IMG/VR virus record: IMGVR_UViG_3300031813_000004 | Coordinates: 86,157 to 150,156 of that record | Strand: one strand, 5' to 3' | From: a virus | Lineage: Duplodnaviria; Caudoviricetes | DNA: 64,000 nucleotides | Part shown: positions 1-64,000 of the stretch, one piece after another | Layout of the letters: each line of letters opens with the position of its first letter | Numbering within the stretch: the stretch's first letter is position 1 | The notes under the pieces: model-generated | Seen by the model: only the letters and a program-made list of their open reading frames with translations | What the model was told of the DNA's origin: nothing | The model's database searches: none | Program-made: the position numbers and the translations under genes

Positions 1-506
1 ATTCCAGTTTTACCTTTACAAGCTTTAGCAGCTTTTGAAAAATAATTTTTATAAATTCTATATGCTGCATATAATGCTGCTGCAACTACAACACCAACGG
101 CTATACCTTTTTCTACATTAGATATTTTATGTTTAACTTTTGCATTAATAGGTGCATCAATTATTTTATGAGGTCTTGCTTTGGTTGGAGGATCAACATT
201 CATTATATCTGGTCGTTTTACAGTATATGTAGCATCAACAGCGTTAGCTTTACTTTTTGAATAATTATTTTTTTGATATTTCTCACCGTTTGCTTCTATT
301 AAATTTTCATATATCATAATTTGTTTATTAGATATATTTAAATTAGATTCAAAAAATAAAGATATAGTTTGTTTATAATCTAGATTTTTAATCCATTCTC
401 TAAATTCTTTTCTTTCTTCTAATGTGGTAACTTCTTTAAAATTTTTATTGAATGATTCATCAATAAGGTATTGTTTACATACAATTTCTAAATCAAATTT
501 TTCCAT
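1..506 (-). CDS. Hydrophobic-helix + 4-Cys late protein family member, type B N-terminus (3' end runs off the window)
   Basis: Manual translation MEKFDLEIVCKQYLIDES...FREWIKNLDYKQTISLFFESNLNIS...VVVAAALYAAYRIYKNYFSKAAKACKGKTG; close paralog of 50099..50971; RBS GAGGA upstream. Confidence 0.85.
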   Translation of the reverse strand, partial: MEKFDLEIVCKQYLIDESFNKNFKEVTTLEERKEFREWIKNLDYKQTISLFFESNLNISNKQIMIYENLIEANGEKYQKNNYSKSKANAVDATYTVKRPDIMNVDPPTKARPHKIIDAPINAKVKHKISNVEKGIAVGVVVAAALYAAYRIYKNYFSKAAKACKGKTG

Positions 507-521
507 TATTGATTCCTCATT

Positions 522-1394
522 CTATATTTTATTTTGTAATTTATTAATTTTCTTAATAATATTCTGTTTACATTTATTAGGATCTTTGACTGAGTTACAG
601 GAACTCATTCCTGATTTTAATTGACCTATTTGAGATTGTATAGCAGCCCTTTTAAAATTATACATGCATTGTTTCTTTTCTGGTCCTGAGAATTTAGAAC
701 AAGACCTAGCTGCTTTACTTAATTTATCTCTATATATTTTAGTAGCTGCTAATGCAATTAAAGATACAATAACAGCAGCACCTAATCCTTTTCCTAATGG
801 AGTTCTAACAAATCTATTAACAGATGCAACTCCATTCATCGCAGCAGTTCTTCCTGCTTTTAATGAAGCCATTACTTTTCCTGGAGCTGCTTTAATTTGC
901 CCAGGTATATCTTTAACAGTTTGTACATAACCTTTAGCTGGTCTCATCATATGAGCAGTTATAGCCATATTACCAACTTTAGCTGCTGCACCTAAAGCTT
1001 TACTTCCAGCACTTTCTTCATCATCTTCATAATCATTATATCTACCACGTTCTACAATATAACTCATTGTAGAAGCTGAAGATGATAACCCAATTTCATT
1101 TAAGGATCCAACTTCAACAATACATTGTTTAATCTCTTTATCAATATTTTTATCTAAATTAATAGATTCTTTTAATGATTTAAAAAGTTTTATTTGATTA
1201 TCATGATTATATCTAGTTTCAGGAAATTTACCTTCCTGTAAAATAGATATTATTTCATAATCTGAAGCCTCAATCATGATATATTTTTCAGCTAGAGATT
1301 TATCAGTTTTATTTAAATTAGATTCATTATGGATCATTTCATTAATTGTTTGTCTAGCAAATAAAAGAAATAAAACTGAGTCTTTAATATTCAT
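522..1394 (-). CDS. Hydrophobic-helix + 4-Cys late protein family member, type A (EASDYE N-terminus)
   Basis: ORF track; EASDYE motif, hydrophobic helix, C-x10-C...C-x8-C tail shared with neighbours. Confidence 0.85.
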   Translation of the reverse strand: MNIKDSVLFLLFARQTINEMIHNESNLNKTDKSLAEKYIMIEASDYEIISILQEGKFPETRYNHDNQIKLFKSLKESINLDKNIDKEIKQCIVEVGSLNEIGLSSSASTMSYIVERGRYNDYEDDEESAGSKALGAAAKVGNMAITAHMMRPAKGYVQTVKDIPGQIKAAPGKVMASLKAGRTAAMNGVASVNRFVRTPLGKGLGAAVIVSLIALAATKIYRDKLSKAARSCSKFSGPEKKQCMYNFKRAAIQSQIGQLKSGMSSCNSVKDPNKCKQNIIKKINKLQNKI

Positions 1395-1398
1395 TATA

Positions 1399-2205
1399 TT
1401 ACCTCATCTCACTGAGTTTATTTTCTAATTTAAGAATTTTAACTTTAATTACATTTTCACATTTTTGTTTATTTTCTTTACTAGAACAAGTAATCATACC
1501 TTGTCTTAAAGTTTGAATTTGTTTTTGAATCGCATTAATCTTAAATTTTTTAATACAATTTATTTTTTCCGGACCTTTAAATTTGCCACATTGTTTTGAT
1601 ACTTCAGCAAAATTCTTTTCATAAACAACTATTGCTGCATATATTACTAAAGCCGCAGTTAAAGCTGCACCTATTTTTTTTCCATTTGGTGTTTTAAGAT
1701 ATGACCCTAAATTAGATAAACCTTTTTGCGCATATAACTTACCTGTAGTATATAAATCTTTTCCTGCTGTAGATGCAGCTCCACCTACAATACCACCAGC
1801 AACCATAAGTCCATATTTCTTTTTATAATTTTCAGGTTTTTTATCTTTCTTTTCATTTAAAAATATTTTTAATAAATCATTTGATGATTCTTTTAAAACA
1901 TGTACTTCTTGTATAACACTTACTAATGTTTCTTTTCCTAAATATTTATATAAGTTATCAAAGTCTTCTATAATTAATGATTTAAATGATTTTAAAAGTT
2001 CTACTTCCTTCAAGGAGTTATACTTTTCTATAGGATAATTTCCGGTTAAAGCCAGAGTTAGAAGTTCATAATCGGATGCCTCAGAAAGTATATAGTCGAT
2101 GGACAATTTTTTAGCTTGGTCATTTAAATGACTCGTATTGAGAAACTCTGAGAGTGTTCTCCTTAATGCTAAAAAGAATGTCAAAGAATTTTTAATATTT
2201 TTCAT
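1399..2205 (-). CDS. Hydrophobic-helix + 4-Cys late protein family member, type A
   Basis: Start moved to MKNIKNSLTFF (2205) by alignment to paralogs and upstream AAGGAG; EASDYE motif and 4-Cys tail. Confidence 0.85.
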   Translation of the reverse strand: MKNIKNSLTFFLALRRTLSEFLNTSHLNDQAKKLSIDYILSEASDYELLTLALTGNYPIEKYNSLKEVELLKSFKSLIIEDFDNLYKYLGKETLVSVIQEVHVLKESSNDLLKIFLNEKKDKKPENYKKKYGLMVAGGIVGGAASTAGKDLYTTGKLYAQKGLSNLGSYLKTPNGKKIGAALTAALVIYAAIVVYEKNFAEVSKQCGKFKGPEKINCIKKFKINAIQKQIQTLRQGMITCSSKENKQKCENVIKVKILKLENKLSEMR

Positions 2206-2239
2206 CGAAAAGTATAACTCCTTGAATCTGTATAATTTA

Positions 2240-3262
2240 TTAAATTTTAGCTTGAAGCTTAGAAATCTTAGCTTGAATAGAAGCTTTGCATTTAGCAGGA
2301 TCCTTGGTAGAAGCACAACCAGAGAACCCAGCCCTTAACTGAGCAATCTGAGCCTGGATTGCAGCCTTCTTAAACTTGTTAAGGCAGTCTTGTCTTTCTG
2401 GACCAGTCTTACCTTTGCAAGCTTTTGCACCTGCACTGAATTTTGCTTTATAAACTTTATAAGCTGCATATGCAACAAGCGAAGCTAAAAGAGCGCCACC
2501 AATATAACGACCTTTTTTAGAATTAGCGAATGCAACAACTGCAGATGCACCATTCTGAGCAGCAGCTTTACCACTAGCAACAGTGTTACCTGCTTTCATT
2601 CTTAATTTTTCACCACTAACAGTTGCAGAAGAAACATTATGTGCAGTTTCTGGATTTCTAGTACTAGCAGTTCCAAAAACACCTTTACCAAAATCTTTAG
2701 CTTTACCAGGTGCACTTCTAACAGCAGATGCTGCAGATTTAGCTTTACCAGGAATACTTCTAATAGCACCACCAACATGAGCAGGTGCATTCTTAACTGC
2801 TTTACCAGCATAACCAGCTCTAGCTTTCATTCTATTACCAAAGTTAGCAGCAGTGTGCCCTTTTAATTTTCCAGCTGGAACTAAGTCATACGGAAGTTCT
2901 AACAGGAAATTAGCAATAGGAGCTGCCGAAGAAAGACCATATTCACTAAGAGCAGTAATATCACTAACAAAGTCAGTGGTAACATCTTCAGAAAGATATT
3001 GGCTGAAAGTGTCAAAGTTTTCAATAATGCAAGTTCTAACATCTTCAAAAAGAGCAGCTTCTTTTTCACTATTGTACTTCTCATCAGGAAGTTCACCTTC
3101 AACAGCAAGACTCATAACTTCATAATCTGAAGCCTCATTCATAATGAAGTTTTTGTTTTGGATTTTTTCAATCTTAGTAGACTCTTCATTCAGGTCAACG
3201 AATTCACACATAGTCTTTCTAAGTGTGGTTAAGAAAATTAAAGAATCAGATACATTACTCAT
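2240..3262 (-). CDS. Hydrophobic-helix + 4-Cys late protein family member, type A, long Ala/Gly/Lys linker
   Basis: EASDYE motif; GGALLASLVAYAAY helix; CKGKTGPERQDC...CASTKDPAKC; strong RBS AGGAGG. Confidence 0.85.
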   Translation of the reverse strand: MSNVSDSLIFLTTLRKTMCEFVDLNEESTKIEKIQNKNFIMNEASDYEVMSLAVEGELPDEKYNSEKEAALFEDVRTCIIENFDTFSQYLSEDVTTDFVSDITALSEYGLSSAAPIANFLLELPYDLVPAGKLKGHTAANFGNRMKARAGYAGKAVKNAPAHVGGAIRSIPGKAKSAASAVRSAPGKAKDFGKGVFGTASTRNPETAHNVSSATVSGEKLRMKAGNTVASGKAAAQNGASAVVAFANSKKGRYIGGALLASLVAYAAYKVYKAKFSAGAKACKGKTGPERQDCLNKFKKAAIQAQIAQLRAGFSGCASTKDPAKCKASIQAKISKLQAKI

Positions 3263-3321
3263 ATTGTTATTCCTCCTAGGTTTATTTGCTTCACTCCATT
3301 TATGTATGTGAAGGTTTAATG

Positions 3322-4044
3322 TTATTTTGGTTCTTGATAATTTTGAACAGTATTCTTAGCAGCAGCAAACAGTGAAGCATAATTTTGGCAATTTGCTAAC
3401 ACCCAAGGTTCATGCCAAATATAGTCAACATTGAATTCAATTTCAACATCTAATTTTGCAACAGATTCAACATCTCCATGATATAAATCTTGTGGATCTT
3501 TAGTCGGGAAAACACCATCATAACATGCAAAATATTCTACTCTTTGTGCATCAGGAGCAGTAGTCCAGTAATATAAAGTACCTGCATAATCTTTCTTAGT
3601 GTATCCACCACCATCTGTAGTAGCAGCTAAATTAGTAGTACCGGTTCTGTAGTCACGAATCATTTTAACCCAACCATGCATAATATCAAGGATAGGTTCA
3701 CTCCAGAATTCAATGAATTTTAATGATACAGAGTTCTGGTAATCAATGTTACCAGGTACTGCCCATTTAACTCCACCAAGCCCAGTATATTCAACTTTCT
3801 GTAAAGTACCACCGGGAGGAGTTACAGAAGTACATGTTGCAGCTAATACATTTTGAATGTCTGCTGTAGATGAAAGACCACTATTTCCCAATTTACTGTA
3901 ATTTACTATCTGTGGGGGTAGATAAGAAAACCAGCAAAAGTGATACCCAGAGAGGTATGGTTCCGCAGTTCCTACATTAGTTCCACCGAATTTTCTTGTT
4001 AATATATTTTCTTGTAATGCTGCAAACGAAGTCTTCATACCCAT
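3322..4044 (-). CDS. Tail tube protein (T4 gp19-like)
   Basis: TSVTPPGGT..KVEY.GLGGVKWAVPGNIDY.NSVSL.F.E and YDGVFP...VEIEFNVDY pattern typical of myovirus tubes; size 240 aa. Confidence 0.7.
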   Translation of the reverse strand: MGMKTSFAALQENILTRKFGGTNVGTAEPYLSGYHFCWFSYLPPQIVNYSKLGNSGLSSTADIQNVLAATCTSVTPPGGTLQKVEYTGLGGVKWAVPGNIDYQNSVSLKFIEFWSEPILDIMHGWVKMIRDYRTGTTNLAATTDGGGYTKKDYAGTLYYWTTAPDAQRVEYFACYDGVFPTKDPQDLYHGDVESVAKLDVEIEFNVDYIWHEPWVLANCQNYASLFAAAKNTVQNYQEPK

Positions 4045-4045
4045 C

Positions 4046-5575
4046 TTATTTATCCTCCAATAACTTATTTATCATACTAAATTTAATACTTCCACAATCC
4101 CATATAATAAAGTATCCTTCTTGTCTTCTAATAATATGTTCGGGTATTTCTTTAGGATCTAGTTCTGTTTTTCGTAATGAAAATCTATGTATTCTTTTAT
4201 ATCCTTTATTATACCAATAATTAATAGAAGTATTATGTTTAAATTCAAAACCTAATTTATAATATAAATCACCATCAGACCATCTTCTGTCAGCATAACT
4301 AAATATTTCAGACCAAATATAATTTTTTTTAAAATAACTAAGAAATTTACTAGCTATACCAGGAATTTGATAATTAGAATTAGAACAAAATCTATTTAAT
4401 TCCCATATATCATCTTTATGTTTAGATCCTTTAGAAATATTACCATGACCAAAAGTCATAACTGAAATCAATTCTTCATTATAAAAAGCTCCTAATTTAA
4501 TAACAGAGCTATCTTTACCTTGAATATGAAATTTATCCAAAAATTCATTTTTAATTGTTGGAGAAATTTCTTTAATAATACATTTTCTTGCATAAATTTT
4601 TAATTGATTATTCGATTTAAATATTTGTCTTAATCTACTTTTAACAATATCTTTTTTAAATAACCATTCATCTTCAAATATATGTATTAATCTAATATTT
4701 TGATCATTACAACTAATAGTTTTATCTAAATGATAATGAGGATTTTTAGATGGATCTGAATCAGTTTCATCCGAGTGTCTATAAAAACCATCAAATTCTA
4801 TAGCTATATTTTTATCTGGGATATAAATATCAATTTCTCTAGGAGATATAATTTTTCTGTTTCTCCTAATAATATTTGATATACCCAATTCAGTTAAAAA
4901 TTCAACAATTTCATCTTCAGGTTTGGATTGAGTATTACTAGGAAAACAAATTGGACATTTTTTCCATTGTTGAACATAATTCCAAATTGATTTAAATTCA
5001 TTATTACAAATTAAACATCTAAAAGTAGCTTCTTCAGTTGCATCTTTATATTCAGAAATCATTTCTAAATTTTTATTTTTTAATATATCAAATACAACAT
5101 TATTTATATGATTTTTTTGCCTAGTATCATGTCTTTTTTTTATAGCACTTTCAGTTTGCCCAGGATTATAAACACCATTTTTTTCAAAGCATTTATCTCT
5201 AGATTTTTGTTTGATTTTATCTGTTGCATTAGCATTTTCATTACCATGTCTTTCTAAATTAGTTTTAGCTCTTTTTTGTTTAACTAAATTCTCATCACAT
5301 TTAGATCTAGTTTCTTTAAACTTAACAATTCTTTCTTCACTACCTTGTGAACATTTTGCTCCACAATGTTTTTGATAACCTAAATAAACACCAAGAAAAG
5401 GTGTTGGTTCATTGCATAAAGGGCATATCTCTTCATCAGGTTTCTTTAAATATTTATCATAATAATCTTTAGCACTTATTTTATGAGCTAAAGTAACATG
5501 ACAAAAACCTTTAGTTGACTTTATTTCTTTACCACAAATTTCACATTTAATATTCAATTCGTTAGACCCGTTCAT
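4046..5575 (-). CDS. Free-standing Hef-like / PD-(D/E)xK homing endonuclease with Zn fingers
   Basis: CxxC motifs; EIDIYIPDKNIAIEFDG catalytic motif; IHIFEDEW; C-terminal ELNRFC...SYADRRWSDG.LY..LGF...WDCG domain common in large-phage endonucleases. Confidence 0.75.
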   Translation of the reverse strand: MNGSNELNIKCEICGKEIKSTKGFCHVTLAHKISAKDYYDKYLKKPDEEICPLCNEPTPFLGVYLGYQKHCGAKCSQGSEERIVKFKETRSKCDENLVKQKRAKTNLERHGNENANATDKIKQKSRDKCFEKNGVYNPGQTESAIKKRHDTRQKNHINNVVFDILKNKNLEMISEYKDATEEATFRCLICNNEFKSIWNYVQQWKKCPICFPSNTQSKPEDEIVEFLTELGISNIIRRNRKIISPREIDIYIPDKNIAIEFDGFYRHSDETDSDPSKNPHYHLDKTISCNDQNIRLIHIFEDEWLFKKDIVKSRLRQIFKSNNQLKIYARKCIIKEISPTIKNEFLDKFHIQGKDSSVIKLGAFYNEELISVMTFGHGNISKGSKHKDDIWELNRFCSNSNYQIPGIASKFLSYFKKNYIWSEIFSYADRRWSDGDLYYKLGFEFKHNTSINYWYNKGYKRIHRFSLRKTELDPKEIPEHIIRRQEGYFIIWDCGSIKFSMINKLLEDK

Positions 5576-5612
5576 TTAAATATCCTTTTTATAAAAATAA
5601 ACCTCATTTTAA

Positions 5613-5622
5613 TTTTGTTCTT
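5613..5622 (-). promoter_or_regulatory. Putative late promoter motif AAGAACAAAA(TT)
   Basis: Same motif upstream of five minus-strand genes/operons. Confidence 0.55.
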
Positions 5623-5666
5623 AATTATCTTAAAGATGACTAAGAATTTAAGGATTCATTCCCTTG

Positions 5667-5682
5667 CTATATATATTAATTA
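5667..5682 (+). promoter_or_regulatory. Putative early promoter motif CTATATATATTAATTA
   Basis: Identical 16-mer at the head of all three plus-strand blocks. Confidence 0.7.
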
Positions 5683-5724
5683 ATAAGATATTAATTCAAT
5701 TAAATTTTATAAGGGGGATTTAAT

Positions 5725-6003
5725 ATGAAACATATGTTGAAAAATATCACAGGAGAGAAAAAAGAAATGATTGATAACATTATCAAGAAAAATAACAACC
5801 CTCATATCATTAATGAATATGTAAAATTTAACAAATTTAATGATGAAATGGTAGTTACGATAGATGGTTGTTTTAATAGTACTGACCTTCGTTGTATTGC
5901 AGATATAATGGATGTACTCAATAAAGAAAATACAAAGGAGATAAGCAATGAAAAGACTACTTTTAATAGCATACGTAATCTTAACAGCATTAATCTTTTA
6001 TAG
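5725..6003 (+). CDS. Hypothetical early protein
   Basis: First ORF after early motif; RBS AAGGGGG. Confidence 0.6.
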   Translation: MKHMLKNITGEKKEMIDNIIKKNNNPHIINEYVKFNKFNDEMVVTIDGCFNSTDLRCIADIMDVLNKENTKEISNEKTTFNSIRNLNSINLL

Positions 6004-6178
6004 TGCTAAACTTGTAATCGAACCTTTAGCAGTAACCCACGACATTTATGAAACTCTTAACATTCAAATGTGGGTGACTCTAATAATCATATTCTCAATC
6101 GTAACAATCTGGAATCGTTTGGGGGTATTAATAAATGATCAAAAATGTCAAAAACATAATAGTTATAGAGATTACTAA
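5948..6178 (+). CDS. Small membrane protein
   Basis: Two hydrophobic segments; AAGGAG RBS. Confidence 0.6.
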   Translation: MKRLLLIAYVILTALIFYSAKLVIEPLAVTHDIYETLNIQMWVTLIIIFSIVTIWNRLGVLINDQKCQKHNSYRDY

Positions 6179-6270
6179 AAAATTAAAAACAATTGCCATT
6201 ACTTGATGAAATAAAAATACCAATTTTAATTACAATGGAAGAATGGTTGAATCAGGGTGGGGAATAAATA

Positions 6271-6300
6271 AAAATTGAGGCTTATATAGCTCAATTTTTT
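6271..6300 (+). terminator. Conserved bulged hairpin, copy 1 (terminator, attenuator or processing site)
   Basis: AAAATTGAGGCT-tatat-AGCTCAATTTT; near-identical copy at 36025. Confidence 0.6.
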
Positions 6301-6325
6301 TAAACTTAATAGATAAAGGATAATT

Positions 6326-7042
6326 ATGAAAGAACAAAATACTCTAACTGACCAATTTAGAATTGTATGGGAAGATCTGTTAAATGAAATGGAACAAGAA
6401 AAAATTTTTGATGGAGATTTTTTTAATCGAGCCGCTGCCTGGGAAATGTATAATATGTTAGTAATGTTTTACAATGGTCCTAAAAGATATTATCATACAT
6501 TAAAACATATATTAGATATGATTAAAAATTATTATCAATATTATAAATCTAATTCAGTATATAATCATAGTATTATAATTTTTTCAATTATTTTTCATGA
6601 TGCTATTTATACTGAACATATAAATTCAGAACAGGCAAGTGCTTTATTATTATTTCAGTGTTGTGATATATTAGGATTAGCAAAAAGTTTCAAAGAACTA
6701 GTATTTAGAATTATATTAAATACCAAACATTCTGGATATAATAAATTAAAACAAGATTTAGATAGAAGAATTGTAGATTTAGATTTAATGGTATTAGCAT
6801 CAGATAAAGATGAGTATAATGAATATTGTAAATTAATTAAAATGGAATATATTCATTTAGGCGAATACATGTATTTAAAAGGTAGAAAAAAATTTTTAGA
6901 AAAAATGTTAAATAGAGAAAGAATATTTTATAATGATATGTTTACTAATTTAGAAATAAAAGCTAAAAATAATATGAATGAAGAATTAAAATTAATAATT
7001 GGAGAATTTGTAGATTATTCATTAAAAAATGCATTAAAATAA
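6326..7042 (+). CDS. HD-superfamily metal-dependent phosphohydrolase (COG4339-like)
   Basis: Y..PKRYYHTLKHI, FHDAIY, SEQASA, DLDL.VLA, R.KFL motifs. Confidence 0.8.
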   Translation: MKEQNTLTDQFRIVWEDLLNEMEQEKIFDGDFFNRAAAWEMYNMLVMFYNGPKRYYHTLKHILDMIKNYYQYYKSNSVYNHSIIIFSIIFHDAIYTEHINSEQASALLLFQCCDILGLAKSFKELVFRIILNTKHSGYNKLKQDLDRRIVDLDLMVLASDKDEYNEYCKLIKMEYIHLGEYMYLKGRKKFLEKMLNRERIFYNDMFTNLEIKAKNNMNEELKLIIGEFVDYSLKNALK

Positions 7043-7054
7043 GGAGGTTAGATT

Positions 7055-8428
7055 TTGGATGCAATAGAAATTATTAAAACTTTACAAGAACAAGGGTATG
7101 AAGCATATTTAGTTGGTGGATGTGTTAGAGATATGTTATTAGGAATTCCTGAAAAAGATAAAGATGTGGTTACATCAGCAACTCCAGATCAAATTATGGA
7201 ATTGTTTAAAAGAGATGAAAAAAATAAAGTTAAGGAATGTGGAGAAAATTTTGCAGTTATTTTAGTTAATAAAATTGAAGTTGCATCATATAGAACTGAT
7301 GTATATACAGGATTTAATGATAAAAGTGTAAAAGTAACATTAGCTAAAACTTTGGTTGAAGATGTTTATCGTAGAGATTTAAGTGTGAACGGAATTGCAT
7401 TCAATCCAATTAATAATAAACTTATAGATTATTGTAATGGCCAAGAAGATTTAAAAAATAAATTGATAAGATTTATAGGAGATCCAAAACATAGAATATT
7501 TGAAGACCCAAATAGAATTATTAGAGCTTGTAGATTTAAAGCTAAAATTGATGGAATATTTGATGATCTTACATTAGAACATTTAAAGTTAATGACTCCC
7601 ATAGCTTTTCCTCATATTAAAAAAGAAAGAATTAGATTAGAAATATTAAAAGCAATGGAAATAGAAAAAGCATCAATATTTTTTGAAGCATTACATGAAA
7701 TTGGCATGTTAAAATATATTTTTCCAACATTAGATTTATGTTATGGTCATGCTCATGGCCCACATCATAATGAAGATATTTTTACTCATATGATGTTAAG
7801 TGGAGATTCTGCATCTACTAAATATCCTTTAATTAAATTAGCAGCTTATTTACATGATATTGGAAAACCATTAACATGTAAAATTAATCCTAAAACTAAT
7901 GACTTTTTCTTTTTAGACCACGCTCATGTTGGGGCTAAAATATTACAAACAGAATTATTAAATTTAAGATTTAGTAAAGAAGAAATAAATTTAATAACTG
8001 GTGTAACTGATTTACATATGAGAATAATACCTGCTGAAAAAATAACACCAAAATGTGTTAGAAGAATATTATCAATTTTAAATGAAAGAAATATTCAATA
8101 TAAAGATTTATTAAGATTAAGTTTTTATGATGGAATGGGAAGAATCAGATATGATGTTAATAAAAAAGTAACATTTGAATATTATAAAAAAAGAAGTAAA
8201 ATGTTTTATTATGAAACACATAGACCAAATCCTGTTCATTACCTTAGTAATTTAGCTTTAAAAGGGAATGATATAATTGAAATATTAAATATCAAACCTG
8301 GAGTAATTGTTGGAGAAATCCTCAATTATTTATATGAAGAAGTTTTAGATAATCCTGATTTAAATAATAAAGAAGAATTAACTAAATTAGTAATAGAATA
8401 TTGTGGGGATAAAGATAATGAGTTATGA
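7055..8428 (+). CDS. cca: CCA-adding tRNA nucleotidyltransferase / poly(A) polymerase family with HD domain
   Basis: LVGGCVRD, DKDV, RRDLSVNG, EDPNRIIRACRF, ERI..E, LHDIGK motifs. Confidence 0.9.
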   Translation: MDAIEIIKTLQEQGYEAYLVGGCVRDMLLGIPEKDKDVVTSATPDQIMELFKRDEKNKVKECGENFAVILVNKIEVASYRTDVYTGFNDKSVKVTLAKTLVEDVYRRDLSVNGIAFNPINNKLIDYCNGQEDLKNKLIRFIGDPKHRIFEDPNRIIRACRFKAKIDGIFDDLTLEHLKLMTPIAFPHIKKERIRLEILKAMEIEKASIFFEALHEIGMLKYIFPTLDLCYGHAHGPHHNEDIFTHMMLSGDSASTKYPLIKLAAYLHDIGKPLTCKINPKTNDFFFLDHAHVGAKILQTELLNLRFSKEEINLITGVTDLHMRIIPAEKITPKCVRRILSILNERNIQYKDLLRLSFYDGMGRIRYDVNKKVTFEYYKKRSKMFYYETHRPNPVHYLSNLALKGNDIIEILNIKPGVIVGEILNYLYEEVLDNPDLNNKEELTKLVIEYCGDKDNEL

Positions 8429-8623
8429 TTTTATAGAAACTTCTGTTGTTTGGGGAACTGTATGTTTTTCGTTTTTCTGGAGAATTAAATTTATTAGAGA
8501 TTACACAGGTACTTTATTATTTAGTTTAGGTTATTATCTATTTGTTTTATACAATCTATTTAGATAAATTTAAAATAATATTTGTATAGAATAATTCTAT
8601 ACATTAACAAAAAGGAGATAAAA

Positions 8624-9385
8624 ATGTTTAGAAAACTGGTAATTTTGATGGGATTAACTTTCATGTTAAGTGGTATTAGTTATGGTGGTCAAACAGCTTG
8701 TCCTCAACATTTTGCTGATGGGCAAGCTCAGGATTTAATTTCATCTCTTTTACCAAGAACTAAAGAATTATGTTTTTCTGAATTTGCTGTTAAACATTCA
8801 GGAGTTACAAGAACTGCACTTTATGCCTCTGAACATTTAACTAAAGACCGTTTGGTTAAAGCTAAATCAGTGCCGAGGCATGATGCATTTCATCCTGAGC
8901 AAAAACTTCTTTTAAATGAGAGAGCTGAATTAAGAGATTATACAAGATCAGGATATGATCGTGGTCATGTTGCACCTGACGCAGATTTTTCAACTCCTGA
9001 ATTTCAACTTGAATGTTTTAGTTTAGCAAATATGGTACCTCAAAATCCAACCAATAACAGAGGGGTTTGGTCAAAGATTGAAGCAGCAGTTAGAAATTAT
9101 ACCAAGAGTACCAACAATAGTGTCTATGTTGTAACTGGTTCAATCTATGATGCAAATCCAAAGAAAATAGGAAATGTATCAGTTCCTACTAAATTATTTA
9201 AAGCTATGTATGATGAAAATCGCAAAATGGCCGGTGCTTATTTAGTTGATAATGCATCTAAAACAGAAGTACAACAAATTTCACTTTATACATTAAAACA
9301 AATGAGTGGTATTGATGTATTCCCATCTCTACCTGATGTAATTAAAAATACATGTATGAGACTTCCAACCCCGCATGGTAATTAA
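8624..9385 (+). CDS. Secreted DNA/RNA non-specific endonuclease (NucA/EndA family)
   Basis: GYDRGHVAP, NMVPQ...NRGVW..IE; signal peptide; start set at ATG after AAGGAG. Confidence 0.9.
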   Translation: MFRKLVILMGLTFMLSGISYGGQTACPQHFADGQAQDLISSLLPRTKELCFSEFAVKHSGVTRTALYASEHLTKDRLVKAKSVPRHDAFHPEQKLLLNERAELRDYTRSGYDRGHVAPDADFSTPEFQLECFSLANMVPQNPTNNRGVWSKIEAAVRNYTKSTNNSVYVVTGSIYDANPKKIGNVSVPTKLFKAMYDENRKMAGAYLVDNASKTEVQQISLYTLKQMSGIDVFPSLPDVIKNTCMRLPTPHGN

Positions 9386-9391
9386 AAACTA

Positions 9392-9440
9392 AAATTTAGG
9401 GAGAGTTAATAATAATAAAAAATTAACTCTCCCTAAATTT
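9392..9440. terminator. Perfect 19-bp inverted repeat hairpin
   Basis: AAATTTAGGGAGAGTTAAT / ATTAACTCTCCCTAAATTT with 11-nt loop. Confidence 0.6.
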
Positions 9441-9454
9441 ATAAGGAGAAGTAA

Positions 9455-9706
9455 GTGAAAAAATATATCATTATATTATTTTTATTTTTAACAAGTTGTA
9501 ATCAAGCAAATTATACAAATCAAATAATACAAGAAATTAGAAACCAATATCCATCATGTGATATTAGTAGTGCATCGGTAATAAATAATGAGATATCATA
9601 TCATTATATTATTAGAACAATTGACGGAACAGTATTGTATATAATAGGAAACAGTAATAATCCAAAAATTATAACAAGTATTAGATTAATAGGACCTAAT
9701 AGATAA
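9455..9706 (+). CDS. Small lipoprotein
   Basis: Lipobox FLTSC after basic/hydrophobic N-terminus. Confidence 0.6.
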   Translation: MKKYIIILFLFLTSCNQANYTNQIIQEIRNQYPSCDISSASVINNEISYHYIIRTIDGTVLYIIGNSNNPKIITSIRLIGPNR

Positions 9707-9718
9707 AAGGAGAATTAA

Positions 9719-10081
9719 ATGTCTATCCAATCTAATAAAGAAGAAAATATTTATATTACAGAAGAACAATTAAACTTAATAATAAAAAAATTATTTAGTT
9801 TTAATTACACTATAATAGAAATTAGATTTTGTGGAACATTACCAGGAATTGAATGTGGAGGTTTAACTTCTAAAGTTAATAAACCTATTAATAATATTTT
9901 AAATGATCTTATTGATATAGGAATTAAAGCTTATACACCTGAAGAAAAAGATGGTTGTTATTCAGATAGACATATAATATATTTTGAGTTAAATCAAGAA
10001 AAAAGAAAAAAAGATTTATCGCCTGAAGAAAGAAGTCCAATTCCTTTTAAAACATATTTCAATATTTCAAAGGAAAATTAA
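9719..10081 (+). CDS. Hypothetical protein
   Basis: ORF with AAGGAG RBS. Confidence 0.6.
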   Translation: MSIQSNKEENIYITEEQLNLIIKKLFSFNYTIIEIRFCGTLPGIECGGLTSKVNKPINNILNDLIDIGIKAYTPEEKDGCYSDRHIIYFELNQEKRKKDLSPEERSPIPFKTYFNISKEN

Positions 10082-10348
10082 ATGATAACATATGAAGTAA
10101 ATGATGAAACAAAATGTTTATTAGGACCAGAATTTTCTAATACTCCGATTGGGCGTGGTGTGGAATGTTGTTGTATATGTAAAAGTCAATTAAAAGTTAA
10201 TTCCCATCCATTAGTAGATGAACAAAAAATGATTAAAGAAACAGGATTTTTTGTTTGTATTTTATTTTATTTAATGGAAAATAGTAATCATTGTGTTATA
10301 TCTCATAAACATGGTGGATGCGAAATGTTTGAAAAAAGGAGTGAATAA
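10082..10348 (+). CDS. Cys-rich hypothetical protein
   Basis: ORF coupled to neighbours. Confidence 0.6.
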   Translation: MITYEVNDETKCLLGPEFSNTPIGRGVECCCICKSQLKVNSHPLVDEQKMIKETGFFVCILFYLMENSNHCVISHKHGGCEMFEKRSE

Positions 10349-10349
10349 A

Positions 10350-11378
10350 GTGAACCTAATTGTTAAAATGTATCATGGTAGTACATTATTTGGTACCAGA
10401 ACACCAGAGAGTGATGTTGATTATAAAGGTGTTTCCTTTCCATTAGTTAGAGATATTATTTTAAATAAATTACCAAGATTTACTGAAAAACATTCGACAG
10501 GAAACCAATATAGTCGAAATACATCTAAAGATAAAGATATAGAAATTTTAAGTTTGTATACGTTTATAGAAGAATCTCTCGCTGGTCAGTCAGGAGCATT
10601 TGATATGCTTCATACTCCAAAAGATAAAATTATTCAAGGTTCATTATTATGGAATACAATTGTTACAAATAGAGAAAAATTTTATAGCAAACAAGTAGTT
10701 TCTTTTGTTGGTTTTGCTCAATCACAAGCATCTAAATATTCAGTTAAAGGAGATCGACTTAATACCATAGTTGAAGTAATTGAATGGTTTAAAAAACAGA
10801 TTGAAGAACATAAAGCAACTAAAGATAATAAAATTAAAATTAAAGAATGTGATTTATCTACATTCCCTACAGGTGAATGGATACAATTTATACCAGCTGA
10901 TCAAATACCAAAGAATCATCCAGACCAACCCACATTTGATACATATGAAATTTGTGGTTGCCAATTTCAAGTTACAGTTCAATTAACATTTGCATTAGAA
11001 ATATTGGAAAATAAATTACAGAGATATGGAGATAGAGCTAAGAAAGCTGCTAAAATGGAAGGAGCAGATTGGAAGGCAATATCACATGCATTTAGAGCAG
11101 CATATCAAGCTAAAGAATTATTTACCAATTACACAATTACATTTCCAAGACCTGAATCTAAGTTTCTAACTGATATTAAACTTGGAGTTTATAAATATAC
11201 TGATTTAGAAACTCAACTTGAAGAATTGATTTTAGAAACTAGAGAAACCATGGATAAAAGTGATATACCAGAACATCCTGATTATAAATTTTGGGAAGAA
11301 TTTACTTATGATGTTATTTTAAATCATATTAAATCTGAAATATGTTTAGATTGTTCAAATTTACCAAGTATGGTTTAA
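10350..11378 (+). CDS. Pol-beta-like nucleotidyltransferase (RlaP / T4 NrdC.11-like)
   Basis: HGSTLFGTRTPESDVDYKG motif; DWKAISHAFR; GTG start after AAGGAG. Confidence 0.8.
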   Translation: MNLIVKMYHGSTLFGTRTPESDVDYKGVSFPLVRDIILNKLPRFTEKHSTGNQYSRNTSKDKDIEILSLYTFIEESLAGQSGAFDMLHTPKDKIIQGSLLWNTIVTNREKFYSKQVVSFVGFAQSQASKYSVKGDRLNTIVEVIEWFKKQIEEHKATKDNKIKIKECDLSTFPTGEWIQFIPADQIPKNHPDQPTFDTYEICGCQFQVTVQLTFALEILENKLQRYGDRAKKAAKMEGADWKAISHAFRAAYQAKELFTNYTITFPRPESKFLTDIKLGVYKYTDLETQLEELILETRETMDKSDIPEHPDYKFWEEFTYDVILNHIKSEICLDCSNLPSMV

Positions 11379-11391
11379 ATAAGGAATAATT

Positions 11392-11757
11392 ATGGCAATT
11401 AAACATGTAGTTTATGTTAGAAAACCACATATTCAATCACTAGCTGCTTTAATTAAACTTAAACGTGATTATCAAGAACAAAGTGTAAAAGAATGGTTAG
11501 ATTTTAGATTAAAATATTTAACTAAATTTAGATTAATTCATGGTGATTTATTCTGTTATAAATGTGGAAAAACTGGATTACTTGAAGAAGTTGAAGATAA
11601 TAATTTACAAAATCAAATACTTGCTACAGTTGAGCATATTATACCTATTTCAATAGGTGGTGATAAATATGACGAATCAAATTTAACAGTATCTTGTTAT
11701 AAGTGTAATCAAAGAGATGATAATAAAATTAAATCAAGTAAATTAAAAAGGAAATAA
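11392..11757 (+). CDS. HNH endonuclease
   Basis: CYKCG...ATVEHIIPIS.GG...NL..SCYKCN. Confidence 0.85.
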   Translation: MAIKHVVYVRKPHIQSLAALIKLKRDYQEQSVKEWLDFRLKYLTKFRLIHGDLFCYKCGKTGLLEEVEDNNLQNQILATVEHIIPISIGGDKYDESNLTVSCYKCNQRDDNKIKSSKLKRK

Positions 11758-11759
11758 TA

Positions 11760-12065
11760 GTGAGTGAAATTTTTGAAGAAACTATAAAATTTAAAGATGG
11801 AACTTTTTGTAACTATCGAGAGTATAAATGGGAAGGAGCTTATATACCTTCATCAAGACATTGGTGCCCTTTATGTAATGAAGAAATAGAAAAAAATGAT
11901 ATAACATATTTAGCTATTAATAATTTTAAACTTTTTCCAAATGCAGTAATACATAAATCATGTATTGGTGATAAATCATTAGAAGGTTTAACAATAGATT
12001 TAAAAGATAAATATGAAAAATATAAAAAATTCATATCAAATAATTTAGCATGGATAAATGATTGA
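11760..12065 (+). CDS. Zn-binding hypothetical protein
   Basis: CPLC...HKSC. Confidence 0.6.
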   Translation: MSEIFEETIKFKDGTFCNYREYKWEGAYIPSSRHWCPLCNEEIEKNDITYLAINNFKLFPNAVIHKSCIGDKSLEGLTIDLKDKYEKYKKFISNNLAWIND

Positions 12066-12237
12066 AAAATATAAAAAATTTCTTTTATATATTATTATTT
12101 GGTAAATGGTCTTGTGGTTATGAATATTGGAATGGAAAACCTAAATTAGAATTTGTAAAAGAATATTATGATGGTTGGCATTATGTATTACATATTGGTT
12201 CATTATGGATTGAAATAGATTATTAAGGAGAATAAAA

Positions 12238-12468
12238 ATGAAATGTCAAAGATGTGATTCAGATAGAATATTATCAGTAAGTGGAAAATCAAATGATATG
12301 AATGATTTTGAATTTAAAAATAAAAAACGAAATGATTATGTTCCTTCTGGATTAAATATTGGGGCTGGTGATTATATTCATTTTAAAACTTGTTTAGAAT
12401 GTGGTCAAATACAAGGTAATTTCCCAGTTAAGAATCCATCTTTTTATGAAGAACAAAAGGGAGAATAA
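12238..12468 (+). CDS. Zn-ribbon protein
   Basis: CQRC...CLECGQIQG. Confidence 0.65.
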   Translation: MKCQRCDSDRILSVSGKSNDMNDFEFKNKKRNDYVPSGLNIGAGDYIHFKTCLECGQIQGNFPVKNPSFYEEQKGE

Positions 12469-12882
12469 GTGAATAATTATAAAACTAAAATGGTAATAGT
12501 TTGGAGAAATGATTTAAAAGTTAGAAAAGGAAAATTCGGGAGTCAGATCGGGCATGCTGTATTAGGAATATTTACTAAAAATATGGAATTGTATTCATTT
12601 GATACAAGTAGTGGTAGAGTTGGAACTATGTCAATGGATGTAAATCAAGATATGATTGAATGGTTTGAAAACTCATTTGCTAAAATTTGTTTGAGTTGTG
12701 ACAGCGAAGAAGAACTATTAGAATTATACAAAAAAGCAGAAGAAGCTAAATTACCTTGTATATTAATAACTGATAATGGGACTACTGAATTTCATGGAGT
12801 TAAAACAAATACATGTATAGGAATAGGTCCAGCTAAAAGTGAAGAAATAGATAAAATTACTGGTCACCTTAAGTTGGTGTAA
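12469..12882 (+). CDS. pth2: Peptidyl-tRNA hydrolase, Pth2 type
   Basis: KMVIV.RNDL..RKGK..SQ.GHA, KICL, I.D.G.TEF, T..GIGP....IDKITGHL.L. Confidence 0.92.
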   Translation: MNNYKTKMVIVWRNDLKVRKGKFGSQIGHAVLGIFTKNMELYSFDTSSGRVGTMSMDVNQDMIEWFENSFAKICLSCDSEEELLELYKKAEEAKLPCILITDNGTTEFHGVKTNTCIGIGPAKSEEIDKITGHLKLV

Positions 12883-12897
12883 TTTGGAGGTTAAATT

Positions 12898-13359
12898 ATG
12901 GATAAGATTGATTTAGTAAAAATGGATATAAAAGAACATCAAGAAATGGTAAAACAATTTGCAGGAAAAATTATTGCTCTTTTGGAGGAAAGAGTTAAGT
13001 ATCATGATATGAGTAAACTAATGCCACCAGAAGTTGAAATATTTGCAGATGCACCAAAAAGAAATGCAATTGAATATCAATCAGAAGAATATAAAGATAA
13101 TATAAAAGTAAAATTAGAGGTAGCTCTTAAACATCATTATGCGAGAAATAGACACCATCCTGAACATTTTGAAAATGGTATAAGTGATATGAATTTAATT
13201 GATTTATTAGAATTAGTTTGTGATTGGAAAGCTAGTTCATTGGGGCAAGATGATGGAAATGTATTAACACAAATGACAAAGAATAAAGAAAGATTTAAAT
13301 TAGATGAACAATTATATCACTTAATTAAAAATACAATGGAACTATTTGAGTTAATTTAA
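12898..13359 (+). CDS. HD-like protein (DUF5662-like)
   Basis: HDMSKL, HHY..NRHHPEH, DLLE.VCDW. Confidence 0.75.
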   Translation: MDKIDLVKMDIKEHQEMVKQFAGKIIALLEERVKYHDMSKLMPPEVEIFADAPKRNAIEYQSEEYKDNIKVKLEVALKHHYARNRHHPEHFENGISDMNLIDLLELVCDWKASSLGQDDGNVLTQMTKNKERFKLDEQLYHLIKNTMELFELI

Positions 13360-13373
13360 AAAGGAGAAACATA

Positions 13374-13604
13374 ATGAAAAGCGAATTAGTAAAAAAAGAA
13401 ACAAAACAACAATACCCATGTTTAATGAAATTTAAAGATAATGATAGAAAAGGAACTTTTATAGTTTTATTTAATGTTTATGGTAGTGGAGTCATAGTTT
13501 ATACAGAAAGAAATGACAATTCAAGTGTTGGTTCTTATTATAGTGCTTGGGATATGAACAATTTTACTTTAACTAATGACAAAATTATTTTATCAAATGA
13601 ATGA
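13374..13604 (+). CDS. Hypothetical protein
   Basis: ORF with RBS. Confidence 0.6.
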   Translation: MKSELVKKETKQQYPCLMKFKDNDRKGTFIVLFNVYGSGVIVYTERNDNSSVGSYYSAWDMNNFTLTNDKIILSNE

Positions 13605-13774
13605 AACAAAAATATATTTTAGATTATGAAATAAATCAACCTTCAACATGTTATGATTGTAAATATAGATTTTGGGATGAATTATTAAATTATTGTTTTT
13701 GTCAAATTAACCAAAGACCTTATTTAAAAGATGTTAATAAAATGTGGGAATGTGATGGATATTATGAAAACTAA
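13601..13774 (+). CDS. CxxC-DEL-C mini-protein (satellite member 1; absent from ORF track)
   Basis: Manual translation MKQKYILDYEINQPSTCYDCKYRFWDELLNYCFCQINQRPY...ECDGYYEN. Confidence 0.75.
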   Translation: MKQKYILDYEINQPSTCYDCKYRFWDELLNYCFCQINQRPYLKDVNKMWECDGYYEN

Positions 13775-13952
13775 AAAACTACCAATGGATTTTTCATACC
13801 CAGTAAAATGTGTTGATTGCAAACATAGATTTGAAGATGAATTATTAAAGTATTGTTTTTGCAAAATAGAACAAAGACCATATTATCAAAAAATTGGATA
13901 TGATGCTACAACAAGAGAGTGTGATGGGTATGAAAAAGAAAATATATTCTAG
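13764..13952 (+). CDS. CxxC-DEL-C mini-protein (satellite member 2)
   Basis: CVDCKHRFEDELLKYCFC..QRPY...ECDGY. Confidence 0.75.
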   Translation: MKTKKLPMDFSYPVKCVDCKHRFEDELLKYCFCKIEQRPYYQKIGYDATTRECDGYEKENIF

Positions 13953-14112
13953 TTGTATTTTTCCAGGCTTCTTTTGTAAAAGATGTAAATATTTATTTTA
14001 TGATGAATTAGTTCATTGGAATATATGTATGATGAATAAAACTCCATATCAAGAGGAAAGTGATAGATATTCAAAATATCACTGCGAGTTTAGAATAATA
14101 CAGGAGGGTTGA
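13930..14112 (+). CDS. CxxC-DEL-C mini-protein (satellite member 3)
   Basis: CKRCKYLFYDELVHWNIC...HC. Confidence 0.7.
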   Translation: MKKKIYSSCIFPGFFCKRCKYLFYDELVHWNICMMNKTPYQEESDRYSKYHCEFRIIQEG

Positions 14113-14357
14113 TTATGCAAAAATCAAAAGCTCCATGGTCGCATGAAGAAGTTGCAAATTTAAAGAAAAGACAAACAATTGGAATTATGCATGAGTATAC
14201 ATGTGGTTGTGGAAGGTCTTTAATACCAACAATTGAAGGTTGGAAATGTGTATGTAAACCTGGAGTAATTCAAAATTGGGCTGAACAAGCAGATGCTGAT
14301 GGAAGGTTTATAGAATTTGCAAATGATATAAAAAATAAATTTGAGGGATTAAAATGA
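14109..14357 (+). CDS. Hypothetical Zn-binding protein
   Basis: HEYTC...GWKC..C pattern. Confidence 0.6.
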   Translation: MIMQKSKAPWSHEEVANLKKRQTIGIMHEYTCGCGRSLIPTIEGWKCVCKPGVIQNWAEQADADGRFIEFANDIKNKFEGLK

Positions 14358-14602
14358 GATCTCTTATTAAAATAATTAAGGAATGTATTTGGGAATATTT
14401 TCATCCTATTTCTTGTTTTAAACAAATGTTGGAAGAATCTAAAAATAAAAAGGAGAATAAGTAAATGGAAGCTTTATGTAAAGAATGTTGTAATTGTAAG
14501 ATGTTTAAAGAAGGTAAATGTTCATTAGGTTTAAATGAATCTGCTATTAATTGTGGTAGTTGGACGAATAAACTTCAACTTTTACAGGAATAATGATAAC
14601 GG

Positions 14603-14647
14603 AAAAATGTACCACTCAATTTTTTATATTGAGTGGTACATTTTTTT
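14603..14647. terminator. Bidirectional intrinsic terminator
   Basis: AAAAATGTACCACTCAAT / ATTGAGTGGTACATTTTT between convergent blocks. Confidence 0.85.
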
Positions 14648-14656
14648 GTTTAAATT

Positions 14657-16582
14657 TTATTGAATATAAAAATTGTTCATAATGATTTCTAAAGGTGTAT
14701 CAGGATTCAAGATTATAGTCGAATGGCATCTCTTAGTCTTTAGCTCGTAATCAGTTGCAGAGACTTCAACACTAAAAGAATTCAAACCTCTCCGTTTTTG
14801 AATGTCATTCAAAAATGAAACTATCTCACCATTAATTTTACTCCAAGTAATTGCATCATTCTGCTCAAAAATATATGCTCGACAGAATTGAGCCAATGCT
14901 CTCTTAATGAACATATACATTCTAACTACGCTTAAATTTTGCATTTTTGAAGATTGAGTCTGGCTAGTAAGATTACCCCAAACTGTATATCCTTCATTGA
15001 ACTTAACAATAGGATTTAATTGAGCAAGATAGAATTGATCCCTATCACCTAACTTTGGATTATATCTTAATTGTTTAATTGTATCTATTGATCCTCTATT
15101 GAATCCTGCTGCAGCAAACCACAATTCTGCAACATTATCATTTCTAGGAAGAATATAAGCCATATGATAAACAGGTGAAACCCAGATATCTTGACCAGTA
15201 AAAATATCATAAACTTGATTGTATTCTTCATAAAGTGCAGTATGAAAATCATTAAATACATTTACATTCTGTCTCGTTGTTAATGCAGCAGATACATTTG
15301 CATTATCACCATTATCAAGAATTGCAACACAATCATCTCTAACTTGAGCTAATGTTGCAATTTGAGTTTTAACATCATTAGGATAACCACCATCAAACAC
15401 CATTGAGAAATAAATATTTTCAGTGTCTAATACTGAATCATCAAGCAAACCAGCATAACCATCTGCTAATATCTGAGTTGCAGTTACAGTATTTAATGTT
15501 CCATTACTAGTCACTAATCCACCATCTGAACCAAATTTCATAGCTGTTGGAATATTAGAAGTAAATGCAAAAGAAATATCTAAATTGAAAGTTTTAACTT
15601 GGTATGTAACAACAGTATTTACATTAAAAGAAGTTGTGTCGCCTGACCAACCAAGAGTGGTTAACCCAGAATTTGAATAAACATTAACTTCAGTTCCGTT
15701 ATTGGTTGGGGTATTCCCAAGATAACCATAAATTTTGTTGCCCCAAGAATCTATAGCAATAACTTTATAACCAGCCCATTGTGTAAAATTTTGTTTGTCA
15801 TCACTAATATTAGCAGGAGTTAAATTAACAGAAACGCTACCTACATTATTAGCATAAACTTTAATAGTTTTGTAATAACCAGAAGTGTAATCTCCACCAT
15901 CTGATACATTCATTAAAGCTCTTAATATTGAAGAATAAGTATTAAGTACATAAACAATCCAAGTAGAATCACCAGATAAATCTGTAGAATTAGGATCAAA
16001 TGAAACTTGGAAAGATTCAACAATAACTTCTGACCCATTTGATTGAACTTGATAAATATCTAAAATATAAAGGCCTGATACTAAAGGATTTGAATATTTA
16101 GTAAATCTAACACCCAATGAATTATAAAAATCACCTCTACCAACTGGATATAAAATACAAAGGGGAAAAACAGAAGTTCCATCAGTTGCATTTAATGCAG
16201 TATAAATCGAATCCATTGTATTTAATGAGTTATTATATTTAACTTGAATAGCAGGAACATTCCCAACATCTGTAACATTAATCTGTAAGTTAGAATATGC
16301 AGCATCAGTAGGCATGCATCTCATAAAATAAAATGAGCCAGATTCATTTAAATAATTATAAGCCATATATGGAGCTTGCCCATAATTTTTACCATAAGTA
16401 TTGATATTTGGTTGACCAAATTGAGAAGTTAATGAAGTATTAGAACTTAGATAAGTTAAAATATTATCTGGTCCTTGTTTAGTTAAACCTGAAATAAACC
16501 CTATTGTTCCAGGAACAACTCCAACATAATTACTTAAATCAGTAAGTGTGGAATATACGCCTGGGGATATTGGAGTTGCCAT
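14657..16582 (-). CDS. Contractile tail sheath protein
   Basis: SPGVY..TDLS N-terminus; WFAAAGFNRG; LNPIV; WGNLT; VRMY.FIKR...YIFEQND..TW. Confidence 0.92.
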   Translation of the reverse strand: MATPISPGVYSTLTDLSNYVGVVPGTIGFISGLTKQGPDNILTYLSSNTSLTSQFGQPNINTYGKNYGQAPYMAYNYLNESGSFYFMRCMPTDAAYSNLQINVTDVGNVPAIQVKYNNSLNTMDSIYTALNATDGTSVFPLCILYPVGRGDFYNSLGVRFTKYSNPLVSGLYILDIYQVQSNGSEVIVESFQVSFDPNSTDLSGDSTWIVYVLNTYSSILRALMNVSDGGDYTSGYYKTIKVYANNVGSVSVNLTPANISDDKQNFTQWAGYKVIAIDSWGNKIYGYLGNTPTNNGTEVNVYSNSGLTTLGWSGDTTSFNVNTVVTYQVKTFNLDISFAFTSNIPTAMKFGSDGGLVTSNGTLNTVTATQILADGYAGLLDDSVLDTENIYFSMVFDGGYPNDVKTQIATLAQVRDDCVAILDNGDNANVSAALTTRQNVNVFNDFHTALYEEYNQVYDIFTGQDIWVSPVYHMAYILPRNDNVAELWFAAAGFNRGSIDTIKQLRYNPKLGDRDQFYLAQLNPIVKFNEGYTVWGNLTSQTQSSKMQNLSVVRMYMFIKRALAQFCRAYIFEQNDAITWSKINGEIVSFLNDIQKRRGLNSFSVEVSATDYELKTKRCHSTIILNPDTPLEIIMNNFYIQ

Positions 16583-16619
16583 CTGTTTTCTCCTCCTATG
16601 TTACTATTTATTTTATACG

Positions 16620-17291
16620 TTATACGTAGATGTACCACACAAATAATAATGGTCTTGTTGAATCTTTAACTAATGTAGGGAATGTAACTCTGGCAAATAA
16701 ATGAAATGGACCTGTATAATTTCCAGAATTACTAGCAGCGGTATATAAACCAGCTTCATTTATTTGACTACCATTTGCATCATTAGTTCCGATAGATGTA
16801 ATAACTCTACAAATTAAATATGCATTATTGTTTGAAGAATCTTGTTCAAAATCTACAGAATCAAATGGATGTTTTGTATATCCTCCCAATATTGAACTAA
16901 ATCCAGAACATGTTGCATCAGTTGGGTTTATCATGATTTTAGATTGTAAGTCAGTATCAGTACTATTTGCAACATATGGTACAAAAGGATTTTGAGAAGG
17001 TGCTCCACCATTACCTAAACCTAACCAGCATATGAATTCATTTTGAACTGCAGTAGAATCAGATATTGCTGCTAAATTAGGCATATTGAACATTCTACAA
17101 GCTACAATACTTCTTCCTTGATACACTACTAAATTTGATTTTTGAATTAATTTTTTTTGTCCTTCTTCATCAACTTCAAATATATGGACCATACCTAAAG
17201 GTTTTCTTTCTGTTCTATCAGGACACATTGAATCATTAAAGCAATGTTCACCATAATGATCATCTATCTTTATAACTTTAGTTTTTTCCAT
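16620..17291 (-). CDS. Baseplate / tail-collar-like virion protein
   Basis: NLVV..GR, GLGNGG, INEAGLY...LFARVTFPTLVK...FVWYIY; adjacent to sheath. Confidence 0.65.
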   Translation of the reverse strand: MEKTKVIKIDDHYGEHCFNDSMCPDRTERKPLGMVHIFEVDEEGQKKLIQKSNLVVYQGRSIVACRMFNMPNLAAISDSTAVQNEFICWLGLGNGGAPSQNPFVPYVANSTDTDLQSKIMINPTDATCSGFSSILGGYTKHPFDSVDFEQDSSNNNAYLICRVITSIGTNDANGSQINEAGLYTAASNSGNYTGPFHLFARVTFPTLVKDSTRPLLFVWYIYV

Positions 17292-17337
17292 ATTTTATAT
17301 TATTCCTTTATATTTTTTATGTGAACTCATTTCTTAA

Positions 17338-17347
17338 ATTTGTTCTT
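17338..17347 (-). promoter_or_regulatory. Putative late promoter motif AAGAACAAAT
   Basis: Upstream of baseplate/sheath operon. Confidence 0.55.
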
Positions 17348-17394
17348 ATTTATTTCTAATATCAGTTCTAAATTTTTAAGAATTCTTTATTATG

Positions 17395-17410
17395 CTATAT
17401 ATATTAATTA
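17395..17410 (+). promoter_or_regulatory. Putative early promoter motif CTATATATATTAATTA
   Basis: Identical to 5667 and 35539. Confidence 0.7.
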
Positions 17411-17471
17411 CTAAGAAGAAGTATTTTGGGTGTTTTTAGAATACCCACAAATTACAAAAGGAGATATGAAA

Positions 17472-17954
17472 ATGTCAAATGTATTTAAAGAAAATGTCGT
17501 GTTCTCCGCCTACAGCAAGTTCTTTGGGGAACTAAAAGATCGGGCAACAACGGCGGGAAGCTCAACGAAGAAAAGAATTCATGACAGCATCAAAGAAGCA
17601 TTTCCCGGCCTGGACAGTGACGTAAAAGAGGCAGCGAAAAAGATCGATGCCTCAATGACCGAGGTATCTGAAATCAAAATGATGATACTCGGTCTGGAAA
17701 AGAAGTTGGAAAAGGTCCAGGAAGAAGTAGCAACAAACCAGAAGGAAATAAAAAAGGGATTGACCATCCTGACTGAAGCCATCCAGATGGCTCAGAAAGG
17801 CCCGGCTGAAACCTCAGCAGAACTGGTCAAACTGACCAACGCAGTCGACGACACCAATAAGATCGTAATAAATCTCATGGGAGGAAACAGCAGGATAATC
17901 CCAACCATCAAAAAACAGCTGGCAGGAAAAAAAGATCCGACGGTTTCGGGTTGA
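17472..17954 (+). CDS. Coiled-coil protein with anomalously high GC
   Basis: Heptad-like helical sequence; GC about 45% by spot counts; AAGGAG 8 nt upstream of ATG 17472. Confidence 0.75.
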   Translation: MSNVFKENVVFSAYSKFFGELKDRATTAGSSTKKRIHDSIKEAFPGLDSDVKEAAKKIDASMTEVSEIKMMILGLEKKLEKVQEEVATNQKEIKKGLTILTEAIQMAQKGPAETSAELVKLTNAVDDTNKIVINLMGGNSRIIPTIKKQLAGKKDPTVSG

Positions 17955-17959
17955 TTTAG

Positions 17960-17999
17960 AAAAACAAAATTGGGGTAGTATTTCCCAATTTTGTTTTTT
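17960..17999 (+). terminator. Intrinsic terminator
   Basis: AAAAACAAAATTGGG / CCCAATTTTGTTTTT. Confidence 0.8.
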
Positions 18000-18042
18000 G
18001 TAGCTTTATTTTCTCTTTTAAACAATATTTTTATTTTGTTAC

Positions 18043-18092
18043 AACCAGAACATCTGTGAACCCTTCTCACATAAGGGTTTACTGTTCTGGTT
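18043..18092. other. Long intergenic stem-loop
   Basis: AACCAGAACA/TGTTCTGGTT plus GTGAACCCTT/AAGGGTTTAC stems, 3-nt bulge, 7-nt loop. Confidence 0.6.
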
Positions 18093-18146
18093 ATATGAAC
18101 AAAATACTGAAGGTAAATTACATTGTTTATATGGGAGAAAAATACA

Positions 18147-19337
18147 ATGAGTAATCAACCAGCTTCAAAATTAACAATTTTTATGAAAGAAAATTTTAAA
18201 AAATCAAATAAAGAGTTATTAGATATTGCTATAAAAGATTTTAATTATTCTTATGGTCCTGGTTCATTTTCAACTTATATTAATAGACTTAGAAAAAAAT
18301 TTAAAAATATAGAAGTAAAAGAAGTACAACCACAACAAGACTTTATTAAATTAATTCAATCTAGAAAAATAATATCTCTATTTGAATTAACAAAAATATT
18401 ACATTGTGATGGAACAGAATTAATTAAATTAATTGATGATTATAAAACTCAAGGTTATCATATAATTATTGATAATGATATATTACATTATGGAGCTTAT
18501 AATATTAATACTGGAATTATAAAACCTAATCAATTAGAAGAAAAAGAAATAATTTTTGCTGCAGCTTCTGATTTACATTTTGGGTCTAAAGCATGCCAAA
18601 TAACTGCATTAAATGAATTTTGTAATGAATGTAGAAAACAAGGAGTTAAACATATTTTTTCACCTGGAGATGTTACGGCTGGAAGACATGTATATCCAGG
18701 TCAAGAATTTGACTTATATGAATTATCTGCACAAGGGCAAACTGACTCATTATTAGCAAATTTACAAACTGGATTTGATTGGTGGATATTGGGTGGTAAT
18801 CATGACTATTCTCATATTAAAAATGGTAGTTATAATCCATTAAATGTAATGTCAAGTAAAAGACATGATTTACATAACTTAGGTTATGATGAATGTGTTG
18901 TTCCTATTTTAAATGGAATTGATTTACAAATGTGGCATCCTTCTGGTGGAGTTCCTTATTCAATTTCTTATAGATTACAAAAAGGTGTTGAACAATTAGC
19001 ATTCTCTGAATTATTATCAGTATCTAGAGGACTGAAAGAAAAACCATCTATTAAGTTTGTATTATGTGGTCACTTACATATTCAAATGCAAGCATTATTT
19101 GGAAGTATTTTTGGAATGCAATGTGGAGCATTTGAGGGAGTTACAAACTACTTAAAAAGAAAAGGATTAGTTCCGGCTATTGGTGGATATATTGTTAAAG
19201 CTAATATTAAAAATAATGGAATATTAAACTTTGAAGCTAAATTTTATTTATACCCAGAAATTATAGATGATTGGAAAAATTATTCACATTCATACAATGA
19301 AGAGAAGATTCAACTTAAACCAATTTTAGAAGGATAA
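18147..19337 (+). CDS. Calcineurin-like metallophosphoesterase with N-terminal HTH-like region
   Basis: SDLHFGS, GDVTAG, GNHD, WHP, GHLH motifs. Confidence 0.88.
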   Translation: MSNQPASKLTIFMKENFKKSNKELLDIAIKDFNYSYGPGSFSTYINRLRKKFKNIEVKEVQPQQDFIKLIQSRKIISLFELTKILHCDGTELIKLIDDYKTQGYHIIIDNDILHYGAYNINTGIIKPNQLEEKEIIFAAASDLHFGSKACQITALNEFCNECRKQGVKHIFSPGDVTAGRHVYPGQEFDLYELSAQGQTDSLLANLQTGFDWWILGGNHDYSHIKNGSYNPLNVMSSKRHDLHNLGYDECVVPILNGIDLQMWHPSGGVPYSISYRLQKGVEQLAFSELLSVSRGLKEKPSIKFVLCGHLHIQMQALFGSIFGMQCGAFEGVTNYLKRKGLVPAIGGYIVKANIKNNGILNFEAKFYLYPEIIDDWKNYSHSYNEEKIQLKPILEG

Positions 19338-19340
19338 AAT

Positions 19341-19544
19341 ATGGGTTCCATAAAATTCTTTGATGAAGAATTAGAAATTACTACTAATGAATATGTTGAA
19401 GAATATTGTAGTTGTTGTAAACATTTAGAATATTTAGATAAATTAGTTTATTTTGTTATATGTAAGTTACCTTATTCAGAATCAATATGGGATAATCGTA
19501 AAGATATTAATATGTGTTATGATTTTAAAAGAAAGGATGAATAA
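19341..19544 (+). CDS. CxxC-DEL-C mini-protein 1
   Basis: CSCCKHLEYLDKLVYFVIC. Confidence 0.8.
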   Translation: MGSIKFFDEELEITTNEYVEEYCSCCKHLEYLDKLVYFVICKLPYSESIWDNRKDINMCYDFKRKDE

Positions 19545-19744
19545 TGTCATCAATACAATTTAATGATAATAATATTAGTATAGTTAATGATAGATTATTA
19601 ATTAGATGTTTTAAATGTAAATTCATTGAGTATCAAGATGAATTATTAGACCATATTGTTTGTAATAAGATATTACCTACAACTTTAGAATGGTATAAAA
19701 GAGTTAATTATTGGGGGTCTTGTTGCTTTTTTATGGAGAAATAA
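19544..19744 (+). CDS. CxxC-DEL-C mini-protein 2
   Basis: CFKCKFIEYQDELLDHIVC. Confidence 0.8.
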   Translation: MSSIQFNDNNISIVNDRLLIRCFKCKFIEYQDELLDHIVCNKILPTTLEWYKRVNYWGSCCFFMEK

Positions 19745-19954
19745 ATGCCTAATATTAATTTTATAAAAAATGAAAATATTTATTTTACAGATAATTATAA
19801 TATTTTAATGTGTAAAGACTGTATATATTTAATATTTCTAGACGAATTAACTAATTATGCTATATGTAATATGGATTATTTAAAACATTATCTTATGCTT
19901 TTTCCAGATGGTTGTACAAGACATATAAAGGAAAAATTAAATGGCAACAGTTGA
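19745..19954 (+). CDS. CxxC-DEL-C mini-protein 3
   Basis: CKDCIYLIFLDELTNYAIC. Confidence 0.8.
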   Translation: MPNINFIKNENIYFTDNYNILMCKDCIYLIFLDELTNYAICNMDYLKHYLMLFPDGCTRHIKEKLNGNS

Positions 19955-20138
19955 ATTTTTATTTTTAAAATTAACTAGATCAACTAGATTTTATAACATA
20001 ATAAATTGTAAAACATGTGAATGGTTAGTATTCTTAGATGAATTAATAGAACATTCTATTTGTAATTATTCTAATTTAAAAGAACATGATCATTATCTTT
20101 ATGTATCTGGTTGTTCTCGTTATAAAAATAAGGAGTGA
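19941..20138 (+). CDS. CxxC-DEL-C mini-protein 4
   Basis: CKTCEWLVFLDELIEHSIC. Confidence 0.8.
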   Translation: MATVEFLFLKLTRSTRFYNIINCKTCEWLVFLDELIEHSICNYSNLKEHDHYLYVSGCSRYKNKE

Positions 20139-20141
20139 TAT

Positions 20142-20378
20142 ATGGATAATTATATTATCATATACGAAAAACATAATAAAGAAACAAAAACATCTTTACT
20201 ATATATTGAATATAATTGTGAAAATTGTAAATATTTCAAATTTTTAGATAAGTTAACTAGATTTTTGATTTGTGGTAACTCAGATGTAAAAGCTTTAGGA
20301 GAAGAATGTTTAATTAGAAAGGATTCATTATTATTAAATATGAAATTGAATTTAAAGAACACCCAGTTCAGAATATGA
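20142..20378 (+). CDS. CxxC-DEL-C mini-protein 5 (C-terminus probably extended by a lost stop)
   Basis: CENCKYFKFLDKLTRFLIC. Confidence 0.8.
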   Translation: MDNYIIIYEKHNKETKTSLLYIEYNCENCKYFKFLDKLTRFLICGNSDVKALGEECLIRKDSLLLNMKLNLKNTQFRI

Positions 20379-20518
20379 CAGCTCCAGTTTCTTATATTAA
20401 TGTGAATTGTAAAAACTGTAAACATTTAAAATTTTTAGACGAATTACTTTATTTTGTAATTTGTGGGTGTGTATCATCAAAATGCTATGTAAGTTTTAAT
20501 TGTTTAGAAAGGAAATAA
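20375..20518 (+). CDS. CxxC-DEL-C mini-protein 6 (absent from ORF track; original start probably 20330)
   Basis: Manual translation MTAPVSYINVNCKNCKHLKFLDELLYFVICGC...NCLERK. Confidence 0.7.
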   Translation: MTAPVSYINVNCKNCKHLKFLDELLYFVICGCVSSKCYVSFNCLERK

Positions 20519-20521
20519 TTA

Positions 20522-20728
20522 ATGATAATATATAATATTAAAACAAATGATAATAAATTAAGTGAATTAACTGAAGAATACTATGAAGAATTTTGTAAAA
20601 ATTGTATTAATATAAAAATGATTGATAATCTAACTCGTTATTTGGAATGTAAAAAATATGAACATACCACATTAGTACGAAAAGATTGTATGGTTATTTG
20701 TGCTGATTTTAAATTAAAGGATAAATAA
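20522..20728 (+). CDS. CxxC-DEL-C mini-protein 7
   Basis: CKNCINIKMIDNLTRYLEC. Confidence 0.8.
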   Translation: MIIYNIKTNDNKLSELTEEYYEEFCKNCINIKMIDNLTRYLECKKYEHTTLVRKDCMVICADFKLKDK

Positions 20729-20934
20729 TGGATATTATTACTATAGAAATAAACAAAAGAATAGTTACATATTCTGTATTAAAAAATATTGATTTTATTT
20801 TAAATTGTTGTGAAACATGTCCTAATTGTATATTCGTAGACAAGCTTTTAAATCACATCTCCTGCAAATGTAAACACTCTCCTATATTTTATCCCAGATG
20901 TTCTAATCGCTTTCCTAGGAAAGATTCATGGTAA
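20728..20934 (+). CDS. CxxC-DEL-C mini-protein 8
   Basis: CETCPNCIFVDKLLNHISC. Confidence 0.8.
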   Translation: MDIITIEINKRIVTYSVLKNIDFILNCCETCPNCIFVDKLLNHISCKCKHSPIFYPRCSNRFPRKDSW

Positions 20935-21134
20935 ATTTTACGATATATTTTACGGTCCCATGTATATTAATCCACTATAGACAATCTAAAATTATATGTG
21001 GAGATTGTAAGCATTATTTATTTATTGATGAATTAACAAACCATATTATTTGTAATCATGATAATCTTGCTCATTTTTATACAGGGTGGACAGATAATAC
21101 AACATGTGGTAATATTAATAGGAACCCTATATGA
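20928..21134 (+). CDS. CxxC-DEL-C mini-protein 9
   Basis: CGDCKHYLFIDELTNHIIC. Confidence 0.8.
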   Translation: MVNFTIYFTVPCILIHYRQSKIICGDCKHYLFIDELTNHIICNHDNLAHFYTGWTDNTTCGNINRNPI

Positions 21135-21298
21135 CTTGTAAAAATATAACAAAAATAAAATATTTAGGAAAAGTCAGAAGTGATAATAATATGTTACATA
21201 ATTATCAATGTTCATCTTGTAAAAAGATTGGAATATTGAGTTGTTACGAAGATGAATTAGAAACTGAAAAACAACTAAAAAGAATACATGAGAGTTAA
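21131..21298 (+). CDS. Small Zn-ribbon-like ORF interrupting the array
   Basis: Manual translation MTCKNITK...YQCSSCKKIGILSCYEDELETEK. Confidence 0.55.
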   Translation: MTCKNITKIKYLGKVRSDNNMLHNYQCSSCKKIGILSCYEDELETEKQLKRIHES

Positions 21299-21300
21299 CT

Positions 21301-21534
21301 ATGGTAACAATAGAAGATATTAATAATAAAATACAAGATATAGGAACTATTGATTATACATTTTTAAATTCTGATGTTTTTAATTTATGTGGAAATTGTA
21401 TTTATTGTTCACATATTGATGAACTAATAAATTATGTTAAATGCAACCATAAAAAGGGTAGTAGATTTTATAATTTTTATAAAAAAGATTTAAAATGCTG
21501 GTATTATAGTGAGGTGGTAATTGGTGACTATTGA
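21301..21534 (+). CDS. CxxC-DEL-C mini-protein 10
   Basis: CGNCIYCSHIDELINYVKC. Confidence 0.8.
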   Translation: MVTIEDINNKIQDIGTIDYTFLNSDVFNLCGNCIYCSHIDELINYVKCNHKKGSRFYNFYKKDLKCWYYSEVVIGDY

Positions 21535-21748
21535 ATATACCAAACTAAACTTAGTAGAAAATTTTAGTTCTATAAATTACCATGACGATGATATATTAGA
21601 TATATGTAAAACTTGTAAAAACTTAGTATATATGGATGAGCTAATAAAACATATTAAATGTAGATCACAAGGACCAGTTCAATTTAGAAAATTTTTTGAA
21701 ATGAAAGTTAAATGTATGAATAAACCAAGAGGAATAAGATATGATTGA
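21521..21748 (+). CDS. CxxC-DEL-C mini-protein 11
   Basis: CKTCKNLVYMDELIKHIKC. Confidence 0.8.
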   Translation: MVTIEYTKLNLVENFSSINYHDDDILDICKTCKNLVYMDELIKHIKCRSQGPVQFRKFFEMKVKCMNKPRGIRYD

Positions 21749-21944
21749 ATATCCTAAATTTGATAATAAATTATCTGCAGATGGCGGAAATCAAACTACA
21801 AATTTATGTAAGATATGTCCTAATTGTTTATATATAGATGAATTAATGAACTATATTAAATGTAATGCAGATAGAATTTCTTTCTTTTATTATATCAAAG
21901 AAAATTTAATATGTATAAATAGACCAAAATGCATAAAATTATGA
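21741..21944 (+). CDS. CxxC-DEL-C mini-protein 12
   Basis: CKICPNCLYIDELMNYIKC. Confidence 0.8.
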   Translation: MIEYPKFDNKLSADGGNQTTNLCKICPNCLYIDELMNYIKCNADRISFFYYIKENLICINRPKCIKL

Positions 21945-22147
21945 TAACTATTCAATTTTGTAATAATAAACAGATATATTTACATTTTAATAAAGTTTAT
22001 GATAATATTGGTCTTACACTTTGTGAAGAATGTAATAAGAAAATATTTATTGATAAACTTACAAATTTTATTTTATGTGATATGCCAAGAATATCTTTTG
22101 ATTATAATAAAGAATGTAAATTATATCAATTACAAAAATCAATCTAA
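21941..22147 (+). CDS. CxxC-DEL-C mini-protein 13
   Basis: CEECNKKIFIDKLTNFILC. Confidence 0.8.
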   Translation: MITIQFCNNKQIYLHFNKVYDNIGLTLCEECNKKIFIDKLTNFILCDMPRISFDYNKECKLYQLQKSI

Positions 22148-22156
22148 GGAGTATAT

Positions 22157-22477
22157 ATGGAAGAAATTACAATTCAATTTAATTACTTAAATCTTAAAAG
22201 AATTGAATCTCATAATTTTTATAGTAGTAATATAAATGACCCAGATAAGATTTTTGATTATAAATGTTGTGAACAATGTAAAGATCATGTTTTAGTTGAT
22301 GTACTTTTAAGATATGTTGAATGTAATTCTGATAGAATGTTAAATGGATCTTCTTATTATCAAGATAATGGAACAGGTAAAAATTGGTGTGCATTTGGTC
22401 CTAGAATAAAATATGGAAGTTCTAATTTAACAGATTCTGATGCCATTATAAAAAATAAAGAGGTAGTTAAAAAATGA
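22157..22477 (+). CDS. CxxC-DEL-C mini-protein 14
   Basis: CEQCKDHVLVDVLLRYVEC. Confidence 0.8.
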   Translation: MEEITIQFNYLNLKRIESHNFYSSNINDPDKIFDYKCCEQCKDHVLVDVLLRYVECNSDRMLNGSSYYQDNGTGKNWCAFGPRIKYGSSNLTDSDAIIKNKEVVKK

Positions 22478-22698
22478 TATCTATAGATTTTCCTAATTGT
22501 AAAAGAAAAAAATTATGTAGTTATCATACTGATGATGAAGATTCAAGAATCATAGATAAATGTGATAAATGTATAAAACATATTTATATTGATAAACTTA
22601 TTAATCATGTTATTTGTAATGCAAAAGAAACACCTACTTTTTCTTTTAATTTAGATTATAATGGTTCTATATATTGTACTATGGAAAAGGAGAAATAA
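22474..22698 (+). CDS. CxxC-DEL-C mini-protein 15
   Basis: CDKCIKHIYIDKLINHVIC. Confidence 0.8.
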   Translation: MISIDFPNCKRKKLCSYHTDDEDSRIIDKCDKCIKHIYIDKLINHVICNAKETPTFSFNLDYNGSIYCTMEKEK

Positions 22699-22946
22699 TG
22701 ATAGTATCTTTTCAATTTCCAAATCATATAGATTCAAATAAAATTTACAAAGATATAAATTTTATGGGTATAGATGTATTTGATTTTGAAAATTGTAAAA
22801 AATGTAAATATTATAACTATGTTGATGAATTATTAAATATCATCATATGTCTTAGAATAATAGATAATGAAAATGGATTTTGTAAATTGAGTGTATATGA
22901 CAACCAAATGTTTTGTTGTTATGGACAAGAGTATTTTAGAGGTTAA
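22698..22946 (+). CDS. CxxC-DEL-C mini-protein 16
   Basis: CKKCKYYNYVDELLNIIIC. Confidence 0.8.
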   Translation: MIVSFQFPNHIDSNKIYKDINFMGIDVFDFENCKKCKYYNYVDELLNIIICLRIIDNENGFCKLSVYDNQMFCCYGQEYFRG

Positions 22947-22948
22947 TT

Positions 22949-23167
22949 ATGAAAATAGAAATTAATATTCATCTACCACTATCAATTAATAGAAATTATA
23001 GAATTTCATTAGATAATATGATATTTGATTTTAATAGATGTAAACATTGTTATCTTAATATTTTTGTAGATGAATTATTATATTATGTCGAATGCAAACA
23101 TAACGATACCTTAAAATTTTCAGAAGATAATACCGAGTGTTCATGTATTAATGGAATTGAAATATGA
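22949..23167 (+). CDS. CxxC-DEL-C mini-protein 17
   Basis: CKHCYLNIFVDELLYYVEC. Confidence 0.8.
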   Translation: MKIEINIHLPLSINRNYRISLDNMIFDFNRCKHCYLNIFVDELLYYVECKHNDTLKFSEDNTECSCINGIEI

Positions 23168-23406
23168 TTGAGATAACATTCTATTTACCAAACATGCACC
23201 CAGTAAATGATAGTCTTAATTTATATCAAATAGGAGATACATTTAATTTTAATATTTGTAAAAAATGTAGTTTTAATATTTCAACAGATGAATTATTAAG
23301 GCATATTGAATGTAAAAGGAAATATATGGGAGTTTTTTCATATGATGATAAAACAAATTTAGTTTATTGTAACCTTGGATTAGAAAATGAAAGGAGAGAT
23401 AAATGA
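23164..23406 (+). CDS. CxxC-DEL-C mini-protein 18
   Basis: CKKCSFNISTDELLRHIEC. Confidence 0.8.
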   Translation: MIEITFYLPNMHPVNDSLNLYQIGDTFNFNICKKCSFNISTDELLRHIECKRKYMGVFSYDDKTNLVYCNLGLENERRDK

Positions 23407-23630
23407 TAATATCATTTTATTTTCCTAATAATGATAGAATGAAAAAAGATATGGAATTTAAATTTAGTAAATTAGATATAATAGAAAGAATAATATATGA
23501 CTTTAGTATTTGTGAAAATTGTAAATATAATATATCAGTTGATAAAATTATGAATCATATTATTTGTAGTAAAATAAATTCATTTAATGTCAACCTTGAC
23601 TATGATAATAAAAGATATTATTGTTACTGA
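23403..23630 (+). CDS. CxxC-DEL-C mini-protein 19
   Basis: CENCKYNISVDKIMNHIIC. Confidence 0.8.
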   Translation: MIISFYFPNNDRMKKDMEFKFSKLDIIERIIYDFSICENCKYNISVDKIMNHIICSKINSFNVNLDYDNKRYYCY

Positions 23631-23641
23631 GATAAAAATTA

Positions 23642-23917
23642 ATGAAAGAAATTAAAAATATAATTACTTTTCTATTTTCAAAAATTGATAAACCAAGATG
23701 TGAAAAATTTAACTTTGTATCAGATTATACAGACGAAACTTGGGATTCAAAAAGGACTTTTGATTTTGAAATATGTAGAAATTGTATTAAAAATATTTTT
23801 GTTGATGAATTACTTAATCATATTGAATGTTCTTATTTAGGATATTCTATATACTATGATGTTGAGGCTCACAAATATTATTGTTATTTTGGATCACAAA
23901 ACCAAAGGAGTAAATAA
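23642..23917 (+). CDS. CxxC-DEL-C mini-protein 20
   Basis: CRNCIKNIFVDELLNHIEC. Confidence 0.8.
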   Translation: MKEIKNIITFLFSKIDKPRCEKFNFVSDYTDETWDSKRTFDFEICRNCIKNIFVDELLNHIECSYLGYSIYYDVEAHKYYCYFGSQNQRSK

Positions 23918-24265
23918 ATGATTATATTACACAATGAGAAATGTTATTTCTGTCATGGACAGTTAGTTGAAATCAAAAATATGGTATTAAATTGTAGCCC
24001 AATTGAAGTTAGATATGGTGGTTCTAATCCAATGAAAGAAACTTCCACTGGGTTATTTTGTAGAGAATGTGGTTTAAGATACGCATTTAAACCGAGTGAA
24101 GTAAAAGAATACGTTGCTAAATGTATTGAAAGTGATTTAAGAGAAGAAGCTAAAGAGACAGAACATATGAATAAAATTTTTGAAGGAATGAGAAAGAATA
24201 CTAAAGTTAAAACATTAGACGAACTTAAAAAAGATAGTGTTGATATGTTTATAAAAAGGAGATAA
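23918..24265 (+). CDS. Zn-ribbon hypothetical protein
   Basis: CYFC...CRECG. Confidence 0.6.
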   Translation: MIILHNEKCYFCHGQLVEIKNMVLNCSPIEVRYGGSNPMKETSTGLFCRECGLRYAFKPSEVKEYVAKCIESDLREEAKETEHMNKIFEGMRKNTKVKTLDELKKDSVDMFIKRR

Positions 24266-24420
24266 ATGAAAAATAAAATAAATCAAACAAAGATTGTTAA
24301 AAGACAATCTAGAGAAATGTTTAAAGGAATTTTACCTAGAGGTAAAATTATGGAAAAGAAAAAGAAAGATATATCACAAGAAGAAATTACTAATGGAATT
24401 AATGAGTATAAGGAGAATTA

Positions 24421-24750
24421 ATGAAAATATTATTTAATAGAATTGATGATTTAGAAAAAGCTAATCAAAGACTTAATACAGTATTAGAATCTTTTTGTAG
24501 AGAAAATACTAGATTATTAGAAGAAGTACTTGATTTAAAGAAAAAATTATATTTTCCAGAAACAACAGAATCCAAAATTAATGATGAAGGAATAATAGCA
24601 TTAAAAGAACAAATGCAAGATAGAATTAAAATTTATGAATGGTCTGTAAATAATTATAAAAACGAAGAAGTTAACTTAAAAAAGAAAATTGACCTATTGG
24701 AATATCAACTAGAAATTGCTAATGAAAGGATAAAAGCCAATGGAGAATAA
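24421..24750 (+). CDS. Coiled-coil hypothetical protein
   Basis: ORF with RBS. Confidence 0.6.
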   Translation: MKILFNRIDDLEKANQRLNTVLESFCRENTRLLEEVLDLKKKLYFPETTESKINDEGIIALKEQMQDRIKIYEWSVNNYKNEEVNLKKKIDLLEYQLEIANERIKANGE

Positions 24751-25156
24751 AGATAGAATATGTAAACTATTAGAAGAATTACATAATCTTGCATTTGATA
24801 AAGACTCCAATTTAATATTAGGTCAATCTCAATATTTTGCATCATTATCTCAAAATATTTATGCAGCATATTTATTTGGGGATTTAGAAAATTTAGCTAA
24901 ATCAATCAATGAATATATGAATAAACATAGAGATAAAAAAGAAATTAAAAAAAAAGGATTTTACCCGTGGTTTGATTCTCTTCCTGATAATAAAAAATTT
25001 ATTATATTTATGATGTTGGTATGTCCATTTATTATTCCTTTCGGATATTCTATATTTACTAAAAATAGTATATTTTCATTAATATTTTCTGTATTATGGT
25101 TATTTGGATTAATAACTACAAGACTTATTTATCTAGCTAAAAAAGAATTAGAATAA
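24740..25156 (+). CDS. Membrane protein
   Basis: Two C-terminal hydrophobic helices. Confidence 0.6.
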   Translation: MENKDRICKLLEELHNLAFDKDSNLILGQSQYFASLSQNIYAAYLFGDLENLAKSINEYMNKHRDKKEIKKKGFYPWFDSLPDNKKFIIFMMLVCPFIIPFGYSIFTKNSIFSLIFSVLWLFGLITTRLIYLAKKELE

Positions 25157-25166
25157 GGAGTTCATA

Positions 25167-25412
25167 GTGAGTAAAAAATATATAGTAGCTAATTTTTTAA
25201 GTTTTAGTAAAGGAAGAAAATATCAAGCAGGCACAGAATTAATATCATTAGACGAAAATGATGAATATGTTATTGAAAATAAAGGAATTAAAACATATGA
25301 CGGAGATAAATTTTTTAGAATTGGAGATCATAAATTTATATTAATGAAAGAGGAATACAAAGTTAAAAAAATTAAAAAAGGAGATAATGATGAATCTAAA
25401 AAAAGCAATTGA
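25167..25412 (+). CDS. Hypothetical protein
   Basis: GTG start after AAGGAG. Confidence 0.55.
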   Translation: MSKKYIVANFLSFSKGRKYQAGTELISLDENDEYVIENKGIKTYDGDKFFRIGDHKFILMKEEYKVKKIKKGDNDESKKSN

Positions 25413-26091
25413 ATATTTAGAATCATTTTCAGACCTTTGTAAAATTTATAGCTTAACTAGAGCTATAAAAATTGTTTTAGTTAATTTAAAAAAATTACAA
25501 TCACAAGACAAAGAAATATCTGAATTAAAAGAAAAAGTTAAATATGTGGAATCTATGGGTTTACAATTTGGGATAATGAAAACTAGCAATAAACCAGAAG
25601 GATTTCTTGCTCATGTTTGGAGTGAAACTTCAGACTATCAAAGAATGAGCAGAGATTGGATGGATTCAATGCATTTTGAAATTGAAAATAAAAAATTACA
25701 TGATAGAATAACTGAATTAGAATTTGATACAGCGCATCAAAAATCTAAAATAGATTTATTAAATAAAGATATTGATGGTTTAATAAAAGATCAAGAAATA
25801 GAAATTAATAATTGGGTTGAAAGAAATAAAAAATTATCAAAACAAATAAATAACATTAAAGATATACATAAAAAAGAGATCGAAGATATAGAAGAACATA
25901 CAAGTCAAATAGCTATTAATGAATCTTTAGAATTAGAAATTAACCTTAAAGATATTGAGATTAAAAAACTTAGAAAAGCTCTTATTGAAACAGGTTGTAA
26001 TAATTTATTTTGTCAAGAAGTTAATAGAATATGTGGGAATTGTCCTGCAAGAATGAATAAAAAAATTAAATTATTTGAGGATAATTTATGA
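25387..26091 (+). CDS. Coiled-coil hypothetical protein with C-terminal Cys cluster
   Basis: ORF with RBS. Confidence 0.6.
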   Translation: MMNLKKAIEYLESFSDLCKIYSLTRAIKIVLVNLKKLQSQDKEISELKEKVKYVESMGLQFGIMKTSNKPEGFLAHVWSETSDYQRMSRDWMDSMHFEIENKKLHDRITELEFDTAHQKSKIDLLNKDIDGLIKDQEIEINNWVERNKKLSKQINNIKDIHKKEIEDIEEHTSQIAINESLELEINLKDIEIKKLRKALIETGCNNLFCQEVNRICGNCPARMNKKIKLFEDNL

Positions 26092-26489
26092 TTAATATAA
26101 CACCTGAAAATATAACATCTTTAAAAGAAAATGAAATATTCGTATTTGGTTCTAATTATGCAGGAAGACATGGTAAAGGTGCAGCATTATTAGCAATGAA
26201 AAAATTTGGAGCTAAATCCGGTCAAGGTACTGGATTTATGGGCAATTGCTATGGAATAGCTACAAAAGATAGTAAACTTAAAGTTTTACCTCTTAATAGA
26301 ATAGAATGGCAAATTCATACTTTTTTAGAGTTTGCCAATGAAAATCAACATTTACACTTTTTAGTCACTAAGATAGGATGTGGACTTGCAGGGTATAAAC
26401 CAAAAGATATAGCTCCATTATTCTTTAAATATGATATTCCTTCTAACATAAGTTTACCTGAATGTTTCTTGAAATATAAGGAAAAATAA
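26088..26489 (+). CDS. Macro-like phage protein (A1S_2505-like)
   Basis: EIFVFGSN.AGRHGKGAA, YGIAT, FLVTKIGCGLAGY. Confidence 0.8.
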   Translation: MINITPENITSLKENEIFVFGSNYAGRHGKGAALLAMKKFGAKSGQGTGFMGNCYGIATKDSKLKVLPLNRIEWQIHTFLEFANENQHLHFLVTKIGCGLAGYKPKDIAPLFFKYDIPSNISLPECFLKYKEK

Positions 26490-26779
26490 TGAAAACTTTA
26501 ATTTTAACTATTTTATTCATTTTGTTTAGTATTAATTCATTTGCATCAGTTAGTTCAAAAACTAAAAAAACTATTGATGATTCAATGGATAGAGTTGCTA
26601 TTGCTTATTTTAATAAAGGAATGGATGAAGGTGTTATTTGTGGGATGGAAATAGTATTACAAATTAATGAATATTCTAAAAAAGGAATTAAAACACCAGA
26701 AGATGTTATATTAGATTTAATAGAAAATTGTAAAGAAAAAGCTGAAAATAATATTTTATATTTATTAAGAAAGAAATAA
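26489..26779 (+). CDS. Secreted hypothetical protein
   Basis: Signal peptide ending SFA. Confidence 0.6.
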   Translation: MKTLILTILFILFSINSFASVSSKTKKTIDDSMDRVAIAYFNKGMDEGVICGMEIVLQINEYSKKGIKTPEDVILDLIENCKEKAENNILYLLRKK

Positions 26780-26793
26780 GGAGGAAATAAAAC

Positions 26794-27198
26794 TTGAAGT
26801 CTAAGAATACTGATAAGACAATTGGGTTAAATGTAAATTATGAAGAAAAATTTAGAGACATAAGACATAGAGCAAAAGATGAAGAAATTAATTTAAGAAA
26901 AAATAAAAGAGATAAACAAGAACATGAACCAAGATTTAAAATTGAAGAATTAGTAGTCATTACAAATACTGGTTATAAATCTCAAGATAAAGTTTATCAG
27001 TTAGTTGAAGTGTTAGATATTGTTGAGAGATATAAAGATAATTTTGAATATTTTGCAATAGTAAGAAAAACAACTGAGAAAAATTCTTTTCATAGTATTG
27101 GAAGATTAACAATGTTTTCTGAACAACCTTTTCATTTAAAGTTTTATCCCGCTAATATTAATCCTGAAGATATCAAATGGATAGAAAAGGAGAATTAA
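26794..27198 (+). CDS. Hypothetical protein
   Basis: RBS AGGAGG. Confidence 0.6.
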   Translation: MKSKNTDKTIGLNVNYEEKFRDIRHRAKDEEINLRKNKRDKQEHEPRFKIEELVVITNTGYKSQDKVYQLVEVLDIVERYKDNFEYFAIVRKTTEKNSFHSIGRLTMFSEQPFHLKFYPANINPEDIKWIEKEN

Positions 27199-27411
27199 AT
27201 GAGAATAAAAGGATTTCATAATGTTATTGGAGAAGTTTTCTTTACTGACCAATGTCTTGTTATGCAAAAAAGAAGTCCTAGTAAAGAATCAATATTTGTA
27301 GAACATGGAAATGATATAACAATAGTTACAAGAAGGAGATGTTCGTTTAAAAAATCAAATGGGGAAATAGCAAGATATGATGACTTAGTTGAAGGAAAAA
27401 TAAAAGAGTAA
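27199..27411 (+). CDS. Hypothetical protein
   Basis: RBS AAGGAG. Confidence 0.55.
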   Translation: MRIKGFHNVIGEVFFTDQCLVMQKRSPSKESIFVEHGNDITIVTRRRCSFKKSNGEIARYDDLVEGKIKE

Positions 27412-27514
27412 TTACTTAGAATGTATAGGTAACAAAGCAATTAAACTAGGATATTAAACTAGGATATTAATAAAAATAAAGTACTAATATAAGTGATTTA
27501 TGGAGTTATAAATT

Positions 27515-27802
27515 ATGAATGATAATTATCATTATAGCGAAATATCTGAAAATAGAAATGAAGATGTTGCTAGATGGTTAAATAATTGGATAACACAAGG
27601 TAGTACGTATCATAGACTACATGTAACAAGATTATTAGAATTAATAGTTGAAAAAGGATTTTATAATTTTGAGATAACATTTGATTTTATTTTGAAATGT
27701 TATAAATTTAAACTAACACCAGAAAACATTCAATTTTCAAGTGAACTACAACATGCAATATACAATTCTATAGTTTATGAAATTGATAATCCATCAAGAT
27801 AA
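27515..27802 (+). CDS. Hypothetical protein
   Basis: Last ORF before terminator. Confidence 0.55.
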   Translation: MNDNYHYSEISENRNEDVARWLNNWITQGSTYHRLHVTRLLELIVEKGFYNFEITFDFILKCYKFKLTPENIQFSSELQHAIYNSIVYEIDNPSR

Positions 27803-27803
27803 C

Positions 27804-27843
27804 AAAAATGGGATAAGGTATTTCACTTATCCCATTTTTTTGT
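27804..27843. terminator. Bidirectional intrinsic terminator
   Basis: AAAAATGGGATAAG / CTTATCCCATTTTT between convergent blocks. Confidence 0.85.
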
Positions 27844-27849
27844 AAAAAT

Positions 27850-28014
27850 TTATTTTTTATCTAATTCATGTTTTATCTCAACTACTCTATCCAAAGCTTC
27901 TTCCAATAATTTTATTATTCTCCTGCCTGCTTTTCTCAATTCTGGATCATCAGATTCCTGTAATAAAATACAAAGGTTTGCTGACTCTGAAATGCAATTT
28001 ATTATTTTTAACAT
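27850..28014 (-). CDS. Small protein downstream of tail fibre
   Basis: Manual translation MLKIINCISESANLC...HELDKK; RBS AGGAGG. Confidence 0.55.
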   Translation of the reverse strand: MLKIINCISESANLCILLQESDDPELRKAGRRIIKLLEEALDRVVEIKHELDKK

Positions 28015-28041
28015 AATCAACAAACCTCCTTTTTGAATTTT

Positions 28042-31000
28042 TTAATAACTACCGGTAGTATATAAAAAGTGCCAATAAGTTCCATCTGCTACATAAAAAC
28101 CTGGGCCACCATAACTAGACCCAGTATAGCATGCCACATCACCTAAACCTCTTGTAGTTGGAAGTGTATTTCTACAAGTGAGTTTTAAAGGTGCTGATGT
28201 AGCATTACCAGTAAATTTACCACCGTATCCTGTTCCTTCCGCGTTACCTGTAACTGCATAGCCTGCACCACTAGTGACTCCTAATATGGCATAACCATCT
28301 CCTGTTATAATATTTGAAAATATTCCATTAGTTGCAGCCATATTATTTTGTGAAAACAACAAAACATTACCATTTCCACCCACAGTATCTAAATATATAG
28401 TTCCTCCAGGTCCAACAGAACCCATAGTATTAGATACACTATCTATAAAATTTGATGGTGATGTTGTACTTACTATTAAACAATTAATTGGCGCAGTTCC
28501 GCCACCATTTTGAACTCCTGTAAAAGTATTACTTGTAATACCTGTATATGTTGCATAAGCCCCAGAGCTAACAAATAGAAGGTTTCCAGATGTTGGGAAT
28601 CCAGCAGTAGATGTAACATTTATTGTAGTTTGATTAGATGCCATTGGAGAAGTTAATTGGCAACCTTGTGTTGAAATAGTAGAACCTACTAATGTCCCAG
28701 CTGTTATATTGCTTGCAGAAATCTTACCACTAACATATAAATTTCCACCACTTACAGTAAATGGAGCTAATTTTGTTGAAGGGGTACTAGGATCAACGAT
28801 ACTAAATTCATTTGCTACGATATTAAAACCACTAGTTGAACCGTCATTCCATGCTTTATAACCGCTTATATTTCCATTTGTATCTAATGTTACAGTTGCG
28901 GTAGAACTCATTTTTCCTGATAAATCTGAAGTTGTTTCATAACTCCCTAATGCTGAAGCCATACCTGAACTTGTAACTAAATTTGCATTTGTAATAGCAG
29001 ATGCTATTGTATTAGTTAAAGTAGACGAAGTACTATAATTTGTTATAGCTGAAGATATACTAGTTATATCTTGAAACTGAAACTCATCTACCAAGAATGT
29101 ACCTGTTCCGTTAGGGTAGTTTCCGAATGCTATGGGTTGTGCGGATACAGTGCCTGTCGGGAATTGGCCAGACCCTGTTCCAGTAACGGTTCCAGTATAT
29201 GTTTGCCATCCTCCTGCCACTGTTAAGATACTACTACCTGTTATGTAGCAATACCCACCATTTGATCCTGTTGTTGCACCATTTTTATCTCTTGATATAT
29301 ACCCAATATAGAGTAAATTATTTCCTGATGAAGAATCTATAGTCTGCTTTGCTCGAAATGTTATCTGATAAGTATGAGTGGTGTCTATAGCAACAGGTGT
29401 TCCATATTCAATAGTAGCCTGTGGACCAGTAAGTTGTAATGCATTTCCTCCAGTGCTGCCTCCACCAGATAATAGAGTTCCTCCTCCACTCCAATATTGT
29501 GTTCCTAGAGAAAATGTTGAGTTCATTAATCCTGCATTTGCTAATGTATTTGTTACCCCTGTTACTGCAGTTGCAATTGCACTATTCATTCCTGTAGTAG
29601 TTGTATAAGAAGATAAAGACGTAGCCGTATTATTTCCAGACTGTGATACAGCACTTGTAATAGCATTAGCTATTGCAGTATTCATATTTGTAGTAGTTGT
29701 ATAATATGATAAAGATGTTGCAAGACTTGAACTACTAACTAATGAACTTGTAGCAGCAGTTATAGCACTTGATATTGCATTATTCATTCCAGTTGTTGTT
29801 GTATAACTGCTAAGTGATGTAGATGTATTAGTTCCAGATTGTGATACAGAACTTGTTATAGCATTAGATATTGCAGTATTCATATTAGTTGTAGTTGTAT
29901 ATGAAGATAAAGATGTTGCTAAACTTGAATTGGTAACTAGAGAACTTGTAGCACTTGTTATTGCACTTGATATTGCACTATTCATTCCAATTGTTGTTGT
30001 ATAAGATGATAATGCATTTGCTGTTTGTGTAATATCAACAAAACTAAATTCATCTATTTGTGTGGTTCCTGTTCCATGTAAATCATTAACTAAGAAAACT
30101 GGTTTGATATAAATAGTTCCTGGTGTAAATTGTGTAATACCAGTTCCAGACCCTGTCATATTAATTGTAAATGTTTGCCAACCTTGAGCTACAGTTATTG
30201 GAATAGCATTTGCAACTGAATATGTATATGCCCCTCCACCATTTCCAGTTATGGTATTATAATTTGAATCTAAGTTTACCACACCTACATATATATTTCT
30301 TGCTCCTGAAACTGAATCAATAGTTTGTTTAACTCTAAAAGTTATTTGATATGTATGAGTAGCATTAATGGGAATAGCTGTAGCATAAATACCATAATTA
30401 TTACCAACTACTTGTAAAACGTCTCCACCAGTACTACCAGCTCCAGTAACTATTGTTCCAGGCGCAGCACCACTAGAAATTTGTCCAGTTGGTGTTGATG
30501 ACCAATATTGAGTTCCAGATGCAAAAAATGGATTTACGTCGGATAAGCCACCACCTTGAGCACCAATAATTGCAGTTGCAATAGCTGAATTCATATTAGT
30601 CGTGGTCGTATAAGAAGATAGAGCTGTTGATGTATTAGCTCCAGCTTGAGATACTGCACTTGTGATTGCAGTTGCAATAGCGGAGTTCATTCCAGTTGTA
30701 GTTGTATAAGATGATAAAGAATTTGCTAAACTTGAGTTACTAACTAAAGAACTTGTAGCAGCAGTTATAGCTGTAGATGTTGCACTATCTGCTGCAGTCT
30801 TTGTATAATAACTCGAAAGAGAAGTTGCAAGACTACTATTACTAACTAAAGAACTTGTAGCACCAGTTATAGCTGTTGATATTGCACTATTCATATTAAC
30901 AGTTGTTGAATATGATGAAAGTGATGTTGCCAAACTTGAATTAGAAACCAAAGAACTTGTTGCACCAGTTACAGCAGTTGAAATAGCAGAGTTCATTCCT

Positions 31001-31932
31001 GTCGTTGTTGTATACGAAGATAATGATGTTGCCAAACTTGCATTTGTTACAAATGAACTTGTTGCACCAGTTATTGCAGTTGAAGTTGCACTATCAGCAG
31101 CAGCCTTTGTATAATAATTACTAAGTGAAGTTGCCAAACTTGTATTAGAAACCATAGAACTAGTTGCACCAGTTACAGCAGTTGATATTGCACTATTCAT
31201 ATTTGTAGTTGTTGAATATGCTGAAAGAGATGTTGCTAAACTAGTTCCAGTTATAAATGAACTTGTAGCAGCAGTTATAGCCGATGAAGTTGCACTGTCA
31301 GCAGCAGTTTTTGTATAATAACTTGATAATGATGTTGCCAAACTTGTATTTGTTACAAATGAACTTGTTGCACCAGTAATTGCAGTTGCAATAGCTGAGT
31401 TCATATTTGTAGTTGTTGAATATGCTGAAAGTGAACTTGCTAAACTTGTATTGCTAACTAATGAACTTGTTGCTGTTGATATAGCAGAATTCATTGCTGA
31501 AATTGTAGAATAACTTAATAGAGAACTTGATAAACTTGAGTTACTAACTAAAGAACTTGTCGCGTTAGCTATAGCTGTATTCATACTAGCAGATGTTGCA
31601 TAAGAAGCTAATGAATTTGTAAGATTTGTATTACTAACTAATGTACTTGTTGCATTAGCTATAGCAGTATTAAGTTGACTATTAGTAGTATAAGTATTAT
31701 TTAACAATTTATGAGTAGTTGTATAATTAGAAAAAATTTGTGTAACTGGGATATTATTAACTAAAGTTTGGGTCCATCTTCCTGACTGGTATACTGGTAT
31801 AATTTCCACGCCAGATAATGGAACCGTAGTTGTTGGAAAGTAAATAGGATTTATGTCACTAGCTAATGACGTTCCAGTTAAAATCAATATAAACATCATT
31901 GTAATTAAATATTTAAACTTTTGTATTTTCAT
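28042..31932 (-). CDS. Tail fibre / host-specificity protein with Ser/Thr coiled repeats and two carbohydrate-binding modules
   Basis: Many ATSLSSYTTTT.MNSAI.TA.T.ATSSLVSN repeats; duplicated TYQITFR.KQT...GWQT...DEF.F.DIT domain; DTNGNISGY...F.IVA..F.I (gpJ/DUF1983-like); signal-peptide-like N-terminus. Confidence 0.75.
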   Translation of the reverse strand: MKIQKFKYLITMMFILILTGTSLASDINPIYFPTTTVPLSGVEIIPVYQSGRWTQTLVNNIPVTQIFSNYTTTHKLLNNTYTTNSQLNTAIANATSTLVSNTNLTNSLASYATSASMNTAIANATSSLVSNSSLSSSLLSYSTISAMNSAISTATSSLVSNTSLASSLSAYSTTTNMNSAIATAITGATSSFVTNTSLATSLSSYYTKTAADSATSSAITAATSSFITGTSLATSLSAYSTTTNMNSAISTAVTGATSSMVSNTSLATSLSNYYTKAAADSATSTAITGATSSFVTNASLATSLSSYTTTTGMNSAISTAVTGATSSLVSNSSLATSLSSYSTTVNMNSAISTAITGATSSLVSNSSLATSLSSYYTKTAADSATSTAITAATSSLVSNSSLANSLSSYTTTTGMNSAIATAITSAVSQAGANTSTALSSYTTTTNMNSAIATAIIGAQGGGLSDVNPFFASGTQYWSSTPTGQISSGAAPGTIVTGAGSTGGDVLQVVGNNYGIYATAIPINATHTYQITFRVKQTIDSVSGARNIYVGVVNLDSNYNTITGNGGGAYTYSVANAIPITVAQGWQTFTINMTGSGTGITQFTPGTIYIKPVFLVNDLHGTGTTQIDEFSFVDITQTANALSSYTTTIGMNSAISSAITSATSSLVTNSSLATSLSSYTTTTNMNTAISNAITSSVSQSGTNTSTSLSSYTTTTGMNNAISSAITAATSSLVSSSSLATSLSYYTTTTNMNTAIANAITSAVSQSGNNTATSLSSYTTTTGMNSAIATAVTGVTNTLANAGLMNSTFSLGTQYWSGGGTLLSGGGSTGGNALQLTGPQATIEYGTPVAIDTTHTYQITFRAKQTIDSSSGNNLLYIGYISRDKNGATTGSNGGYCYITGSSILTVAGGWQTYTGTVTGTGSGQFPTGTVSAQPIAFGNYPNGTGTFLVDEFQFQDITSISSAITNYSTSSTLTNTIASAITNANLVTSSGMASALGSYETTSDLSGKMSSTATVTLDTNGNISGYKAWNDGSTSGFNIVANEFSIVDPSTPSTKLAPFTVSGGNLYVSGKISASNITAGTLVGSTISTQGCQLTSPMASNQTTINVTSTAGFPTSGNLLFVSSGAYATYTGITSNTFTGVQNGGGTAPINCLIVSTTSPSNFIDSVSNTMGSVGPGGTIYLDTVGGNGNVLLFSQNNMAATNGIFSNIITGDGYAILGVTSGAGYAVTGNAEGTGYGGKFTGNATSAPLKLTCRNTLPTTRGLGDVACYTGSSYGGPGFYVADGTYWHFLYTTGSY

Positions 31933-31944
31933 TATTTTTCTCCT

Positions 31945-33756
31945 TTAGTTCCAAACTATTTCATTTCCATTTGTGTCTGACCATACGTTTCCATTTTGAT
32001 CTAAAAATCTGAAAGTTTCCCCATCAAGTTGACTAACATATATTTGTAAATAATCAGATCCAAATTCATTATCAAAACTATTACCAGAATCAAAATCCTG
32101 TAACCCACCACAACATAATGTATAATCTAAATTTCCTGTTGAATCTGTTGCATAATATAATTCAGTATAAGCATTTGAATTATGATTATTTAAATTATTA
32201 TTAATATTTTGTGTGATAGTTATATTTAAGGGCAATACATCATCCATAATACCATTATCAAATAATGAAAATTCATTATCAAAAGTAGATCTAGAATAAT
32301 CTGAAATATCTCCATAAATATTTTTAACACTATCTGCACTTGTAAAATCAAATACATTTTGTGTTATAGAAATACCTAAATTATCATTAACATCTAAATA
32401 ATCAAACGCTGGATTATTAATTTTAAGAAAATAAGTCAAATCTAAAAATCTAGATCTATATGGTTTAAATAAATTAATCATTTTATTAATATCAGTAATA
32501 TATGCTTCAATTCCATAAATATAGCTAGTCAATCCTGGGAAATTTAAACTCCTTCCAATATCTGTATTAAAATAATTAGATTCCAACCATAAAGAAAAAT
32601 CTTGCAACATAGAGATTAATAAACCTTGTTGTAATTCAGTTGGTGTAGTTTGGATAGTTTGATATAAAATTGGATTTATTGAATTTAATAATATTCCGAT
32701 ATTATTATGATCTAAAAAATTAATATTAGAAATAACATCTACAGATAAAACATTTAATAAATTCTCTAAATTTGAATCTGCTGCTCCTTGTAGGTTTTGT
32801 CTAACACTTGAATTTTTATAAAATGTTGTAAAACTTTCAAAATTATATTCATCATTTGTTTCAATATCATTATATATAAAAATTTTATCATTTTGATTTT
32901 CAACATCTAAAGATATTAACCCATTATATAATGATATTATAGCTAAATAACATTCTAATGCCGAAACTTTTATATTTAAATTAGTAAGTTTGATTTCTGA
33001 AGGAAGATTAGTCAAATTATTATATTCATCATTAATAACTTTAGAAATCCATGATAATATCATTGTCATTTGATATAAATCAAATGTAACAAAAACACTA
33101 AAATATGGAGTTTTAACTGGAAGAGAAGTATTTCCATTATTAACAATTGTATTAACTTGACTTTCAGTAATAAACCAATGAGGATCAACAGAAGTCATTT
33201 CAGAAAAACTTTTATCGAATACTGGGAAATAATCAATATTAATTATTGGTAAAGTTCTAAAAACTAATTCACTCTGTAAATTTTTAATTAAAAGATATTC
33301 AGTAATAGTAATATTATTCAAACCATAATAATTAAAACATTTTTCTAAAGCCAATCCTGTTCCTTTAATTTTATAAATATTAACTAAATCTAAAAAGAAA
33401 TTCATTCTATTATTAGAAGAAATAATTTCTAACCCATATGAATAACCAAAACTTAAAATTAATTCATTTAATTGATCTGATGTTAAAACTCTAGGATCAG
33501 AAACTTGTTGTTGAATGGATGTTAAAGTTCTTAATGCTGCATACCAATCTATTAATAAATTTCTTATTCTCTGATAATCTGGAGTATTAAAAGCTAATTG
33601 GTCAATTGTATTTGTAAATAATGCAGTGGCTTTAGTTTGTTCAGAAAGAGCAATTTTAAACGCAGGATCTAGATTTGAAGGTAAATCAGTATTTCCAGTT
33701 TGTTCTACTTGCTGAAAATAACTAATTAGATTCCAAACGTCTTCTATCTTAAACAT
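31945..33756 (-). CDS. Baseplate wedge-like protein
   Basis: LILSFGY...LVNIYKIKGT...NITITEY; FKPYRSR; position between structural genes. Confidence 0.6.
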   Translation of the reverse strand: MFKIEDVWNLISYFQQVEQTGNTDLPSNLDPAFKIALSEQTKATALFTNTIDQLAFNTPDYQRIRNLLIDWYAALRTLTSIQQQVSDPRVLTSDQLNELILSFGYSYGLEIISSNNRMNFFLDLVNIYKIKGTGLALEKCFNYYGLNNITITEYLLIKNLQSELVFRTLPIINIDYFPVFDKSFSEMTSVDPHWFITESQVNTIVNNGNTSLPVKTPYFSVFVTFDLYQMTMILSWISKVINDEYNNLTNLPSEIKLTNLNIKVSALECYLAIISLYNGLISLDVENQNDKIFIYNDIETNDEYNFESFTTFYKNSSVRQNLQGAADSNLENLLNVLSVDVISNINFLDHNNIGILLNSINPILYQTIQTTPTELQQGLLISMLQDFSLWLESNYFNTDIGRSLNFPGLTSYIYGIEAYITDINKMINLFKPYRSRFLDLTYFLKINNPAFDYLDVNDNLGISITQNVFDFTSADSVKNIYGDISDYSRSTFDNEFSLFDNGIMDDVLPLNITITQNINNNLNNHNSNAYTELYYATDSTGNLDYTLCCGGLQDFDSGNSFDNEFGSDYLQIYVSQLDGETFRFLDQNGNVWSDTNGNEIVWN

Positions 33757-33773
33757 TTAATTTTCCCCTTTCA

Positions 33774-34538
33774 TTATGCAATAATTTCAGATTGTAATTG
33801 ACTTAAATCAATATTTCTATTTTGGACTACATTAAACATACTCTCAGTTAAATAAATTTCATATGAAGATTCTAAAACACTATTAGGATTTGATAGTGTT
33901 TGAGTATCGTCATAAAAACTAATGTCATTATTTAATTTTACAGCTAAATATAAATAGATCATTTTTGAAAGGTTTGTTGATAATATATTAAAATCAATAT
34001 CACCAATATAAGCTTGAGGGGTATTAGTTGACCAATCTATATGATTTGTTTGATCGCCCCATTCATTTCCGTCTTGATCTACCCATATACCATTATTAAA
34101 AATCCACACAACTCCATTATTATCAGTCCAAGTTGTTTGATTTACAGATGGTGGTAATATAGTAGTTCTATAAGTTAATAGTCTATTTAATAAATTTATA
34201 TCATCGCTTTGTAAATTGAAAAGATTTAAATTACAAATATTTACATCAGTGGAATCACATAAATAATATGTAGATGATATTGGATATATCATCAATCTTG
34301 TTAATATTGGTCTAGGCCAAACATTTTTATCAGTTACTTGTCTATACATATAATTATAATTATCAAAATTAACAGGCCAACAATCATCAAATAATAATCT
34401 AATAAATGAGTTGGTATTAAATATATCAGAATTTATTACGGAAACAGGTTTTGGTATGTTATAAAAATTCATATATCTAGACATTAAAACTTTACTAAAA
34501 TAATGTTGTAATTCTGGAACTAGATTAGTGCTGTTCAT
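33774..34538 (-). CDS. Putative virion structural protein
   Basis: In structural operon; W.D.NG repeats. Confidence 0.5.
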   Translation of the reverse strand: MNSTNLVPELQHYFSKVLMSRYMNFYNIPKPVSVINSDIFNTNSFIRLLFDDCWPVNFDNYNYMYRQVTDKNVWPRPILTRLMIYPISSTYYLCDSTDVNICNLNLFNLQSDDINLLNRLLTYRTTILPPSVNQTTWTDNNGVVWIFNNGIWVDQDGNEWGDQTNHIDWSTNTPQAYIGDIDFNILSTNLSKMIYLYLAVKLNNDISFYDDTQTLSNPNSVLESSYEIYLTESMFNVVQNRNIDLSQLQSEIIA

Positions 34539-35115
34539 TTTTAGGATGCTCCATTTTAACTTTTAGTAAATCTCTTGAACTTAACATATCTAACATATGA
34601 ACAAACATAGTCTTAGGATCTAGATTCTTAAATGAGAAATCTTTTTTTGCATCAGTACTCCATCTACCAGAATGAAATCTAACAATTTCTTCTAATAATA
34701 CAACTTCTTCTTCATCGAATATTTTTTTAAAAAAATTTTTATTTTCATGAATTATATCGGCTGATAATTTATCATGCTCTTTGTATGTGTGAAAACTGTT
34801 ATATTCAGCATCATCCCGAGAACCGTACTTAAATGCGTCATGAAGAGTTATTGCTAATAATATCACATCTGCTTCATTAGTTTTAACTTTAATATCTAAC
34901 ATTGATAATAATGGAACTGCTGCATATAACATTTCATATGTATGCTCTGCTGTAGAAGGAACAAAGCCGTTACTCTTACGATGGTATTTTCCAGTACTAC
35001 TTGTTCGTTTAGCCCAACAGTTTGGAATATTTTTTAACATCATTATAGCAAGCTTATTTCCATTTTCTGTTAAATTAATCTCTAACAATTCTTTTATTGA
35101 ATTTAAATAGTCCAC
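34525..35115 (-). CDS. HD-domain phosphohydrolase
   Basis: SSTGKYH, EHT, LHDAFKYG, HSGRW, VH.LD. Confidence 0.8.
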   Translation of the reverse strand: MDYLNSIKELLEINLTENGNKLAIMMLKNIPNCWAKRTSSTGKYHRKSNGFVPSTAEHTYEMLYAAVPLLSMLDIKVKTNEADVILLAITLHDAFKYGSRDDAEYNSFHTYKEHDKLSADIIHENKNFFKKIFDEEEVVLLEEIVRFHSGRWSTDAKKDFSFKNLDPKTMFVHMLDMLSSRDLLKVKMEHPKNEQH

Positions 35116-35117
35116 AA

Positions 35118-35468
35118 TTATATCCTTTCATTAGATAGAGTTTCAACTACAAATTTAGCTTTATCTTTACTAATTATTTTTTTAGTTCCAGTTTTAACAT
35201 TTTCATATTTATCAATTAGAAGACCATTAGAATTAAAAAAGTATATATTGATTGGAAATTTCATTTTCAATGTGTGAAATATTCTAACAGATTCTTCACT
35301 AAATTCAAAAACAAAGGCCACGTCTGAAGGTATATTATCATATCTTAACAACCCAATTTTATGATCTCTATTTGTAGTGAATCTTATAACTTTTTTAAAG
35401 GATGATAAAAATGAACTTAAGAACTCTTCTTGATTTAAGTATTCCAAATAAAATTGTAAGTTATTCAA
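35118..35468 (-). CDS. DUF192-like protein with N-terminal YLEYL..EE extension
   Basis: GLL...FVFEF...MKFPINIYF...G...AKFVVE. Confidence 0.55.
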   Translation of the reverse strand: MNNLQFYLEYLNQEEFLSSFLSSFKKVIRFTTNRDHKIGLLRYDNIPSDVAFVFEFSEESVRIFHTLKMKFPINIYFFNSNGLLIDKYENVKTGTKKIISKDKAKFVVETLSNERI

Positions 35469-35502
35469 TGAAAAGTTCTCCTTTCTTTTGTACTTCTCTT
35501 TA

Positions 35503-35513
35503 ATTTTGTTCTT
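35503..35513 (-). promoter_or_regulatory. Putative late promoter motif AAGAACAAAAT
   Basis: Head of baseplate/tail fibre operon. Confidence 0.55.
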
Positions 35514-35538
35514 TATTTATTAAGGATACTAGTAAGTT

Positions 35539-35554
35539 CTATATATATTAATTA
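35539..35554 (+). promoter_or_regulatory. Putative early promoter motif CTATATATATTAATTA
   Basis: Identical to 5667 and 17395. Confidence 0.7.
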
Positions 35555-35571
35555 TTAGAAAAGAACTTTAT

Positions 35572-35799
35572 TTGAAAAAGGAGTTTCATATGATGAATGA
35601 GACTTTTCAAGAAATGGATAAAAGAATTAAAAAATTAACAAATGAAGATCTTAAAACTGTTTGGAGTTGCATTGAATATTGTGATGACGAAAGATGGGCT
35701 GAAATAGTTTATAGCGAATTAGGTATTAGAGGAATATGTGCCATAACTATTCCCAATTACAAACCAAATGATTTAGGAGAATTAAATTATGGATTTTAA
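35572..35799 (+). CDS. Hypothetical early protein
   Basis: First ORF after motif (true start probably the ATG near 35590). Confidence 0.55.
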   Translation: MKKEFHMMNETFQEMDKRIKKLTNEDLKTVWSCIEYCDDERWAEIVYSELGIRGICAITIPNYKPNDLGELNYGF

Positions 35800-36022
35800 T
35801 TCAAAAGAAACAGTAATTTCAGCTGAAGTTGTAATTCCTACTAAATGGGGTGAAATGGCTAAAGTAGAAGCCATCTTTGCAAACACTCCAGAAAAAGTTA
35901 AGGTATTCGACTTCTTTCATGATGAACTTAGTTTTAGTTCTAATGAGTTCATTGGGAAAACTTATTCTGAATGTAAAGGCATGTTTCACTCAAAAGATGT
36001 AGCTTATCTTTTGAGCTTATAA
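35789..36022 (+). CDS. Hypothetical early protein
   Basis: F.DELSFS..EFIGKT...D..YL. Confidence 0.6.
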   Translation: MDFNSKETVISAEVVIPTKWGEMAKVEAIFANTPEKVKVFDFFHDELSFSSNEFIGKTYSECKGMFHSKDVAYLLSL

Positions 36023-36024
36023 AT

Positions 36025-36052
36025 AAAATTGAGGCTAACATAGCTCAATTTT
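36025..36052 (+). terminator. Conserved bulged hairpin, copy 2
   Basis: AAAATTGAGGCT-aacat-AGCTCAATTTT. Confidence 0.6.
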
Positions 36053-36075
36053 AAACCAAAATAAAAGGAGATATT

Positions 36076-36597
36076 ATGTGTAAATTTAAATCAGCTATTT
36101 TACTTAAAGACCGAGTTTATATTTCTAAAATTTCAGAATCGCATACCACAATGTTAGAAGAATTAAAAATTGAAGATAATAAAAGAAATACAGAAATTAA
36201 ATTTGTAAGAGTTTAATTAATCCCGTTTGAAGATGATTATTTCTCAAATATAGATTCTTGGATTTTTGTTGTAGATCAAGATATACTACCTGAATGGTTT
36301 GTTAAAGAATATGATGAAATTAGAATGAAAGACGCTGTTAAACTTTGGGGTAAAACCCATATATTTATTGATGTTGATAATTTAAAATTACAAAAAGATA
36401 ATTATTATTTTAAAAATTGTAAAAATATTGAAGTGGAAAATTCTACCGTAACTGCTTGGGAAAATTCTATAATATGTTTACCTAATAATTCAAGTAATAA
36501 AAAAGAAAATATTATTTTAATGGAAAATAGTACTCTTAAAGATTGTAAAACAAAAACTATTTACCAATCAGGTAATTGGAAATTAATAACAATTTAA
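36076..36597 (+). pseudogene. Phage protein interrupted by in-frame TAA (36214-36216)
   Basis: MCKFKSAILLKDRV...FVRV*LIPF...VDQDILPEWF continues in frame into ORF 36325..36597; strong RBS at 5' end. Confidence 0.75.
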
Positions 36598-36599
36598 AA

Positions 36600-36647
36600 A
36601 ATTAAGGTATTTAATACAATTTTAAAATTGTATTAAATACCTTAATT
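36600..36647. repeat. Perfect 48-bp palindrome with no loop
   Basis: AATTAAGGTATTTAATACAATTTT|AAAATTGTATTAAATACCTTAATT. Confidence 0.95.
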
Positions 36648-36669
36648 AAAAATAAAAGGAGATATTAAA

Positions 36670-36888
36670 ATGAAATATGTTAAAACTATTAGAATTATAT
36701 TCGATTCAGTGGATGACACATTTGCAAGAAAAACAGATGAAGAAATATCAAAACATTTATCAATTGAAATATTAAAATTAGCAGCAACAATTAAAGGATT
36801 TAGAGTAGTTGAAAAATTACAACAAATAGAAGATAAGAAACCACCCAGACATGTTCATACTAAAAACGAAGGAGAAAAAAATGTTTAA
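36670..36888 (+). CDS. Hypothetical protein
   Basis: RBS AAGGAG. Confidence 0.6.
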   Translation: MKYVKTIRIIFDSVDDTFARKTDEEISKHLSIEILKLAATIKGFRVVEKLQQIEDKKPPRHVHTKNEGEKNV

Positions 36889-36974
36889 CAAATTATTAAT
36901 CCTTATTTTTGCTTTAGCTGTATTTGGTATATCTACATATGCTATAATTGACTCATTATATCCTGGAGATTAAC

Positions 36975-37169
36975 ATGGCTGGAATACATAGGAAGACTAC
37001 TATTTTAACAAACCTTTCTAAAATAATGTTAGAGAAAAATATTAAATGTTATGAATTAGTAAGTAAATCAGGACTTAATAAATGTACAATATCAAGAGCA
37101 TTAAAAGGTAAAAGTTTATTAAAAAGGACAGCTGAAATAATCTTACAAACAATCGAAGAAAGATTTTAA
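36975..37169 (+). CDS. Cro/XRE-type HTH regulator
   Basis: LSKIM.EKNI...EL..KSGL...TISRAL.G. Confidence 0.75.
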   Translation: MAGIHRKTTILTNLSKIMLEKNIKCYELVSKSGLNKCTISRALKGKSLLKRTAEIILQTIEERF

Positions 37170-37184
37170 AAAGGAGAAATAAAA

Positions 37185-37595
37185 ATGAAAAATCTTGATG
37201 CGAAAATTATAAATTCTAATGATGAAGAAATTGTTGCACATAGATATTTATTAAATGATGGAAGAAGATGCACTGCTTTTTATAAGTGCGGTAATAAAGA
37301 TATTGCGGAAACCTTAACTAAATTTTTAAATTCAATTAATTCTGAAAGATTTGATATGACTAGAATACCTCTCCCACTATTACAAGAGATTGTTAATAAT
37401 CCTAATCAAGAAATTTTTATATATGAAACTGAGGGTGGAAATATAATAGCTGCTAAAAAAGTTGATTGGTTTAAAAAAGAAGATCCAATTACTCATAATA
37501 TAAAAGTTAGTTATGATTTTATAATAAATCCACAAGATAATATGACAAAAAATGAACAAGATGAATTTTTTAAATTAGAGATGGTTAAAATATAA
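37185..37595 (+). CDS. Hypothetical protein
   Basis: RBS AAGGAG. Confidence 0.6.
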   Translation: MKNLDAKIINSNDEEIVAHRYLLNDGRRCTAFYKCGNKDIAETLTKFLNSINSERFDMTRIPLPLLQEIVNNPNQEIFIYETEGGNIIAAKKVDWFKKEDPITHNIKVSYDFIINPQDNMTKNEQDEFFKLEMVKI

Positions 37596-37828
37596 TGGCA
37601 AGAAATATTAAAAAAGATTTACAAAAAGTTAATGAAAGAATTAGCAAAGAAATTAAAAACTTATCAGGGGGTGAACATACCGGACCAGGCCCAAACTATA
37701 GAGCTGGAATTGCAAATGAAGGATATGTTGGAGGGTATCAATCAGCTATAAATGATGTAATTTTAGCTCTTAATAATGTTAAACCACATGATAGATACTA
37801 TTTTTGGCAAGATTTTGAGGAGAAATAA
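37595..37828 (+). CDS. Hypothetical protein
   Basis: Coupled ORF. Confidence 0.6.
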   Translation: MARNIKKDLQKVNERISKEIKNLSGGEHTGPGPNYRAGIANEGYVGGYQSAINDVILALNNVKPHDRYYFWQDFEEK

Positions 37829-38019
37829 AATGGAAGAAAAATTTGATCACATAAAATGGACTCCTGAAAAAGTTGCTAAATTAGTTAAAGCTGTAAGATC
37901 ATGTAGAAACTTAGCATATAGCAAGTGTGAATGTTCAAGTCATGATTCAGCATATGGATATGAATGTGGCTATTGTAAAATATATTCTGAATTAAATTCA
38001 ATCTTAAAGGAGAAATAAA

Positions 38020-38277
38020 ATGGCTAATACAATAAAAGACAAAGCAATTGAATTAGTAAATGAAAAACCAGGTATTAAAATGGTTAAATTAGTTTTAGAA
38101 TTAACTGAATATAATTTTAAAAATAAATTAGATGCAGATGTTTTAAGTACAATAGAAAAATTAATTGAAGATGGTGAAATAGTTGAATTAGAATATATTT
38201 TATTATCAATGGAATATAGATGTAAATCTCTTTTATTTCCTAAAGGAACTAGATTCTTAAGAAAGGAGCCAAAATGA
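38020..38277 (+). CDS. Winged-helix-like hypothetical protein
   Basis: ELVNEKPGIK..L...IEKLIEDGEIVE pattern. Confidence 0.5.
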   Translation: MANTIKDKAIELVNEKPGIKMVKLVLELTEYNFKNKLDADVLSTIEKLIEDGEIVELEYILLSMEYRCKSLLFPKGTRFLRKEPK

Positions 38278-38765
38278 ATTTTTTTAAGAAAACTATAAAT
38301 TCAATTGAATCTTTATATTATAATATTAATAATGGTCTTAAAAATTTAATTGAATGGTTTCCTGTTGTATGGAAAGATCGAGATTGGGATTCATATTATA
38401 TTTATAAAGTTATGATATTTAAAATTAAAAAACAAATGAATTCAATGGATAAATATGGAATGCATTTATATAAAGATAGAGATTTAAAATATATGAGAAT
38501 ATGTATAGCTTTATTAGAAAGAATCGTAGCTGAAAATTATTTACATGAGAATTATTGGGCTAAGAAAATAGATGAAAGATTTGGAGAATTTAGAATAATT
38601 AAAGGAAGAGGTTTTTGTCATGAAAGATGCATAACCGATGAAGATAAAAAGTTAGAAAAATATTGGAGTACAAAATCATACAAATTAGCTGACTATTTAT
38701 TAAAACAAGATTTTGAATTATTTGGTAAAATCTTTGCAAGACAATCTAAAAATTGGTGGGACTAA
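38274..38765 (+). CDS. Conserved phage hypothetical protein
   Basis: WFPVVWKDRDWD...WWD. Confidence 0.65.
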   Translation: MNFFKKTINSIESLYYNINNGLKNLIEWFPVVWKDRDWDSYYIYKVMIFKIKKQMNSMDKYGMHLYKDRDLKYMRICIALLERIVAENYLHENYWAKKIDERFGEFRIIKGRGFCHERCITDEDKKLEKYWSTKSYKLADYLLKQDFELFGKIFARQSKNWWD

Positions 38766-38977
38766 TATGAAAAGAAGATTTGGAATTAAAAATGGATGTG
38801 TTATAGATTTACAAAAGAAAATATCATACCCAATTATTCATTATCATTTTTATTGTTACCCAGATTCAAGATTAGATTTAGGAATGTATTTTAATAGAAC
38901 ACCAAATTTTTACATTATAACAAAGAAACAAACATTTCTTAGAGAAGGTTTGTACATTTGGTAAAAAAGGAGACAAA

Positions 38978-39436
38978 ATGAAATTCAAAGAATTACTCTA
39001 TTCATTTACACTTGATGAAATTAAAAAAAGAGTTGTTGAATTATATCCTAAAGAATATAAAAATTTACATGGTTATGAACATGTTTATATGATTCTTAAA
39101 GATCTAATTCCTTTAGAAACTCAAACTAAAATTTATTTAGAAGAAGCTTTTGATACATATGATAAAACTTTAAAATATATTAGAGTTTTAGGAAAAGAAA
39201 GTCCAAGTGAAGAAGTTCCTGATGGGTTATGGGCTTTAGGATTTACTGAATGGAATGAATGGTTAGGAATGGAAATCGAAGGTACAACTCTTGGAATGTT
39301 CCCTAAATTAGATATAGTATGTCATTCTTTATGGGAAATGACATTTTATTCTTGGTCTGATAAAGGAATTGTAAATGAAAGAATTAAATTTCTTGAAAAT
39401 CATAATGAATTAAAAGGAGATGAAAATGAAATTTAA
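38978..39436 (+). CDS. DUF6557-like protein
   Basis: ALGF..WNEWLGM.I...CH.LWEMTFY. Confidence 0.6.
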   Translation: MKFKELLYSFTLDEIKKRVVELYPKEYKNLHGYEHVYMILKDLIPLETQTKIYLEEAFDTYDKTLKYIRVLGKESPSEEVPDGLWALGFTEWNEWLGMEIEGTTLGMFPKLDIVCHSLWEMTFYSWSDKGIVNERIKFLENHNELKGDENEI

Positions 39437-39842
39437 ATTAATGATTGGCTTATTATTAGTATCGAATATTGCATCAGCAGAACCTTTTTGTGGGTTTGAA
39501 ATAGTTAATGATAATTATTGTAATGGAATTTATAGACAAAAACAATGCCCACAAACTGAATTAATTAAATACTATAAAAATTTACAAGGTTGTGTTACAC
39601 AAGAAGAATTTAGATTTATTAGTAAACCAATTGAAGATTATAAACAAGGATCTAATTTAATAACTTCTGATGATTATCGAAAAGAAGCTAACAAAATAGA
39701 TGCTAAAGAACTAAATGATACTAAAATTAATAATATATTTCATAGATTTAACCAGGAAGGAGTTTGTGATCCAGAACAACAATATAAAGGAAATTTAATA
39801 TTTATTAATATTTCAACTTCTGGGTGGAGGGTAAAAAAATGA
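39420..39842 (+). CDS. Secreted hypothetical protein
   Basis: Signal peptide ending ASA. Confidence 0.55.
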   Translation: MKMKFKLMIGLLLVSNIASAEPFCGFEIVNDNYCNGIYRQKQCPQTELIKYYKNLQGCVTQEEFRFISKPIEDYKQGSNLITSDDYRKEANKIDAKELNDTKINNIFHRFNQEGVCDPEQQYKGNLIFINISTSGWRVKK

Positions 39843-41692
39843 CATTGCTGCCTGAGAAGTTAGAAATAATTAGAAAACATAATCAATTATATAGAGATGG
39901 TATTCCAGAAATATCAGATGAAGAATATGATAATATGTTATATGGTGTTGAAAAAGAAATGACTAAAGAATCATTTATACAATTTAAAAATAGTTTAGCT
40001 GAAAAACCTGGAGATGTTAAATTAAATTATATTGTAGGATCATTAGATAAATTAAAATATGAAGAACCAGATAAATTTTTTAAATGGTTAATAAGAGAAA
40101 AAATAAAAGAATTATTTATATCAGCTAAAATAGATGGTTGTTCTTTTGTAGCTTCTTATTTTAATCATTTATTAATATCATGTTCATCTAAAGGTGATGG
40201 AGATGAAGGAACTGATTGGTTAGATAAAGCAAGACATATATTACCAAATAGAATCGTTTATGAAGGGCCATTGGATATTAGAGGAGAATTTACTTTAACA
40301 GAAGATTCTCATGAAGAATTAGGATTTAAAAATAGAAGAAATGGAACTGTAGGTATAATGAATCGAGATACAATAGATGATAGTATTAACCATGTTAAAG
40401 CTTATACATATCAAGTATTGAATTATAATTGGAATATTTATGATCAATTTAATTTTTTAAAAAAATATTTTCAAGTTGCTGCTTGGTTTAATCCTATGGT
40501 AAAAGCTACAGATAAATCTCTAGTTGAAATTTTAAAAAATATCTATATTGACATGAAAGTGAATTTACCATATGATATAGATGGTTTAGTTATGTCAGCC
40601 CCAGATTGGAAAAATGAAAACGATCAATTTTGTCCTAAAGGTAAAATATCTTTTAAAGTTAATTCAGAAGGGTATGAATCAATAGTTTTACAAATGGAAG
40701 ATAATGTTGGAAAACAAAGAAACATAACTCCAGTAGCTATAATACAACCTATAGAAATAGATGGGTCAACTGTATCAAGAGTTTCATGTTATAATTATAA
40801 AGAAGTTGTTACAAGAGGTATAGGTATAGGTGCTAAAGTTTTAGTTATAAAAAGTGGTGCAATCATACCAAAAATAATTAAAGTCGTAGAACGAGTTAAT
40901 GCAATTACTCCAACTGTATGCCCAGAATGTGGGTCTAGAATTGAATGGGATGAAAATCAAGTTCAATTAATGTGTATTAATGAACTATGTGGAGAATTAA
41001 AAAGAGTTACTTATTTTATTAAAACAATTGGAATTGAATTTGTTTCTGACAAACGTCTTAAAGAATGGGGTATTAATACCTTTGATAATTTACTTAAGTT
41101 TTATCCTGACTCTAAATACAAAAGTCAAATCGACTTTTACAATAGCTTATTAGATAAAGTTTTTAGAAATAATAAAATAAATATAATTAGAAGTTTTTCT
41201 TGTAAAAATTTAGGTACTACAAATTTTGATAAATTATTAGAATATCATAATGGAGATTTACCAAGTGTAATGGCTATGTTTCATTCATTATATTATAGTC
41301 CAGTTAATTTTGATGAAAGAAAATTACCTCAAGGTATAGGAATATTAACACTTCTAAATGCAACAAATGATTGGTTTAATAATATGGAAATCTTTAGAAT
41401 GATAATGGAAGATGAAAGATATAGAGAACCAAAACAAGAAATTAAAATAGTTAAAGAATTATCTTCTAATAAATTAAAAGGAACCTTTTTATTAACTGGA
41501 ACTTTATCACAATCAAGAAAATACTTTGAAGAATTAATTAAAGATAACGGAGGTGAAATTATAAGTTCAGTTTCTAAAAATTTAAATTATTTATTAGTAG
41601 GAATTGATGCAGGTAGTAAATTAGATAAAGCTAAAAAGATATCATCTATTAAAATAATTAATGAAAAACAGTTTATGGATATGATAAATTAA
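39839..41692 (+). CDS. ligA: NAD-dependent DNA ligase
   Basis: Y..G.PEISDEEYD, SLDK, KIDG, RGE, DGLV, TPVA, IIPKI, CPECGS Zn finger, C-terminal BRCT (TGTL...GSKL.KA). Confidence 0.95.
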   Translation: MTLLPEKLEIIRKHNQLYRDGIPEISDEEYDNMLYGVEKEMTKESFIQFKNSLAEKPGDVKLNYIVGSLDKLKYEEPDKFFKWLIREKIKELFISAKIDGCSFVASYFNHLLISCSSKGDGDEGTDWLDKARHILPNRIVYEGPLDIRGEFTLTEDSHEELGFKNRRNGTVGIMNRDTIDDSINHVKAYTYQVLNYNWNIYDQFNFLKKYFQVAAWFNPMVKATDKSLVEILKNIYIDMKVNLPYDIDGLVMSAPDWKNENDQFCPKGKISFKVNSEGYESIVLQMEDNVGKQRNITPVAIIQPIEIDGSTVSRVSCYNYKEVVTRGIGIGAKVLVIKSGAIIPKIIKVVERVNAITPTVCPECGSRIEWDENQVQLMCINELCGELKRVTYFIKTIGIEFVSDKRLKEWGINTFDNLLKFYPDSKYKSQIDFYNSLLDKVFRNNKINIIRSFSCKNLGTTNFDKLLEYHNGDLPSVMAMFHSLYYSPVNFDERKLPQGIGILTLLNATNDWFNNMEIFRMIMEDERYREPKQEIKIVKELSSNKLKGTFLLTGTLSQSRKYFEELIKDNGGEIISSVSKNLNYLLVGIDAGSKLDKAKKISSIKIINEKQFMDMIN

Positions 41693-41730
41693 CTATGGTT
41701 TAGTGTTTTGTATTTACTATGGTTTAGTGT
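41692..41730 (+). promoter_or_regulatory. 15-bp direct repeat overlapping a sigma70-like promoter
   Basis: ACTATGGTTTAGTGT at 41692 and 41716; TTGTAT-18-GATAAT overlaps it. Confidence 0.55.
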
Positions 41731-41766
41731 AGATAATATTTATTAACTATATTTTTGAGGTGCACT

Positions 41767-41982
41767 ATGCCTAGAGATTATGATACTCCGTTTGGGGGTA
41801 TGTCACTTGCTAAAGTGGCTCAAGAAATGGGAATTAAGAAGTCTATGGTAAGACGTCTTGAAGCTAGTGCACTATCAAAAGTTAAAAGACAAATTGAAAG
41901 ACATTACCCTGATCTTAAATTTTTATTAGAAGATAATAATAAGAAAAGTAATTATGATGATAATATCTATTTTGGGGAATAA
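41767..41982 (+). CDS. Stand-alone sigma-70 region-4 HTH protein
   Basis: MSLAKVAQEMGI....VRRLE..AL.K. Confidence 0.75.
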   Translation: MPRDYDTPFGGMSLAKVAQEMGIKKSMVRRLEASALSKVKRQIERHYPDLKFLLEDNNKKSNYDDNIYFGE

Positions 41983-41996
41983 AGGAGAATTTTAAA

Positions 41997-42344
41997 ATGG
42001 AATGGAAAAGAGTTATAGATGAGTTACCTATTATTCCTGAAGGTCACCATAATGTTTCTGTTATAGTTGCATTATTTGATGCATGTTTTGATGAAATAAA
42101 TCCTGGAAATGGATATGGTATTTCACATGGTATTTATAGCAAAGAATTCTTTTCTAAAGAAAATAATTTCCTTCAATTATGCCCAGGTATGTATAAAGAA
42201 ACAGATTGGGTTCATTTTGATGATCATGTTACACATTGGATGTATAATCCAGAACCACCATCTTATGACCCAGAAGTATTAAATCCAATATTCAAATGGT
42301 ATCATGAAAATGCAGTTCCCCAATCGCCTTTAAAGGAGATATAA
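41997..42344 (+). CDS. DUF551-like protein
   Basis: MEW..V.DELP...VTHWM..PEPP. Confidence 0.7.
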   Translation: MEWKRVIDELPIIPEGHHNVSVIVALFDACFDEINPGNGYGISHGIYSKEFFSKENNFLQLCPGMYKETDWVHFDDHVTHWMYNPEPPSYDPEVLNPIFKWYHENAVPQSPLKEI

Positions 42345-42345
42345 T

Positions 42346-42459
42346 ATGTTTATTTGTATATTGGCATTCCTTCATGCAAAATATGGATTTCAACCTAAAA
42401 TTTTATATTTATTAGCATTTATTTTAGATATATTCTTAATTTCAAAAATAAAATTTTAA
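42346..42459 (+). CDS. Mini membrane protein (paralog of 45885..46019)
   Basis: Manual translation MFICILAFLHAKYGFQPKILYLLAFILDIFLISKIKF. Confidence 0.55.
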   Translation: MFICILAFLHAKYGFQPKILYLLAFILDIFLISKIKF

Positions 42460-42471
42460 AAGGATTTTTAA

Positions 42472-42640
42472 ATGAAAAATAGTTGGTGAAGGATTAGATC
42501 GAACATTAATAAATATTAGTAATATTTTAACAATAGAACCTGATATTAATAATAAAAGTTTTATCAAATTCATAGGTGGATATAATAAAGGAATTAATAT
42601 TCCATTTGATGACATAATAAATGAGATAAATAAGGAGTAA
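42472..42640 (+). pseudogene. Small ORF with +1 frameshift in A-run after ATG
   Basis: ATG AAA (A) ATA GTT GGT...; removing one A gives MKIVGEGLDRTLINISNILTIEP...EINKE. Confidence 0.45.
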
Positions 42641-42644
42641 TAAT

Positions 42645-42983
42645 ATGGAAAATTTATTAGATGTTGTGAGAGATATTAACTATTATTTAGAAGATACAAT
42701 TCCTGAATTGTATAATGAATATGGAATAACATGCCAATATAGAAGTAATGGTGAATATGGAATTATTGAATTTCTTGATTCTGTTATATGGGATGAAGAT
42801 AACTGCTGTGATAGAGAACAAGATGCATTAGATAAATTTACAGAAACAATAGAGGAATATGTTAAACGTAAAATAAATTTATTAATTAAAGGATTACAAA
42901 ATATACATTTTAAAGAACCATGGGAAATTGAAAACCCTGTTAAATATATTCCAGGTGATATTAATAATCCTATTCATGTATAA
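42645..42983 (+). CDS. Acidic hypothetical protein
   Basis: RBS AAGGAG. Confidence 0.6.
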   Translation: MENLLDVVRDINYYLEDTIPELYNEYGITCQYRSNGEYGIIEFLDSVIWDEDNCCDREQDALDKFTETIEEYVKRKINLLIKGLQNIHFKEPWEIENPVKYIPGDINNPIHV

Positions 42984-42993
42984 TGGAGATTGA

Positions 42994-44298
42994 ATGTTAG
43001 AATATAATGGAAAATATACAACTGCTAATGTTATGATAGATGATATAGATGAAGCCACAGCAGGTCAAATCATACAAATGATTAATCATCCTGCATTTAC
43101 TAATCCTGTAAGAATCATGCCAGATTGTCATCTCGGGAAAGGATCTGTTATAGGTTTTTCAATGGAATTAAGCGATAAGGTAATTCCTAATGTTGTTGGT
43201 GTAGATATATTTTGTTTAATGACAATGTATAATATTGGAAAAATTGAACATTCACTTGAAGAAATTAATCATAAAATTCGTAAGATAATTCCTTTAGGTA
43301 CTGCTATTCATGATAGACCAGTACTTAAAATTGATAAAGATTTTGACTGGAAAGGTTTGAATTCTGCCATAGAAAGTATGACTATAAAATTTAATAATAA
43401 ATATAATACTAACTTTAGAACTAAAGTTGATTATCGTTGGTTTGTTGATATGTGTAATAGAATTGGTGCAGATATAGGTAGAGTTATAAAGAGCATAGGA
43501 ACAGTTGGTTCAGGAAATCATTTTGGAGAACTTGGAATAGATGAAAAAAGTAACCCATGGTTTACTCAACATTTTGGTAGTAGAAACTTCGGAAAATGTA
43601 TATGTGAATATTGGCAGAAACTTGCAATTAAACTTCATAAAAATTATAGCAATGAATTAGAATTTGCAGAGATTAAATCTAAATATCCTCAAACTGAATG
43701 GAGTAAAAGATTTCAAGATGTTAAGAGAAACAATTATGTTCCAACAGGTATGGAATATTTAGAAGGAGAAAATGCATATGGTTATCTAGTAGATATGACT
43801 GTTGCTAGTATGTATGCAAAAACAAACCATCAATATGTTATACAAAATATATGCAAAGAATTAAAATGGGAAGTTAATGATTTTATTGAATCATCCCATA
43901 ATTATATTAACATGGAAGACTTCATTATAAGAAAGGGAGCAATATCATCATATGAAGGTGAACGTATGATTATACCTTTTAACATGGTTGATGGTATTTT
44001 AATATGTGAAGGTAAAAGTAATGCTGATTGGAATTATAGTTCACCTCATGGAGCAGGTAGATTGTTTAGTAGATCACAAGCTAAAAAACAAATTACACAA
44101 GAAATGGCAGATGAATCAATGACTGGAATTTATACAACTGCAATTCCTATTGACGAATCAATATATGCTTATAAGTCTTCATCATTAATAGAAAGTCTAT
44201 TAAGTCCTACTGCAACAATTATTCACAGAGTTAAACCTATTTTAAATATTAAAGATGGAGATACATTTAAGGAATCATATAGAAAGAAAAAGGAGTAG
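42994..44298 (+). CDS. rtcB: RtcB RNA ligase
   Basis: MPDCH.GKG..IG, VGVDI.C, GT.GSGNHF, H.GSR..G, HNYI, RKGA, SSPHGAGR, DES..AYK. Confidence 0.95.
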   Translation: MLEYNGKYTTANVMIDDIDEATAGQIIQMINHPAFTNPVRIMPDCHLGKGSVIGFSMELSDKVIPNVVGVDIFCLMTMYNIGKIEHSLEEINHKIRKIIPLGTAIHDRPVLKIDKDFDWKGLNSAIESMTIKFNNKYNTNFRTKVDYRWFVDMCNRIGADIGRVIKSIGTVGSGNHFGELGIDEKSNPWFTQHFGSRNFGKCICEYWQKLAIKLHKNYSNELEFAEIKSKYPQTEWSKRFQDVKRNNYVPTGMEYLEGENAYGYLVDMTVASMYAKTNHQYVIQNICKELKWEVNDFIESSHNYINMEDFIIRKGAISSYEGERMIIPFNMVDGILICEGKSNADWNYSSPHGAGRLFSRSQAKKQITQEMADESMTGIYTTAIPIDESIYAYKSSSLIESLLSPTATIIHRVKPILNIKDGDTFKESYRKKKE

Positions 44299-44300
44299 TT

Positions 44301-44603
44301 ATGGATGCTTTACAATATGATAAAGTAATTGAAAAACTAGAAGAAGAAATAGATAAATTAAAAATTGAATTAGAAACATTAAAGAAAACTACAGTTCAAA
44401 TGTTATCAGAACAAGATTATGAATATAATCAAAAGACTAATAATATGATTGAAAGGCATGCAATAAAAATTTTAAAATCTTATAATAATGGTTTGGAAAC
44501 TGCAGCTAGAATAGTAGAAAGTTGCGGATGGAGTGGTGTAGCAAGTCCAGCTACAAGAATTAGAGAAAGGTTTCTTTCAATGGAAGGAGATGAAAATGTC
44601 TAA
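44301..44603 (+). CDS. Coiled-coil hypothetical protein
   Basis: ORF with RBS. Confidence 0.6.
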   Translation: MDALQYDKVIEKLEEEIDKLKIELETLKKTTVQMLSEQDYEYNQKTNNMIERHAIKILKSYNNGLETAARIVESCGWSGVASPATRIRERFLSMEGDENV

Positions 44604-44952
44604 TTTAGAAATATGTCATCATGGTGAATTTGGATCAATATGCGAAAAATGTCAAAATGCAGAATTACAAAATAAATTAAATGATCCATTAACCGGATTA
44701 GTTGCAATTAAAAGAAATGCTGAACAATCATCATTAAATATTAAATGGTTAATGGATAAAACTGATAAAGTATGTTATACATTAGATCCAGATTTTATAG
44801 GCACATGGCAAGAAAGAGCTAAAAATGCTGTAGCATATGCATTAAAATATAGAGAAGCATTAGAAAAAATATTTCAAATATTACCAATGGGTTATACCAC
44901 AAGAGAACGTGAATGTTTTGAAATAGTTAAAGAAATTTTGAAGGAGAAATAA
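44590..44952 (+). CDS. Hypothetical protein
   Basis: C.HG.....C..C N-terminus. Confidence 0.55.
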   Translation: MKMSNLEICHHGEFGSICEKCQNAELQNKLNDPLTGLVAIKRNAEQSSLNIKWLMDKTDKVCYTLDPDFIGTWQERAKNAVAYALKYREALEKIFQILPMGYTTRERECFEIVKEILKEK

Positions 44953-44953
44953 T

Positions 44954-45643
44954 ATGGCTAAATGTGCAGAATGTAATAATTATAATAAAGATTTTAAAGG
45001 GAATTGTTCTTCATGTTTTAGTTATGATAAATTTGAATGGAAAAGACCAACTTTAGAAATAGATAACACAATAGAATTAGAAAAGAAAGATGAAGAGATA
45101 TCAGAGTTAAAAGCAGATATAACAAGGTTTAAAATACATTTAGAATGTGCTGAAAGAGCAGCTAAATCTAATGGTGATGCTTTTAAAATATTAGAAACAA
45201 TAGTAAAGAATCAAAAAGAAAGAATTAACTATTTAGAAGGCGCAACACATCATGCAGGAGGAACTCCATTAAGCATAGCATTAGAAGAAATTAAAAAATG
45301 TAAAGATCTAATACATAATAGTCACGAATATATAAGAGATGCTTTAGGACTATTTACAGATGATCCTGATAGATTTGATTATTATGCTCAGTTAATTACA
45401 AAACTTAAAGATGAAAATAAAAGATTAGAACATGAATTGCAATCAGAGAATAATTGTAAAGATTGTACTGTTGCAAAAGAATCATATCAAGAAGGTATGA
45501 AAAAAATGAGGGAATTAGCAGCTATCAGAGTAGATGCTTTTAGACCTAATAATTTACAAGGAAATAATGATTTAAAATTTGAATTTGAAAAACATAAATT
45601 AGCAAAAAGAATTAGAAATATACCTTTAGAAAATAAGGAGTAA
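44954..45643 (+). CDS. Coiled-coil protein with N-terminal Cys motif
   Basis: ORF with RBS. Confidence 0.6.
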   Translation: MAKCAECNNYNKDFKGNCSSCFSYDKFEWKRPTLEIDNTIELEKKDEEISELKADITRFKIHLECAERAAKSNGDAFKILETIVKNQKERINYLEGATHHAGGTPLSIALEEIKKCKDLIHNSHEYIRDALGLFTDDPDRFDYYAQLITKLKDENKRLEHELQSENNCKDCTVAKESYQEGMKKMRELAAIRVDAFRPNNLQGNNDLKFEFEKHKLAKRIRNIPLENKE

Positions 45644-45644
45644 T

Positions 45645-45881
45645 ATGGATAATGAATGGAGAAAATCAAAAACAGATCCACCACCTGAAAATATATTAGT
45701 AGAAATAAAAGGAGATGATAGATATGGCGATTGGGTAATGAAAGCCAAAAGAATTGATTATAAAGGAACACCTCTTAAAAGGTTTAGAATGGGTAATATT
45801 CATTGGAGATGGGTAGGTGAAGATAATCATTCTTTATGTTTTAAAGACCAAGCTCCAGTATGGAGATATATAAAGGAGTAA
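45645..45881 (+). CDS. DUF551-like protein
   Basis: EW.....PPP....VE...WRY. Confidence 0.5.
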   Translation: MDNEWRKSKTDPPPENILVEIKGDDRYGDWVMKAKRIDYKGTPLKRFRMGNIHWRWVGEDNHSLCFKDQAPVWRYIKE

Positions 45882-45884
45882 ATA

Positions 45885-46019
45885 ATGTTTACAGTTATAT
45901 TAGCATTTTTAGAAGTTAAATATAATCATCTATTTCCACATGGTTTATATTTTGCAACATTTATAATTGACTGTATTTTGGTTGCGAGTTTATCAGATAT
46001 ATTCAAATGGAGAAAATAA
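45885..46019 (+). CDS. Mini membrane protein
   Basis: Manual translation MFTVILAFLEVKYNHLFPHGLYFATFIIDCILV... Confidence 0.55.
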   Translation: MFTVILAFLEVKYNHLFPHGLYFATFIIDCILVASLSDIFKWRK

Positions 46020-46022
46020 AAA

Positions 46023-46334
46023 ATGAAAAAAACATTACAAAACTTTGCTGATAATATATCAATAGAAGAAATGATTAAACAAGTATTTTTAACTGGTTTA
46101 AAAGATGTTTTTATAATTGCAATTTATAATGGAGTTCATTATAAATTAATAGCTCAAGACGGAAGAACTAGATATTCATGGGTAAATATATCTAGAGGAT
46201 TACATGCAGATTTAAATGTTTGTATATATATAAACATTGAAGACCCAATTAAGAAATTATTTCATATGGGAGCTAATTTATATCTATTCAAAGACTTCAA
46301 TGAATATTTAGAAAATGTTAAAACTATAGCTTAA
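46023..46334 (+). CDS. Paralog family MKK...YxFxxFxE member 1
   Basis: YKL...YSWVNIS...GANLYLFKDFNEY. Confidence 0.7.
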   Translation: MKKTLQNFADNISIEEMIKQVFLTGLKDVFIIAIYNGVHYKLIAQDGRTRYSWVNISRGLHADLNVCIYINIEDPIKKLFHMGANLYLFKDFNEYLENVKTIA

Positions 46335-46473
46335 AAATTATAAAGGAATTTAATTATGTTATCTAAAGATGATAAAAATGAATTAATAAGAAAATATATC
46401 AAAAAAGAAATAAGTTATGATCAAATCATTCAAACATTATTAGTAGATAAACTACCAGAAAAGGAGATTGAAA

Positions 46474-46782
46474 ATGAAAAAGACATTACAGGAAAATAAC
46501 GATGAATTAACCACATTAGGAGATATGATAAATAAATGTAATAAAACTCCAATGGGATCTTTATATTTAATTTCTGTATATAAAAATCAACATTATATAT
46601 TACATAGACATAATAAAAATTTTGAATTTATCAGTATTAGTTCTGGAATCATTAATACTCAACCTAGTATCGAATTTGATTCAATAGATAAGGCATTAAG
46701 AACATTTTACACTGATGGTGCTAACTTTTATTTCTTTGAAACCTTTGACGAATACTGTGAAAAAAGAAAGGAGTTAAAATGA
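46474..46782 (+). CDS. Paralog family member 2
   Basis: MKKTLQE...GANFYFFETFDEY. Confidence 0.7.
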   Translation: MKKTLQENNDELTTLGDMINKCNKTPMGSLYLISVYKNQHYILHRHNKNFEFISISSGIINTQPSIEFDSIDKALRTFYTDGANFYFFETFDEYCEKRKELK

Positions 46783-47105
46783 AAAAAGTTATTTTAAATG
46801 ACAATATTGTTGAAGTTACATCAGTTAAAGATATAGTTAATCTTATCACAAATACTTTAGTTGATGGGATAATTATAACAAAAGTTGATGGTGTTTTTTA
46901 CAAATTAATAAATATAACGCAAAAATGTAATGAATTGGCAACTTTAAATTTACCTTACACATGGGTTAATTTAAATACAACTAAAATAACCCAAATATGT
47001 TTTAGTACACCAACAGAAGCAATAAAACATAAATTAGCTGGTTCACACCCAGTATATTATTTCAATAATTTTAATGAATTCTGTGAAAAGAGGTTAACAA
47101 TATGA
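46779..47105 (+). CDS. Paralog family member 3
   Basis: FYKL...YTWVNLN...VYYFNNFNEF. Confidence 0.7.
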   Translation: MKKVILNDNIVEVTSVKDIVNLITNTLVDGIIITKVDGVFYKLINITQKCNELATLNLPYTWVNLNTTKITQICFSTPTEAIKHKLAGSHPVYYFNNFNEFCEKRLTI

Positions 47106-47428
47106 AAAAGATAATTGTAAATAGAAATACTGATGAATTAACTATTAAAGAATTAATTAGTAAGATAGACTCTCATAATGATTTTAGTAGTTCTATTATT
47201 ATAGCTTTATCTGGATATTGTTTTTATAAATTAGCAGTACATCATAAAATGCCTCATGGTTCTAGCTTTAAATATATGTGGGTTACTTTAAATTCAATTT
47301 TATATATATTCAATGAAACATTTGAATCTATACCCGGAGCTATATCTTATATGATAGAAAAACAAAAAGCAGAAGTATTCTTATTTGAAAGTTTTGATGA
47401 ATTCATTAAGGAGAAAGATAATATATGA
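47102..47428 (+). CDS. Paralog family member 4
   Basis: FYKL...YMWVTLN...VFLFESFDEF. Confidence 0.7.
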   Translation: MKKIIVNRNTDELTIKELISKIDSHNDFSSSIIIALSGYCFYKLAVHHKMPHGSSFKYMWVTLNSILYIFNETFESIPGAISYMIEKQKAEVFLFESFDEFIKEKDNI

Positions 47429-47898
47429 GTGAATATAAACAATCATTAGCCTATAAAGAAGGTAAAGTTATAGGTGAAGAATTAAAAATAAATCACCATA
47501 CATTAATACCTAATTGTACATATATAACATTAGAAAAAAAGAAAGATTGGTTACAAGGTATTATAAATGGTATTGGAGAAATTAAAGTTGATAATAAATT
47601 AGATGAAGTTAAGATCCCAGAGGATGAAGTTAAAGAAAAGATACAAAGAATTTATATCTTAAATGATATAACAATATATGATGTTAATAAACATATCATT
47701 AAACAAAAAATAAGTGTTAAAGAATTAAAAGAATTAATAAAAATACATGGGTTATATGATATTGTACCAGTTCATATAGCATATACAGATAAGAAACATA
47801 TAGACATATATAATCAAATAAGTGATATAAAAGTTGAAGGATTTGAATTTACAGTTGAAGGAGAATTTGTAAGATTATCTACAGTGAAAGGATTATAA
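47425..47898 (+). CDS. Hypothetical protein
   Basis: Coupled ORF. Confidence 0.55.
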   Translation: MSEYKQSLAYKEGKVIGEELKINHHTLIPNCTYITLEKKKDWLQGIINGIGEIKVDNKLDEVKIPEDEVKEKIQRIYILNDITIYDVNKHIIKQKISVKELKELIKIHGLYDIVPVHIAYTDKKHIDIYNQISDIKVEGFEFTVEGEFVRLSTVKGL

Positions 47899-47899
47899 T

Positions 47900-48124
47900 A
47901 TGAAAGATGTGATAATAGTATTTTATGGGTTATTAATAATATTATTCACTTCAATTAATGCTTGTACTGTATTTGAATATAAAAGAGCCACATATGTTAA
48001 TTTGATATCTTCAATTATATTCTTACCAGGGACATTAATTTTCTTATTTTTATATGGGTTATATAAGTTATATGTTTTAATTAAGAATAGATATAATCTT
48101 GATAAAATTATATGGAGGTGGTGA
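47900..48124 (+). CDS. Small membrane protein
   Basis: Two hydrophobic helices. Confidence 0.55.
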   Translation: MKDVIIVFYGLLIILFTSINACTVFEYKRATYVNLISSIIFLPGTLIFLFLYGLYKLYVLIKNRYNLDKIIWRW

Positions 48125-48301
48125 AATATTTATGAATACTCAAATGAAGTTATTTATCTTAGCTGTCTTGTTAATAATATTAGCATTAGTTCTTTCACTA
48201 AGTTTACCCAATACATTAATTCAAATAATACCTGTTATAATAATCTTACCAGTTTTATATATACAATATTTATTAGTGACAGGTAAATAAAAGGATTAAA
48301 T

Positions 48302-48481
48302 ATGATATGGTTATTAGTAGTTATAACATATTCTGGGTCATTAATATCACAACCTTTTGTAACTAAATCTGAATGCGAATAAGTTAGATCATGGATAGCC
48401 GTAAATGGAGGGAATAATAATACTGCATCAACTAAATCAAATCTTTGTATAGAGATTAAAAATCCATATGTTAAACATTGA
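48302..48481 (+). pseudogene. Small protein interrupted by in-frame TAA (48380-48382)
   Basis: MIWLLVVITYSG...FVTKSECE*VRSWI...NLCIEIK; fills the gap up to the terminator. Confidence 0.55.
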
Positions 48482-48490
48482 GTTTTATAC

Positions 48491-48528
48491 AAAAGACTAC
48501 TAGTTCTATTCTAGTAGTCTTTTTTTTG
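48491..48528. terminator. Bidirectional intrinsic terminator
   Basis: AAAAGACTACTAG / CTAGTAGTCTTTT plus T run. Confidence 0.85.
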
Positions 48529-48540
48529 TCAACTTTATAT

Positions 48541-48571
48541 AAATCTATACGAAAACCTATAGGGATATCAT
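48541..48571 (+). repeat. Dispersed element copy A
   Basis: AAATCTATACG AAAAC CTATAGGG ATAT. Confidence 0.8.
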
Positions 48572-48579
48572 GATTATAT

Positions 48580-48846
48580 TTAACCTTTATATGATCTAAC
48601 AATACCTCTTTCCTTTTTGTTATTTCCAAAAGATTCAAAACCACCTATACCAGCTGCTGAAGATACCCCAACTCCACCACTTATTTGCTCTTCTATTTCA
48701 TCATCTTCATCTAAGCAATTACAATGACTACAAGGTTTTTTACAATTACATTCTTTTTTAATTTTACATGTACATTTAGTATGTCCACAAACTGAACATT
48801 CACTTAGATATTGAAGGTAATCTTCGAGTATATTTTTTTTGGCCAT
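48580..48846 (-). CDS. Metallothionein-like Cys-rich small protein with YLQYLSE leader
   Basis: CSVCGHTKCTC...CNCKKPCSHCNC. Confidence 0.55.
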   Translation of the reverse strand: MAKKNILEDYLQYLSECSVCGHTKCTCKIKKECNCKKPCSHCNCLDEDDEIEEQISGGVGVSSAAGIGGFESFGNNKKERGIVRSYKG

Positions 48847-48861
48847 TTTATATAATATCTC

Positions 48862-49233
48862 CTATAATATTCCTTTCTCTATTAATAACTCTCTAACTTT
48901 ACCCCAATCTACAAATGGTCTTTCACCAGTTAATCCTTTACATAATGGAATTCCTAAACCAATGTCATCAATTAATAATTTACAATATAATTTAGGGCTA
49001 GTATTCCATGTCTTTTGCATAGGATTTTTATTAATACCATATAAAGGAATTTTATTATTTTCAAACCATTCTACAGCTTCTTCTAATTCTCTACCTTGTC
49101 TTATTGTCCATAATATTAATAAATGTTCTTTATCAACTAATTCTTTTAATACTGGTATTGCTCCAATATCTCTTCCTATTTCTGGATATTCATGTACACA
49201 ACAAGTTCCATCAAAGTCAATTCCTATAATCAT
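48862..49233 (-). CDS. HAD-superfamily phosphatase (BT0820-like)
   Basis: IGIDFDGT, ILWT.R, SPK.Y...IDD. Confidence 0.85.
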   Translation of the reverse strand: MIIGIDFDGTCCVHEYPEIGRDIGAIPVLKELVDKEHLLILWTIRQGRELEEAVEWFENNKIPLYGINKNPMQKTWNTSPKLYCKLLIDDIGLGIPLCKGLTGERPFVDWGKVRELLIEKGIL

Positions 49234-49234
49234 T

Positions 49235-49516
49235 TTATTTATCCTTTTTTGTAATGTATTCTAAATATAATTCAATTGATTCATGTTTCCATTGTGGTTT
49301 AACTTTAGGAGGAAGTGGTGATTGATGATTAAATCCTCTTCTTATCATTTCATCACTAAGAATTTTATGCCACATAATTATTCTTTTTTCAAACTCTTTA
49401 TTATTATGTTTCAAAGCCAATGTATAAAGTTGATGACAACGATGATGCATTGAGATAATATCTGAGTTTTCATTATTTCTTACATCACTAGGATAATGAA
49501 TATCTGACAACTCCAT
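49235..49516 (-). CDS. Hypothetical protein
   Basis: H.RCHQLY...WH.IL..EM.RRG.NH.SPL. Confidence 0.6.
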   Translation of the reverse strand: MELSDIHYPSDVRNNENSDIISMHHRCHQLYTLALKHNNKEFEKRIIMWHKILSDEMIRRGFNHQSPLPPKVKPQWKHESIELYLEYITKKDK

Positions 49517-49563
49517 TGATTATTCTCCTAATACTAACTCCAAATTTGACTTATACTAGTACT

Positions 49564-50094
49564 TTATATATGTAGGTATATCCTAATATTAAATCCACAA
49601 TGTTTATAAAATTCAGTACAACTAATCCCATATTTAGGTTTATCATAATATTTATATTTAAAAGTTCTAGATGAATTATCTAATTCCATATTATGTTTAA
49701 TTTTGTTTATAGCATCTATATCATTTTTGAATGGACCATGAATTCCTCTAAGTTTATAATAAGAATTCTCAAAATAAAAAATTGAATCTTTATCATTATA
49801 TAATAAGAATGTATGAGAAGATTTATCATGTTGTATACAAAAAATAGTTCTATATTCAATATTCCAAGATTCAAAATAAATTCTTTAAAATTCAACTTGA
49901 CCCCAACATACACCTATTTTATTCTTATAAACTTGTATAGGATTTTGTAAGATATATTTATTATAAAACTCTTTATTCATATCATCATTGAATACAACAT
50001 TTTTTCTTATTTTATTATCTAGTCCTAACCATCCATAATCTATATTCTTAGACATATAATCTAATAATAATTCCGGAGTCTTTATTTTTATCAT
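49564..50094 (-). pseudogene. Transglutaminase/papain-fold-like protein interrupted by in-frame TAA (49885-49887)
   Basis: ...GVCWGQVEF*RIYFE...SHTFLLY...FYFENSY..LRGIHGPF...YGISCTEFYKHC: frame continues about 106 codons past the stop. Confidence 0.75.
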
Positions 50095-50098
50095 AGTA

Positions 50099-50971
50099 TT
50101 AATTCCATAATTTCTTTTGAAGTCTATTTATTTTATCTTGTATTTTTTGTCTACATAATTGAGGTTTACTAGATTTATTACATTGATTTATACCATTTCT
50201 TAAATTATTTATTTGAGCTTGTATTGCATCCTTTTTAAATTTCTCCATACATTGATCTTTATCATAACCTTTTTTACCTTTACAATATTGAGCAGCTTTA
50301 GTGAAATATGCTTTATATATTCTATATGCTGCATATAATATAGCAGCTACAGCAATAGTGATAGCTACACCTTTAGCTATTTTTTTACTAGCATTTTTTA
50401 AATCTTGTCTATTCTGAGCTGTTTTAGCATTAACCTGATCATCCCATTCAGCATCATTTTGTTTAACTGCTTTTTCTATCTCTTCACGATCTTTTTTAAA
50501 TCTAGCTGTTATATCAGCTTCTCTCTTTAAACGATCTTCTTCAAATTTTCCTATAGCTTCTATTTCTCTTTTATATTGATCTCTAACTTTTTCTATCTCT
50601 TCACGATCTTTTTTAAATCTAGCTGTTATATCAGCTTCTCTCTTTAAACGATCTTCTTCAAATTTTCCTATAGCTTCTATTTCTCTTTTATATTGATCTC
50701 TAACTTTTTCTGCTTTATCATAATCAGTTAATTTTTTAGATAGACTATCATCTAACTCATCCTCATACACCATTACCTTCTTATCAGAGATATTAAGATT
50801 AGATTCAAAGAATAATGATATAGTTTGTTTATATGTTAAACTCTTTATCCATTCTCTGAATATTTTTCTTTCATCTCTAGATACATTTTCTTTAAGATAA
50901 TTATTGTTATATGATTCATCTATTAATTGTTGTTTAAGTGTTATTTCTAGATCTCTTTTATTTAATTCCAT
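50099..50971 (-). CDS. Hydrophobic-helix + 4-Cys late protein family member, type B
   Basis: Paralog of 1..506; CKGKKGYDKDQC...CNKSSKPQLC. Confidence 0.85.
   Translation of the reverse strand: MELNKRDLEITLKQQLIDESYNNNYLKENVSRDERKIFREWIKSLTYKQTISLFFESNLNISDKKVMVYEDELDDSLSKKLTDYDKAEKVRDQYKREIEAIGKFEEDRLKREADITARFKKDREEIEKVRDQYKREIEAIGKFEEDRLKREADITARFKKDREEIEKAVKQNDAEWDDQVNAKTAQNRQDLKNASKKIAKGVAITIAVAAILYAAYRIYKAYFTKAAQYCKGKKGYDKDQCMEKFKKDAIQAQINNLRNGINQCNKSSKPQLCRQKIQDKINRLQKKLWN
50470..50711. repeat. Perfect 117-bp in-frame tandem duplication
   Basis: Units start at 50470 and 50587; encodes a 39-aa unit twice. Confidence 0.9.
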
Positions 50972-50991
50972 TTGTAAGTCTCCAATATAAA

Positions 50992-51687
50992 TTATTTCAT
51001 TGATTGAGCTTTTTTAAGTTGTTTAATATATTTTAATCTTTTTCCTTCGTATTGTTTTATAAATGATGCAATATGTTTTGTACATTTTTCAGGTTTCTTT
51101 GTACTATGACATTTTGGGCCTTCTGACTGTAAATATCTTATAACTTCATTAATAGAATTTATATTACATTGAGCTAAACACATTTTTTTAGATTTCTTTG
51201 TTCTAATTTGATTATTTTCAAGTGTTCTACATTTAATAACACATGGTTTACGATCTTTTCTATATTTATAAACCAATGCTAAACTAACTATTCTTACAAT
51301 TTGTGTTCCTGCTAAACCACCTATCATTATTCCAGGACCCATCCCAACTCCACCAAAATGAGCTCCAATTGCGCCACCAGTTAATGCACCACTAACTCCA
51401 CCTACTAATCCACCTAAATAAAATGCTGCTCCATATTGTATTATTTTTTGTATATGATCTGATATTAATTTTTGTTTTAATTCTTGTGCATATTGTTCAT
51501 TTATATTAATGAATTTATTATCAAAATATAAAGACATAGATTGTTCATATGTTAAAGATTTAATCCATTCTTTGAATTTTAACCTTTCTTGTAATGAAAC
51601 ACTTTAATTTAAATACTGATTTTTATTAGCATCTTGAATCATTATTTGTTTTATAGATAATTCAAGAATATTTTTGTCTAGTTCCAT
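50992..51687 (-). pseudogene. Type B family member with in-frame TAA (51604-51606); downstream ATG 51537 could give a truncated product
   Basis: MELDKNILELSIKQ...QYLN*SVSLQERLKFKEWIKSLTYEQSMSLYF aligns with MELNKRDLEITLKQ...NYLKENVSRDERKIFREWIKSLTYKQTISLFF; glycine-zipper hydrophobic segment; Cys tail. Confidence 0.8.
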
Positions 51688-51703
51688 TATATGTGATCTC
51701 CAA

Positions 51704-52459
51704 TTATAATATTTTTGAAATTACCCAAAAATCTGCTGCAAGATCTGGATTCGTTAAATATGCAAAAGGTATTTTTGAATATCCAGCCATTCCCCAATTA
51801 GGACCCCATGAATTTCTAGAGATAAACATTTGTGATAGAGTGTCATAACCCACGATAAGTTGTGAGTGACCTCCTAAACAATTTTCATTTAAACTGGGCA
51901 TTTGAACAATACCAGTTTGTGCAGTATAGTCACCTTCAAATGAATCATATACAGTAATTCCACACACAACTGGATAACCTTGAGCTAAAGCTGACATTAT
52001 ATTATTAGCATTTGTATTATCAATATTTTGATATGATATTGCAATAAAATTAGTTCCATCTGCATAACATTCTAAAGATGGTTGTTGAGTGAATACATCT
52101 ACATTATAAGGCCATAGATTTTCATGACAACAACCGTATTTTGAAATAGCATTAATACCATCTCTTATTGTTGAACCATTATCTGAATCAACTGAATTTT
52201 CAATTAATCTTTCATTATAATATATAAACAATCTTGAAGGGGTAATATATTTACCATCTTGTTTAACTATATCGTAATCAATAGCTGCTGCAATAGCTTG
52301 AGCAGAACATGACCCTAAGGACCCCTGATCATATACTGGTGGCATATAAAAACGTAAATCAACTGAATCTGGAAGTTTAACAGGTGCAACCAATCTAGTA
52401 AATTTATGATCTCTAAAGTCTGGGAGTGAAGGACGCCATCCATATTTTCTAATTGTCAT
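51704..52459 (-). CDS. Papain-family (C1A) cysteine peptidase
   Basis: DQGSLGSC, SRLFIYYNER, GGH...VGY, RNSWG..WG..GY. Confidence 0.92.
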   Translation of the reverse strand: MTIRKYGWRPSLPDFRDHKFTRLVAPVKLPDSVDLRFYMPPVYDQGSLGSCSAQAIAAAIDYDIVKQDGKYITPSRLFIYYNERLIENSVDSDNGSTIRDGINAISKYGCCHENLWPYNVDVFTQQPSLECYADGTNFIAISYQNIDNTNANNIMSALAQGYPVVCGITVYDSFEGDYTAQTGIVQMPSLNENCLGGHSQLIVGYDTLSQMFISRNSWGPNWGMAGYSKIPFAYLTNPDLAADFWVISKIL

Positions 52460-52471
52460 TTTAAATCTCCT

Positions 52472-52720
52472 TTATATACACTCTGTCCATATACCTTTTA
52501 TTAAATATCCATGCCATCTTTCATTACTATATTGAATTAATATAGATGGACTTACAGTTATTGTACCATCTTCATGTTCTATAATATCATGTCTTAATAA
52601 CGATCCAGTATAAAATTTGAAGGGTCTACATAACCATACTCCACTAATACCCTGTCCATATTCACCTTCTTTTAACAATAATTCATTGTCTTCATTTAGA
52701 TATACCCTTGTACCTTTCAT
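52472..52720 (-). CDS. DUF6527-like protein
   Basis: EHEDGTITVSPSIL....WHGYL..G.W. Confidence 0.6.
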   Translation of the reverse strand: MKGTRVYLNEDNELLLKEGEYGQGISGVWLCRPFKFYTGSLLRHDIIEHEDGTITVSPSILIQYSNERWHGYLIKGIWTECI

Positions 52721-52740
52721 ACAAATAACTCCTTTATGAA

Positions 52741-52875
52741 AAATCTATTCGATTTTATTCGTTTTTATATAGGGTTATTATAGACATAAAAATTAGTTCT
52801 AAGATGTCTTAACTTAAATATTTATAAAACGAATAAAATAATTCTATGAAACCCTATAGGAAATGACATAGAATT
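52741..52875. repeat. Dispersed element copies B (+) and C (-)
   Basis: B: AAATCTATTCG..TTATTCG TTTTT ATATAGGG TTATTATAGA; C reverse complement: AATTCTATGTC ATTTC CTATAGGG TTTCATAGAAT. Confidence 0.75.
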
Positions 52876-52912
52876 ATCAATTATTACCATTATAGATCGG
52901 TTCTATCTCAAT

Positions 52913-53254
52913 CTATTTCTTAACCGAATCAGTAGAAAAATTATAAATAATTTTAGCGTTGGTATAAGCAAGAGAATAATTAGCATCGAATTCTGCTCCC
53001 ACATCTAACTTTAAATTTGGGTATATTTCAGTCTCTACACCCATTTTATGATTGACAACATTTTTACCATATTCAAATTGTATATCTGAATAAGGGTTGA
53101 ATATACCAATCTTTTGATTTAAATGTAAATCACTTACAAATGTATTATCACCATTAACAGTTCTTTCATGACTTGTTGAGATAGATCCCTCAATAGCCAT
53201 AGCTGAAGTTGAATAGAATGATATTAAGATAAAGGTTAAGATAATCTTTTTCAT
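52913..53254 (-). CDS. Secreted beta-strand-rich protein (outer-membrane-like)
   Basis: Signal peptide ending AMA; alternating beta strands; IIYNF near C-terminus. Confidence 0.5.
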   Translation of the reverse strand: MKKIILTFILISFYSTSAMAIEGSISTSHERTVNGDNTFVSDLHLNQKIGIFNPYSDIQFEYGKNVVNHKMGVETEIYPNLKLDVGAEFDANYSLAYTNAKIIYNFSTDSVKK

Positions 53255-53457
53255 TGTTTACAATCCTCAGTTTCAACATAATCCTTTTGTAATGATTGTT
53301 CCAAACATCTTAAAATATGAGCCTCATTTTTCCAATCTTTAAATATATGTTCAGATGAATAAACATCAAATTGATTATCATGTTTAGGTTTATCATGATG
53401 AACACAACCCATTAATGATATTAAAATAAATGTTATTAGAACCTTTCTCATATACAT
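53251..53457 (-). CDS. Small lipoprotein
   Basis: Lipobox LMGC. Confidence 0.6.
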   Translation of the reverse strand: MYMRKVLITFILISLMGCVHHDKPKHDNQFDVYSSEHIFKDWKNEAHILRCLEQSLQKDYVETEDCKQ

Positions 53458-53471
53458 ATCTCCATAATTTT

Positions 53472-53597
53472 AAATCTATTAAACCCTATAGGTTTTCGTA
53501 TAAAATATAAATATCCTTTCTTAAGACATTATTAAGCATTATGTAAGATATTTATTGTGTAAATCTATACGTTTTTCTATAGGGTTATAATAGAATT
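53472..53597. repeat. Dispersed element copies D (-) and E (+)
   Basis: D reverse complement: ATTTTATACG AAAAC CTATAGGG TTTAATAGATTT; E: AAATCTATACG TTTTT CTATAGGG TTATAATAGAATT. Confidence 0.8.
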
Positions 53598-53628
53598 ATT
53601 TTTTGTTTAGTTAATATGAATTGAAAAT

Positions 53629-54114
53629 TTATATGTAAAATAATGCGGTTGGTGGTTTTTTAACATTTTTAATTTGTTTGGTTAATACTAAAATTCTATT
53701 TTGTATTTTTTGTTTACATGATTGAGGATTAATATCATTACGGCATTTACCAATCGAATTCTTTAAAAATATAGCTTCTGCTTTAAGTGCATCAATTCTA
53801 AACTTCTTTCTACATTCTTTTCCTTCTCTTCCACTCATGCCTCCACAAGCTTTACCAGCTTTAGAATAACGATTTTTGAATATTGTCCCCATTGCATATC
53901 CAATTAAACCACCTGCAATCATAACTCCAGCTTCTAGAGCAGTGGTTTCATCTAATAAATTCAAATATTCACTAACTGTATCACAAGTTTGAGGATTATC
54001 AACTCTAATTCTTTCTCTAGGTTCAACAATCTTTCCTCTCATAATGTCTTTAATATTGTTTAATTCAAACTCAATTTGTTCAATATCTGTAGCTTCTTTA
54101 AGAATCAATTTCAT
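53629..54114 (-). CDS. Short member of hydrophobic-helix + 4-Cys family
   Basis: YSKAGKACGGMSGREGKEC..KF...CRNDINPQSCKQKIQ. Confidence 0.8.
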   Translation of the reverse strand: MKLILKEATDIEQIEFELNNIKDIMRGKIVEPRERIRVDNPQTCDTVSEYLNLLDETTALEAGVMIAGGLIGYAMGTIFKNRYSKAGKACGGMSGREGKECRKKFRIDALKAEAIFLKNSIGKCRNDINPQSCKQKIQNRILVLTKQIKNVKKPPTALFYI

Positions 54115-54138
54115 TTTATTTAATCTCCCTTTATAAGT

Positions 54139-54285
54139 TTATTGTTTATTACAACCCTCGCATTCCTTGCTCTTTTTACAATGTCCATATTGGTTTAAAA
54201 TAGGACATGATAATCTTGAACCTTTTTCTTTTTCTTTTTTTGGATACAATGGAGTCCTATCTTCTTTAATTGGAATCTCCCACAT
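54139..54285 (-). CDS. Small basic Cys-rich protein
   Basis: Manual translation MWEIPIKEDRTP...SCPILNQYGHCKKSKECEGCNKQ; RBS AAGGAG. Confidence 0.5.
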   Translation of the reverse strand: MWEIPIKEDRTPLYPKKEKEKGSRLSCPILNQYGHCKKSKECEGCNKQ

Positions 54286-54302
54286 AAATTACTCCTTTTA
54301 TT

Positions 54303-54313
54303 ATTTTGTTCTT
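54303..54313 (-). promoter_or_regulatory. Putative late promoter motif AAGAACAAAAT
   Basis: Just upstream of RBS, downstream of a hairpin. Confidence 0.5.
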
Positions 54314-54320
54314 ACGGAAG

Positions 54321-54369
54321 AATGAGGACCAATGATTTTATTATAATATTATTCATTAGTCCTCATTTT
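54321..54369. terminator. Stem-loop / terminator
   Basis: AATGAGGAC.AATGA / TCATT.GTCCTCATT. Confidence 0.55.
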
Positions 54370-54405
54370 TATTTATAGCAACGATCTAAAAAGTTCTTTT
54401 TAAAT

Positions 54406-54582
54406 AAATCTATTCGATTTCCTATAGGGATATAGAATTATTTTTATACCTTTGTTATCCCTCAAAAGGTTTTGTAAATTATTTTCTTAAATGTAATCTT
54501 AGTAACTTATTTAATCTATAGATCCTTGCTAGAGTTGTGATAACAGTAATCTATACGATATTCTATAGGGTTTTAATAGAAT
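54406..54582 (+). repeat. Dispersed element copies F and G
   Basis: F: AAATCTATTCG ATTTC CTATAGGG ATATAGAATT; G (54548): AATCTATACG ATATT CTATAGGG TTTTAATAGAAT. Confidence 0.8.
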
Positions 54583-54605
54583 ATATAATATCTACCATAA
54601 CAGTA

Positions 54606-54780
54606 ACTATTACCACTATGAATCCATCTAAATGCCTATCATTACCACTATCATTACCACTATGAATCCATCTAAATGCCTATGAATTCTTATTAAATGC
54701 TATCATCACCACTATGAATCCATCTATAATAACTTATTATCTATCATTACACTTATGATAATCTCTATGAATCCATCTAC
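54606..54780. repeat. Iteron-like degenerate tandem repeat tract
   Basis: CTATGAATCCATCTA at 54616, 54660, 54712, 54765 plus ACCACTAT(C/G)A subunits. Confidence 0.85.
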
Positions 54781-54788
54781 AAAATTTA

Positions 54789-55103
54789 TTATTTATCTTC
54801 ACCTTCCTTTACTGTTGAACCCTTCTCATTAGTGTCTTTGTCATGACTTGGTTCTATATTTCCTACACTTTTAACTGGGCTATCATCAACTACATTAGTA
54901 TTAACAACTCCTTTATTATCATTTTGAACCAATGCAGCTAGTGAAGGGACTGACAATATGGTTAAAAATACAGCATGTAATGAATAAAAATATTGCTTTA
55001 CTTCTGGGTCTTTGGGAACGATGCTTAACCCACATGACATGGCTATAAACTCACCAATAAACAAACTTAATAAACCGAATTGAATTACTTTTGACTCACT
55101 CAT
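54789..55103 (-). CDS. Two-TM membrane protein, holin candidate
   Basis: Two hydrophobic helices, charged C-tail, downstream of lysin. Confidence 0.4.
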   Translation of the reverse strand: MSESKVIQFGLLSLFIGEFIAMSCGLSIVPKDPEVKQYFYSLHAVFLTILSVPSLAALVQNDNKGVVNTNVVDDSPVKSVGNIEPSHDKDTNEKGSTVKEGEDK

Positions 55104-55185
55104 ATAAATATCTCCTACTTAATCTATTATATTTATTACTTGATTATATTTTTCTTATTACTTTATCTATTATATTTTTTTAATC

Positions 55186-55365
55186 TTAAGCTTTGGGTGT
55201 TATTTGTTTTAATGACGCTGTTAATGCGTCTAATTGTTTTAACTTATCTTCAATTGTTAAACTACTTGAATTGAATGAAGTGACTAAGTTATTAATTAAG
55301 GTTGCAGTTGTTGGTTCTAATGTTGCAACTAAATTGATAATAGCTATAATTTCTTCTGGTGTCAT
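55186..55365 (-). CDS. Small helical protein
   Basis: Manual translation MTPEEIIAIINLVATLEP...KQITPKA; RBS GGAGG. Confidence 0.6.
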   Translation of the reverse strand: MTPEEIIAIINLVATLEPTTATLINNLVTSFNSSSLTIEDKLKQLDALTASLKQITPKA

Positions 55366-55369
55366 TTTA

Positions 55370-55801
55370 TTATTTCCTCCCTGAACTTACTGTTCCAATG
55401 GGTTGACCATTGAAAGCCATTACTAAATTGTCTAACATTGTTTTATCACTTAAAAATGTAGTTATAGCATTTGTATAATTTACAACTGTACTTGGGTCTT
55501 GACCTGCATTGATAGCATCTTTCAATGCTGCTTCAGCTAAATTATAAGCTCCTAATGCTTGATTATAAATAGTAGTTATATTATTATAATCACTTTTAGT
55601 TATTTTACCTGCATTGTATAAAGCATCTACAATACCAGGTGTTGCTTGTAATGCAGTACCTATTGCATACAAGGTTTGTGTTGCTGCATTTTCTGAATCG
55701 GTAATAGCTGTTGAAGTGCCTGGTGTTGTACTAATACCTGCACAACCATTAATTGTAAATAAACTAGCTACTAACATTGTAATACATAATAATCTTTTCA
55801 T
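55370..55801 (-). CDS. Helical lipoprotein (spanin candidate)
   Basis: Lipobox INGC; lysis-region context. Confidence 0.55.
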   Translation of the reverse strand: MKRLLCITMLVASLFTINGCAGISTTPGTSTAITDSENAATQTLYAIGTALQATPGIVDALYNAGKITKSDYNNITTIYNQALGAYNLAEAALKDAINAGQDPSTVVNYTNAITTFLSDKTMLDNLVMAFNGQPIGTVSSGRK

Positions 55802-55833
55802 TTTCTTTTTATTCTCCTTTTTAATTTAATATC

Positions 55834-56049
55834 CTATAAATTAGGACATCTCTGTTTAAATTCTTTTAAATCATTATTAGTTAAACAAGTTGGTTTATTA
55901 TTTGGATAGGGTATACTATACCCACTAACACAATTATTATCTTTAATTAAATAATCTTGTAATCCTTTACATTCATTTGGTACATTAGGTACACAACTTT
56001 GTATTGATAATCCTATAATAATTAACATTATCTTAATTGTAATATTCAT
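55834..56049 (-). CDS. Small Cys-containing lipoprotein
   Basis: MNITIKIMLIIIGLSIQSC lipobox. Confidence 0.55.
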   Translation of the reverse strand: MNITIKIMLIIIGLSIQSCVPNVPNECKGLQDYLIKDNNCVSGYSIPYPNNKPTCLTNNDLKEFKQRCPNL

Positions 56050-56051
56050 AT

Positions 56052-56552
56052 CTATGATACCTCTTGAAATCTTAATGTTTGCCATATAGGTAATTCTTTA
56101 TTTAATATTTCATAAGCTTCATGAGGACTAATTTGCTGAGGTATAAATCCCATAAAAAGTCCAATGGACTGGCATATATACACACATAATTGACTACATA
56201 TCCAATCATTAGGAGTATTGAATGATAAAGGTATGGGTAAGAAATCTAATATAATATGATTAATACCATAAACAGGTTTATCTTTATCTAAACCTTTAGT
56301 TATCATTTCAGCTAAGCTTCTAACTATTTTTTCATCATCTACAGTTGTTGGTATATCTATTATATCCCATTTATTAATATCAGTATCAAATAAATTATTT
56401 AATGTTGTAAATCTAGGGCCTAAATCATTAGTTGATGAATAGAATAATTGATCACTGAATTGTATTTCCATATGGCAATGAGGTCCTGTAGCCGCTTCAA
56501 TTGCAACTTCCCAAGCCTGATCTGATGCCTTTAAAAACCATACTTTAATCAT
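56052..56552 (-). CDS. Permuted papain-like (NlpC/P60-type) amidase-like protein
   Basis: N-terminal HCH.E.QF.D...YSS and C-terminal W.CSQL. Confidence 0.65.
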   Translation of the reverse strand: MIKVWFLKASDQAWEVAIEAATGPHCHMEIQFSDQLFYSSTNDLGPRFTTLNNLFDTDINKWDIIDIPTTVDDEKIVRSLAEMITKGLDKDKPVYGINHIILDFLPIPLSFNTPNDWICSQLCVYICQSIGLFMGFIPQQISPHEAYEILNKELPIWQTLRFQEVS

Positions 56553-56576
56553 CTTATTTTTATCTCCATATATTAA

Positions 56577-57003
56577 CTAATTAAGCTTTAATATCTTATT
56601 TTTCTTCCTTGTTTCTAGTCGTTTTCGTTGTATTTCTTTTTTCTCTTCTTCTGGTGATCTATTAATTTGAGTGACTGATATTTTTACCCTAGTTTCTTCT
56701 GATACTGGAATTTTATTAAGATTTTCTTTCAACCAAGCATATTTCTTACTTCCATATATTTTAAAATTAGACATCATAAATGCTGCAATACATAAACTTC
56801 TATTTCCTCTATGAATTTTAGCTAATAATTGATGAACTATAAAATGTTCTCTAGCTGTTAAATTTATTAAATTAGATTTTGAATTATTACCATCCAAACA
56901 CCTTGGAATAATATGATGTTTTTTCTACATAGCAGTTAGATTTACTTATAACATGAATTCTACGATATTCAATTAATTGATCATATATTCTTTGGTAATT
57001 CAT
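56577..57003 (-). pseudogene. HNH homing endonuclease with +1 frameshift
   Basis: MNYQRIYDQLIE...YVEK / HHIIPRCLDG...NLINLTAREHFIVHQLL; extra A in run at 56919-56924; NUMOD3-like SEETRVKIS. Confidence 0.8.
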
Positions 57004-57062
57004 TTTAAAGATTCCTTTTTATTTATTATCATTAGCTTTTAAGAACCATGCTTTCATTTTAT

Positions 57063-57422
57063 TTAATCTCCATTCCATCCATTATGATGATCATGAATAA
57101 CAATTTCAATCTCATTTTTATTATTTTGAGACCATTCTATTAAATCTTGGTCTTCTTTCTTCTCTTTTAATCTATCATATTCACTTTTACTACCTGGGCA
57201 TAAAGGTTCATAATGATTTAATTCATCATAACCTTCTTCTAATGTGTCTCGGCATATCCAATAATGTTTTTCTATACTGGGTTCACCTGTATTTGAACAT
57301 CTATAAACTAGATCTGTCGTATACGCTCCTGACTGTTGAGGATATACTTTATTAATATCACTACATGCATAACTATTCTTATATAACAATATCATACTTA
57401 TAATTAAAATCATTCTTTTCAT
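57063..57422 (-). CDS. Secreted hypothetical protein
   Basis: Signal peptide ending SYA. Confidence 0.55.
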   Translation of the reverse strand: MKRMILIISMILLYKNSYACSDINKVYPQQSGAYTTDLVYRCSNTGEPSIEKHYWICRDTLEEGYDELNHYEPLCPGSKSEYDRLKEKKEDQDLIEWSQNNKNEIEIVIHDHHNGWNGD

Positions 57423-57605
57423 TATTCAATATCTCCTTTTTATTTATCTTTTTTAGTTAAAATAACTTCATATGAATATCCCAATTCAATTAAATTACCT
57501 TCTTTTATTTCTACATCATAACCATTTCTTTTTGCTAACCATGCATAAATATTAGCTGATATCTTAGTCATAAATGTTTTATTTTTCATAAATTATCCTT
57601 TAACT

Positions 57606-58100
57606 TTATGCTATATATGTATCATTCTTAGGCCAGTCTGCTCTTGATAACCAATTATTTTTGAATACTTCTAACTTAGGATTTCTCTCAATTAAGTTCA
57701 AATAATGTTGTGACTGCTCACTCTTTATTTTATCTAGTAATGTGGCTAACTCAATACCGTTTACTGCTGCCAAAGTTCCTTCTCCGAATACCCCATCGTC
57801 TGAAACTCCTGCTGCTCTCTGTACTATCTTATGAGTCGTTACGGTACCCATATTTACACCCATATCAAATGTCTTAGTTGCTATTAATGATTCAATTATT
57901 CTATCATAAATAGCTAACCAAAAATCTCTATGATATATTTCAATAGCTCCTTCTTTAGTTAAGTTTTTAATATCTACATTAGGATATGATCTTTTACAAA
58001 TACCATAATTAGTTTCACCACCTGGGTCATTAGGATTATTTACATAACCTCCTTCATGATTTAATATTACAGGTATTGCTTTATCAAAGTTAACAGACAT
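57606..58100 (-). CDS. Endolysin, glycoside hydrolase family 108
   Basis: HEGGYVNNPNDPGGETNYGI; FDMGVN.G; DG.FG..TL.A; F...WL.R. Confidence 0.92.
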   Translation of the reverse strand: MSVNFDKAIPVILNHEGGYVNNPNDPGGETNYGICKRSYPNVDIKNLTKEGAIEIYHRDFWLAIYDRIIESLIATKTFDMGVNMGTVTTHKIVQRAAGVSDDGVFGEGTLAAVNGIELATLLDKIKSEQSQHYLNLIERNPKLEVFKNNWLSRADWPKNDTYIA

Positions 58101-58130
58101 TTCTTAATTCTCCTTTATTGTTACTTTATT

Positions 58131-58140
58131 ATTTGTTCTT
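58131..58140 (-). promoter_or_regulatory. Putative late promoter motif AAGAACAAAT
   Basis: Immediately upstream of lysin RBS. Confidence 0.5.
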
Positions 58141-58145
58141 TTAAT

Positions 58146-61100
58146 TTATTTGATAACTCCAGTAATTATACCAGTAGATGTTCCATATAAAATTATGCCT
58201 AAAGATTGTGTTAATGATGCTCCACATGAAGCATTACTTCCACCATTAGTACTATTACAATTCCATGACCAAGGACCAGTTCCTGCAAAATTAGCTAAAG
58301 TTCCAACTGAACATAGATTAGAATTTCCACTTGTTAATGTAGTAAATGATTGACCATTAGCAGTTCCGCATGAACCTGGAGTTGTAACTACTGCTTGGTA
58401 AATTGAAGTACATGATGCATTATTACCTCCACTTATGCCTAAACAAGTCCAACTGTATAAATTACTAACTGGTCCTGTAACTGTAGGTAATGATCCATCT
58501 CCACATAAATTAGTTGTAGGAGTTGTCGATGTGGTTTGACCAGCAGCAGTACTACACGATGCATTAACTGGAGTTAAAGATACAGTTGTAGTTTGTGTTA
58601 TTGGAGAACTAATATTATTAGCTGCATCAATTGCCCAGCCATAGAAAGTATTGGAACCGCTCACTCCTGTTACGGTTGTTGGTGATGTAGCTAACCACTG
58701 ACCTGTACATCCTGAACTACTGCTGGTTGTGGTAGTACAATATCCAACAACTCCAGAACCTCCTGTATCTGTTGCACTAAAAGTCGTAATTGGTATACTA
58801 GTTGTAGCTGATGAAGATGGTAGTACAAAAGTAGTAACTGGTGGTGTAGTGTCCGTTGACAAGGTGGTTGTCAACGTTGCATACATTGATAAACCATAGG
58901 CCTCACTATTGGCTGAAGTATAAGTAAATGTAGTTGGTAGTGTAGCACTATAAGTAAAAGACATAAATTCCATTACACCCGCACCAGTTGATGGTGCCAT
59001 ACTTGCATTATTGGGCGTAAAAGCTAGCCAATAAGTACCTGCAGTCAAAACAGTTGGAGTTACATTTCCAGTTACCCAACCCGCAGTTGTGGCAGATACG
59101 GCCGCTGTACTAGTGGCAATCCAAGCTCCTGGATGCGCAGCCACAGAACCATTAACTGGCACATCATGATATATACCCAGATATATTGAACCTCCTACTG
59201 AAGCTACATTTAACGATATACTTTGTAAGGTACCTGCAGGTAATGTTACTTGAGTAGCAAGCATATATGGAACGTCTCCAGCTCCATCATTACTAGTACC
59301 TGCTGTTGTGTATCCTGCATTAACAGTTGTATTTGTAACTTTAGTTGAAGCTTCTACACCATTAGATATGTTACCAGCCACATCCTTAGCCCAGGCATAG
59401 ACTGTCTGATAACCGTTTCCACCGAGAGTAGTAGTGGTAGGTGCAGTTGAAGTCCAGGTACAACTGGAGTTGTTATTAGTGGTTGATACACAATAACTTG
59501 CTACGCCAGAACCACCTGCATCTGTAGCCGTTAGTGTTGAAATAGCAGCTGATGTTGTAGCTGATGTTGATGGTAGGGTAAATGATGTAATCACAGGTGG
59601 TGTGGCATCTAGGGTGGCAGAGCAAGCTGTAGCTGTAGTACTAGTTCCACTAGTACTGCTGCAACCCCATGTCCATCCAGTACTACTAGTATTAAGTACG
59701 AATGTACTAACTGTTCCTGGTGAACAAAGACCAGCACTTCCTGAAGTTAATGTACTAAAGTATTGAAGGTTTGCTGACCCACAAGCAGCATTAACGGTAG
59801 TAATTCCGTAAATACTGGTAGGCATTTGATTTCCAAGGTACTCCCAGATATAAGAAGTAAGTGTAACAGGTAAGCCATTCAATTGATTTGCAGTTGAAGA
59901 TGCAAAACCTCTATTTCCAGATACAGTTCCAGATACATGCACACCAGCCGGAATATATCCAGTCCCAGAAGGCCCAGATACCCAAGTATTAGTGGCTTCA
60001 GAATCTGCAAAACTGTAGCTCTGCATTTTAGATTTTATTAAATCCTCGTGTGGGAACGGCCACATAGGATATCCGTTGTCTGTATCATAATTTGCATCAC
60101 CCCACATGGTGCCAGACTTACCTCGCATAGTCACCACTGTTGCGCCCACGCTAGTGGTTGTTCCTAAAGATACTGATCCGCTAGCAGTTTGTGATACCGC
60201 AATACCTGCAGTTTGTAGAGCGCATCCTGGCTCAATCCTTGTTATGTATTTTAAACAATTCGCAGCAGCTCCAGTACTTGCTGTAGGATCAGCTGCAATG
60301 GTATTGGTTACAGTTGAGGAGTTGAAATTTATAGTGCCTGTATTGAATATATTATTATGATCCACATTCTCCCAACCATAAAATAGTGGACCTTGGTTTG
60401 GCAGGTTATAATCTGAAACACCGTATATTATAGAGTTAGTAGTTGACTGAGTATCAGCCCAACCATTAAAATAGGAAGTATACACTAAATTTAAAGGAGA
60501 GGATAATTCTCCTATAGTCATATGATCTAACTCAGTATTACCAGAAGCAGTAACCGTTCCCATTGGAGCATCATCTCCAACAGAACTATATCCAGGTATA
60601 GCCTTTACATCCCATGTTATGCTATTATCCATAATTGAAGGATCGCTGCCAGTACCCCCGACTTCATCTTGGGTTACAGTACTAGTAAGCGTACCATAAG
60701 TGTTCAACAATATTTCATTATGGCTAAAAACCTGAACACTGTTCGCTGGCCAGCTATTACCTCTTAACCCACCAATTGAGTCATTAAAGTCGCCAGCTAC
60801 ATATTGGTACCCATAATGCCCCCATTGATCTATGTCCAATACAATATTATTTGAACTTACTGCATAGGCATTACCATAGTTAACTATAGCACCAAAAGGA
60901 TCAGCATAGTTAGCTCGATCTAGTCTACATACATTTCTGCGAGTTACTACATTATCACTGAGATACTCAGTTATGCACTCTCGCCCATTACCATAAGCAT
61001 AGTTCCCTTCAGCCAAGACATAACCACTTTTATTAAAATTTAGAATTGCACCAGAATCATTAACTTCTTGATCATATGCTCCATTATCAATTAACTTAAT

Positions 61101-62072
61101 GTGGTCACAATGAGTAATAAAAACTACTGAACCATTAGAGGTACCATTAGTGGTATCACTATGACCATGAGCAAGCATAAACCCTTTGATCGCAATATAA
61201 TTGACTGTGGGGCCTAATGCATCCCCAGTATATCTAGATATATATGACCCATGCATATTAATTGGTTGAGGATAGATATCCTGTCCATCTAAAATAGCTC
61301 CTCCAGGCTGCTCAGACATTATAGTGGTGTACACCTGAGGAAAAGATACCTGAGTCCACACTACAGTTCCATCCGTTACAGTACCACCAATAGTAATTCC
61401 TGATATACTAGGGGCTGTAGCTGCGGTTGTACCTGCTGTAGTGCATTTCCAGGTAGTAGAATTGGTAGACCACGTTATATAGGAATTAAGTGCATAAGCA
61501 GTAGAAGATACTCTTTGTAGAGCTGTAGTAGGATTACCACTACCATTTGGTGGGCAAGTCCCCTGACCATTAGTGCACACCATCATATTCGAGGTACTAG
61601 TATAGGTACCAGATTGAACTATTATTGCATCACCAGAGGCAGCACTTCCATTTCCTTTACTTACGGTCTGATAAGGCAGTAAAACAGTACCAGTACCAGT
61701 TGTATCACTACCTGTAGTTCCATTTACATAAACAAATTTTCCCGAACCTACTTTAAGAACCCATGTTGTGTAAGAATTACCTGCAGTATTTGTGGCCTTA
61801 ACCCCTACATGGAAAGCCTCACTTGGTAATGTGCTTGGTATAATCCAAGTCATTGTTCCTGTATTTGGGTCTACAGTCATATCATCAGGACCAAATTCTT
61901 TAGTCCACGTAATACCTGTAGCACCATTTGTAACTGTAGGTGCAACTTGAATATAGGTTGTGCCCTGAGTAGTTATTGTGTTGCTGATTGTAGCTAATGA
62001 GGGTACTACTGCGGCTGCGGCTTGGTTAATGAAGATGATTAAAAATAGGAGTACAAATGTCCATGATCGCAT
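58146..62072 (-). CDS. Large signal-peptide-bearing adhesin/depolymerase-like protein (Ig-like, DUF1565/beta-helix, Cys-rich repeats)
   Basis: Signal peptide; GP..MTVD..TG..TW Ig module; YV....GSD...GT...PY.T; beta-helix-like region; VNA.CG.AN...LC..GT...W.W.C repeats. Confidence 0.7.
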   Translation of the reverse strand: MRSWTFVLLFLIIFINQAAAAVVPSLATISNTITTQGTTYIQVAPTVTNGATGITWTKEFGPDDMTVDPNTGTMTWIIPSTLPSEAFHVGVKATNTAGNSYTTWVLKVGSGKFVYVNGTTGSDTTGTGTVLLPYQTVSKGNGSAASGDAIIVQSGTYTSTSNMMVCTNGQGTCPPNGSGNPTTALQRVSSTAYALNSYITWSTNSTTWKCTTAGTTAATAPSISGITIGGTVTDGTVVWTQVSFPQVYTTIMSEQPGGAILDGQDIYPQPINMHGSYISRYTGDALGPTVNYIAIKGFMLAHGHSDTTNGTSNGSVVFITHCDHIKLIDNGAYDQEVNDSGAILNFNKSGYVLAEGNYAYGNGRECITEYLSDNVVTRRNVCRLDRANYADPFGAIVNYGNAYAVSSNNIVLDIDQWGHYGYQYVAGDFNDSIGGLRGNSWPANSVQVFSHNEILLNTYGTLTSTVTQDEVGGTGSDPSIMDNSITWDVKAIPGYSSVGDDAPMGTVTASGNTELDHMTIGELSSPLNLVYTSYFNGWADTQSTTNSIIYGVSDYNLPNQGPLFYGWENVDHNNIFNTGTINFNSSTVTNTIAADPTASTGAAANCLKYITRIEPGCALQTAGIAVSQTASGSVSLGTTTSVGATVVTMRGKSGTMWGDANYDTDNGYPMWPFPHEDLIKSKMQSYSFADSEATNTWVSGPSGTGYIPAGVHVSGTVSGNRGFASSTANQLNGLPVTLTSYIWEYLGNQMPTSIYGITTVNAACGSANLQYFSTLTSGSAGLCSPGTVSTFVLNTSSTGWTWGCSSTSGTSTTATACSATLDATPPVITSFTLPSTSATTSAAISTLTATDAGGSGVASYCVSTTNNNSSCTWTSTAPTTTTLGGNGYQTVYAWAKDVAGNISNGVEASTKVTNTTVNAGYTTAGTSNDGAGDVPYMLATQVTLPAGTLQSISLNVASVGGSIYLGIYHDVPVNGSVAAHPGAWIATSTAAVSATTAGWVTGNVTPTVLTAGTYWLAFTPNNASMAPSTGAGVMEFMSFTYSATLPTTFTYTSANSEAYGLSMYATLTTTLSTDTTPPVTTFVLPSSSATTSIPITTFSATDTGGSGVVGYCTTTTSSSSGCTGQWLATSPTTVTGVSGSNTFYGWAIDAANNISSPITQTTTVSLTPVNASCSTAAGQTTSTTPTTNLCGDGSLPTVTGPVSNLYSWTCLGISGGNNASCTSIYQAVVTTPGSCGTANGQSFTTLTSGNSNLCSVGTLANFAGTGPWSWNCNSTNGGSNASCGASLTQSLGIILYGTSTGIITGVIK

Positions 62073-62082
62073 AAGCTAACCT

Positions 62083-63228
62083 CTAGTTTAGTGTTAAATA
62101 CATAGAATATAAAGTAGTACCAGTACCTGATTCTGTAGGTACTGATGTAGGCATAGTAGAGGCAGGAAATCCTGAATCTATGGCCCACATCATAGTACCA
62201 CCAGTAGTGGTGCTAGCGATCCCTAGATTAAATGCATTATCTGTAAATATGACCCAATATGTTGTGTTTGCTGTTAGCACAGTAGATGTAACTGGCAATA
62301 CAGCCCAGCCGGTAAATACGTTTTCAGCAGTAATAGTGGTACCTACGACTAAAGTCCCTGGAACCCCAGCATTATCAGTATAGATACCTGCTAGGATATT
62401 GGATGCAGATACAGACGCATCTATATTAATTGCTATAGCAGATACAGTTTTGTTAACACCTCCAATTGTTACTTTATTACCTACAAAGGCAGTATCATTA
62501 CCATTATCAGCAGTAGCACCTACTGGAACTGCTCCAGTTGTTGTGTAGGAAGTTCCATTCATAGCGAGATACGTAGTACCACCTGCCGCTGCTCCAGTTC
62601 CGTTTAATGTGATGGTAGCAGTGGTAGCATTAGACGGAATATTAATTGTTGCAGTTTCAGCACCCACTATTGAAGGAGTCATTGTGGCACTTATGGTACA
62701 AGTATTGGCAGGAAAAACAGTCTGACCTGAGCAAGTATCTACGGTTTTTGTAAAGTCAGATGCGTTTGTTCCAGTTAACGTCAAAGTGCCTACTATAAGA
62801 TTGGTAGTACCACTATTTGTCACAGTAACACTTTGAGCAGCAGTCGTAGTCCCATCTGAGGTAGATGCATATGTTAATGTAGATGCACTTAATCCTACTG
62901 TTGGAGAACCACTAGCAACTCCAGTTCCAGTCAGTGTTGACGTAACCGTAGCTGCATTGGAGGGGACATTTAAAGTTGCATTTCTAGAACCTGTAGCAGA
63001 TGGGGCAAAAGTAACTATTGACGTACAAGTATTCCCAGAAGTAACTACAGTTCCATTAGTACAAGTACCACCGGATACACTAAAATCAGATGCATTAGTG
63101 CCAGTTACATTTGAGGTCCCTATGGTTAAATTGGCAGTGCCTGAGTTAGTCACAGTGAAAGTTTGAGCTGCGAGAGCAGGCATCGAGAGCAGCAAAAAAA
63201 GTAACCCGAAATATAAACTTTTCATCAT
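62083..63228 (-). CDS. Signal-peptide-bearing Ig-like (ASH / choice-of-anchor D) protein with C-terminal lectin-like module
   Basis: Two TVTNSGT.NL..GT...TGTNASDF....TC.....TC...TF.P...G.R.ATL domains. Confidence 0.7.
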   Translation of the reverse strand: MMKSLYFGLLFLLLSMPALAAQTFTVTNSGTANLTIGTSNVTGTNASDFSVSGGTCTNGTVVTSGNTCTSIVTFAPSATGSRNATLNVPSNAATVTSTLTGTGVASGSPTVGLSASTLTYASTSDGTTTAAQSVTVTNSGTTNLIVGTLTLTGTNASDFTKTVDTCSGQTVFPANTCTISATMTPSIVGAETATINIPSNATTATITLNGTGAAAGGTTYLAMNGTSYTTTGAVPVGATADNGNDTAFVGNKVTIGGVNKTVSAIAINIDASVSASNILAGIYTDNAGVPGTLVVGTTITAENVFTGWAVLPVTSTVLTANTTYWVIFTDNAFNLGIASTTTGGTMMWAIDSGFPASTMPTSVPTESGTGTTLYSMYLTLN

Positions 63229-63237
63229 GTTACCTCC

Positions 63238-64000
63238 TTATCTTAATGTTCCAGTTATTTTTCCTATTCCAGCATTAATCCTAGCCATAGGATTAATAAT
63301 TGATGCTTGATATGTAGAAGTGCAATTAGCATTAGACCCACCACCAGAACCTAAACAAGTCCAACTGTAAGTGGATCCATTGAGAGTTACTAATGGTGTA
63401 GAACCATCACCACAGAGGTTGACAGTAGGAATTGTTGATGTAGTTCCATTTGCAGCAATACCACACACTCCATTGATAGATGAGGTTGTTACTGTTATAG
63501 TCTGTAATACAGAAGAACTAATATTATTGGCTGCGTCAATGGTCCAACCATAGAAGGTATTACTACCACTTACACCTGTAACGGTTGTGGGTGCTGTACC
63601 TAACCATTGTCCTGCACACCCTAAACTATTATTAGTTGTAGTAGTACAATATCCAACTACTCCAGAACCTCCTATATCTGTAGCACTAAAAGTTGTAACA
63701 GGAATACTTGTTATAGTTGATGAAGATGGTAATACAAAAGTTGTAACTGGTGGTGTATTGTCTGGAGTTATTGAAACAGTTAAAGTTCCATACATTGAAT
63801 ACCCAGTTGTAAAGTTATTACCTGCAGTATAAGTGAAAGTTGTAGGAAAACCACTAGCATAGGTTTTAGACATGTATGTAGAAGTTCCACCACTAGTAAT
63901 TGTTGCATCAAGAGTATATCCATTATCATCAGTTAAGAAAGCTAACCAATACTTAGATCCTGAGGTTATAGTTAAAGATCCTCCAGATACTACTGTAAGT
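63238..64000 (-). CDS. Adhesin-like paralog of 58146..62072 (5' end outside window)
   Basis: Frame open from 63999 (LTVVSGG...YWLAFL...); near-identical TPPVTTFVLPSSS...DAANNISS module. Confidence 0.75.
   Translation of the reverse strand, partial: LTVVSGGSLTITSGSKYWLAFLTDDNGYTLDATITSGGTSTYMSKTYASGFPTTFTYTAGNNFTTGYSMYGTLTVSITPDNTPPVTTFVLPSSSTITSIPVTTFSATDIGGSGVVGYCTTTTNNSLGCAGQWLGTAPTTVTGVSGSNTFYGWTIDAANNISSSVLQTITVTTSSINGVCGIAANGTTSTIPTVNLCGDGSTPLVTLNGSTYSWTCLGSGGGSNANCTSTYQASIINPMARINAGIGKITGTLR

Follow-up and report, generated by a model that had tools for sequence, protein, structure and literature searches.

A tandem array of fast-diverging four-cysteine mini-protein genes in an uncultivated jumbo phage

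The 64-kb window analyzed here is part of a 150-kb, half-complete record of an uncultivated and very AT-rich jumbo phage. Positions 19341 to 23917 of the window are filled by 21 consecutive small open reading frames (ORFs), all on the positive strand and mostly overlapping, with junctions of -25 to +11 nt and products of 47 to 106 amino acids (aa). The first ORF starts 3 nt past the stop codon of a metallophosphoesterase gene (18123 to 19337, positive strand, 404 aa), as the initial annotation had noted. The product of that gene matches Metallophos and the PHROG "DNA repair exonuclease", carries an additional domain of about 140 aa at its N terminus, and has catalytic motifs that are invariant in six orthologues of 49 to 67% identity. 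A terminator-like hairpin on the positive strand (18056 to 18082) lies just 5' of the phosphoesterase gene and may delimit the transcription unit that bears the array. No terminator-like sites were found within the array. A perfect 14-bp palindromic hairpin with A5/T5 flanks (27804 to 27839) is a possible end of the array-bearing positive-strand gene block; it was called on the negative strand only, though it is the same on both strands.

The motif C-x2-C-x6-D-x-[LI]-x5-C is present in 20 of the 21 ORFs, which we number from 5' to 3'. Members 1 through 5 lie at 19341 to 19544 (67 aa, with CSCC..DKL..C), 19544 to 19744 (66 aa), 19745 to 19954 (69 aa), 19941 to 20138 (65 aa), and 20142 to 20378 (78 aa). 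Member 6 (20375 to 20518) is the shortest, with 47 aa and no N-terminal strand region. It is followed by three genes with 68-aa products: members 7 (20522 to 20728, with D-N-L in the motif), 8 (20728 to 20934), and 9 (20928 to 21134). The tenth ORF of the array (21131 to 21298, 55 aa) is a deviant or decayed copy with CSSC, a displaced DEL that follows ten residues later, and the third and fourth Cys absent in register. The family profile matched it with an E value of 2.4e-6, and the match itself spans two TAA stops. Members 10 (21301 to 21534, 77 aa), 11 (21521 to 21748, 75 aa, TTG start), 12 (21741 to 21944, 67 aa), and 13 (21941 to 22147, 68 aa) follow; the start of member 13 is that of the gene call on the identical contig L017, and a longer frame is open from 21929. 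Member 14 (22157 to 22477, 106 aa) has a C-terminal tail, also found in its closest look-alikes from other metagenomic phages (P0021 and P0024; orthology was judged by eye). The remaining genes are members 15 (22474 to 22698, 74 aa), 16 (22698 to 22946, 82 aa; started at an ATG in the L017 gene call, with a TTG at 22674 also open), 17 (22949 to 23167, 72 aa), 18 (P0001; 23164 to 23406, 80 aa), 19 (23403 to 23630, 75 aa, with D-K-I), and 20 (23642 to 23917, 91 aa).

The array genes are real coding genes. Stop-free positive-strand stretches of at least 47 codons covered 99.6% of the array region, as opposed to 8.7% in shuffled sequences. In codon-position composition, the region agreed with the well-supported genes of this phage, and a Shine-Dalgarno-like motif was present in 16 of the 20 copies. 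The strict motif was absent from all six frames of the window outside the array and did not occur once in 300 shuffles of the array region, which confirms the initial description of 20 near-consecutive, coupled genes with a fixed Cys spacing.

The first Cys pair, the Asp, and the third Cys are invariant in the 20 array copies, and Leu is kept in 19. At least one further Cys was found 11 to 22 residues past the third in all 20, in agreement with the fourth Cys at variable distance that had been noted earlier. A hydrophobic N-terminal strand of the M-I-x-I-x-F type was likewise seen in about 18 copies, and AlphaFold predicts a strand there. Purifying selection acts on the core. The initial annotation had contrasted a constant core with a variable remainder. 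This holds for the Cys4 core, which is kept at pairwise identities of 15 to 51%, but not for the supposedly invariant DEL, the middle residue of which is E in 12 copies, K in 6, N in 1, and V in 1. The idea that DEL is a patch docking on one shared partner was unsupported as well. The change from E to K in six of the 20 copies reverses the charge, and the Asp lies at a predicted strand end with the Leu in the next turn, so these residues may determine the fold rather than form a docking surface.

Sequence similarity is higher between array neighbors than between copies farther apart (Spearman -0.39, Mantel p<0.0005), and a single clade (support of 97/87) unites the last seven genes. Clades were specific to single arrays and single genomes. 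These patterns fit a history in which genes were repeatedly duplicated in place and then diverged quickly, as had been proposed together with the subfamilies of neighbors. In a strain 84% identical in DNA, a nuclease-like ORF takes the place of the N terminus of member 3 and of the preceding sequence, and the contig ends there. The dN/dS ratio was 0.25 for the member 3 orthologue and about 1.1 for that of member 4, in which the fourth Cys is changed to Gly, and pN was about equal to pS (0.28 to 0.35) in the closest paralogue pairs, which kept the motif; since these values come from one orthologous pair and from paralogues with synonymous sites near saturation in a genome of about 12% GC3, they do not separate positive from relaxed selection. 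The orthologue without its fourth Cys and the decayed copy suggest that some copies may be in the process of being lost.

The family is larger than first described. The array holds all strict-motif members of the window, yet the family is not confined to it. A sister subfamily with x5 in place of x6 spacing is homologous to the array family (hhalign probability of 93.8%, E value of 1.7e-7) and contributes 10 further copies elsewhere in the record. Three of them are in the window, all on the positive strand: a 57-aa member at 13601 to 13774, a 73-aa frame at 13731 to 13952 (true start probably 13755), and a 72-aa frame at 13894 to 14112 (true start probably 13924). All four Cys are invariant in 20 x5 sequences. 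Several x5 members are basic, with pI values of 9.1 to 9.6 and net charges up to +11 in this record, and +16 with a pI of 9.8 in a sister phage; over the family in these phages, net charge ranges from -8 to +16.

The expansion of this gene family is unusually large: in total, the 150-kb record contains 30 copies in four arrays, and the sister phage G001 contains 23 copies in five arrays. The phosphoesterase-adjacent array comprises four or five genes in G001 versus 21 here, a roughly fourfold difference at one locus. Array content and copy number differ between sister phages, and single copies can decay or get replaced. The arrays have different neighborhoods (the phosphoesterase, a GyrB-like gene, baseplate and PAAR genes, or a sheath gene), so context gives no functional pointer. 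The carriers are a small clade of uncultivated jumbo myophages of about 25% GC with a tail sheath nearest to the AR9/PBS1/phiR1-37 type.

Sequence searches of Pfam, PHROGs, PADLOC, and the PDB gave no consistent match, in line with the earlier statement that no named family was recognized. Among 1.84 billion protein representatives, matches were limited to about 20 small proteins, all from related phages of metagenomic origin, and none of 50,697 deposited phage genomes had a member. PHROGs returned scattered single-member chance matches and no family common to the members. The only PDB profile match was the zinc-finger region of CEP104 (5lpi, E value of 3.6). One of 45 members matched AriB in PADLOC (E value of 0.0027) and the others matched nothing, and on these PADLOC and PHROG profiles known defense families were rejected. 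PADLOC models cover defense and not counter-defense proteins, so this result is silent on a counter-defense role; the searches also brought up no likeness to a known anti-defense or host-takeover protein. We conclude that the mini-proteins form an undescribed family.

An AlphaFold model of member 18, built on 45 sequences, had a pLDDT of 82 and a pTM of 0.71. It is beta rich and consists of a knuckle and then four strands: the CxxC knuckle comes before the first hairpin, and the third and fourth Cys each end a strand, with a whole hairpin between them. A model of an x5 member (pLDDT of 68) had the same order of elements. The four conserved Cys and the predicted topology fit a Zn(Cys)4 metalloprotein. 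The member 18 model had no structural matches (Foldseek PDB, E>1; best VIA-align Z of 2.8; ESM Atlas, TM of at most 0.41; BFVD, E>0.6).

Classical zinc ribbons have two CxxC-type knuckles, each at a beta-hairpin turn, and a three-stranded sheet. Like these and rubredoxin-like knuckle domains, the modeled mini-protein would have beta-hairpins clamped by four Cys and a CxxC knuckle before the first hairpin; unlike zinc ribbons, it is predicted to have a single knuckle and four strands, with no knuckle at the second ligand pair. Zinc ribbons were not among the structural matches, for which tiny domains score poorly. In beta-beta-alpha fingers of the C2H2/C2HC type, an invariant His ligand sits on the helix about 12 residues past the second Cys. 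The C-x2-C ... L-x2-H-x2-C of the mini-proteins resembles the C-x2-C-x12-H-x3-C/H of C2HC/UBZ fingers. A C2HC, UBZ, or CEP104-like finger was nevertheless rejected: the His position is H in only 9 of the 20 array copies (Y in 6, F in 4, I in 1) and nearly any residue in the x5 subfamily, AlphaFold predicts a strand there instead of a helix, and a separate fourth Cys is conserved.

Our tentative account, to which we give slightly less than an even chance, is that these tandem-duplicated genes encode a Cys4 mini-domain, probably Zn stabilized, that forms a diversified repertoire of binders. The array would have arisen through successive local tandem duplications of one such gene and would be operon-like, with each small gene translated independently. 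The fold core would consist of the CxxC knuckle, the Asp, the Leu, an aromatic residue, the third Cys, and, after a further hairpin, the fourth Cys; a single tetrahedral Zn(Cys)4 site would probably clamp two beta-hairpins. Variation would be free in the N-terminal hairpin, the loops and tails, and the charge of the surface. Each copy may then be a small zinc-stabilized binding module and the set a repertoire directed at variable targets, most likely host proteins met in takeover or host defense proteins. The adaptor or anti-defense function suggested in the initial annotation is plausible by analogy. As in the "accordions" of large DNA viruses, the paralogues are tandem, co-oriented, and fast diverging, and their copy number varies between close relatives; the repertoire might expand and contract in the way such accordions do in large eukaryotic DNA viruses. 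We are more doubtful of a stronger version, in which this jumbo-phage clade would maintain a self-renewing library of zinc-stabilized mini-binders, their surfaces diversified under positive selection and the copies neutralizing different host immunity or housekeeping proteins. Such a library would be the phage counterpart of poxvirus host-range gene accordions and an undescribed counter-defense strategy. If the copies do bind host proteins, they would be among the largest single-family phage repertoires known to us, with at least 30 genes in about 4% of 150 kb. They would also provide natural minimal scaffolds (a core of about 45 residues) with diversified surfaces, of use in finding new host-defense targets and as a template for protein engineering.

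Small size (47 to 106 aa) and a single Cys4 site also suit small phage zinc-finger regulators, which bind nucleic acids or polymerase. Ogr/Delta of P2 and P4, Com of Mu, and TraR/DksA-like proteins are phage encoded, 60 to 100 aa long, and have one presumed Zn(Cys)4 site that stabilizes a tiny macromolecule-binding domain. The mini-proteins share these traits and could modulate many gene sets at the level of transcription or translation in a phage that has its own multi-subunit RNA polymerases; the basic x5 members, and an x5 array directly upstream of the GyrB-like gene, would agree with such a role. We nonetheless consider it unlikely. The known regulators are single copy, with two Cys pairs (CxxC or Cx4C) about 17 to 22 residues apart, whereas the mini-proteins have C-x2-C-x14-C-x11..22-C (x13 in the x5 subfamily), no knuckle at the second pair, and 23 to 30 copies per partial genome. 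Membership was rejected on this spacing and on the profiles, as Ogr_Delta, Com, and TraR/DksA were not among the Pfam-A matches of 45 members (hmmscan, E up to 1). Binding to nucleic acid or to a single polymerase site is hard to reconcile with half a genome encoding thirty such regulators from one family that span such a range of charge and share no conserved surface residues. Interchangeable specificity or regulatory subunits of the adjacent metallophosphoesterase, with the core docking and a variable face selecting the substrate or target (the adaptor idea of the initial annotation), strike us as quite improbable. The 3-nt gap favors this idea, as do the conserved order of enzyme and array in G001 and a second Metallophos gene (232 to 233 aa) bordering the array in G001 and contig L027. 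The link, although kept in one sister phage, is weakened by arrays at four or five other loci without a phosphoesterase nearby. Six more distant loci have an orthologous enzyme (41 to 57% identity; one is a 2.7-kb fragment), and the three scanned with the profile held no family members. Moreover, the residue supposed to dock, E, is K in 6 of the 20 copies.

We give a similarly low chance to virion-associated or ejected small proteins (decoration or internal), which would diversify because they are the first to encounter the host surface or cytoplasm. One array of a related phage comes after baseplate-spike and PAAR-like genes, and the x5 trio of the window adjoins a sheath gene. The main array lies 2.8 kb from that gene, but on the opposite strand and in a block that also has enzyme genes and small genes of unknown kind; other arrays are found among replication-type genes, and PHROG structural matches were limited to single chance ones. 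There is also only a slim chance that the array is mostly functionless baggage, a duplication-prone segment with copies drifting and decaying. The member 4 orthologue, the decayed copy, and the nuclease-like ORF over the N terminus of member 3 point in this direction. Against it, all 20 copies at about 25% identity retain an open frame, a start codon, and every core residue, and most retain a ribosome-binding site; at least four other phage lineages also preserve this core. Even with a mundane function, the family would offer a clean system for gene birth, divergence, and death in phage genomes.

The plus strand between 19341 and 23917 contains 21 consecutive ORFs of 47 to 106 codons, whose junctions range from -25 to +11 nt, and the first of them starts 3 nt past the stop codon of a 404-aa Metallophos gene (18123-19337, +; the phosphoesterase). 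The motif C-x2-C-x6-D-x-[LI]-x5-C was found in 20 of the 21 ORFs, each with an extra cysteine 11 to 22 residues past the third one; the remaining ORF (21131-21298, +) is a deviant copy, probably decayed. No other instance of the strict motif turned up in any of the window's six frames, and shuffling the region 300 times produced none. On the plus strand of the array, 99.6% of the sequence lies in stretches of 47 or more codons without a stop, as opposed to 8.7% in shuffles. The GC content at third positions was 12%, compared to 11% in genes of this phage with good support, and a Shine-Dalgarno-like motif preceded 16 of the 20 copies. Thus, ORFs, motif counts and shuffles bear out the initial annotation, which described 20 motif-bearing, mostly coupled genes, and the ORF coordinates confirm its placement of the array 3 nt downstream of a metallophosphoesterase gene. 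We rejected the idea of silent gene-conversion cassettes because start codons are present in every copy and ribosome-binding sites in most. Frameshifted reading of a polyprotein was rejected as well, since the copies occupy all three frames and are joined by ordinary coupled junctions (ATGA, TAATG).

A scan for terminator-like sites found none within the main array. One such site precedes the phosphoesterase gene (18056-18082); positions 27804-27839 hold a palindromic hairpin. This placement would fit a single long transcription unit of phosphoesterase and array, without proving it. The sigma-70 promoter scan returned 95 sites versus 106 expected and is uninformative in DNA so AT-rich. Directly after the array, at 23918-24265, lies a cysteine-rich ORF of 115 aa with two CxxC pairs, which the family profiles do not match.

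Among the 20 copies, the C, C, D and C of the motif are invariant and the leucine is present in 19. D and L are separated by E in 12 copies, K in six, N in one and V in one; three positions before the third cysteine, we found H (nine copies), Y (six), F (four) and I (one). Because it is not conserved, this aromatic position is not a ligand. We infer one Zn(Cys)4 site per protein, although an iron site would be possible too. The AlphaFold2 model of the member at 23164-23406, built from a 45-sequence alignment (mean pLDDT 82, pTM 0.71), begins with two strands, followed by a short helical turn carrying CxxC, a strand ending at the Asp, a turn (E-L-L) and a strand ending at the third cysteine. 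A further hairpin forms the C-terminal part, with the fourth cysteine at the end of the last strand. The proposal of an invariant DEL docking patch found no support: the middle residue is charge-reversed in 6 of the 20 copies, the Asp ends a predicted strand and the Leu falls in the next turn. Given these predicted positions, a structural role for Asp and Leu appears at least as likely as docking.

This family of four-cysteine mini-proteins extends beyond the main array. Scanned with a relaxed motif and searched with profiles, the whole record yielded ten further paralogues, each one residue shorter between the CxxC knuckle and the Asp (x5, as opposed to x6 in the main array), for a total of 30 members. 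Six of them form an array at record positions 23083-24649, outside the window, between a gene directly upstream for a DUF2201 metallopeptidase and VWA-like protein (G000:C1:21798-23114, L015:799-2115) and one directly downstream for a GyrB-like type II topoisomerase subunit. A trio is located at 13601-14112 in the window and a single member at record 64900-65220. All four cysteines and the Leu are invariant in 20 x5 sequences from two phages, and profile-profile comparison of x6 with x5 gave a probability of 93.8% (E 1.7e-7). The weaker x5 model (pLDDT 68) lacks the N-terminal hairpin but otherwise arranges its elements in the same order. The trio is followed by cysteine-rich ORFs of 82 and 42 aa (14109-14357 and 14465-14593) with no family-profile match. 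An x5 member lies 1.1 kb downstream of a gene for type I GTP cyclohydrolase FolE2 (G000:C1:63012-63779, L016:13-780; Pfam E 8e-56), outside the window; the enzyme could be a hint that the phage has nucleotide chemistry of the 7-deazaguanine or folate type.

Pfam, PHROGs and PADLOC, scanned with single sequences and member by member, returned nothing consistent, and the only match of the profile to PDB sequences, the CEP104 zinc fingers, was at chance level (E 3.6), in agreement with the initial annotation, which had recognized no named family. The x6 model matched nothing above noise in the PDB (Foldseek, E>1; VIA-align in wide mode, best Z 2.8), BFVD (E>0.6) or the ESM Atlas (TM at most 0.41), and VIA-align found no PDB match for the x5 model; for so small a domain, an absent fold match does not prove a new fold. 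The ESM Atlas feature search reached at most 0.83, inside the range of shuffled proteins. The family does not display the defining features of C2HC fingers, nor, apparently, those of the classical zinc ribbon, but domains this tiny score poorly in fold searches. Large DNA viruses are well known to carry tandem multigene families that evolve rapidly. The literature searches yielded nothing relevant on arrays of paralogues in jumbo phages or of zinc microproteins. We rate the family as undescribed and its expansion as unusually large.

We found relatives in other phages. Searched with the profile, 1.84 billion representative proteins yielded 39 matches, about 20 of them from outside this record; these were 48 to 147 aa long and kept the same core, save for one repetitive 1038-aa chance match. 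In a word-indexed search of 5.8 billion proteins, the x6 and x5 profiles returned only this phage lineage, and a further family profile found no longer or fused forms, which is weak evidence. The sister phage G001 (IMGVR_UViG_3300040758_000214; 143 kb, 46% complete) has 23 members spread over five arrays and an orthologous phosphoesterase at 67-68% identity. There, the phosphoesterase gene is directly followed by three members, an unrelated 66-aa gene, a fourth member, a second Metallophos gene (232 aa) and, further on, a fifth member. Metagenomic contigs L011/L012, L027 and L029 carry arrays of 3 to 13 members. A conserved domain of ~66 aa (..PEEIQKAL.L.W.YSDD..G.Y.I.F.LPK..) occurs within or beside arrays of relatives (L020:11952-12152, L027:1567-2010, L029:3067-3309), and in L027 a family member carries it as a C-terminal fusion, yielding a 147-aa product.

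Pairwise identity within the main array ranged from 15 to 51% and dropped with distance, from 31% between neighbors to 24% between genes at least eight apart (Spearman -0.39, Mantel p<0.0005). The maximum-likelihood tree was poorly resolved, as 85 columns would lead one to expect, and its supported clades were each confined to one array and one genome, among them the last seven genes of the main array (97/87), the three-gene array of G001 (98/97) and the six-gene x5 array. The exception was the x5 trio, two members of which clustered with G001 copies while the third was unplaced; the trio thus looks like an older array common to both phages. The pattern is the one that local duplication, repeated since the phages diverged, or concerted evolution would leave, and it agrees with the sister phages' fourfold difference in copy number next to the phosphoesterase. 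The earlier suggestion of serial tandem duplication followed by diversification fits the Mantel result, the array-specific clades and the copy-number difference.

The core was kept in at least five phage lineages despite divergence to about 25% identity, which amounts to purifying selection on the core residues. Outside the core, evolution was fast. In a strain represented by contigs L018 and L019 (about 84% DNA identity to 19803-20153), dN/dS was 0.25 for member 3 (19745-19954), with seven substitutions only, and 1.13 for member 4 (19941-20138; 41.5 nonsynonymous versus 8.5 synonymous differences), in whose orthologue the fourth cysteine is replaced by Gly. For the closest paralogue pairs, pN and pS were about the same (0.28-0.35). 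With third positions almost only A or T, synonymous sites are close to saturated and composition-biased, so paralogue dN/dS is used only qualitatively and these figures do not separate diversifying from relaxed selection. In L018 and L019, the N-terminus of member 3 and the upstream sequence are replaced by a 115-aa ORF of clearly higher GC (L018:71-418, L019:5-304), where the contigs end. This ORF had no Pfam match; judged by its motif (FDFAWPDW..ALEVQGG), it looks like a Vsr/DUF559-type PD-(D/E)XK nuclease, and its position like a mobile-nuclease insertion into the array. Member 3, at the least, is dispensable and the locus open to insertions.

The net charge of family members spans -8 to +16 around a median close to zero, tails and loops vary freely and only the core is common to all, as in a stable scaffold with diversified surfaces. 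The family alignment contains no run of 7-10 conserved columns. Such a make-up, taken with the copy-number turnover, suggests a repertoire of small binding proteins directed at variable targets. We place first a binder repertoire for host takeover or counter-defence, structural claims included, at somewhat under an even chance. Regulators of the Ogr/Com/TraR kind are an unlikely alternative, and the family does not share the defining features of Ogr/Delta-type fingers.

Each of three other explanations is less probable still. The mini-proteins could be adaptor subunits of the phosphoesterase; a complex prediction of a member with this neighboring enzyme gave no answer (score 0.00) and is counted neither for nor against binding. 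The phosphoesterase is kept at 49-57% identity in more distant phages (L021-L023, L031, L033), and a profile scan of L021-L023 found no family members; a metagenome scan with the phosphoesterase returned distant relatives only, one a duplicate of L021. Virion or ejected proteins are similarly doubtful; one array among L011/L012, L027 and L029 comes after baseplate-spike and PAAR-like genes. We give equally little weight to the idea that the array is drifting baggage.

CheckV rated the 150,156-bp IMG/VR virus record, of which the window is the final 64 kb, as 48% complete, implying a jumbo phage of some 300 kb whose GC content is about 25%. Its tail sheath is closest to those of AR9/PBS1, phiR1-37 and Staphylococcus jumbo phages (23-31% identity). 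An 8.7-kb contig from run SRR11607848 was 100% identical across 21528-30259. Among 50,697 deposited phage genomes, neither the array region (blastn) nor P0022, a family member from a relative (tblastn), had a match. The window also encodes tail genes and a rich RNA-repair set comprising a homing/HNH endonuclease (4046-5575, -; PHROG E 5e-108), peptidyl-tRNA hydrolase PTH2 (12469-12882), RtcB RNA ligase (42994-44298), a papain-family cysteine protease (51704-52459), two nucleotidyltransferases and an NAD-dependent ligase. A tail-protein-like ORF of 1296 aa (28042-31932, -; PHROG tail protein, E 8.5e-32) contains, at roughly 29540-31670, many diverged internal repeats spaced about 100-200 bp apart with 66-84% nucleotide identity.

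What the first reader, a model, noticed from the sequence alone, without database searches (positions are those of the whole stretch)
48541..54582. Dispersed ~35-bp element that brackets gene cassettes as direct repeats
Seven intergenic copies of AATCTATwCG-N5-CTATAGGG-W(2-5)-ATAGA(A)T occur only in this 6-kb stretch: A+ 48541, B+ 52741, C- 52841, D- 53472, E+ 53561, F+ 54406, G+ 54548. The element has inverted ends, a near-palindromic (C)CTATAGG core, a CG kept in 6 of 7 copies of a CG-poor genome, and a fixed 5-nt spacer. The orientations are ordered: A+..B+ flank 48.6-52.7 kb, C-..D- flank the two envelope genes, and E+..F+ flank a 4-Cys family gene. Adjacent cassettes meet as inverted pairs about 55 bp apart. 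Inference: sites for cassette capture or excision by a site-specific recombinase, or binding sites for an initiator, partition or packaging protein near an origin. No recombinase gene is in the window.
Basis: partly seen in the sequence, partly recalled or inferred. Interest (0 to 1): 0.8.

Follow-up and report, generated by a model that had tools for sequence, protein, structure and literature searches.

The report
Conserved junction element between phage gene cassettes
An uncultured, very AT-rich giant phage has seven copies of a conserved ~45-bp DNA element confined to one fast-changing 6-kb block of accessory genes; it looks like a protein-recognition signal at cassette junctions that also aids gene shuffling, but its reader protein and exact job are unknown.

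Summary
A profile of the copies finds exactly these seven sites in the whole 150-kb contig. All are intergenic, and conservation is block-wise: TCTAT, WCG, a fixed 5-nt variable spacer, then CTATAGGG.

Diverged copies occur in the closest relative (G001, four copies) and in a much more distant phage contig (L013, one copy). The element is therefore under selection.

New findings:
- There are two subtypes, and the basic unit is a tandem "type I, ~130 nt, type II" junction module.
- The module lies in either orientation relative to the genes (5 sense, 6 antisense).
- The copies bracketing a cassette are always of different subtype, so they are not duplicates made by site-specific insertion.
- No tyrosine or serine recombinase, Y1 transposase or T7-type RNA polymerase was found in the contig or three relatives.
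- Stable hairpins form in only 2 of 12 copies.
- The region is hypervariable between relatives. A secreted-protein gene with its adjacent element sits elsewhere in G001.

Best reading (about 35%): a double-stranded-DNA recognition site for a regulator or polymerase factor, which also gives dispersed homology for recombination. This is analogous to the PeSL cassettes of T4-type phages. The core matches the T7 promoter at 16 of 23 positions, and that is unexplained. The scan had not noted this element on other DNA.

The parts
48541..48582 (+). Copy A, type II (TATACG left arm). It lies 5 nt after the stop of the Cys-rich 88-aa gene and just before the bidirectional terminator. Its right arm is of the G001 kind.
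   Evidence: It is absent from the orthologous gap in G001.
52741..52790 (+). Copy B, type I (TATTCG), with an 11-nt internal duplication of the left arm. It lies about 20 nt upstream of the start of the DUF6527-like gene and is antisense to the genes.
52836..52882 (-). Copy C, a degenerate type I (CG lost). It lies 36 nt after the stop of the secreted 113-aa protein gene, in sense orientation. It is the only window copy with a significant hairpin.
   Evidence: z -4.8
52823..52840 (-). Partial extra left arm (a TATTCG half-copy) next to C.
   Evidence: it pairs with B's duplicated arm in the fold
53467..53511 (-). Copy D, type II. It lies about 15-20 nt upstream of the ribosome-binding site of the lipoprotein gene, in sense orientation. 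It shares 19 of 19 core nucleotides with A.
   Evidence: (I15)
53558..53602 (+). Copy E, type II. It lies 32 nt after the stop of the 161-aa four-Cys family gene and is antisense. With D it forms a divergent inverted pair whose similarity extends about 12 nt beyond the element.
54403..54444 (+). Copy F, type I, the first member of the intact tandem I->II junction module.
54544..54588 (+). Copy G, type II, the second member of the tandem module, 141 nt after F. It abuts the iteron-like array.
53629..54285 (-). Cassette 1: a 48-aa Cys-containing gene (54139-54285) and a 161-aa TM plus four-Cys family gene (53629-54114).
52913..53457 (-). Cassette 2: a small lipoprotein (53251-53451/57) and a secreted 113-aa protein (52913-53254).
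   Evidence: The homologue in G001 sits at another genome position.
48580..52720 (-). Cassette 3: DUF6527-like gene, papain-family protease, two four-Cys paralogues, stop-interrupted ORFs, a 93-aa ORF, an HAD-like phosphatase and a Cys-rich 88-aa protein.
54303..54375 (-). A hairpin (54320-54375) followed by the phage's AGAACAAA promoter-like motif (54303-54313), just upstream of cassette 1.
48491..48523 (.). Bidirectional intrinsic terminator that closes the leftward block, next to copy A.
54609..54726 (.). Iteron-like array (15-mer CTATGAATCCATCTA, four copies) to the right of G. A functional link to the element is not shown.

Best explanation
The copies are selected, sequence-specific DNA elements about 45 bp long. 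The core is WCG, five variable bases, then CYATAGG(G), flanked by AT-rich arms. They come in two subtypes, and the basic unit is a two-element junction module: type I, about 130 nt, then type II.

The modules sit between accessory ('moron') cassettes in the hypervariable part of an uncultured jumbo myophage that encodes its own multisubunit RNA polymerases.

I propose that a protein reads them as double-stranded DNA. That protein would be a regulator or polymerase-specificity factor acting on the accessory cassettes. Because the copies are dispersed 45-190-bp homologies, the phage's general recombination system would use them to insert, delete, duplicate and invert cassettes. Functionally this resembles the PeSL 'mobile regulatory cassettes' of T4-type phages and needs no dedicated site-specific recombinase.

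Shown: the elements exist; they are confined to this region and to intergenic DNA; conservation is block-wise; they are conserved across phages whose proteins are far more diverged; both orientations occur; they are linked to a gene that occupies different loci in two phages.

Inferred: protein binding, a regulatory role, and a role in recombination.
For: - Seven copies and no others in 150 kb, all intergenic.
- The recognition blocks are about 94% identical, while the fixed-length 5-nt spacer varies freely. This is the signature of protein contacts about one helical turn apart, not of neutral decay.
- The element is kept in G001/G002, whose terminase is 77-79% identical and most proteins 40-70%.
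- It is almost unchanged in L013, whose four-Cys protein is only about 30% identical.
- The tandem type I -> type II module recurs three times: F-G here and two units in G001, in opposite orientations relative to the genes.
- Orientation relative to transcription is 5 sense and 6 antisense. This argues against a purely directional signal and for duplex recognition.
- The region is hypervariable between G000 and G001.
- The secreted 113-aa protein has a homologue in G001 inside a 1.15-kb insertion at another locus. In both phages it is followed by a sense type I copy.
- Copy A is missing at the orthologous site of G001.
- PeSLs provide a documented precedent for conserved intergenic motifs that drive cassette shuffling by homologous recombination (PMC2839356; PMC4122927).
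Against: - No binding protein is identified. No HTH, RHH or other regulator domain was found in the neighbouring ORFs.
- No transcription or binding data exist.
- Unlike PeSLs, the elements have no sigma-70-type promoter (and inspection) and mostly no stable stem-loop. They are also not co-oriented with the genes.
- Break points between G000 and G001 do not fall cleanly at the elements.
- One independent assembly shows no rearranged variant.
- Only two or three phage lineages carry the element, so the comparative sample is small.
Confidence: 0.35

Rival explanations
1. The elements are promoters, or promoter-like initiation sites, for a phage RNA polymerase. This could be a minor 'middle' class for one of the two multisubunit enzymes, or a class for an undetected T7-type single-subunit enzyme. 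The antisense copies would make antisense RNAs or prime replication, for example the tandem F and G next to the iterons.
For: - Type II copies match the T7 class III promoter at 16 of 23 positions. The ATACGA block and the CTATAGGG block have identical spacing (T7 sequence from PMC3592457).
- In L013, in D and in G001 copy 3, the element points at a ribosome-binding site 30-75 nt downstream.
- Jumbo-phage promoters are short, phage-specific and hard to predict, and phiKZ late promoters are defined by TATG at the start site (PMC7598289).
- The other two motif classes of this phage are also conserved across relatives.
Against: - Six of 11 copies point against the flanking genes. Both other promoter-like motifs of this phage are co-oriented with genes.
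- There are only 7 copies in 150 kb, all within 6 kb.
- No PF00940 match was found in this contig, in G001, G004 or the complete G005. That search had no positive control, and half of this genome is missing.
- Positions -10 to -6, which are decisive for T7-type specificity (my knowledge of T7 RNAP), are the variable spacer here.
Confidence: 0.2
2. The element is a selfish miniature mobile element. Either the 45-bp element or the ~190-bp I-x-II unit inserts into intergenic DNA in either orientation and spreads horizontally between phages, mobilised in trans, for example by a homing-type nuclease.
For: - Both orientations occur, with presence/absence differences at orthologous sites.
- The element is more conserved than the host genomes' proteins.
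- The two G001 units are recent duplicates at distant loci in opposite orientation.
- A minimal HNH gene abuts one G001 unit, and an HNH/NUMOD-like fragment lies 2 kb from G.
Against: - No transposase was found (Y1_Tnp, integrase and resolvase searches negative).
- No target-site duplications were seen.
- The terminal inverted repeats are weak and are not kept in G001.
- The variable spacer with conserved blocks indicates old copies under selection, not recent bursts.
- Copy number is very low.
Confidence: 0.15
3. The elements are sites for a dedicated site-specific recombinase (integron-, shufflon- or invertase-like) that captures, excises or inverts the cassettes.
For: - Each cassette is bracketed by co-oriented copies, and adjacent cassettes meet as inverted pairs.
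- The central CCTATAGG is a perfect palindrome in four copies.
- The B+/C- (I/I) and D-/E+ (II/II) junctions are what an inversion between two I->II modules would produce (my inference).
Against: - No recombinase family was detected in the contig or three relatives.
- Bracketing copies are of different subtype.
- The orientation pattern has a chance probability of 1/8.
- Spacer lengths do not fit a simple inversion: 77 + 85 nt against 2 x 133 nt.
- An independent assembly has the same arrangement.
- The G001 insertion is not bounded by elements.
Confidence: 0.08
4. The elements are binding sites for a replication initiator, partition protein or packaging protein at or near an origin.
Against: - Five of seven copies are 1-6 kb away from the iterons, between ordinary genes.
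- G001 modules have no iterons nearby.
- The terminase gene is 60 kb away.
- GC skew here simply follows coding strand.
Confidence: 0.08
5. The elements are RNA-level hairpins in the polycistronic transcript, serving as processing, stability or translational control sites.
For: - The inverted arms allow a hairpin in either orientation.
- C and L013 fold well (z -4.8 and -4.6), and the E/D pair gives -34.6 kcal/mol.
- Several copies lie 6-11 nt from a ribosome-binding site.
Against: - Ten of 12 single copies fold no better than shuffles.
- There is no compensatory change between arms in G001.
- Conserved loop blocks would read differently in the two orientations.
- No Rfam family matches.
Confidence: 0.05
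6. The copies are functionless leftovers of local duplications of intergenic DNA.
For: The region contains duplications and decaying genes: a 117-bp perfect tandem repeat, stop-interrupted ORFs and paralogous four-Cys genes.
Against: - Conservation is block-wise with a free spacer.
- The core is retained in G001 and L013 although other intergenic DNA is unalignable.
Confidence: 0.05

Closest known systems
PeSLs (promoter-early stem-loops), the mobile regulatory cassettes of T4-type phages (Arbiol, Comeau and Krisch 2010, PMC2839356; Comeau et al. 2014, PMC4122927)
   Same: Both are short conserved intergenic motifs concentrated in hyperplastic regions of a large myovirus. Both flank small accessory or ORFan genes. 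Related phages differ by cassette insertions, deletions and replacements nearby. No dedicated recombinase is needed.
   Different: PeSLs are strong sigma-70 promoters plus G/C-rich terminator stem-loops, co-oriented with the genes, with about 50 copies per genome. Here there is no sigma-70 promoter and mostly no stable hairpin. There are two subtypes in a tandem module, both orientations occur, and only 7 copies were found. Recombination at the elements has not been demonstrated.
T7-group single-subunit RNA polymerase promoters (class III consensus, as listed in PMC3592457)
   Same: They match at 16 of 23 positions, including ATACGA and CTATAGGG at identical spacing, and both have a run of G at the would-be start.
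   Different: No T7-type polymerase gene was found. The -10 to -6 specificity positions are variable here. More than half of the copies point against the genes. The elements are clustered in 6 kb instead of being spread over the genome.
Integron attC sites and shufflon/invertase sites
   Same: Repeated imperfectly palindromic sites lie at cassette borders, and some are in inverted pairs.
   Different: No integrase or invertase was found, there is no attC-type architecture, and orientation is mixed. The bracketing sites are of different subtype, and no alternative arrangements were seen.
REP/BIME elements of enterobacteria and MITEs
   Same: They are elements of about 35-50 bp with inverted ends, found in intergenic DNA in both orientations, as subtypes arranged in pairs.
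   Different: The hairpins are weak, there is no RAYT-type transposase, copy number is very low, and the tandem rather than alternating arrangement is the conserved unit.
Jumbo-phage promoters for virion and non-virion multisubunit RNAPs (review PMC7598289)
   Same: The phage belongs to the group with two multisubunit RNAPs. Its other two motif classes behave like the described early and late classes: an AT-rich 'early' motif and an AACA-containing motif.
   Different: The element matches neither class, is rare, and is orientation-independent.

Membership tests
PeSL (T4-type mobile regulatory cassette) | Contains a strong sigma-70-type early promoter (-35/-10) | tested here: not met
   The consensus scan shows no excess of promoter-like sites (82 found, 83.7 expected). 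Inspection finds a TAGAAT-like hexamer in some right arms but no usable -35 at 16-18 nt.
PeSL (T4-type mobile regulatory cassette) | Contains a stable stem-loop acting as a terminator | tested here: not met
   Only C and L013 fold better than shuffles (z about -4.7). The other ten copies give z between -2.0 and +0.6.
PeSL (T4-type mobile regulatory cassette) | Intergenic, concentrated in hyperplastic regions next to ORFans | tested here: met
   All 7 copies are intergenic within a 6-kb block that corresponds to a much shorter, different gene set in G001.
PeSL (T4-type mobile regulatory cassette) | Indels between close relatives are bounded by the motif, and mini-circles occur | tested here: inconclusive
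   A gene-plus-element unit has been relocated and copy A shows presence/absence. However, the G001 insertion ends do not lie at elements. Circles cannot be tested without reads.
Integron / site-specific cassette system | A cognate tyrosine or serine recombinase is encoded | tested here: not met
   PF00589 and PF00239 are absent from G000, G001, G004 and the complete G005, and the controls were positive. Caveat: about half of this genome is missing.
Integron / site-specific cassette system | Sites are uniform in orientation and of one kind at both cassette ends | tested here: not met
   Orientation is mixed, and the bracketing copies are type II on one side and type I on the other.
T7-type promoter | Sequence match to the 23-bp consensus | tested here: inconclusive
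   16 of 23 positions match with the same block spacing, but the specificity positions -10 to -6 are variable.
T7-type promoter | A single-subunit RNAP gene (Pfam RNA_pol, PF00940) is in the genome | tested here: not met
   No match in G000, G001, G004 or G005. The control genomes contain no such gene, so sensitivity is unverified, and the genome is incomplete.
T7-type promoter | Co-oriented with downstream genes | tested here: not met
   5 copies are sense and 6 antisense.
REP/RAYT or IS200/IS605-derived mini-elements | A Y1 transposase is present and hairpin-forming palindromes occur | tested here: not met
   PF01797 is absent and the controls were positive. The hairpins are weak.
Rfam RNA families | Match to any curated covariance model | tested here: not met
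   There are only two sub-threshold chance hits in 48300-55200, neither at an element.

The most novel reading that the evidence does not exclude
The elements are genuine T7-promoter-type initiation sites in a jumbo phage that otherwise relies on multisubunit RNA polymerases. They would be read by a still-unseen single-subunit polymerase, or by a convergently evolved specificity factor, and used in either orientation to make antisense or priming transcripts at cassette junctions and at an iteron origin. Equally novel would be a recombinase-free, orientation-independent 'junction module' system for moving accessory cassettes between phages.
Probability: 0.12. Interest if true: 0.8.

Novelty: new variant of a known kind. 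Interest (0 to 1): 0.5.

Why it matters
Jumbo phages with their own RNA polymerases have poorly understood gene control, and it is not known how their large accessory regions are assembled. This conserved two-part junction module travels with accessory genes, works in either orientation and is better conserved than the proteins around it. That makes it a concrete handle on both questions. It gives a defined bait for finding the protein that reads it. It gives defined sites at which to look for cassette exchange in read data. Its unexplained near-identity to the T7 promoter core can be tested directly by 5'-end mapping.

Tried and rejected
- **Public collections.** Exact-pattern scans of IMG/VR, the metagenome collection and the species genomes gave only chance hits, apart from L013. 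A looser type I pattern in IMG/VR gave 70 loci. All were coding or tRNA-like chance matches except G001/G002.
- **Relatives through region genes.** The papain protease gave only distant contigs without the element. The four-Cys protein has no close relatives by word search. A profile search shows a large family of 1,665 representatives, but the contigs fetched lack the element.
- **RNA structure.** Rejected as the general explanation.
- **Junction spacers.** The B-C and D-E junction regions (elements plus spacer) are not clearly homologous beyond the elements: only 74-76% column identity in AT-rich DNA, in either relative orientation.
- **Inversion model.** It gives the right order of subtypes, but spacer lengths do not add up. 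I keep it only as a possibility.
- **Palindrome avoidance or methylation.** CTATAG is not depleted.
- **ATAG as a general start-site motif upstream of genes.** Only a weak strand bias, confounded by composition.
- **Dispersed repeats in G005.** They turned out to be conserved parts of multiple homing-endonuclease genes, not an analogue.
- **G005 'terminal repeat'.** It is a 127-bp assembly overlap, so it tells nothing about genome ends.
- **Nearby ORFs.** No DNA-binding domain was found.

Full report
**What the sequence is.** The window is the right-hand 64 kb of a 150,156-bp IMG/VR virus contig (27.6% GC, CheckV completeness 48%). It belongs to a myovirus with a tail sheath, tRNA-repair enzymes and an NAD ligase. 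It also has two beta-like subunits and a beta'-like subunit of multisubunit RNA polymerase. It is therefore one of the jumbo phages that carry their own RNAPs (review PMC7598289). Its homologues cover only about 145 kb of a complete 312-kb relative, so roughly half of the genome is missing. All credible genes from 48.5 to 64 kb are on the minus strand. They include a GH108 endolysin, a papain-family protease, small secreted and lipoproteins, and three extra paralogues of a large 'TM helix plus four-Cys' family.

**Check of the observation.**
- The seven copies are at the stated places and orientations.
- The 21-nt core pattern gives 7 matches against 0.54 expected.
- A profile HMM finds these seven and nothing else in 150 kb.
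- All six exact CTATAGGG octamers of the contig are here.
- All copies are intergenic, in a genome that is about 93% coding.
- Conservation is block-wise. TCTAT, WCG and CTATAGGG are about 94% identical, whereas the five bases between CG and the octamer vary freely but never change in number.
- B has an 11-nt internal duplication, C has lost the CG, and A has a different right arm.

**The element in other phages.** The strict pattern is essentially absent from IMG/VR, the metagenome collection and the species genomes. There is one exception. An 8-kb metagenome contig, L013, has a near-consensus copy directly upstream of a ribosome-binding site. L013 also carries a four-Cys family gene only about 30% identical to those here, and the same AT-rich early-promoter-like motif as this phage.

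The closest relative found through the terminase is G001 (143 kb, 77% identity). It is collinear with this contig. It carries four diverged copies arranged as two tandem pairs. The core common to all 12 copies is WCG, N5, CYATAGG. About 0.3 chance matches are expected per 150 kb from base composition. An element this well kept between phages whose proteins are 30-70% identical is under selection, or has moved horizontally.

**New anatomy.**
- The copies fall into two subtypes by their left arm. Type I (TATTCG) comprises B, F, degenerate C, G001 copies 1 and 2, and L013. Type II (TATACG or GTACG) comprises A, D, E, G, and G001 copies 0 and 3.
- A tandem 'type I, about 130 nt, type II' unit occurs three times. 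It is F-G here and two units in G001, one sense and one antisense to the flanking genes.
- In the window, every cassette is flanked by type II on one side and type I on the other, counted in the element's own direction (A..B, D..C, E..F).
- The bracketing 'direct repeats' are therefore halves of neighbouring junction modules, not duplicated insertion sites. The most similar pairs are A with D (19 of 19 nt), F with B, and C with F.
- The B/C (I/I, convergent) and D/E (II/II, divergent) junctions have the order an inversion between two modules would give. The spacer lengths do not add up, so I treat this only as a possibility.

**Orientation and structure.** Relative to transcription, 5 copies are sense and 6 antisense. 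The phage's two other motif classes are always co-oriented with genes. Only C and L013 form hairpins better than shuffled sequence. The arms do not co-vary in G001, and no Rfam family matches. A directional transcription signal and an RNA structure are therefore both poor general explanations. Recognition of duplex DNA by a protein fits best.

**Link to genome plasticity.**
- The stretch between the fibre-like gene and the Cys-rich gene holds about 22 genes here and 5 in G001. Only the papain protease and the Cys-rich protein are shared.
- G001 has a 1.15-kb insertion between two structural genes that are 16 nt apart here. The insertion holds a homologue (28% identity over the full length) of the secreted 113-aa protein of cassette 2, a membrane protein, a I->II module and a 58-aa gene. 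The secreted-protein gene is followed by a sense type I copy in both phages.
- Copy A is absent from the orthologous stop-codon-to-terminator gap in G001.
- However, the G001 insertion is not bounded by elements, and the gene differences within cassette 3 are not either.
- An independent Logan assembly of 50682-54638 is identical, with no alternative arrangement.

**Enzymes.** No Phage_integrase, Resolvase or Y1 transposase match exists in this contig, G001, G004 or the complete G005, and the control genomes were positive. No T7-type RNA polymerase was found. That search had no positive control, and half of the genome is unseen.

**Resemblance to the T7 promoter.** Type II copies match the T7 class III promoter (sequence taken from PMC3592457) at 16 of 23 positions, with both conserved blocks at the same spacing. 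This is striking. Three things argue against a simple T7-type promoter: the orientation data, the restriction to 6 kb, and the variability of the positions that set T7-type specificity.

**Conclusion.** The finding is a real, selected, lineage-specific DNA element. I rank the explanations as follows:
1. A protein-recognition junction module of the accessory region that doubles as a substrate for homologous recombination. It is functionally akin to PeSLs (PMC2839356) but structurally different (0.35).
2. A phage-polymerase promoter class, including antisense or priming use (0.20).
3. A selfish miniature mobile element (0.15).
4. Dedicated site-specific recombination sites (0.08).
5. Initiator, partition or packaging sites (0.08).
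6. RNA hairpins (0.05).
7. Neutral leftovers (0.05).

The reader protein is unknown. Read-level junction searches, 5'-end mapping and a pull-down would decide among these.

Noticed in passing
window 5640-5690, 17370-17420, 35510-35560 (+); also genome 7400-7450, 9740-9790, 70760-70800; L013 6980-7005: A bipartite promoter-like motif (TTAAGRATTC, about 13 nt, GCTATATATATTAATTA) occurs six times in the contig, always pointing at a gene. Its AT-rich half is also present in the distant contig L013. It fits the 'early promoter' description for jumbo phages with virion RNAPs.
   Followed up: partly
window 58130-58145, 54303-54313, 35505-35515, 17338-17348, 5612-5622 (all -): A second promoter-like motif (TTWAGAACAAAWW) lies 10-40 nt upstream of ribosome-binding sites, including the endolysin and the tail-sheath operon. 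It recurs in G001 (at least 8 intergenic copies) and in G005 (GGGAACAAAATA, 10 copies). It recalls the AACA-containing AR9 late promoter.
   Followed up: partly
G001 (L060) 2545-4452 versus window 51704-52459: The papain-family protease is 251 aa here but 635 aa in G001. The extra sequence starts right after the catalytic-Cys motif with an intein-like 'C-F-H-P-D-T-K-I-S-L-L-D-G' stretch.
   Followed up: no
window 54590-54790: An iteron-like array holds four exact 15-mers with 44-53-nt spacing on a strongly G-poor strand. It lies in the longest non-coding stretch, next to F and G. Another note flags it as a candidate origin.
   Followed up: partly
window 50470-50703: A perfect 117-bp tandem duplication (39 codons) lies inside the 290-aa four-Cys family gene. 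A short-read assembly also breaks here.
   Followed up: no
window 49716-50094 and 51538-51703: Two ORFs are interrupted by single in-frame stops and look like decaying or recoded accessory genes within cassette 3.
   Followed up: no
window 56577-56897 (-) and G001 5248-5505: An HNH/NUMOD-like endonuclease fragment lies 2 kb right of copy G. In G001 a minimal 85-aa HNH gene ends inside a type II copy.
   Followed up: no
window 55104-55192: An 18-nt direct repeat (AATATAATAGATWAAGTA, two copies) lies upstream of the 104-aa gene. It shares the AATAGAT arm motif that sits just before the ribosome-binding sites of the genes after B and D.
   Followed up: no
window 53629-54114, 50099-51537, 522-3262; L013 4625-5008: The 'TM helix plus four-Cys helical C-terminus' family is very large in public data: 1,665 representative clusters at E<=1e-3. 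In relatives it sits in baseplate/tail modules. It has no Pfam family.
   Followed up: partly
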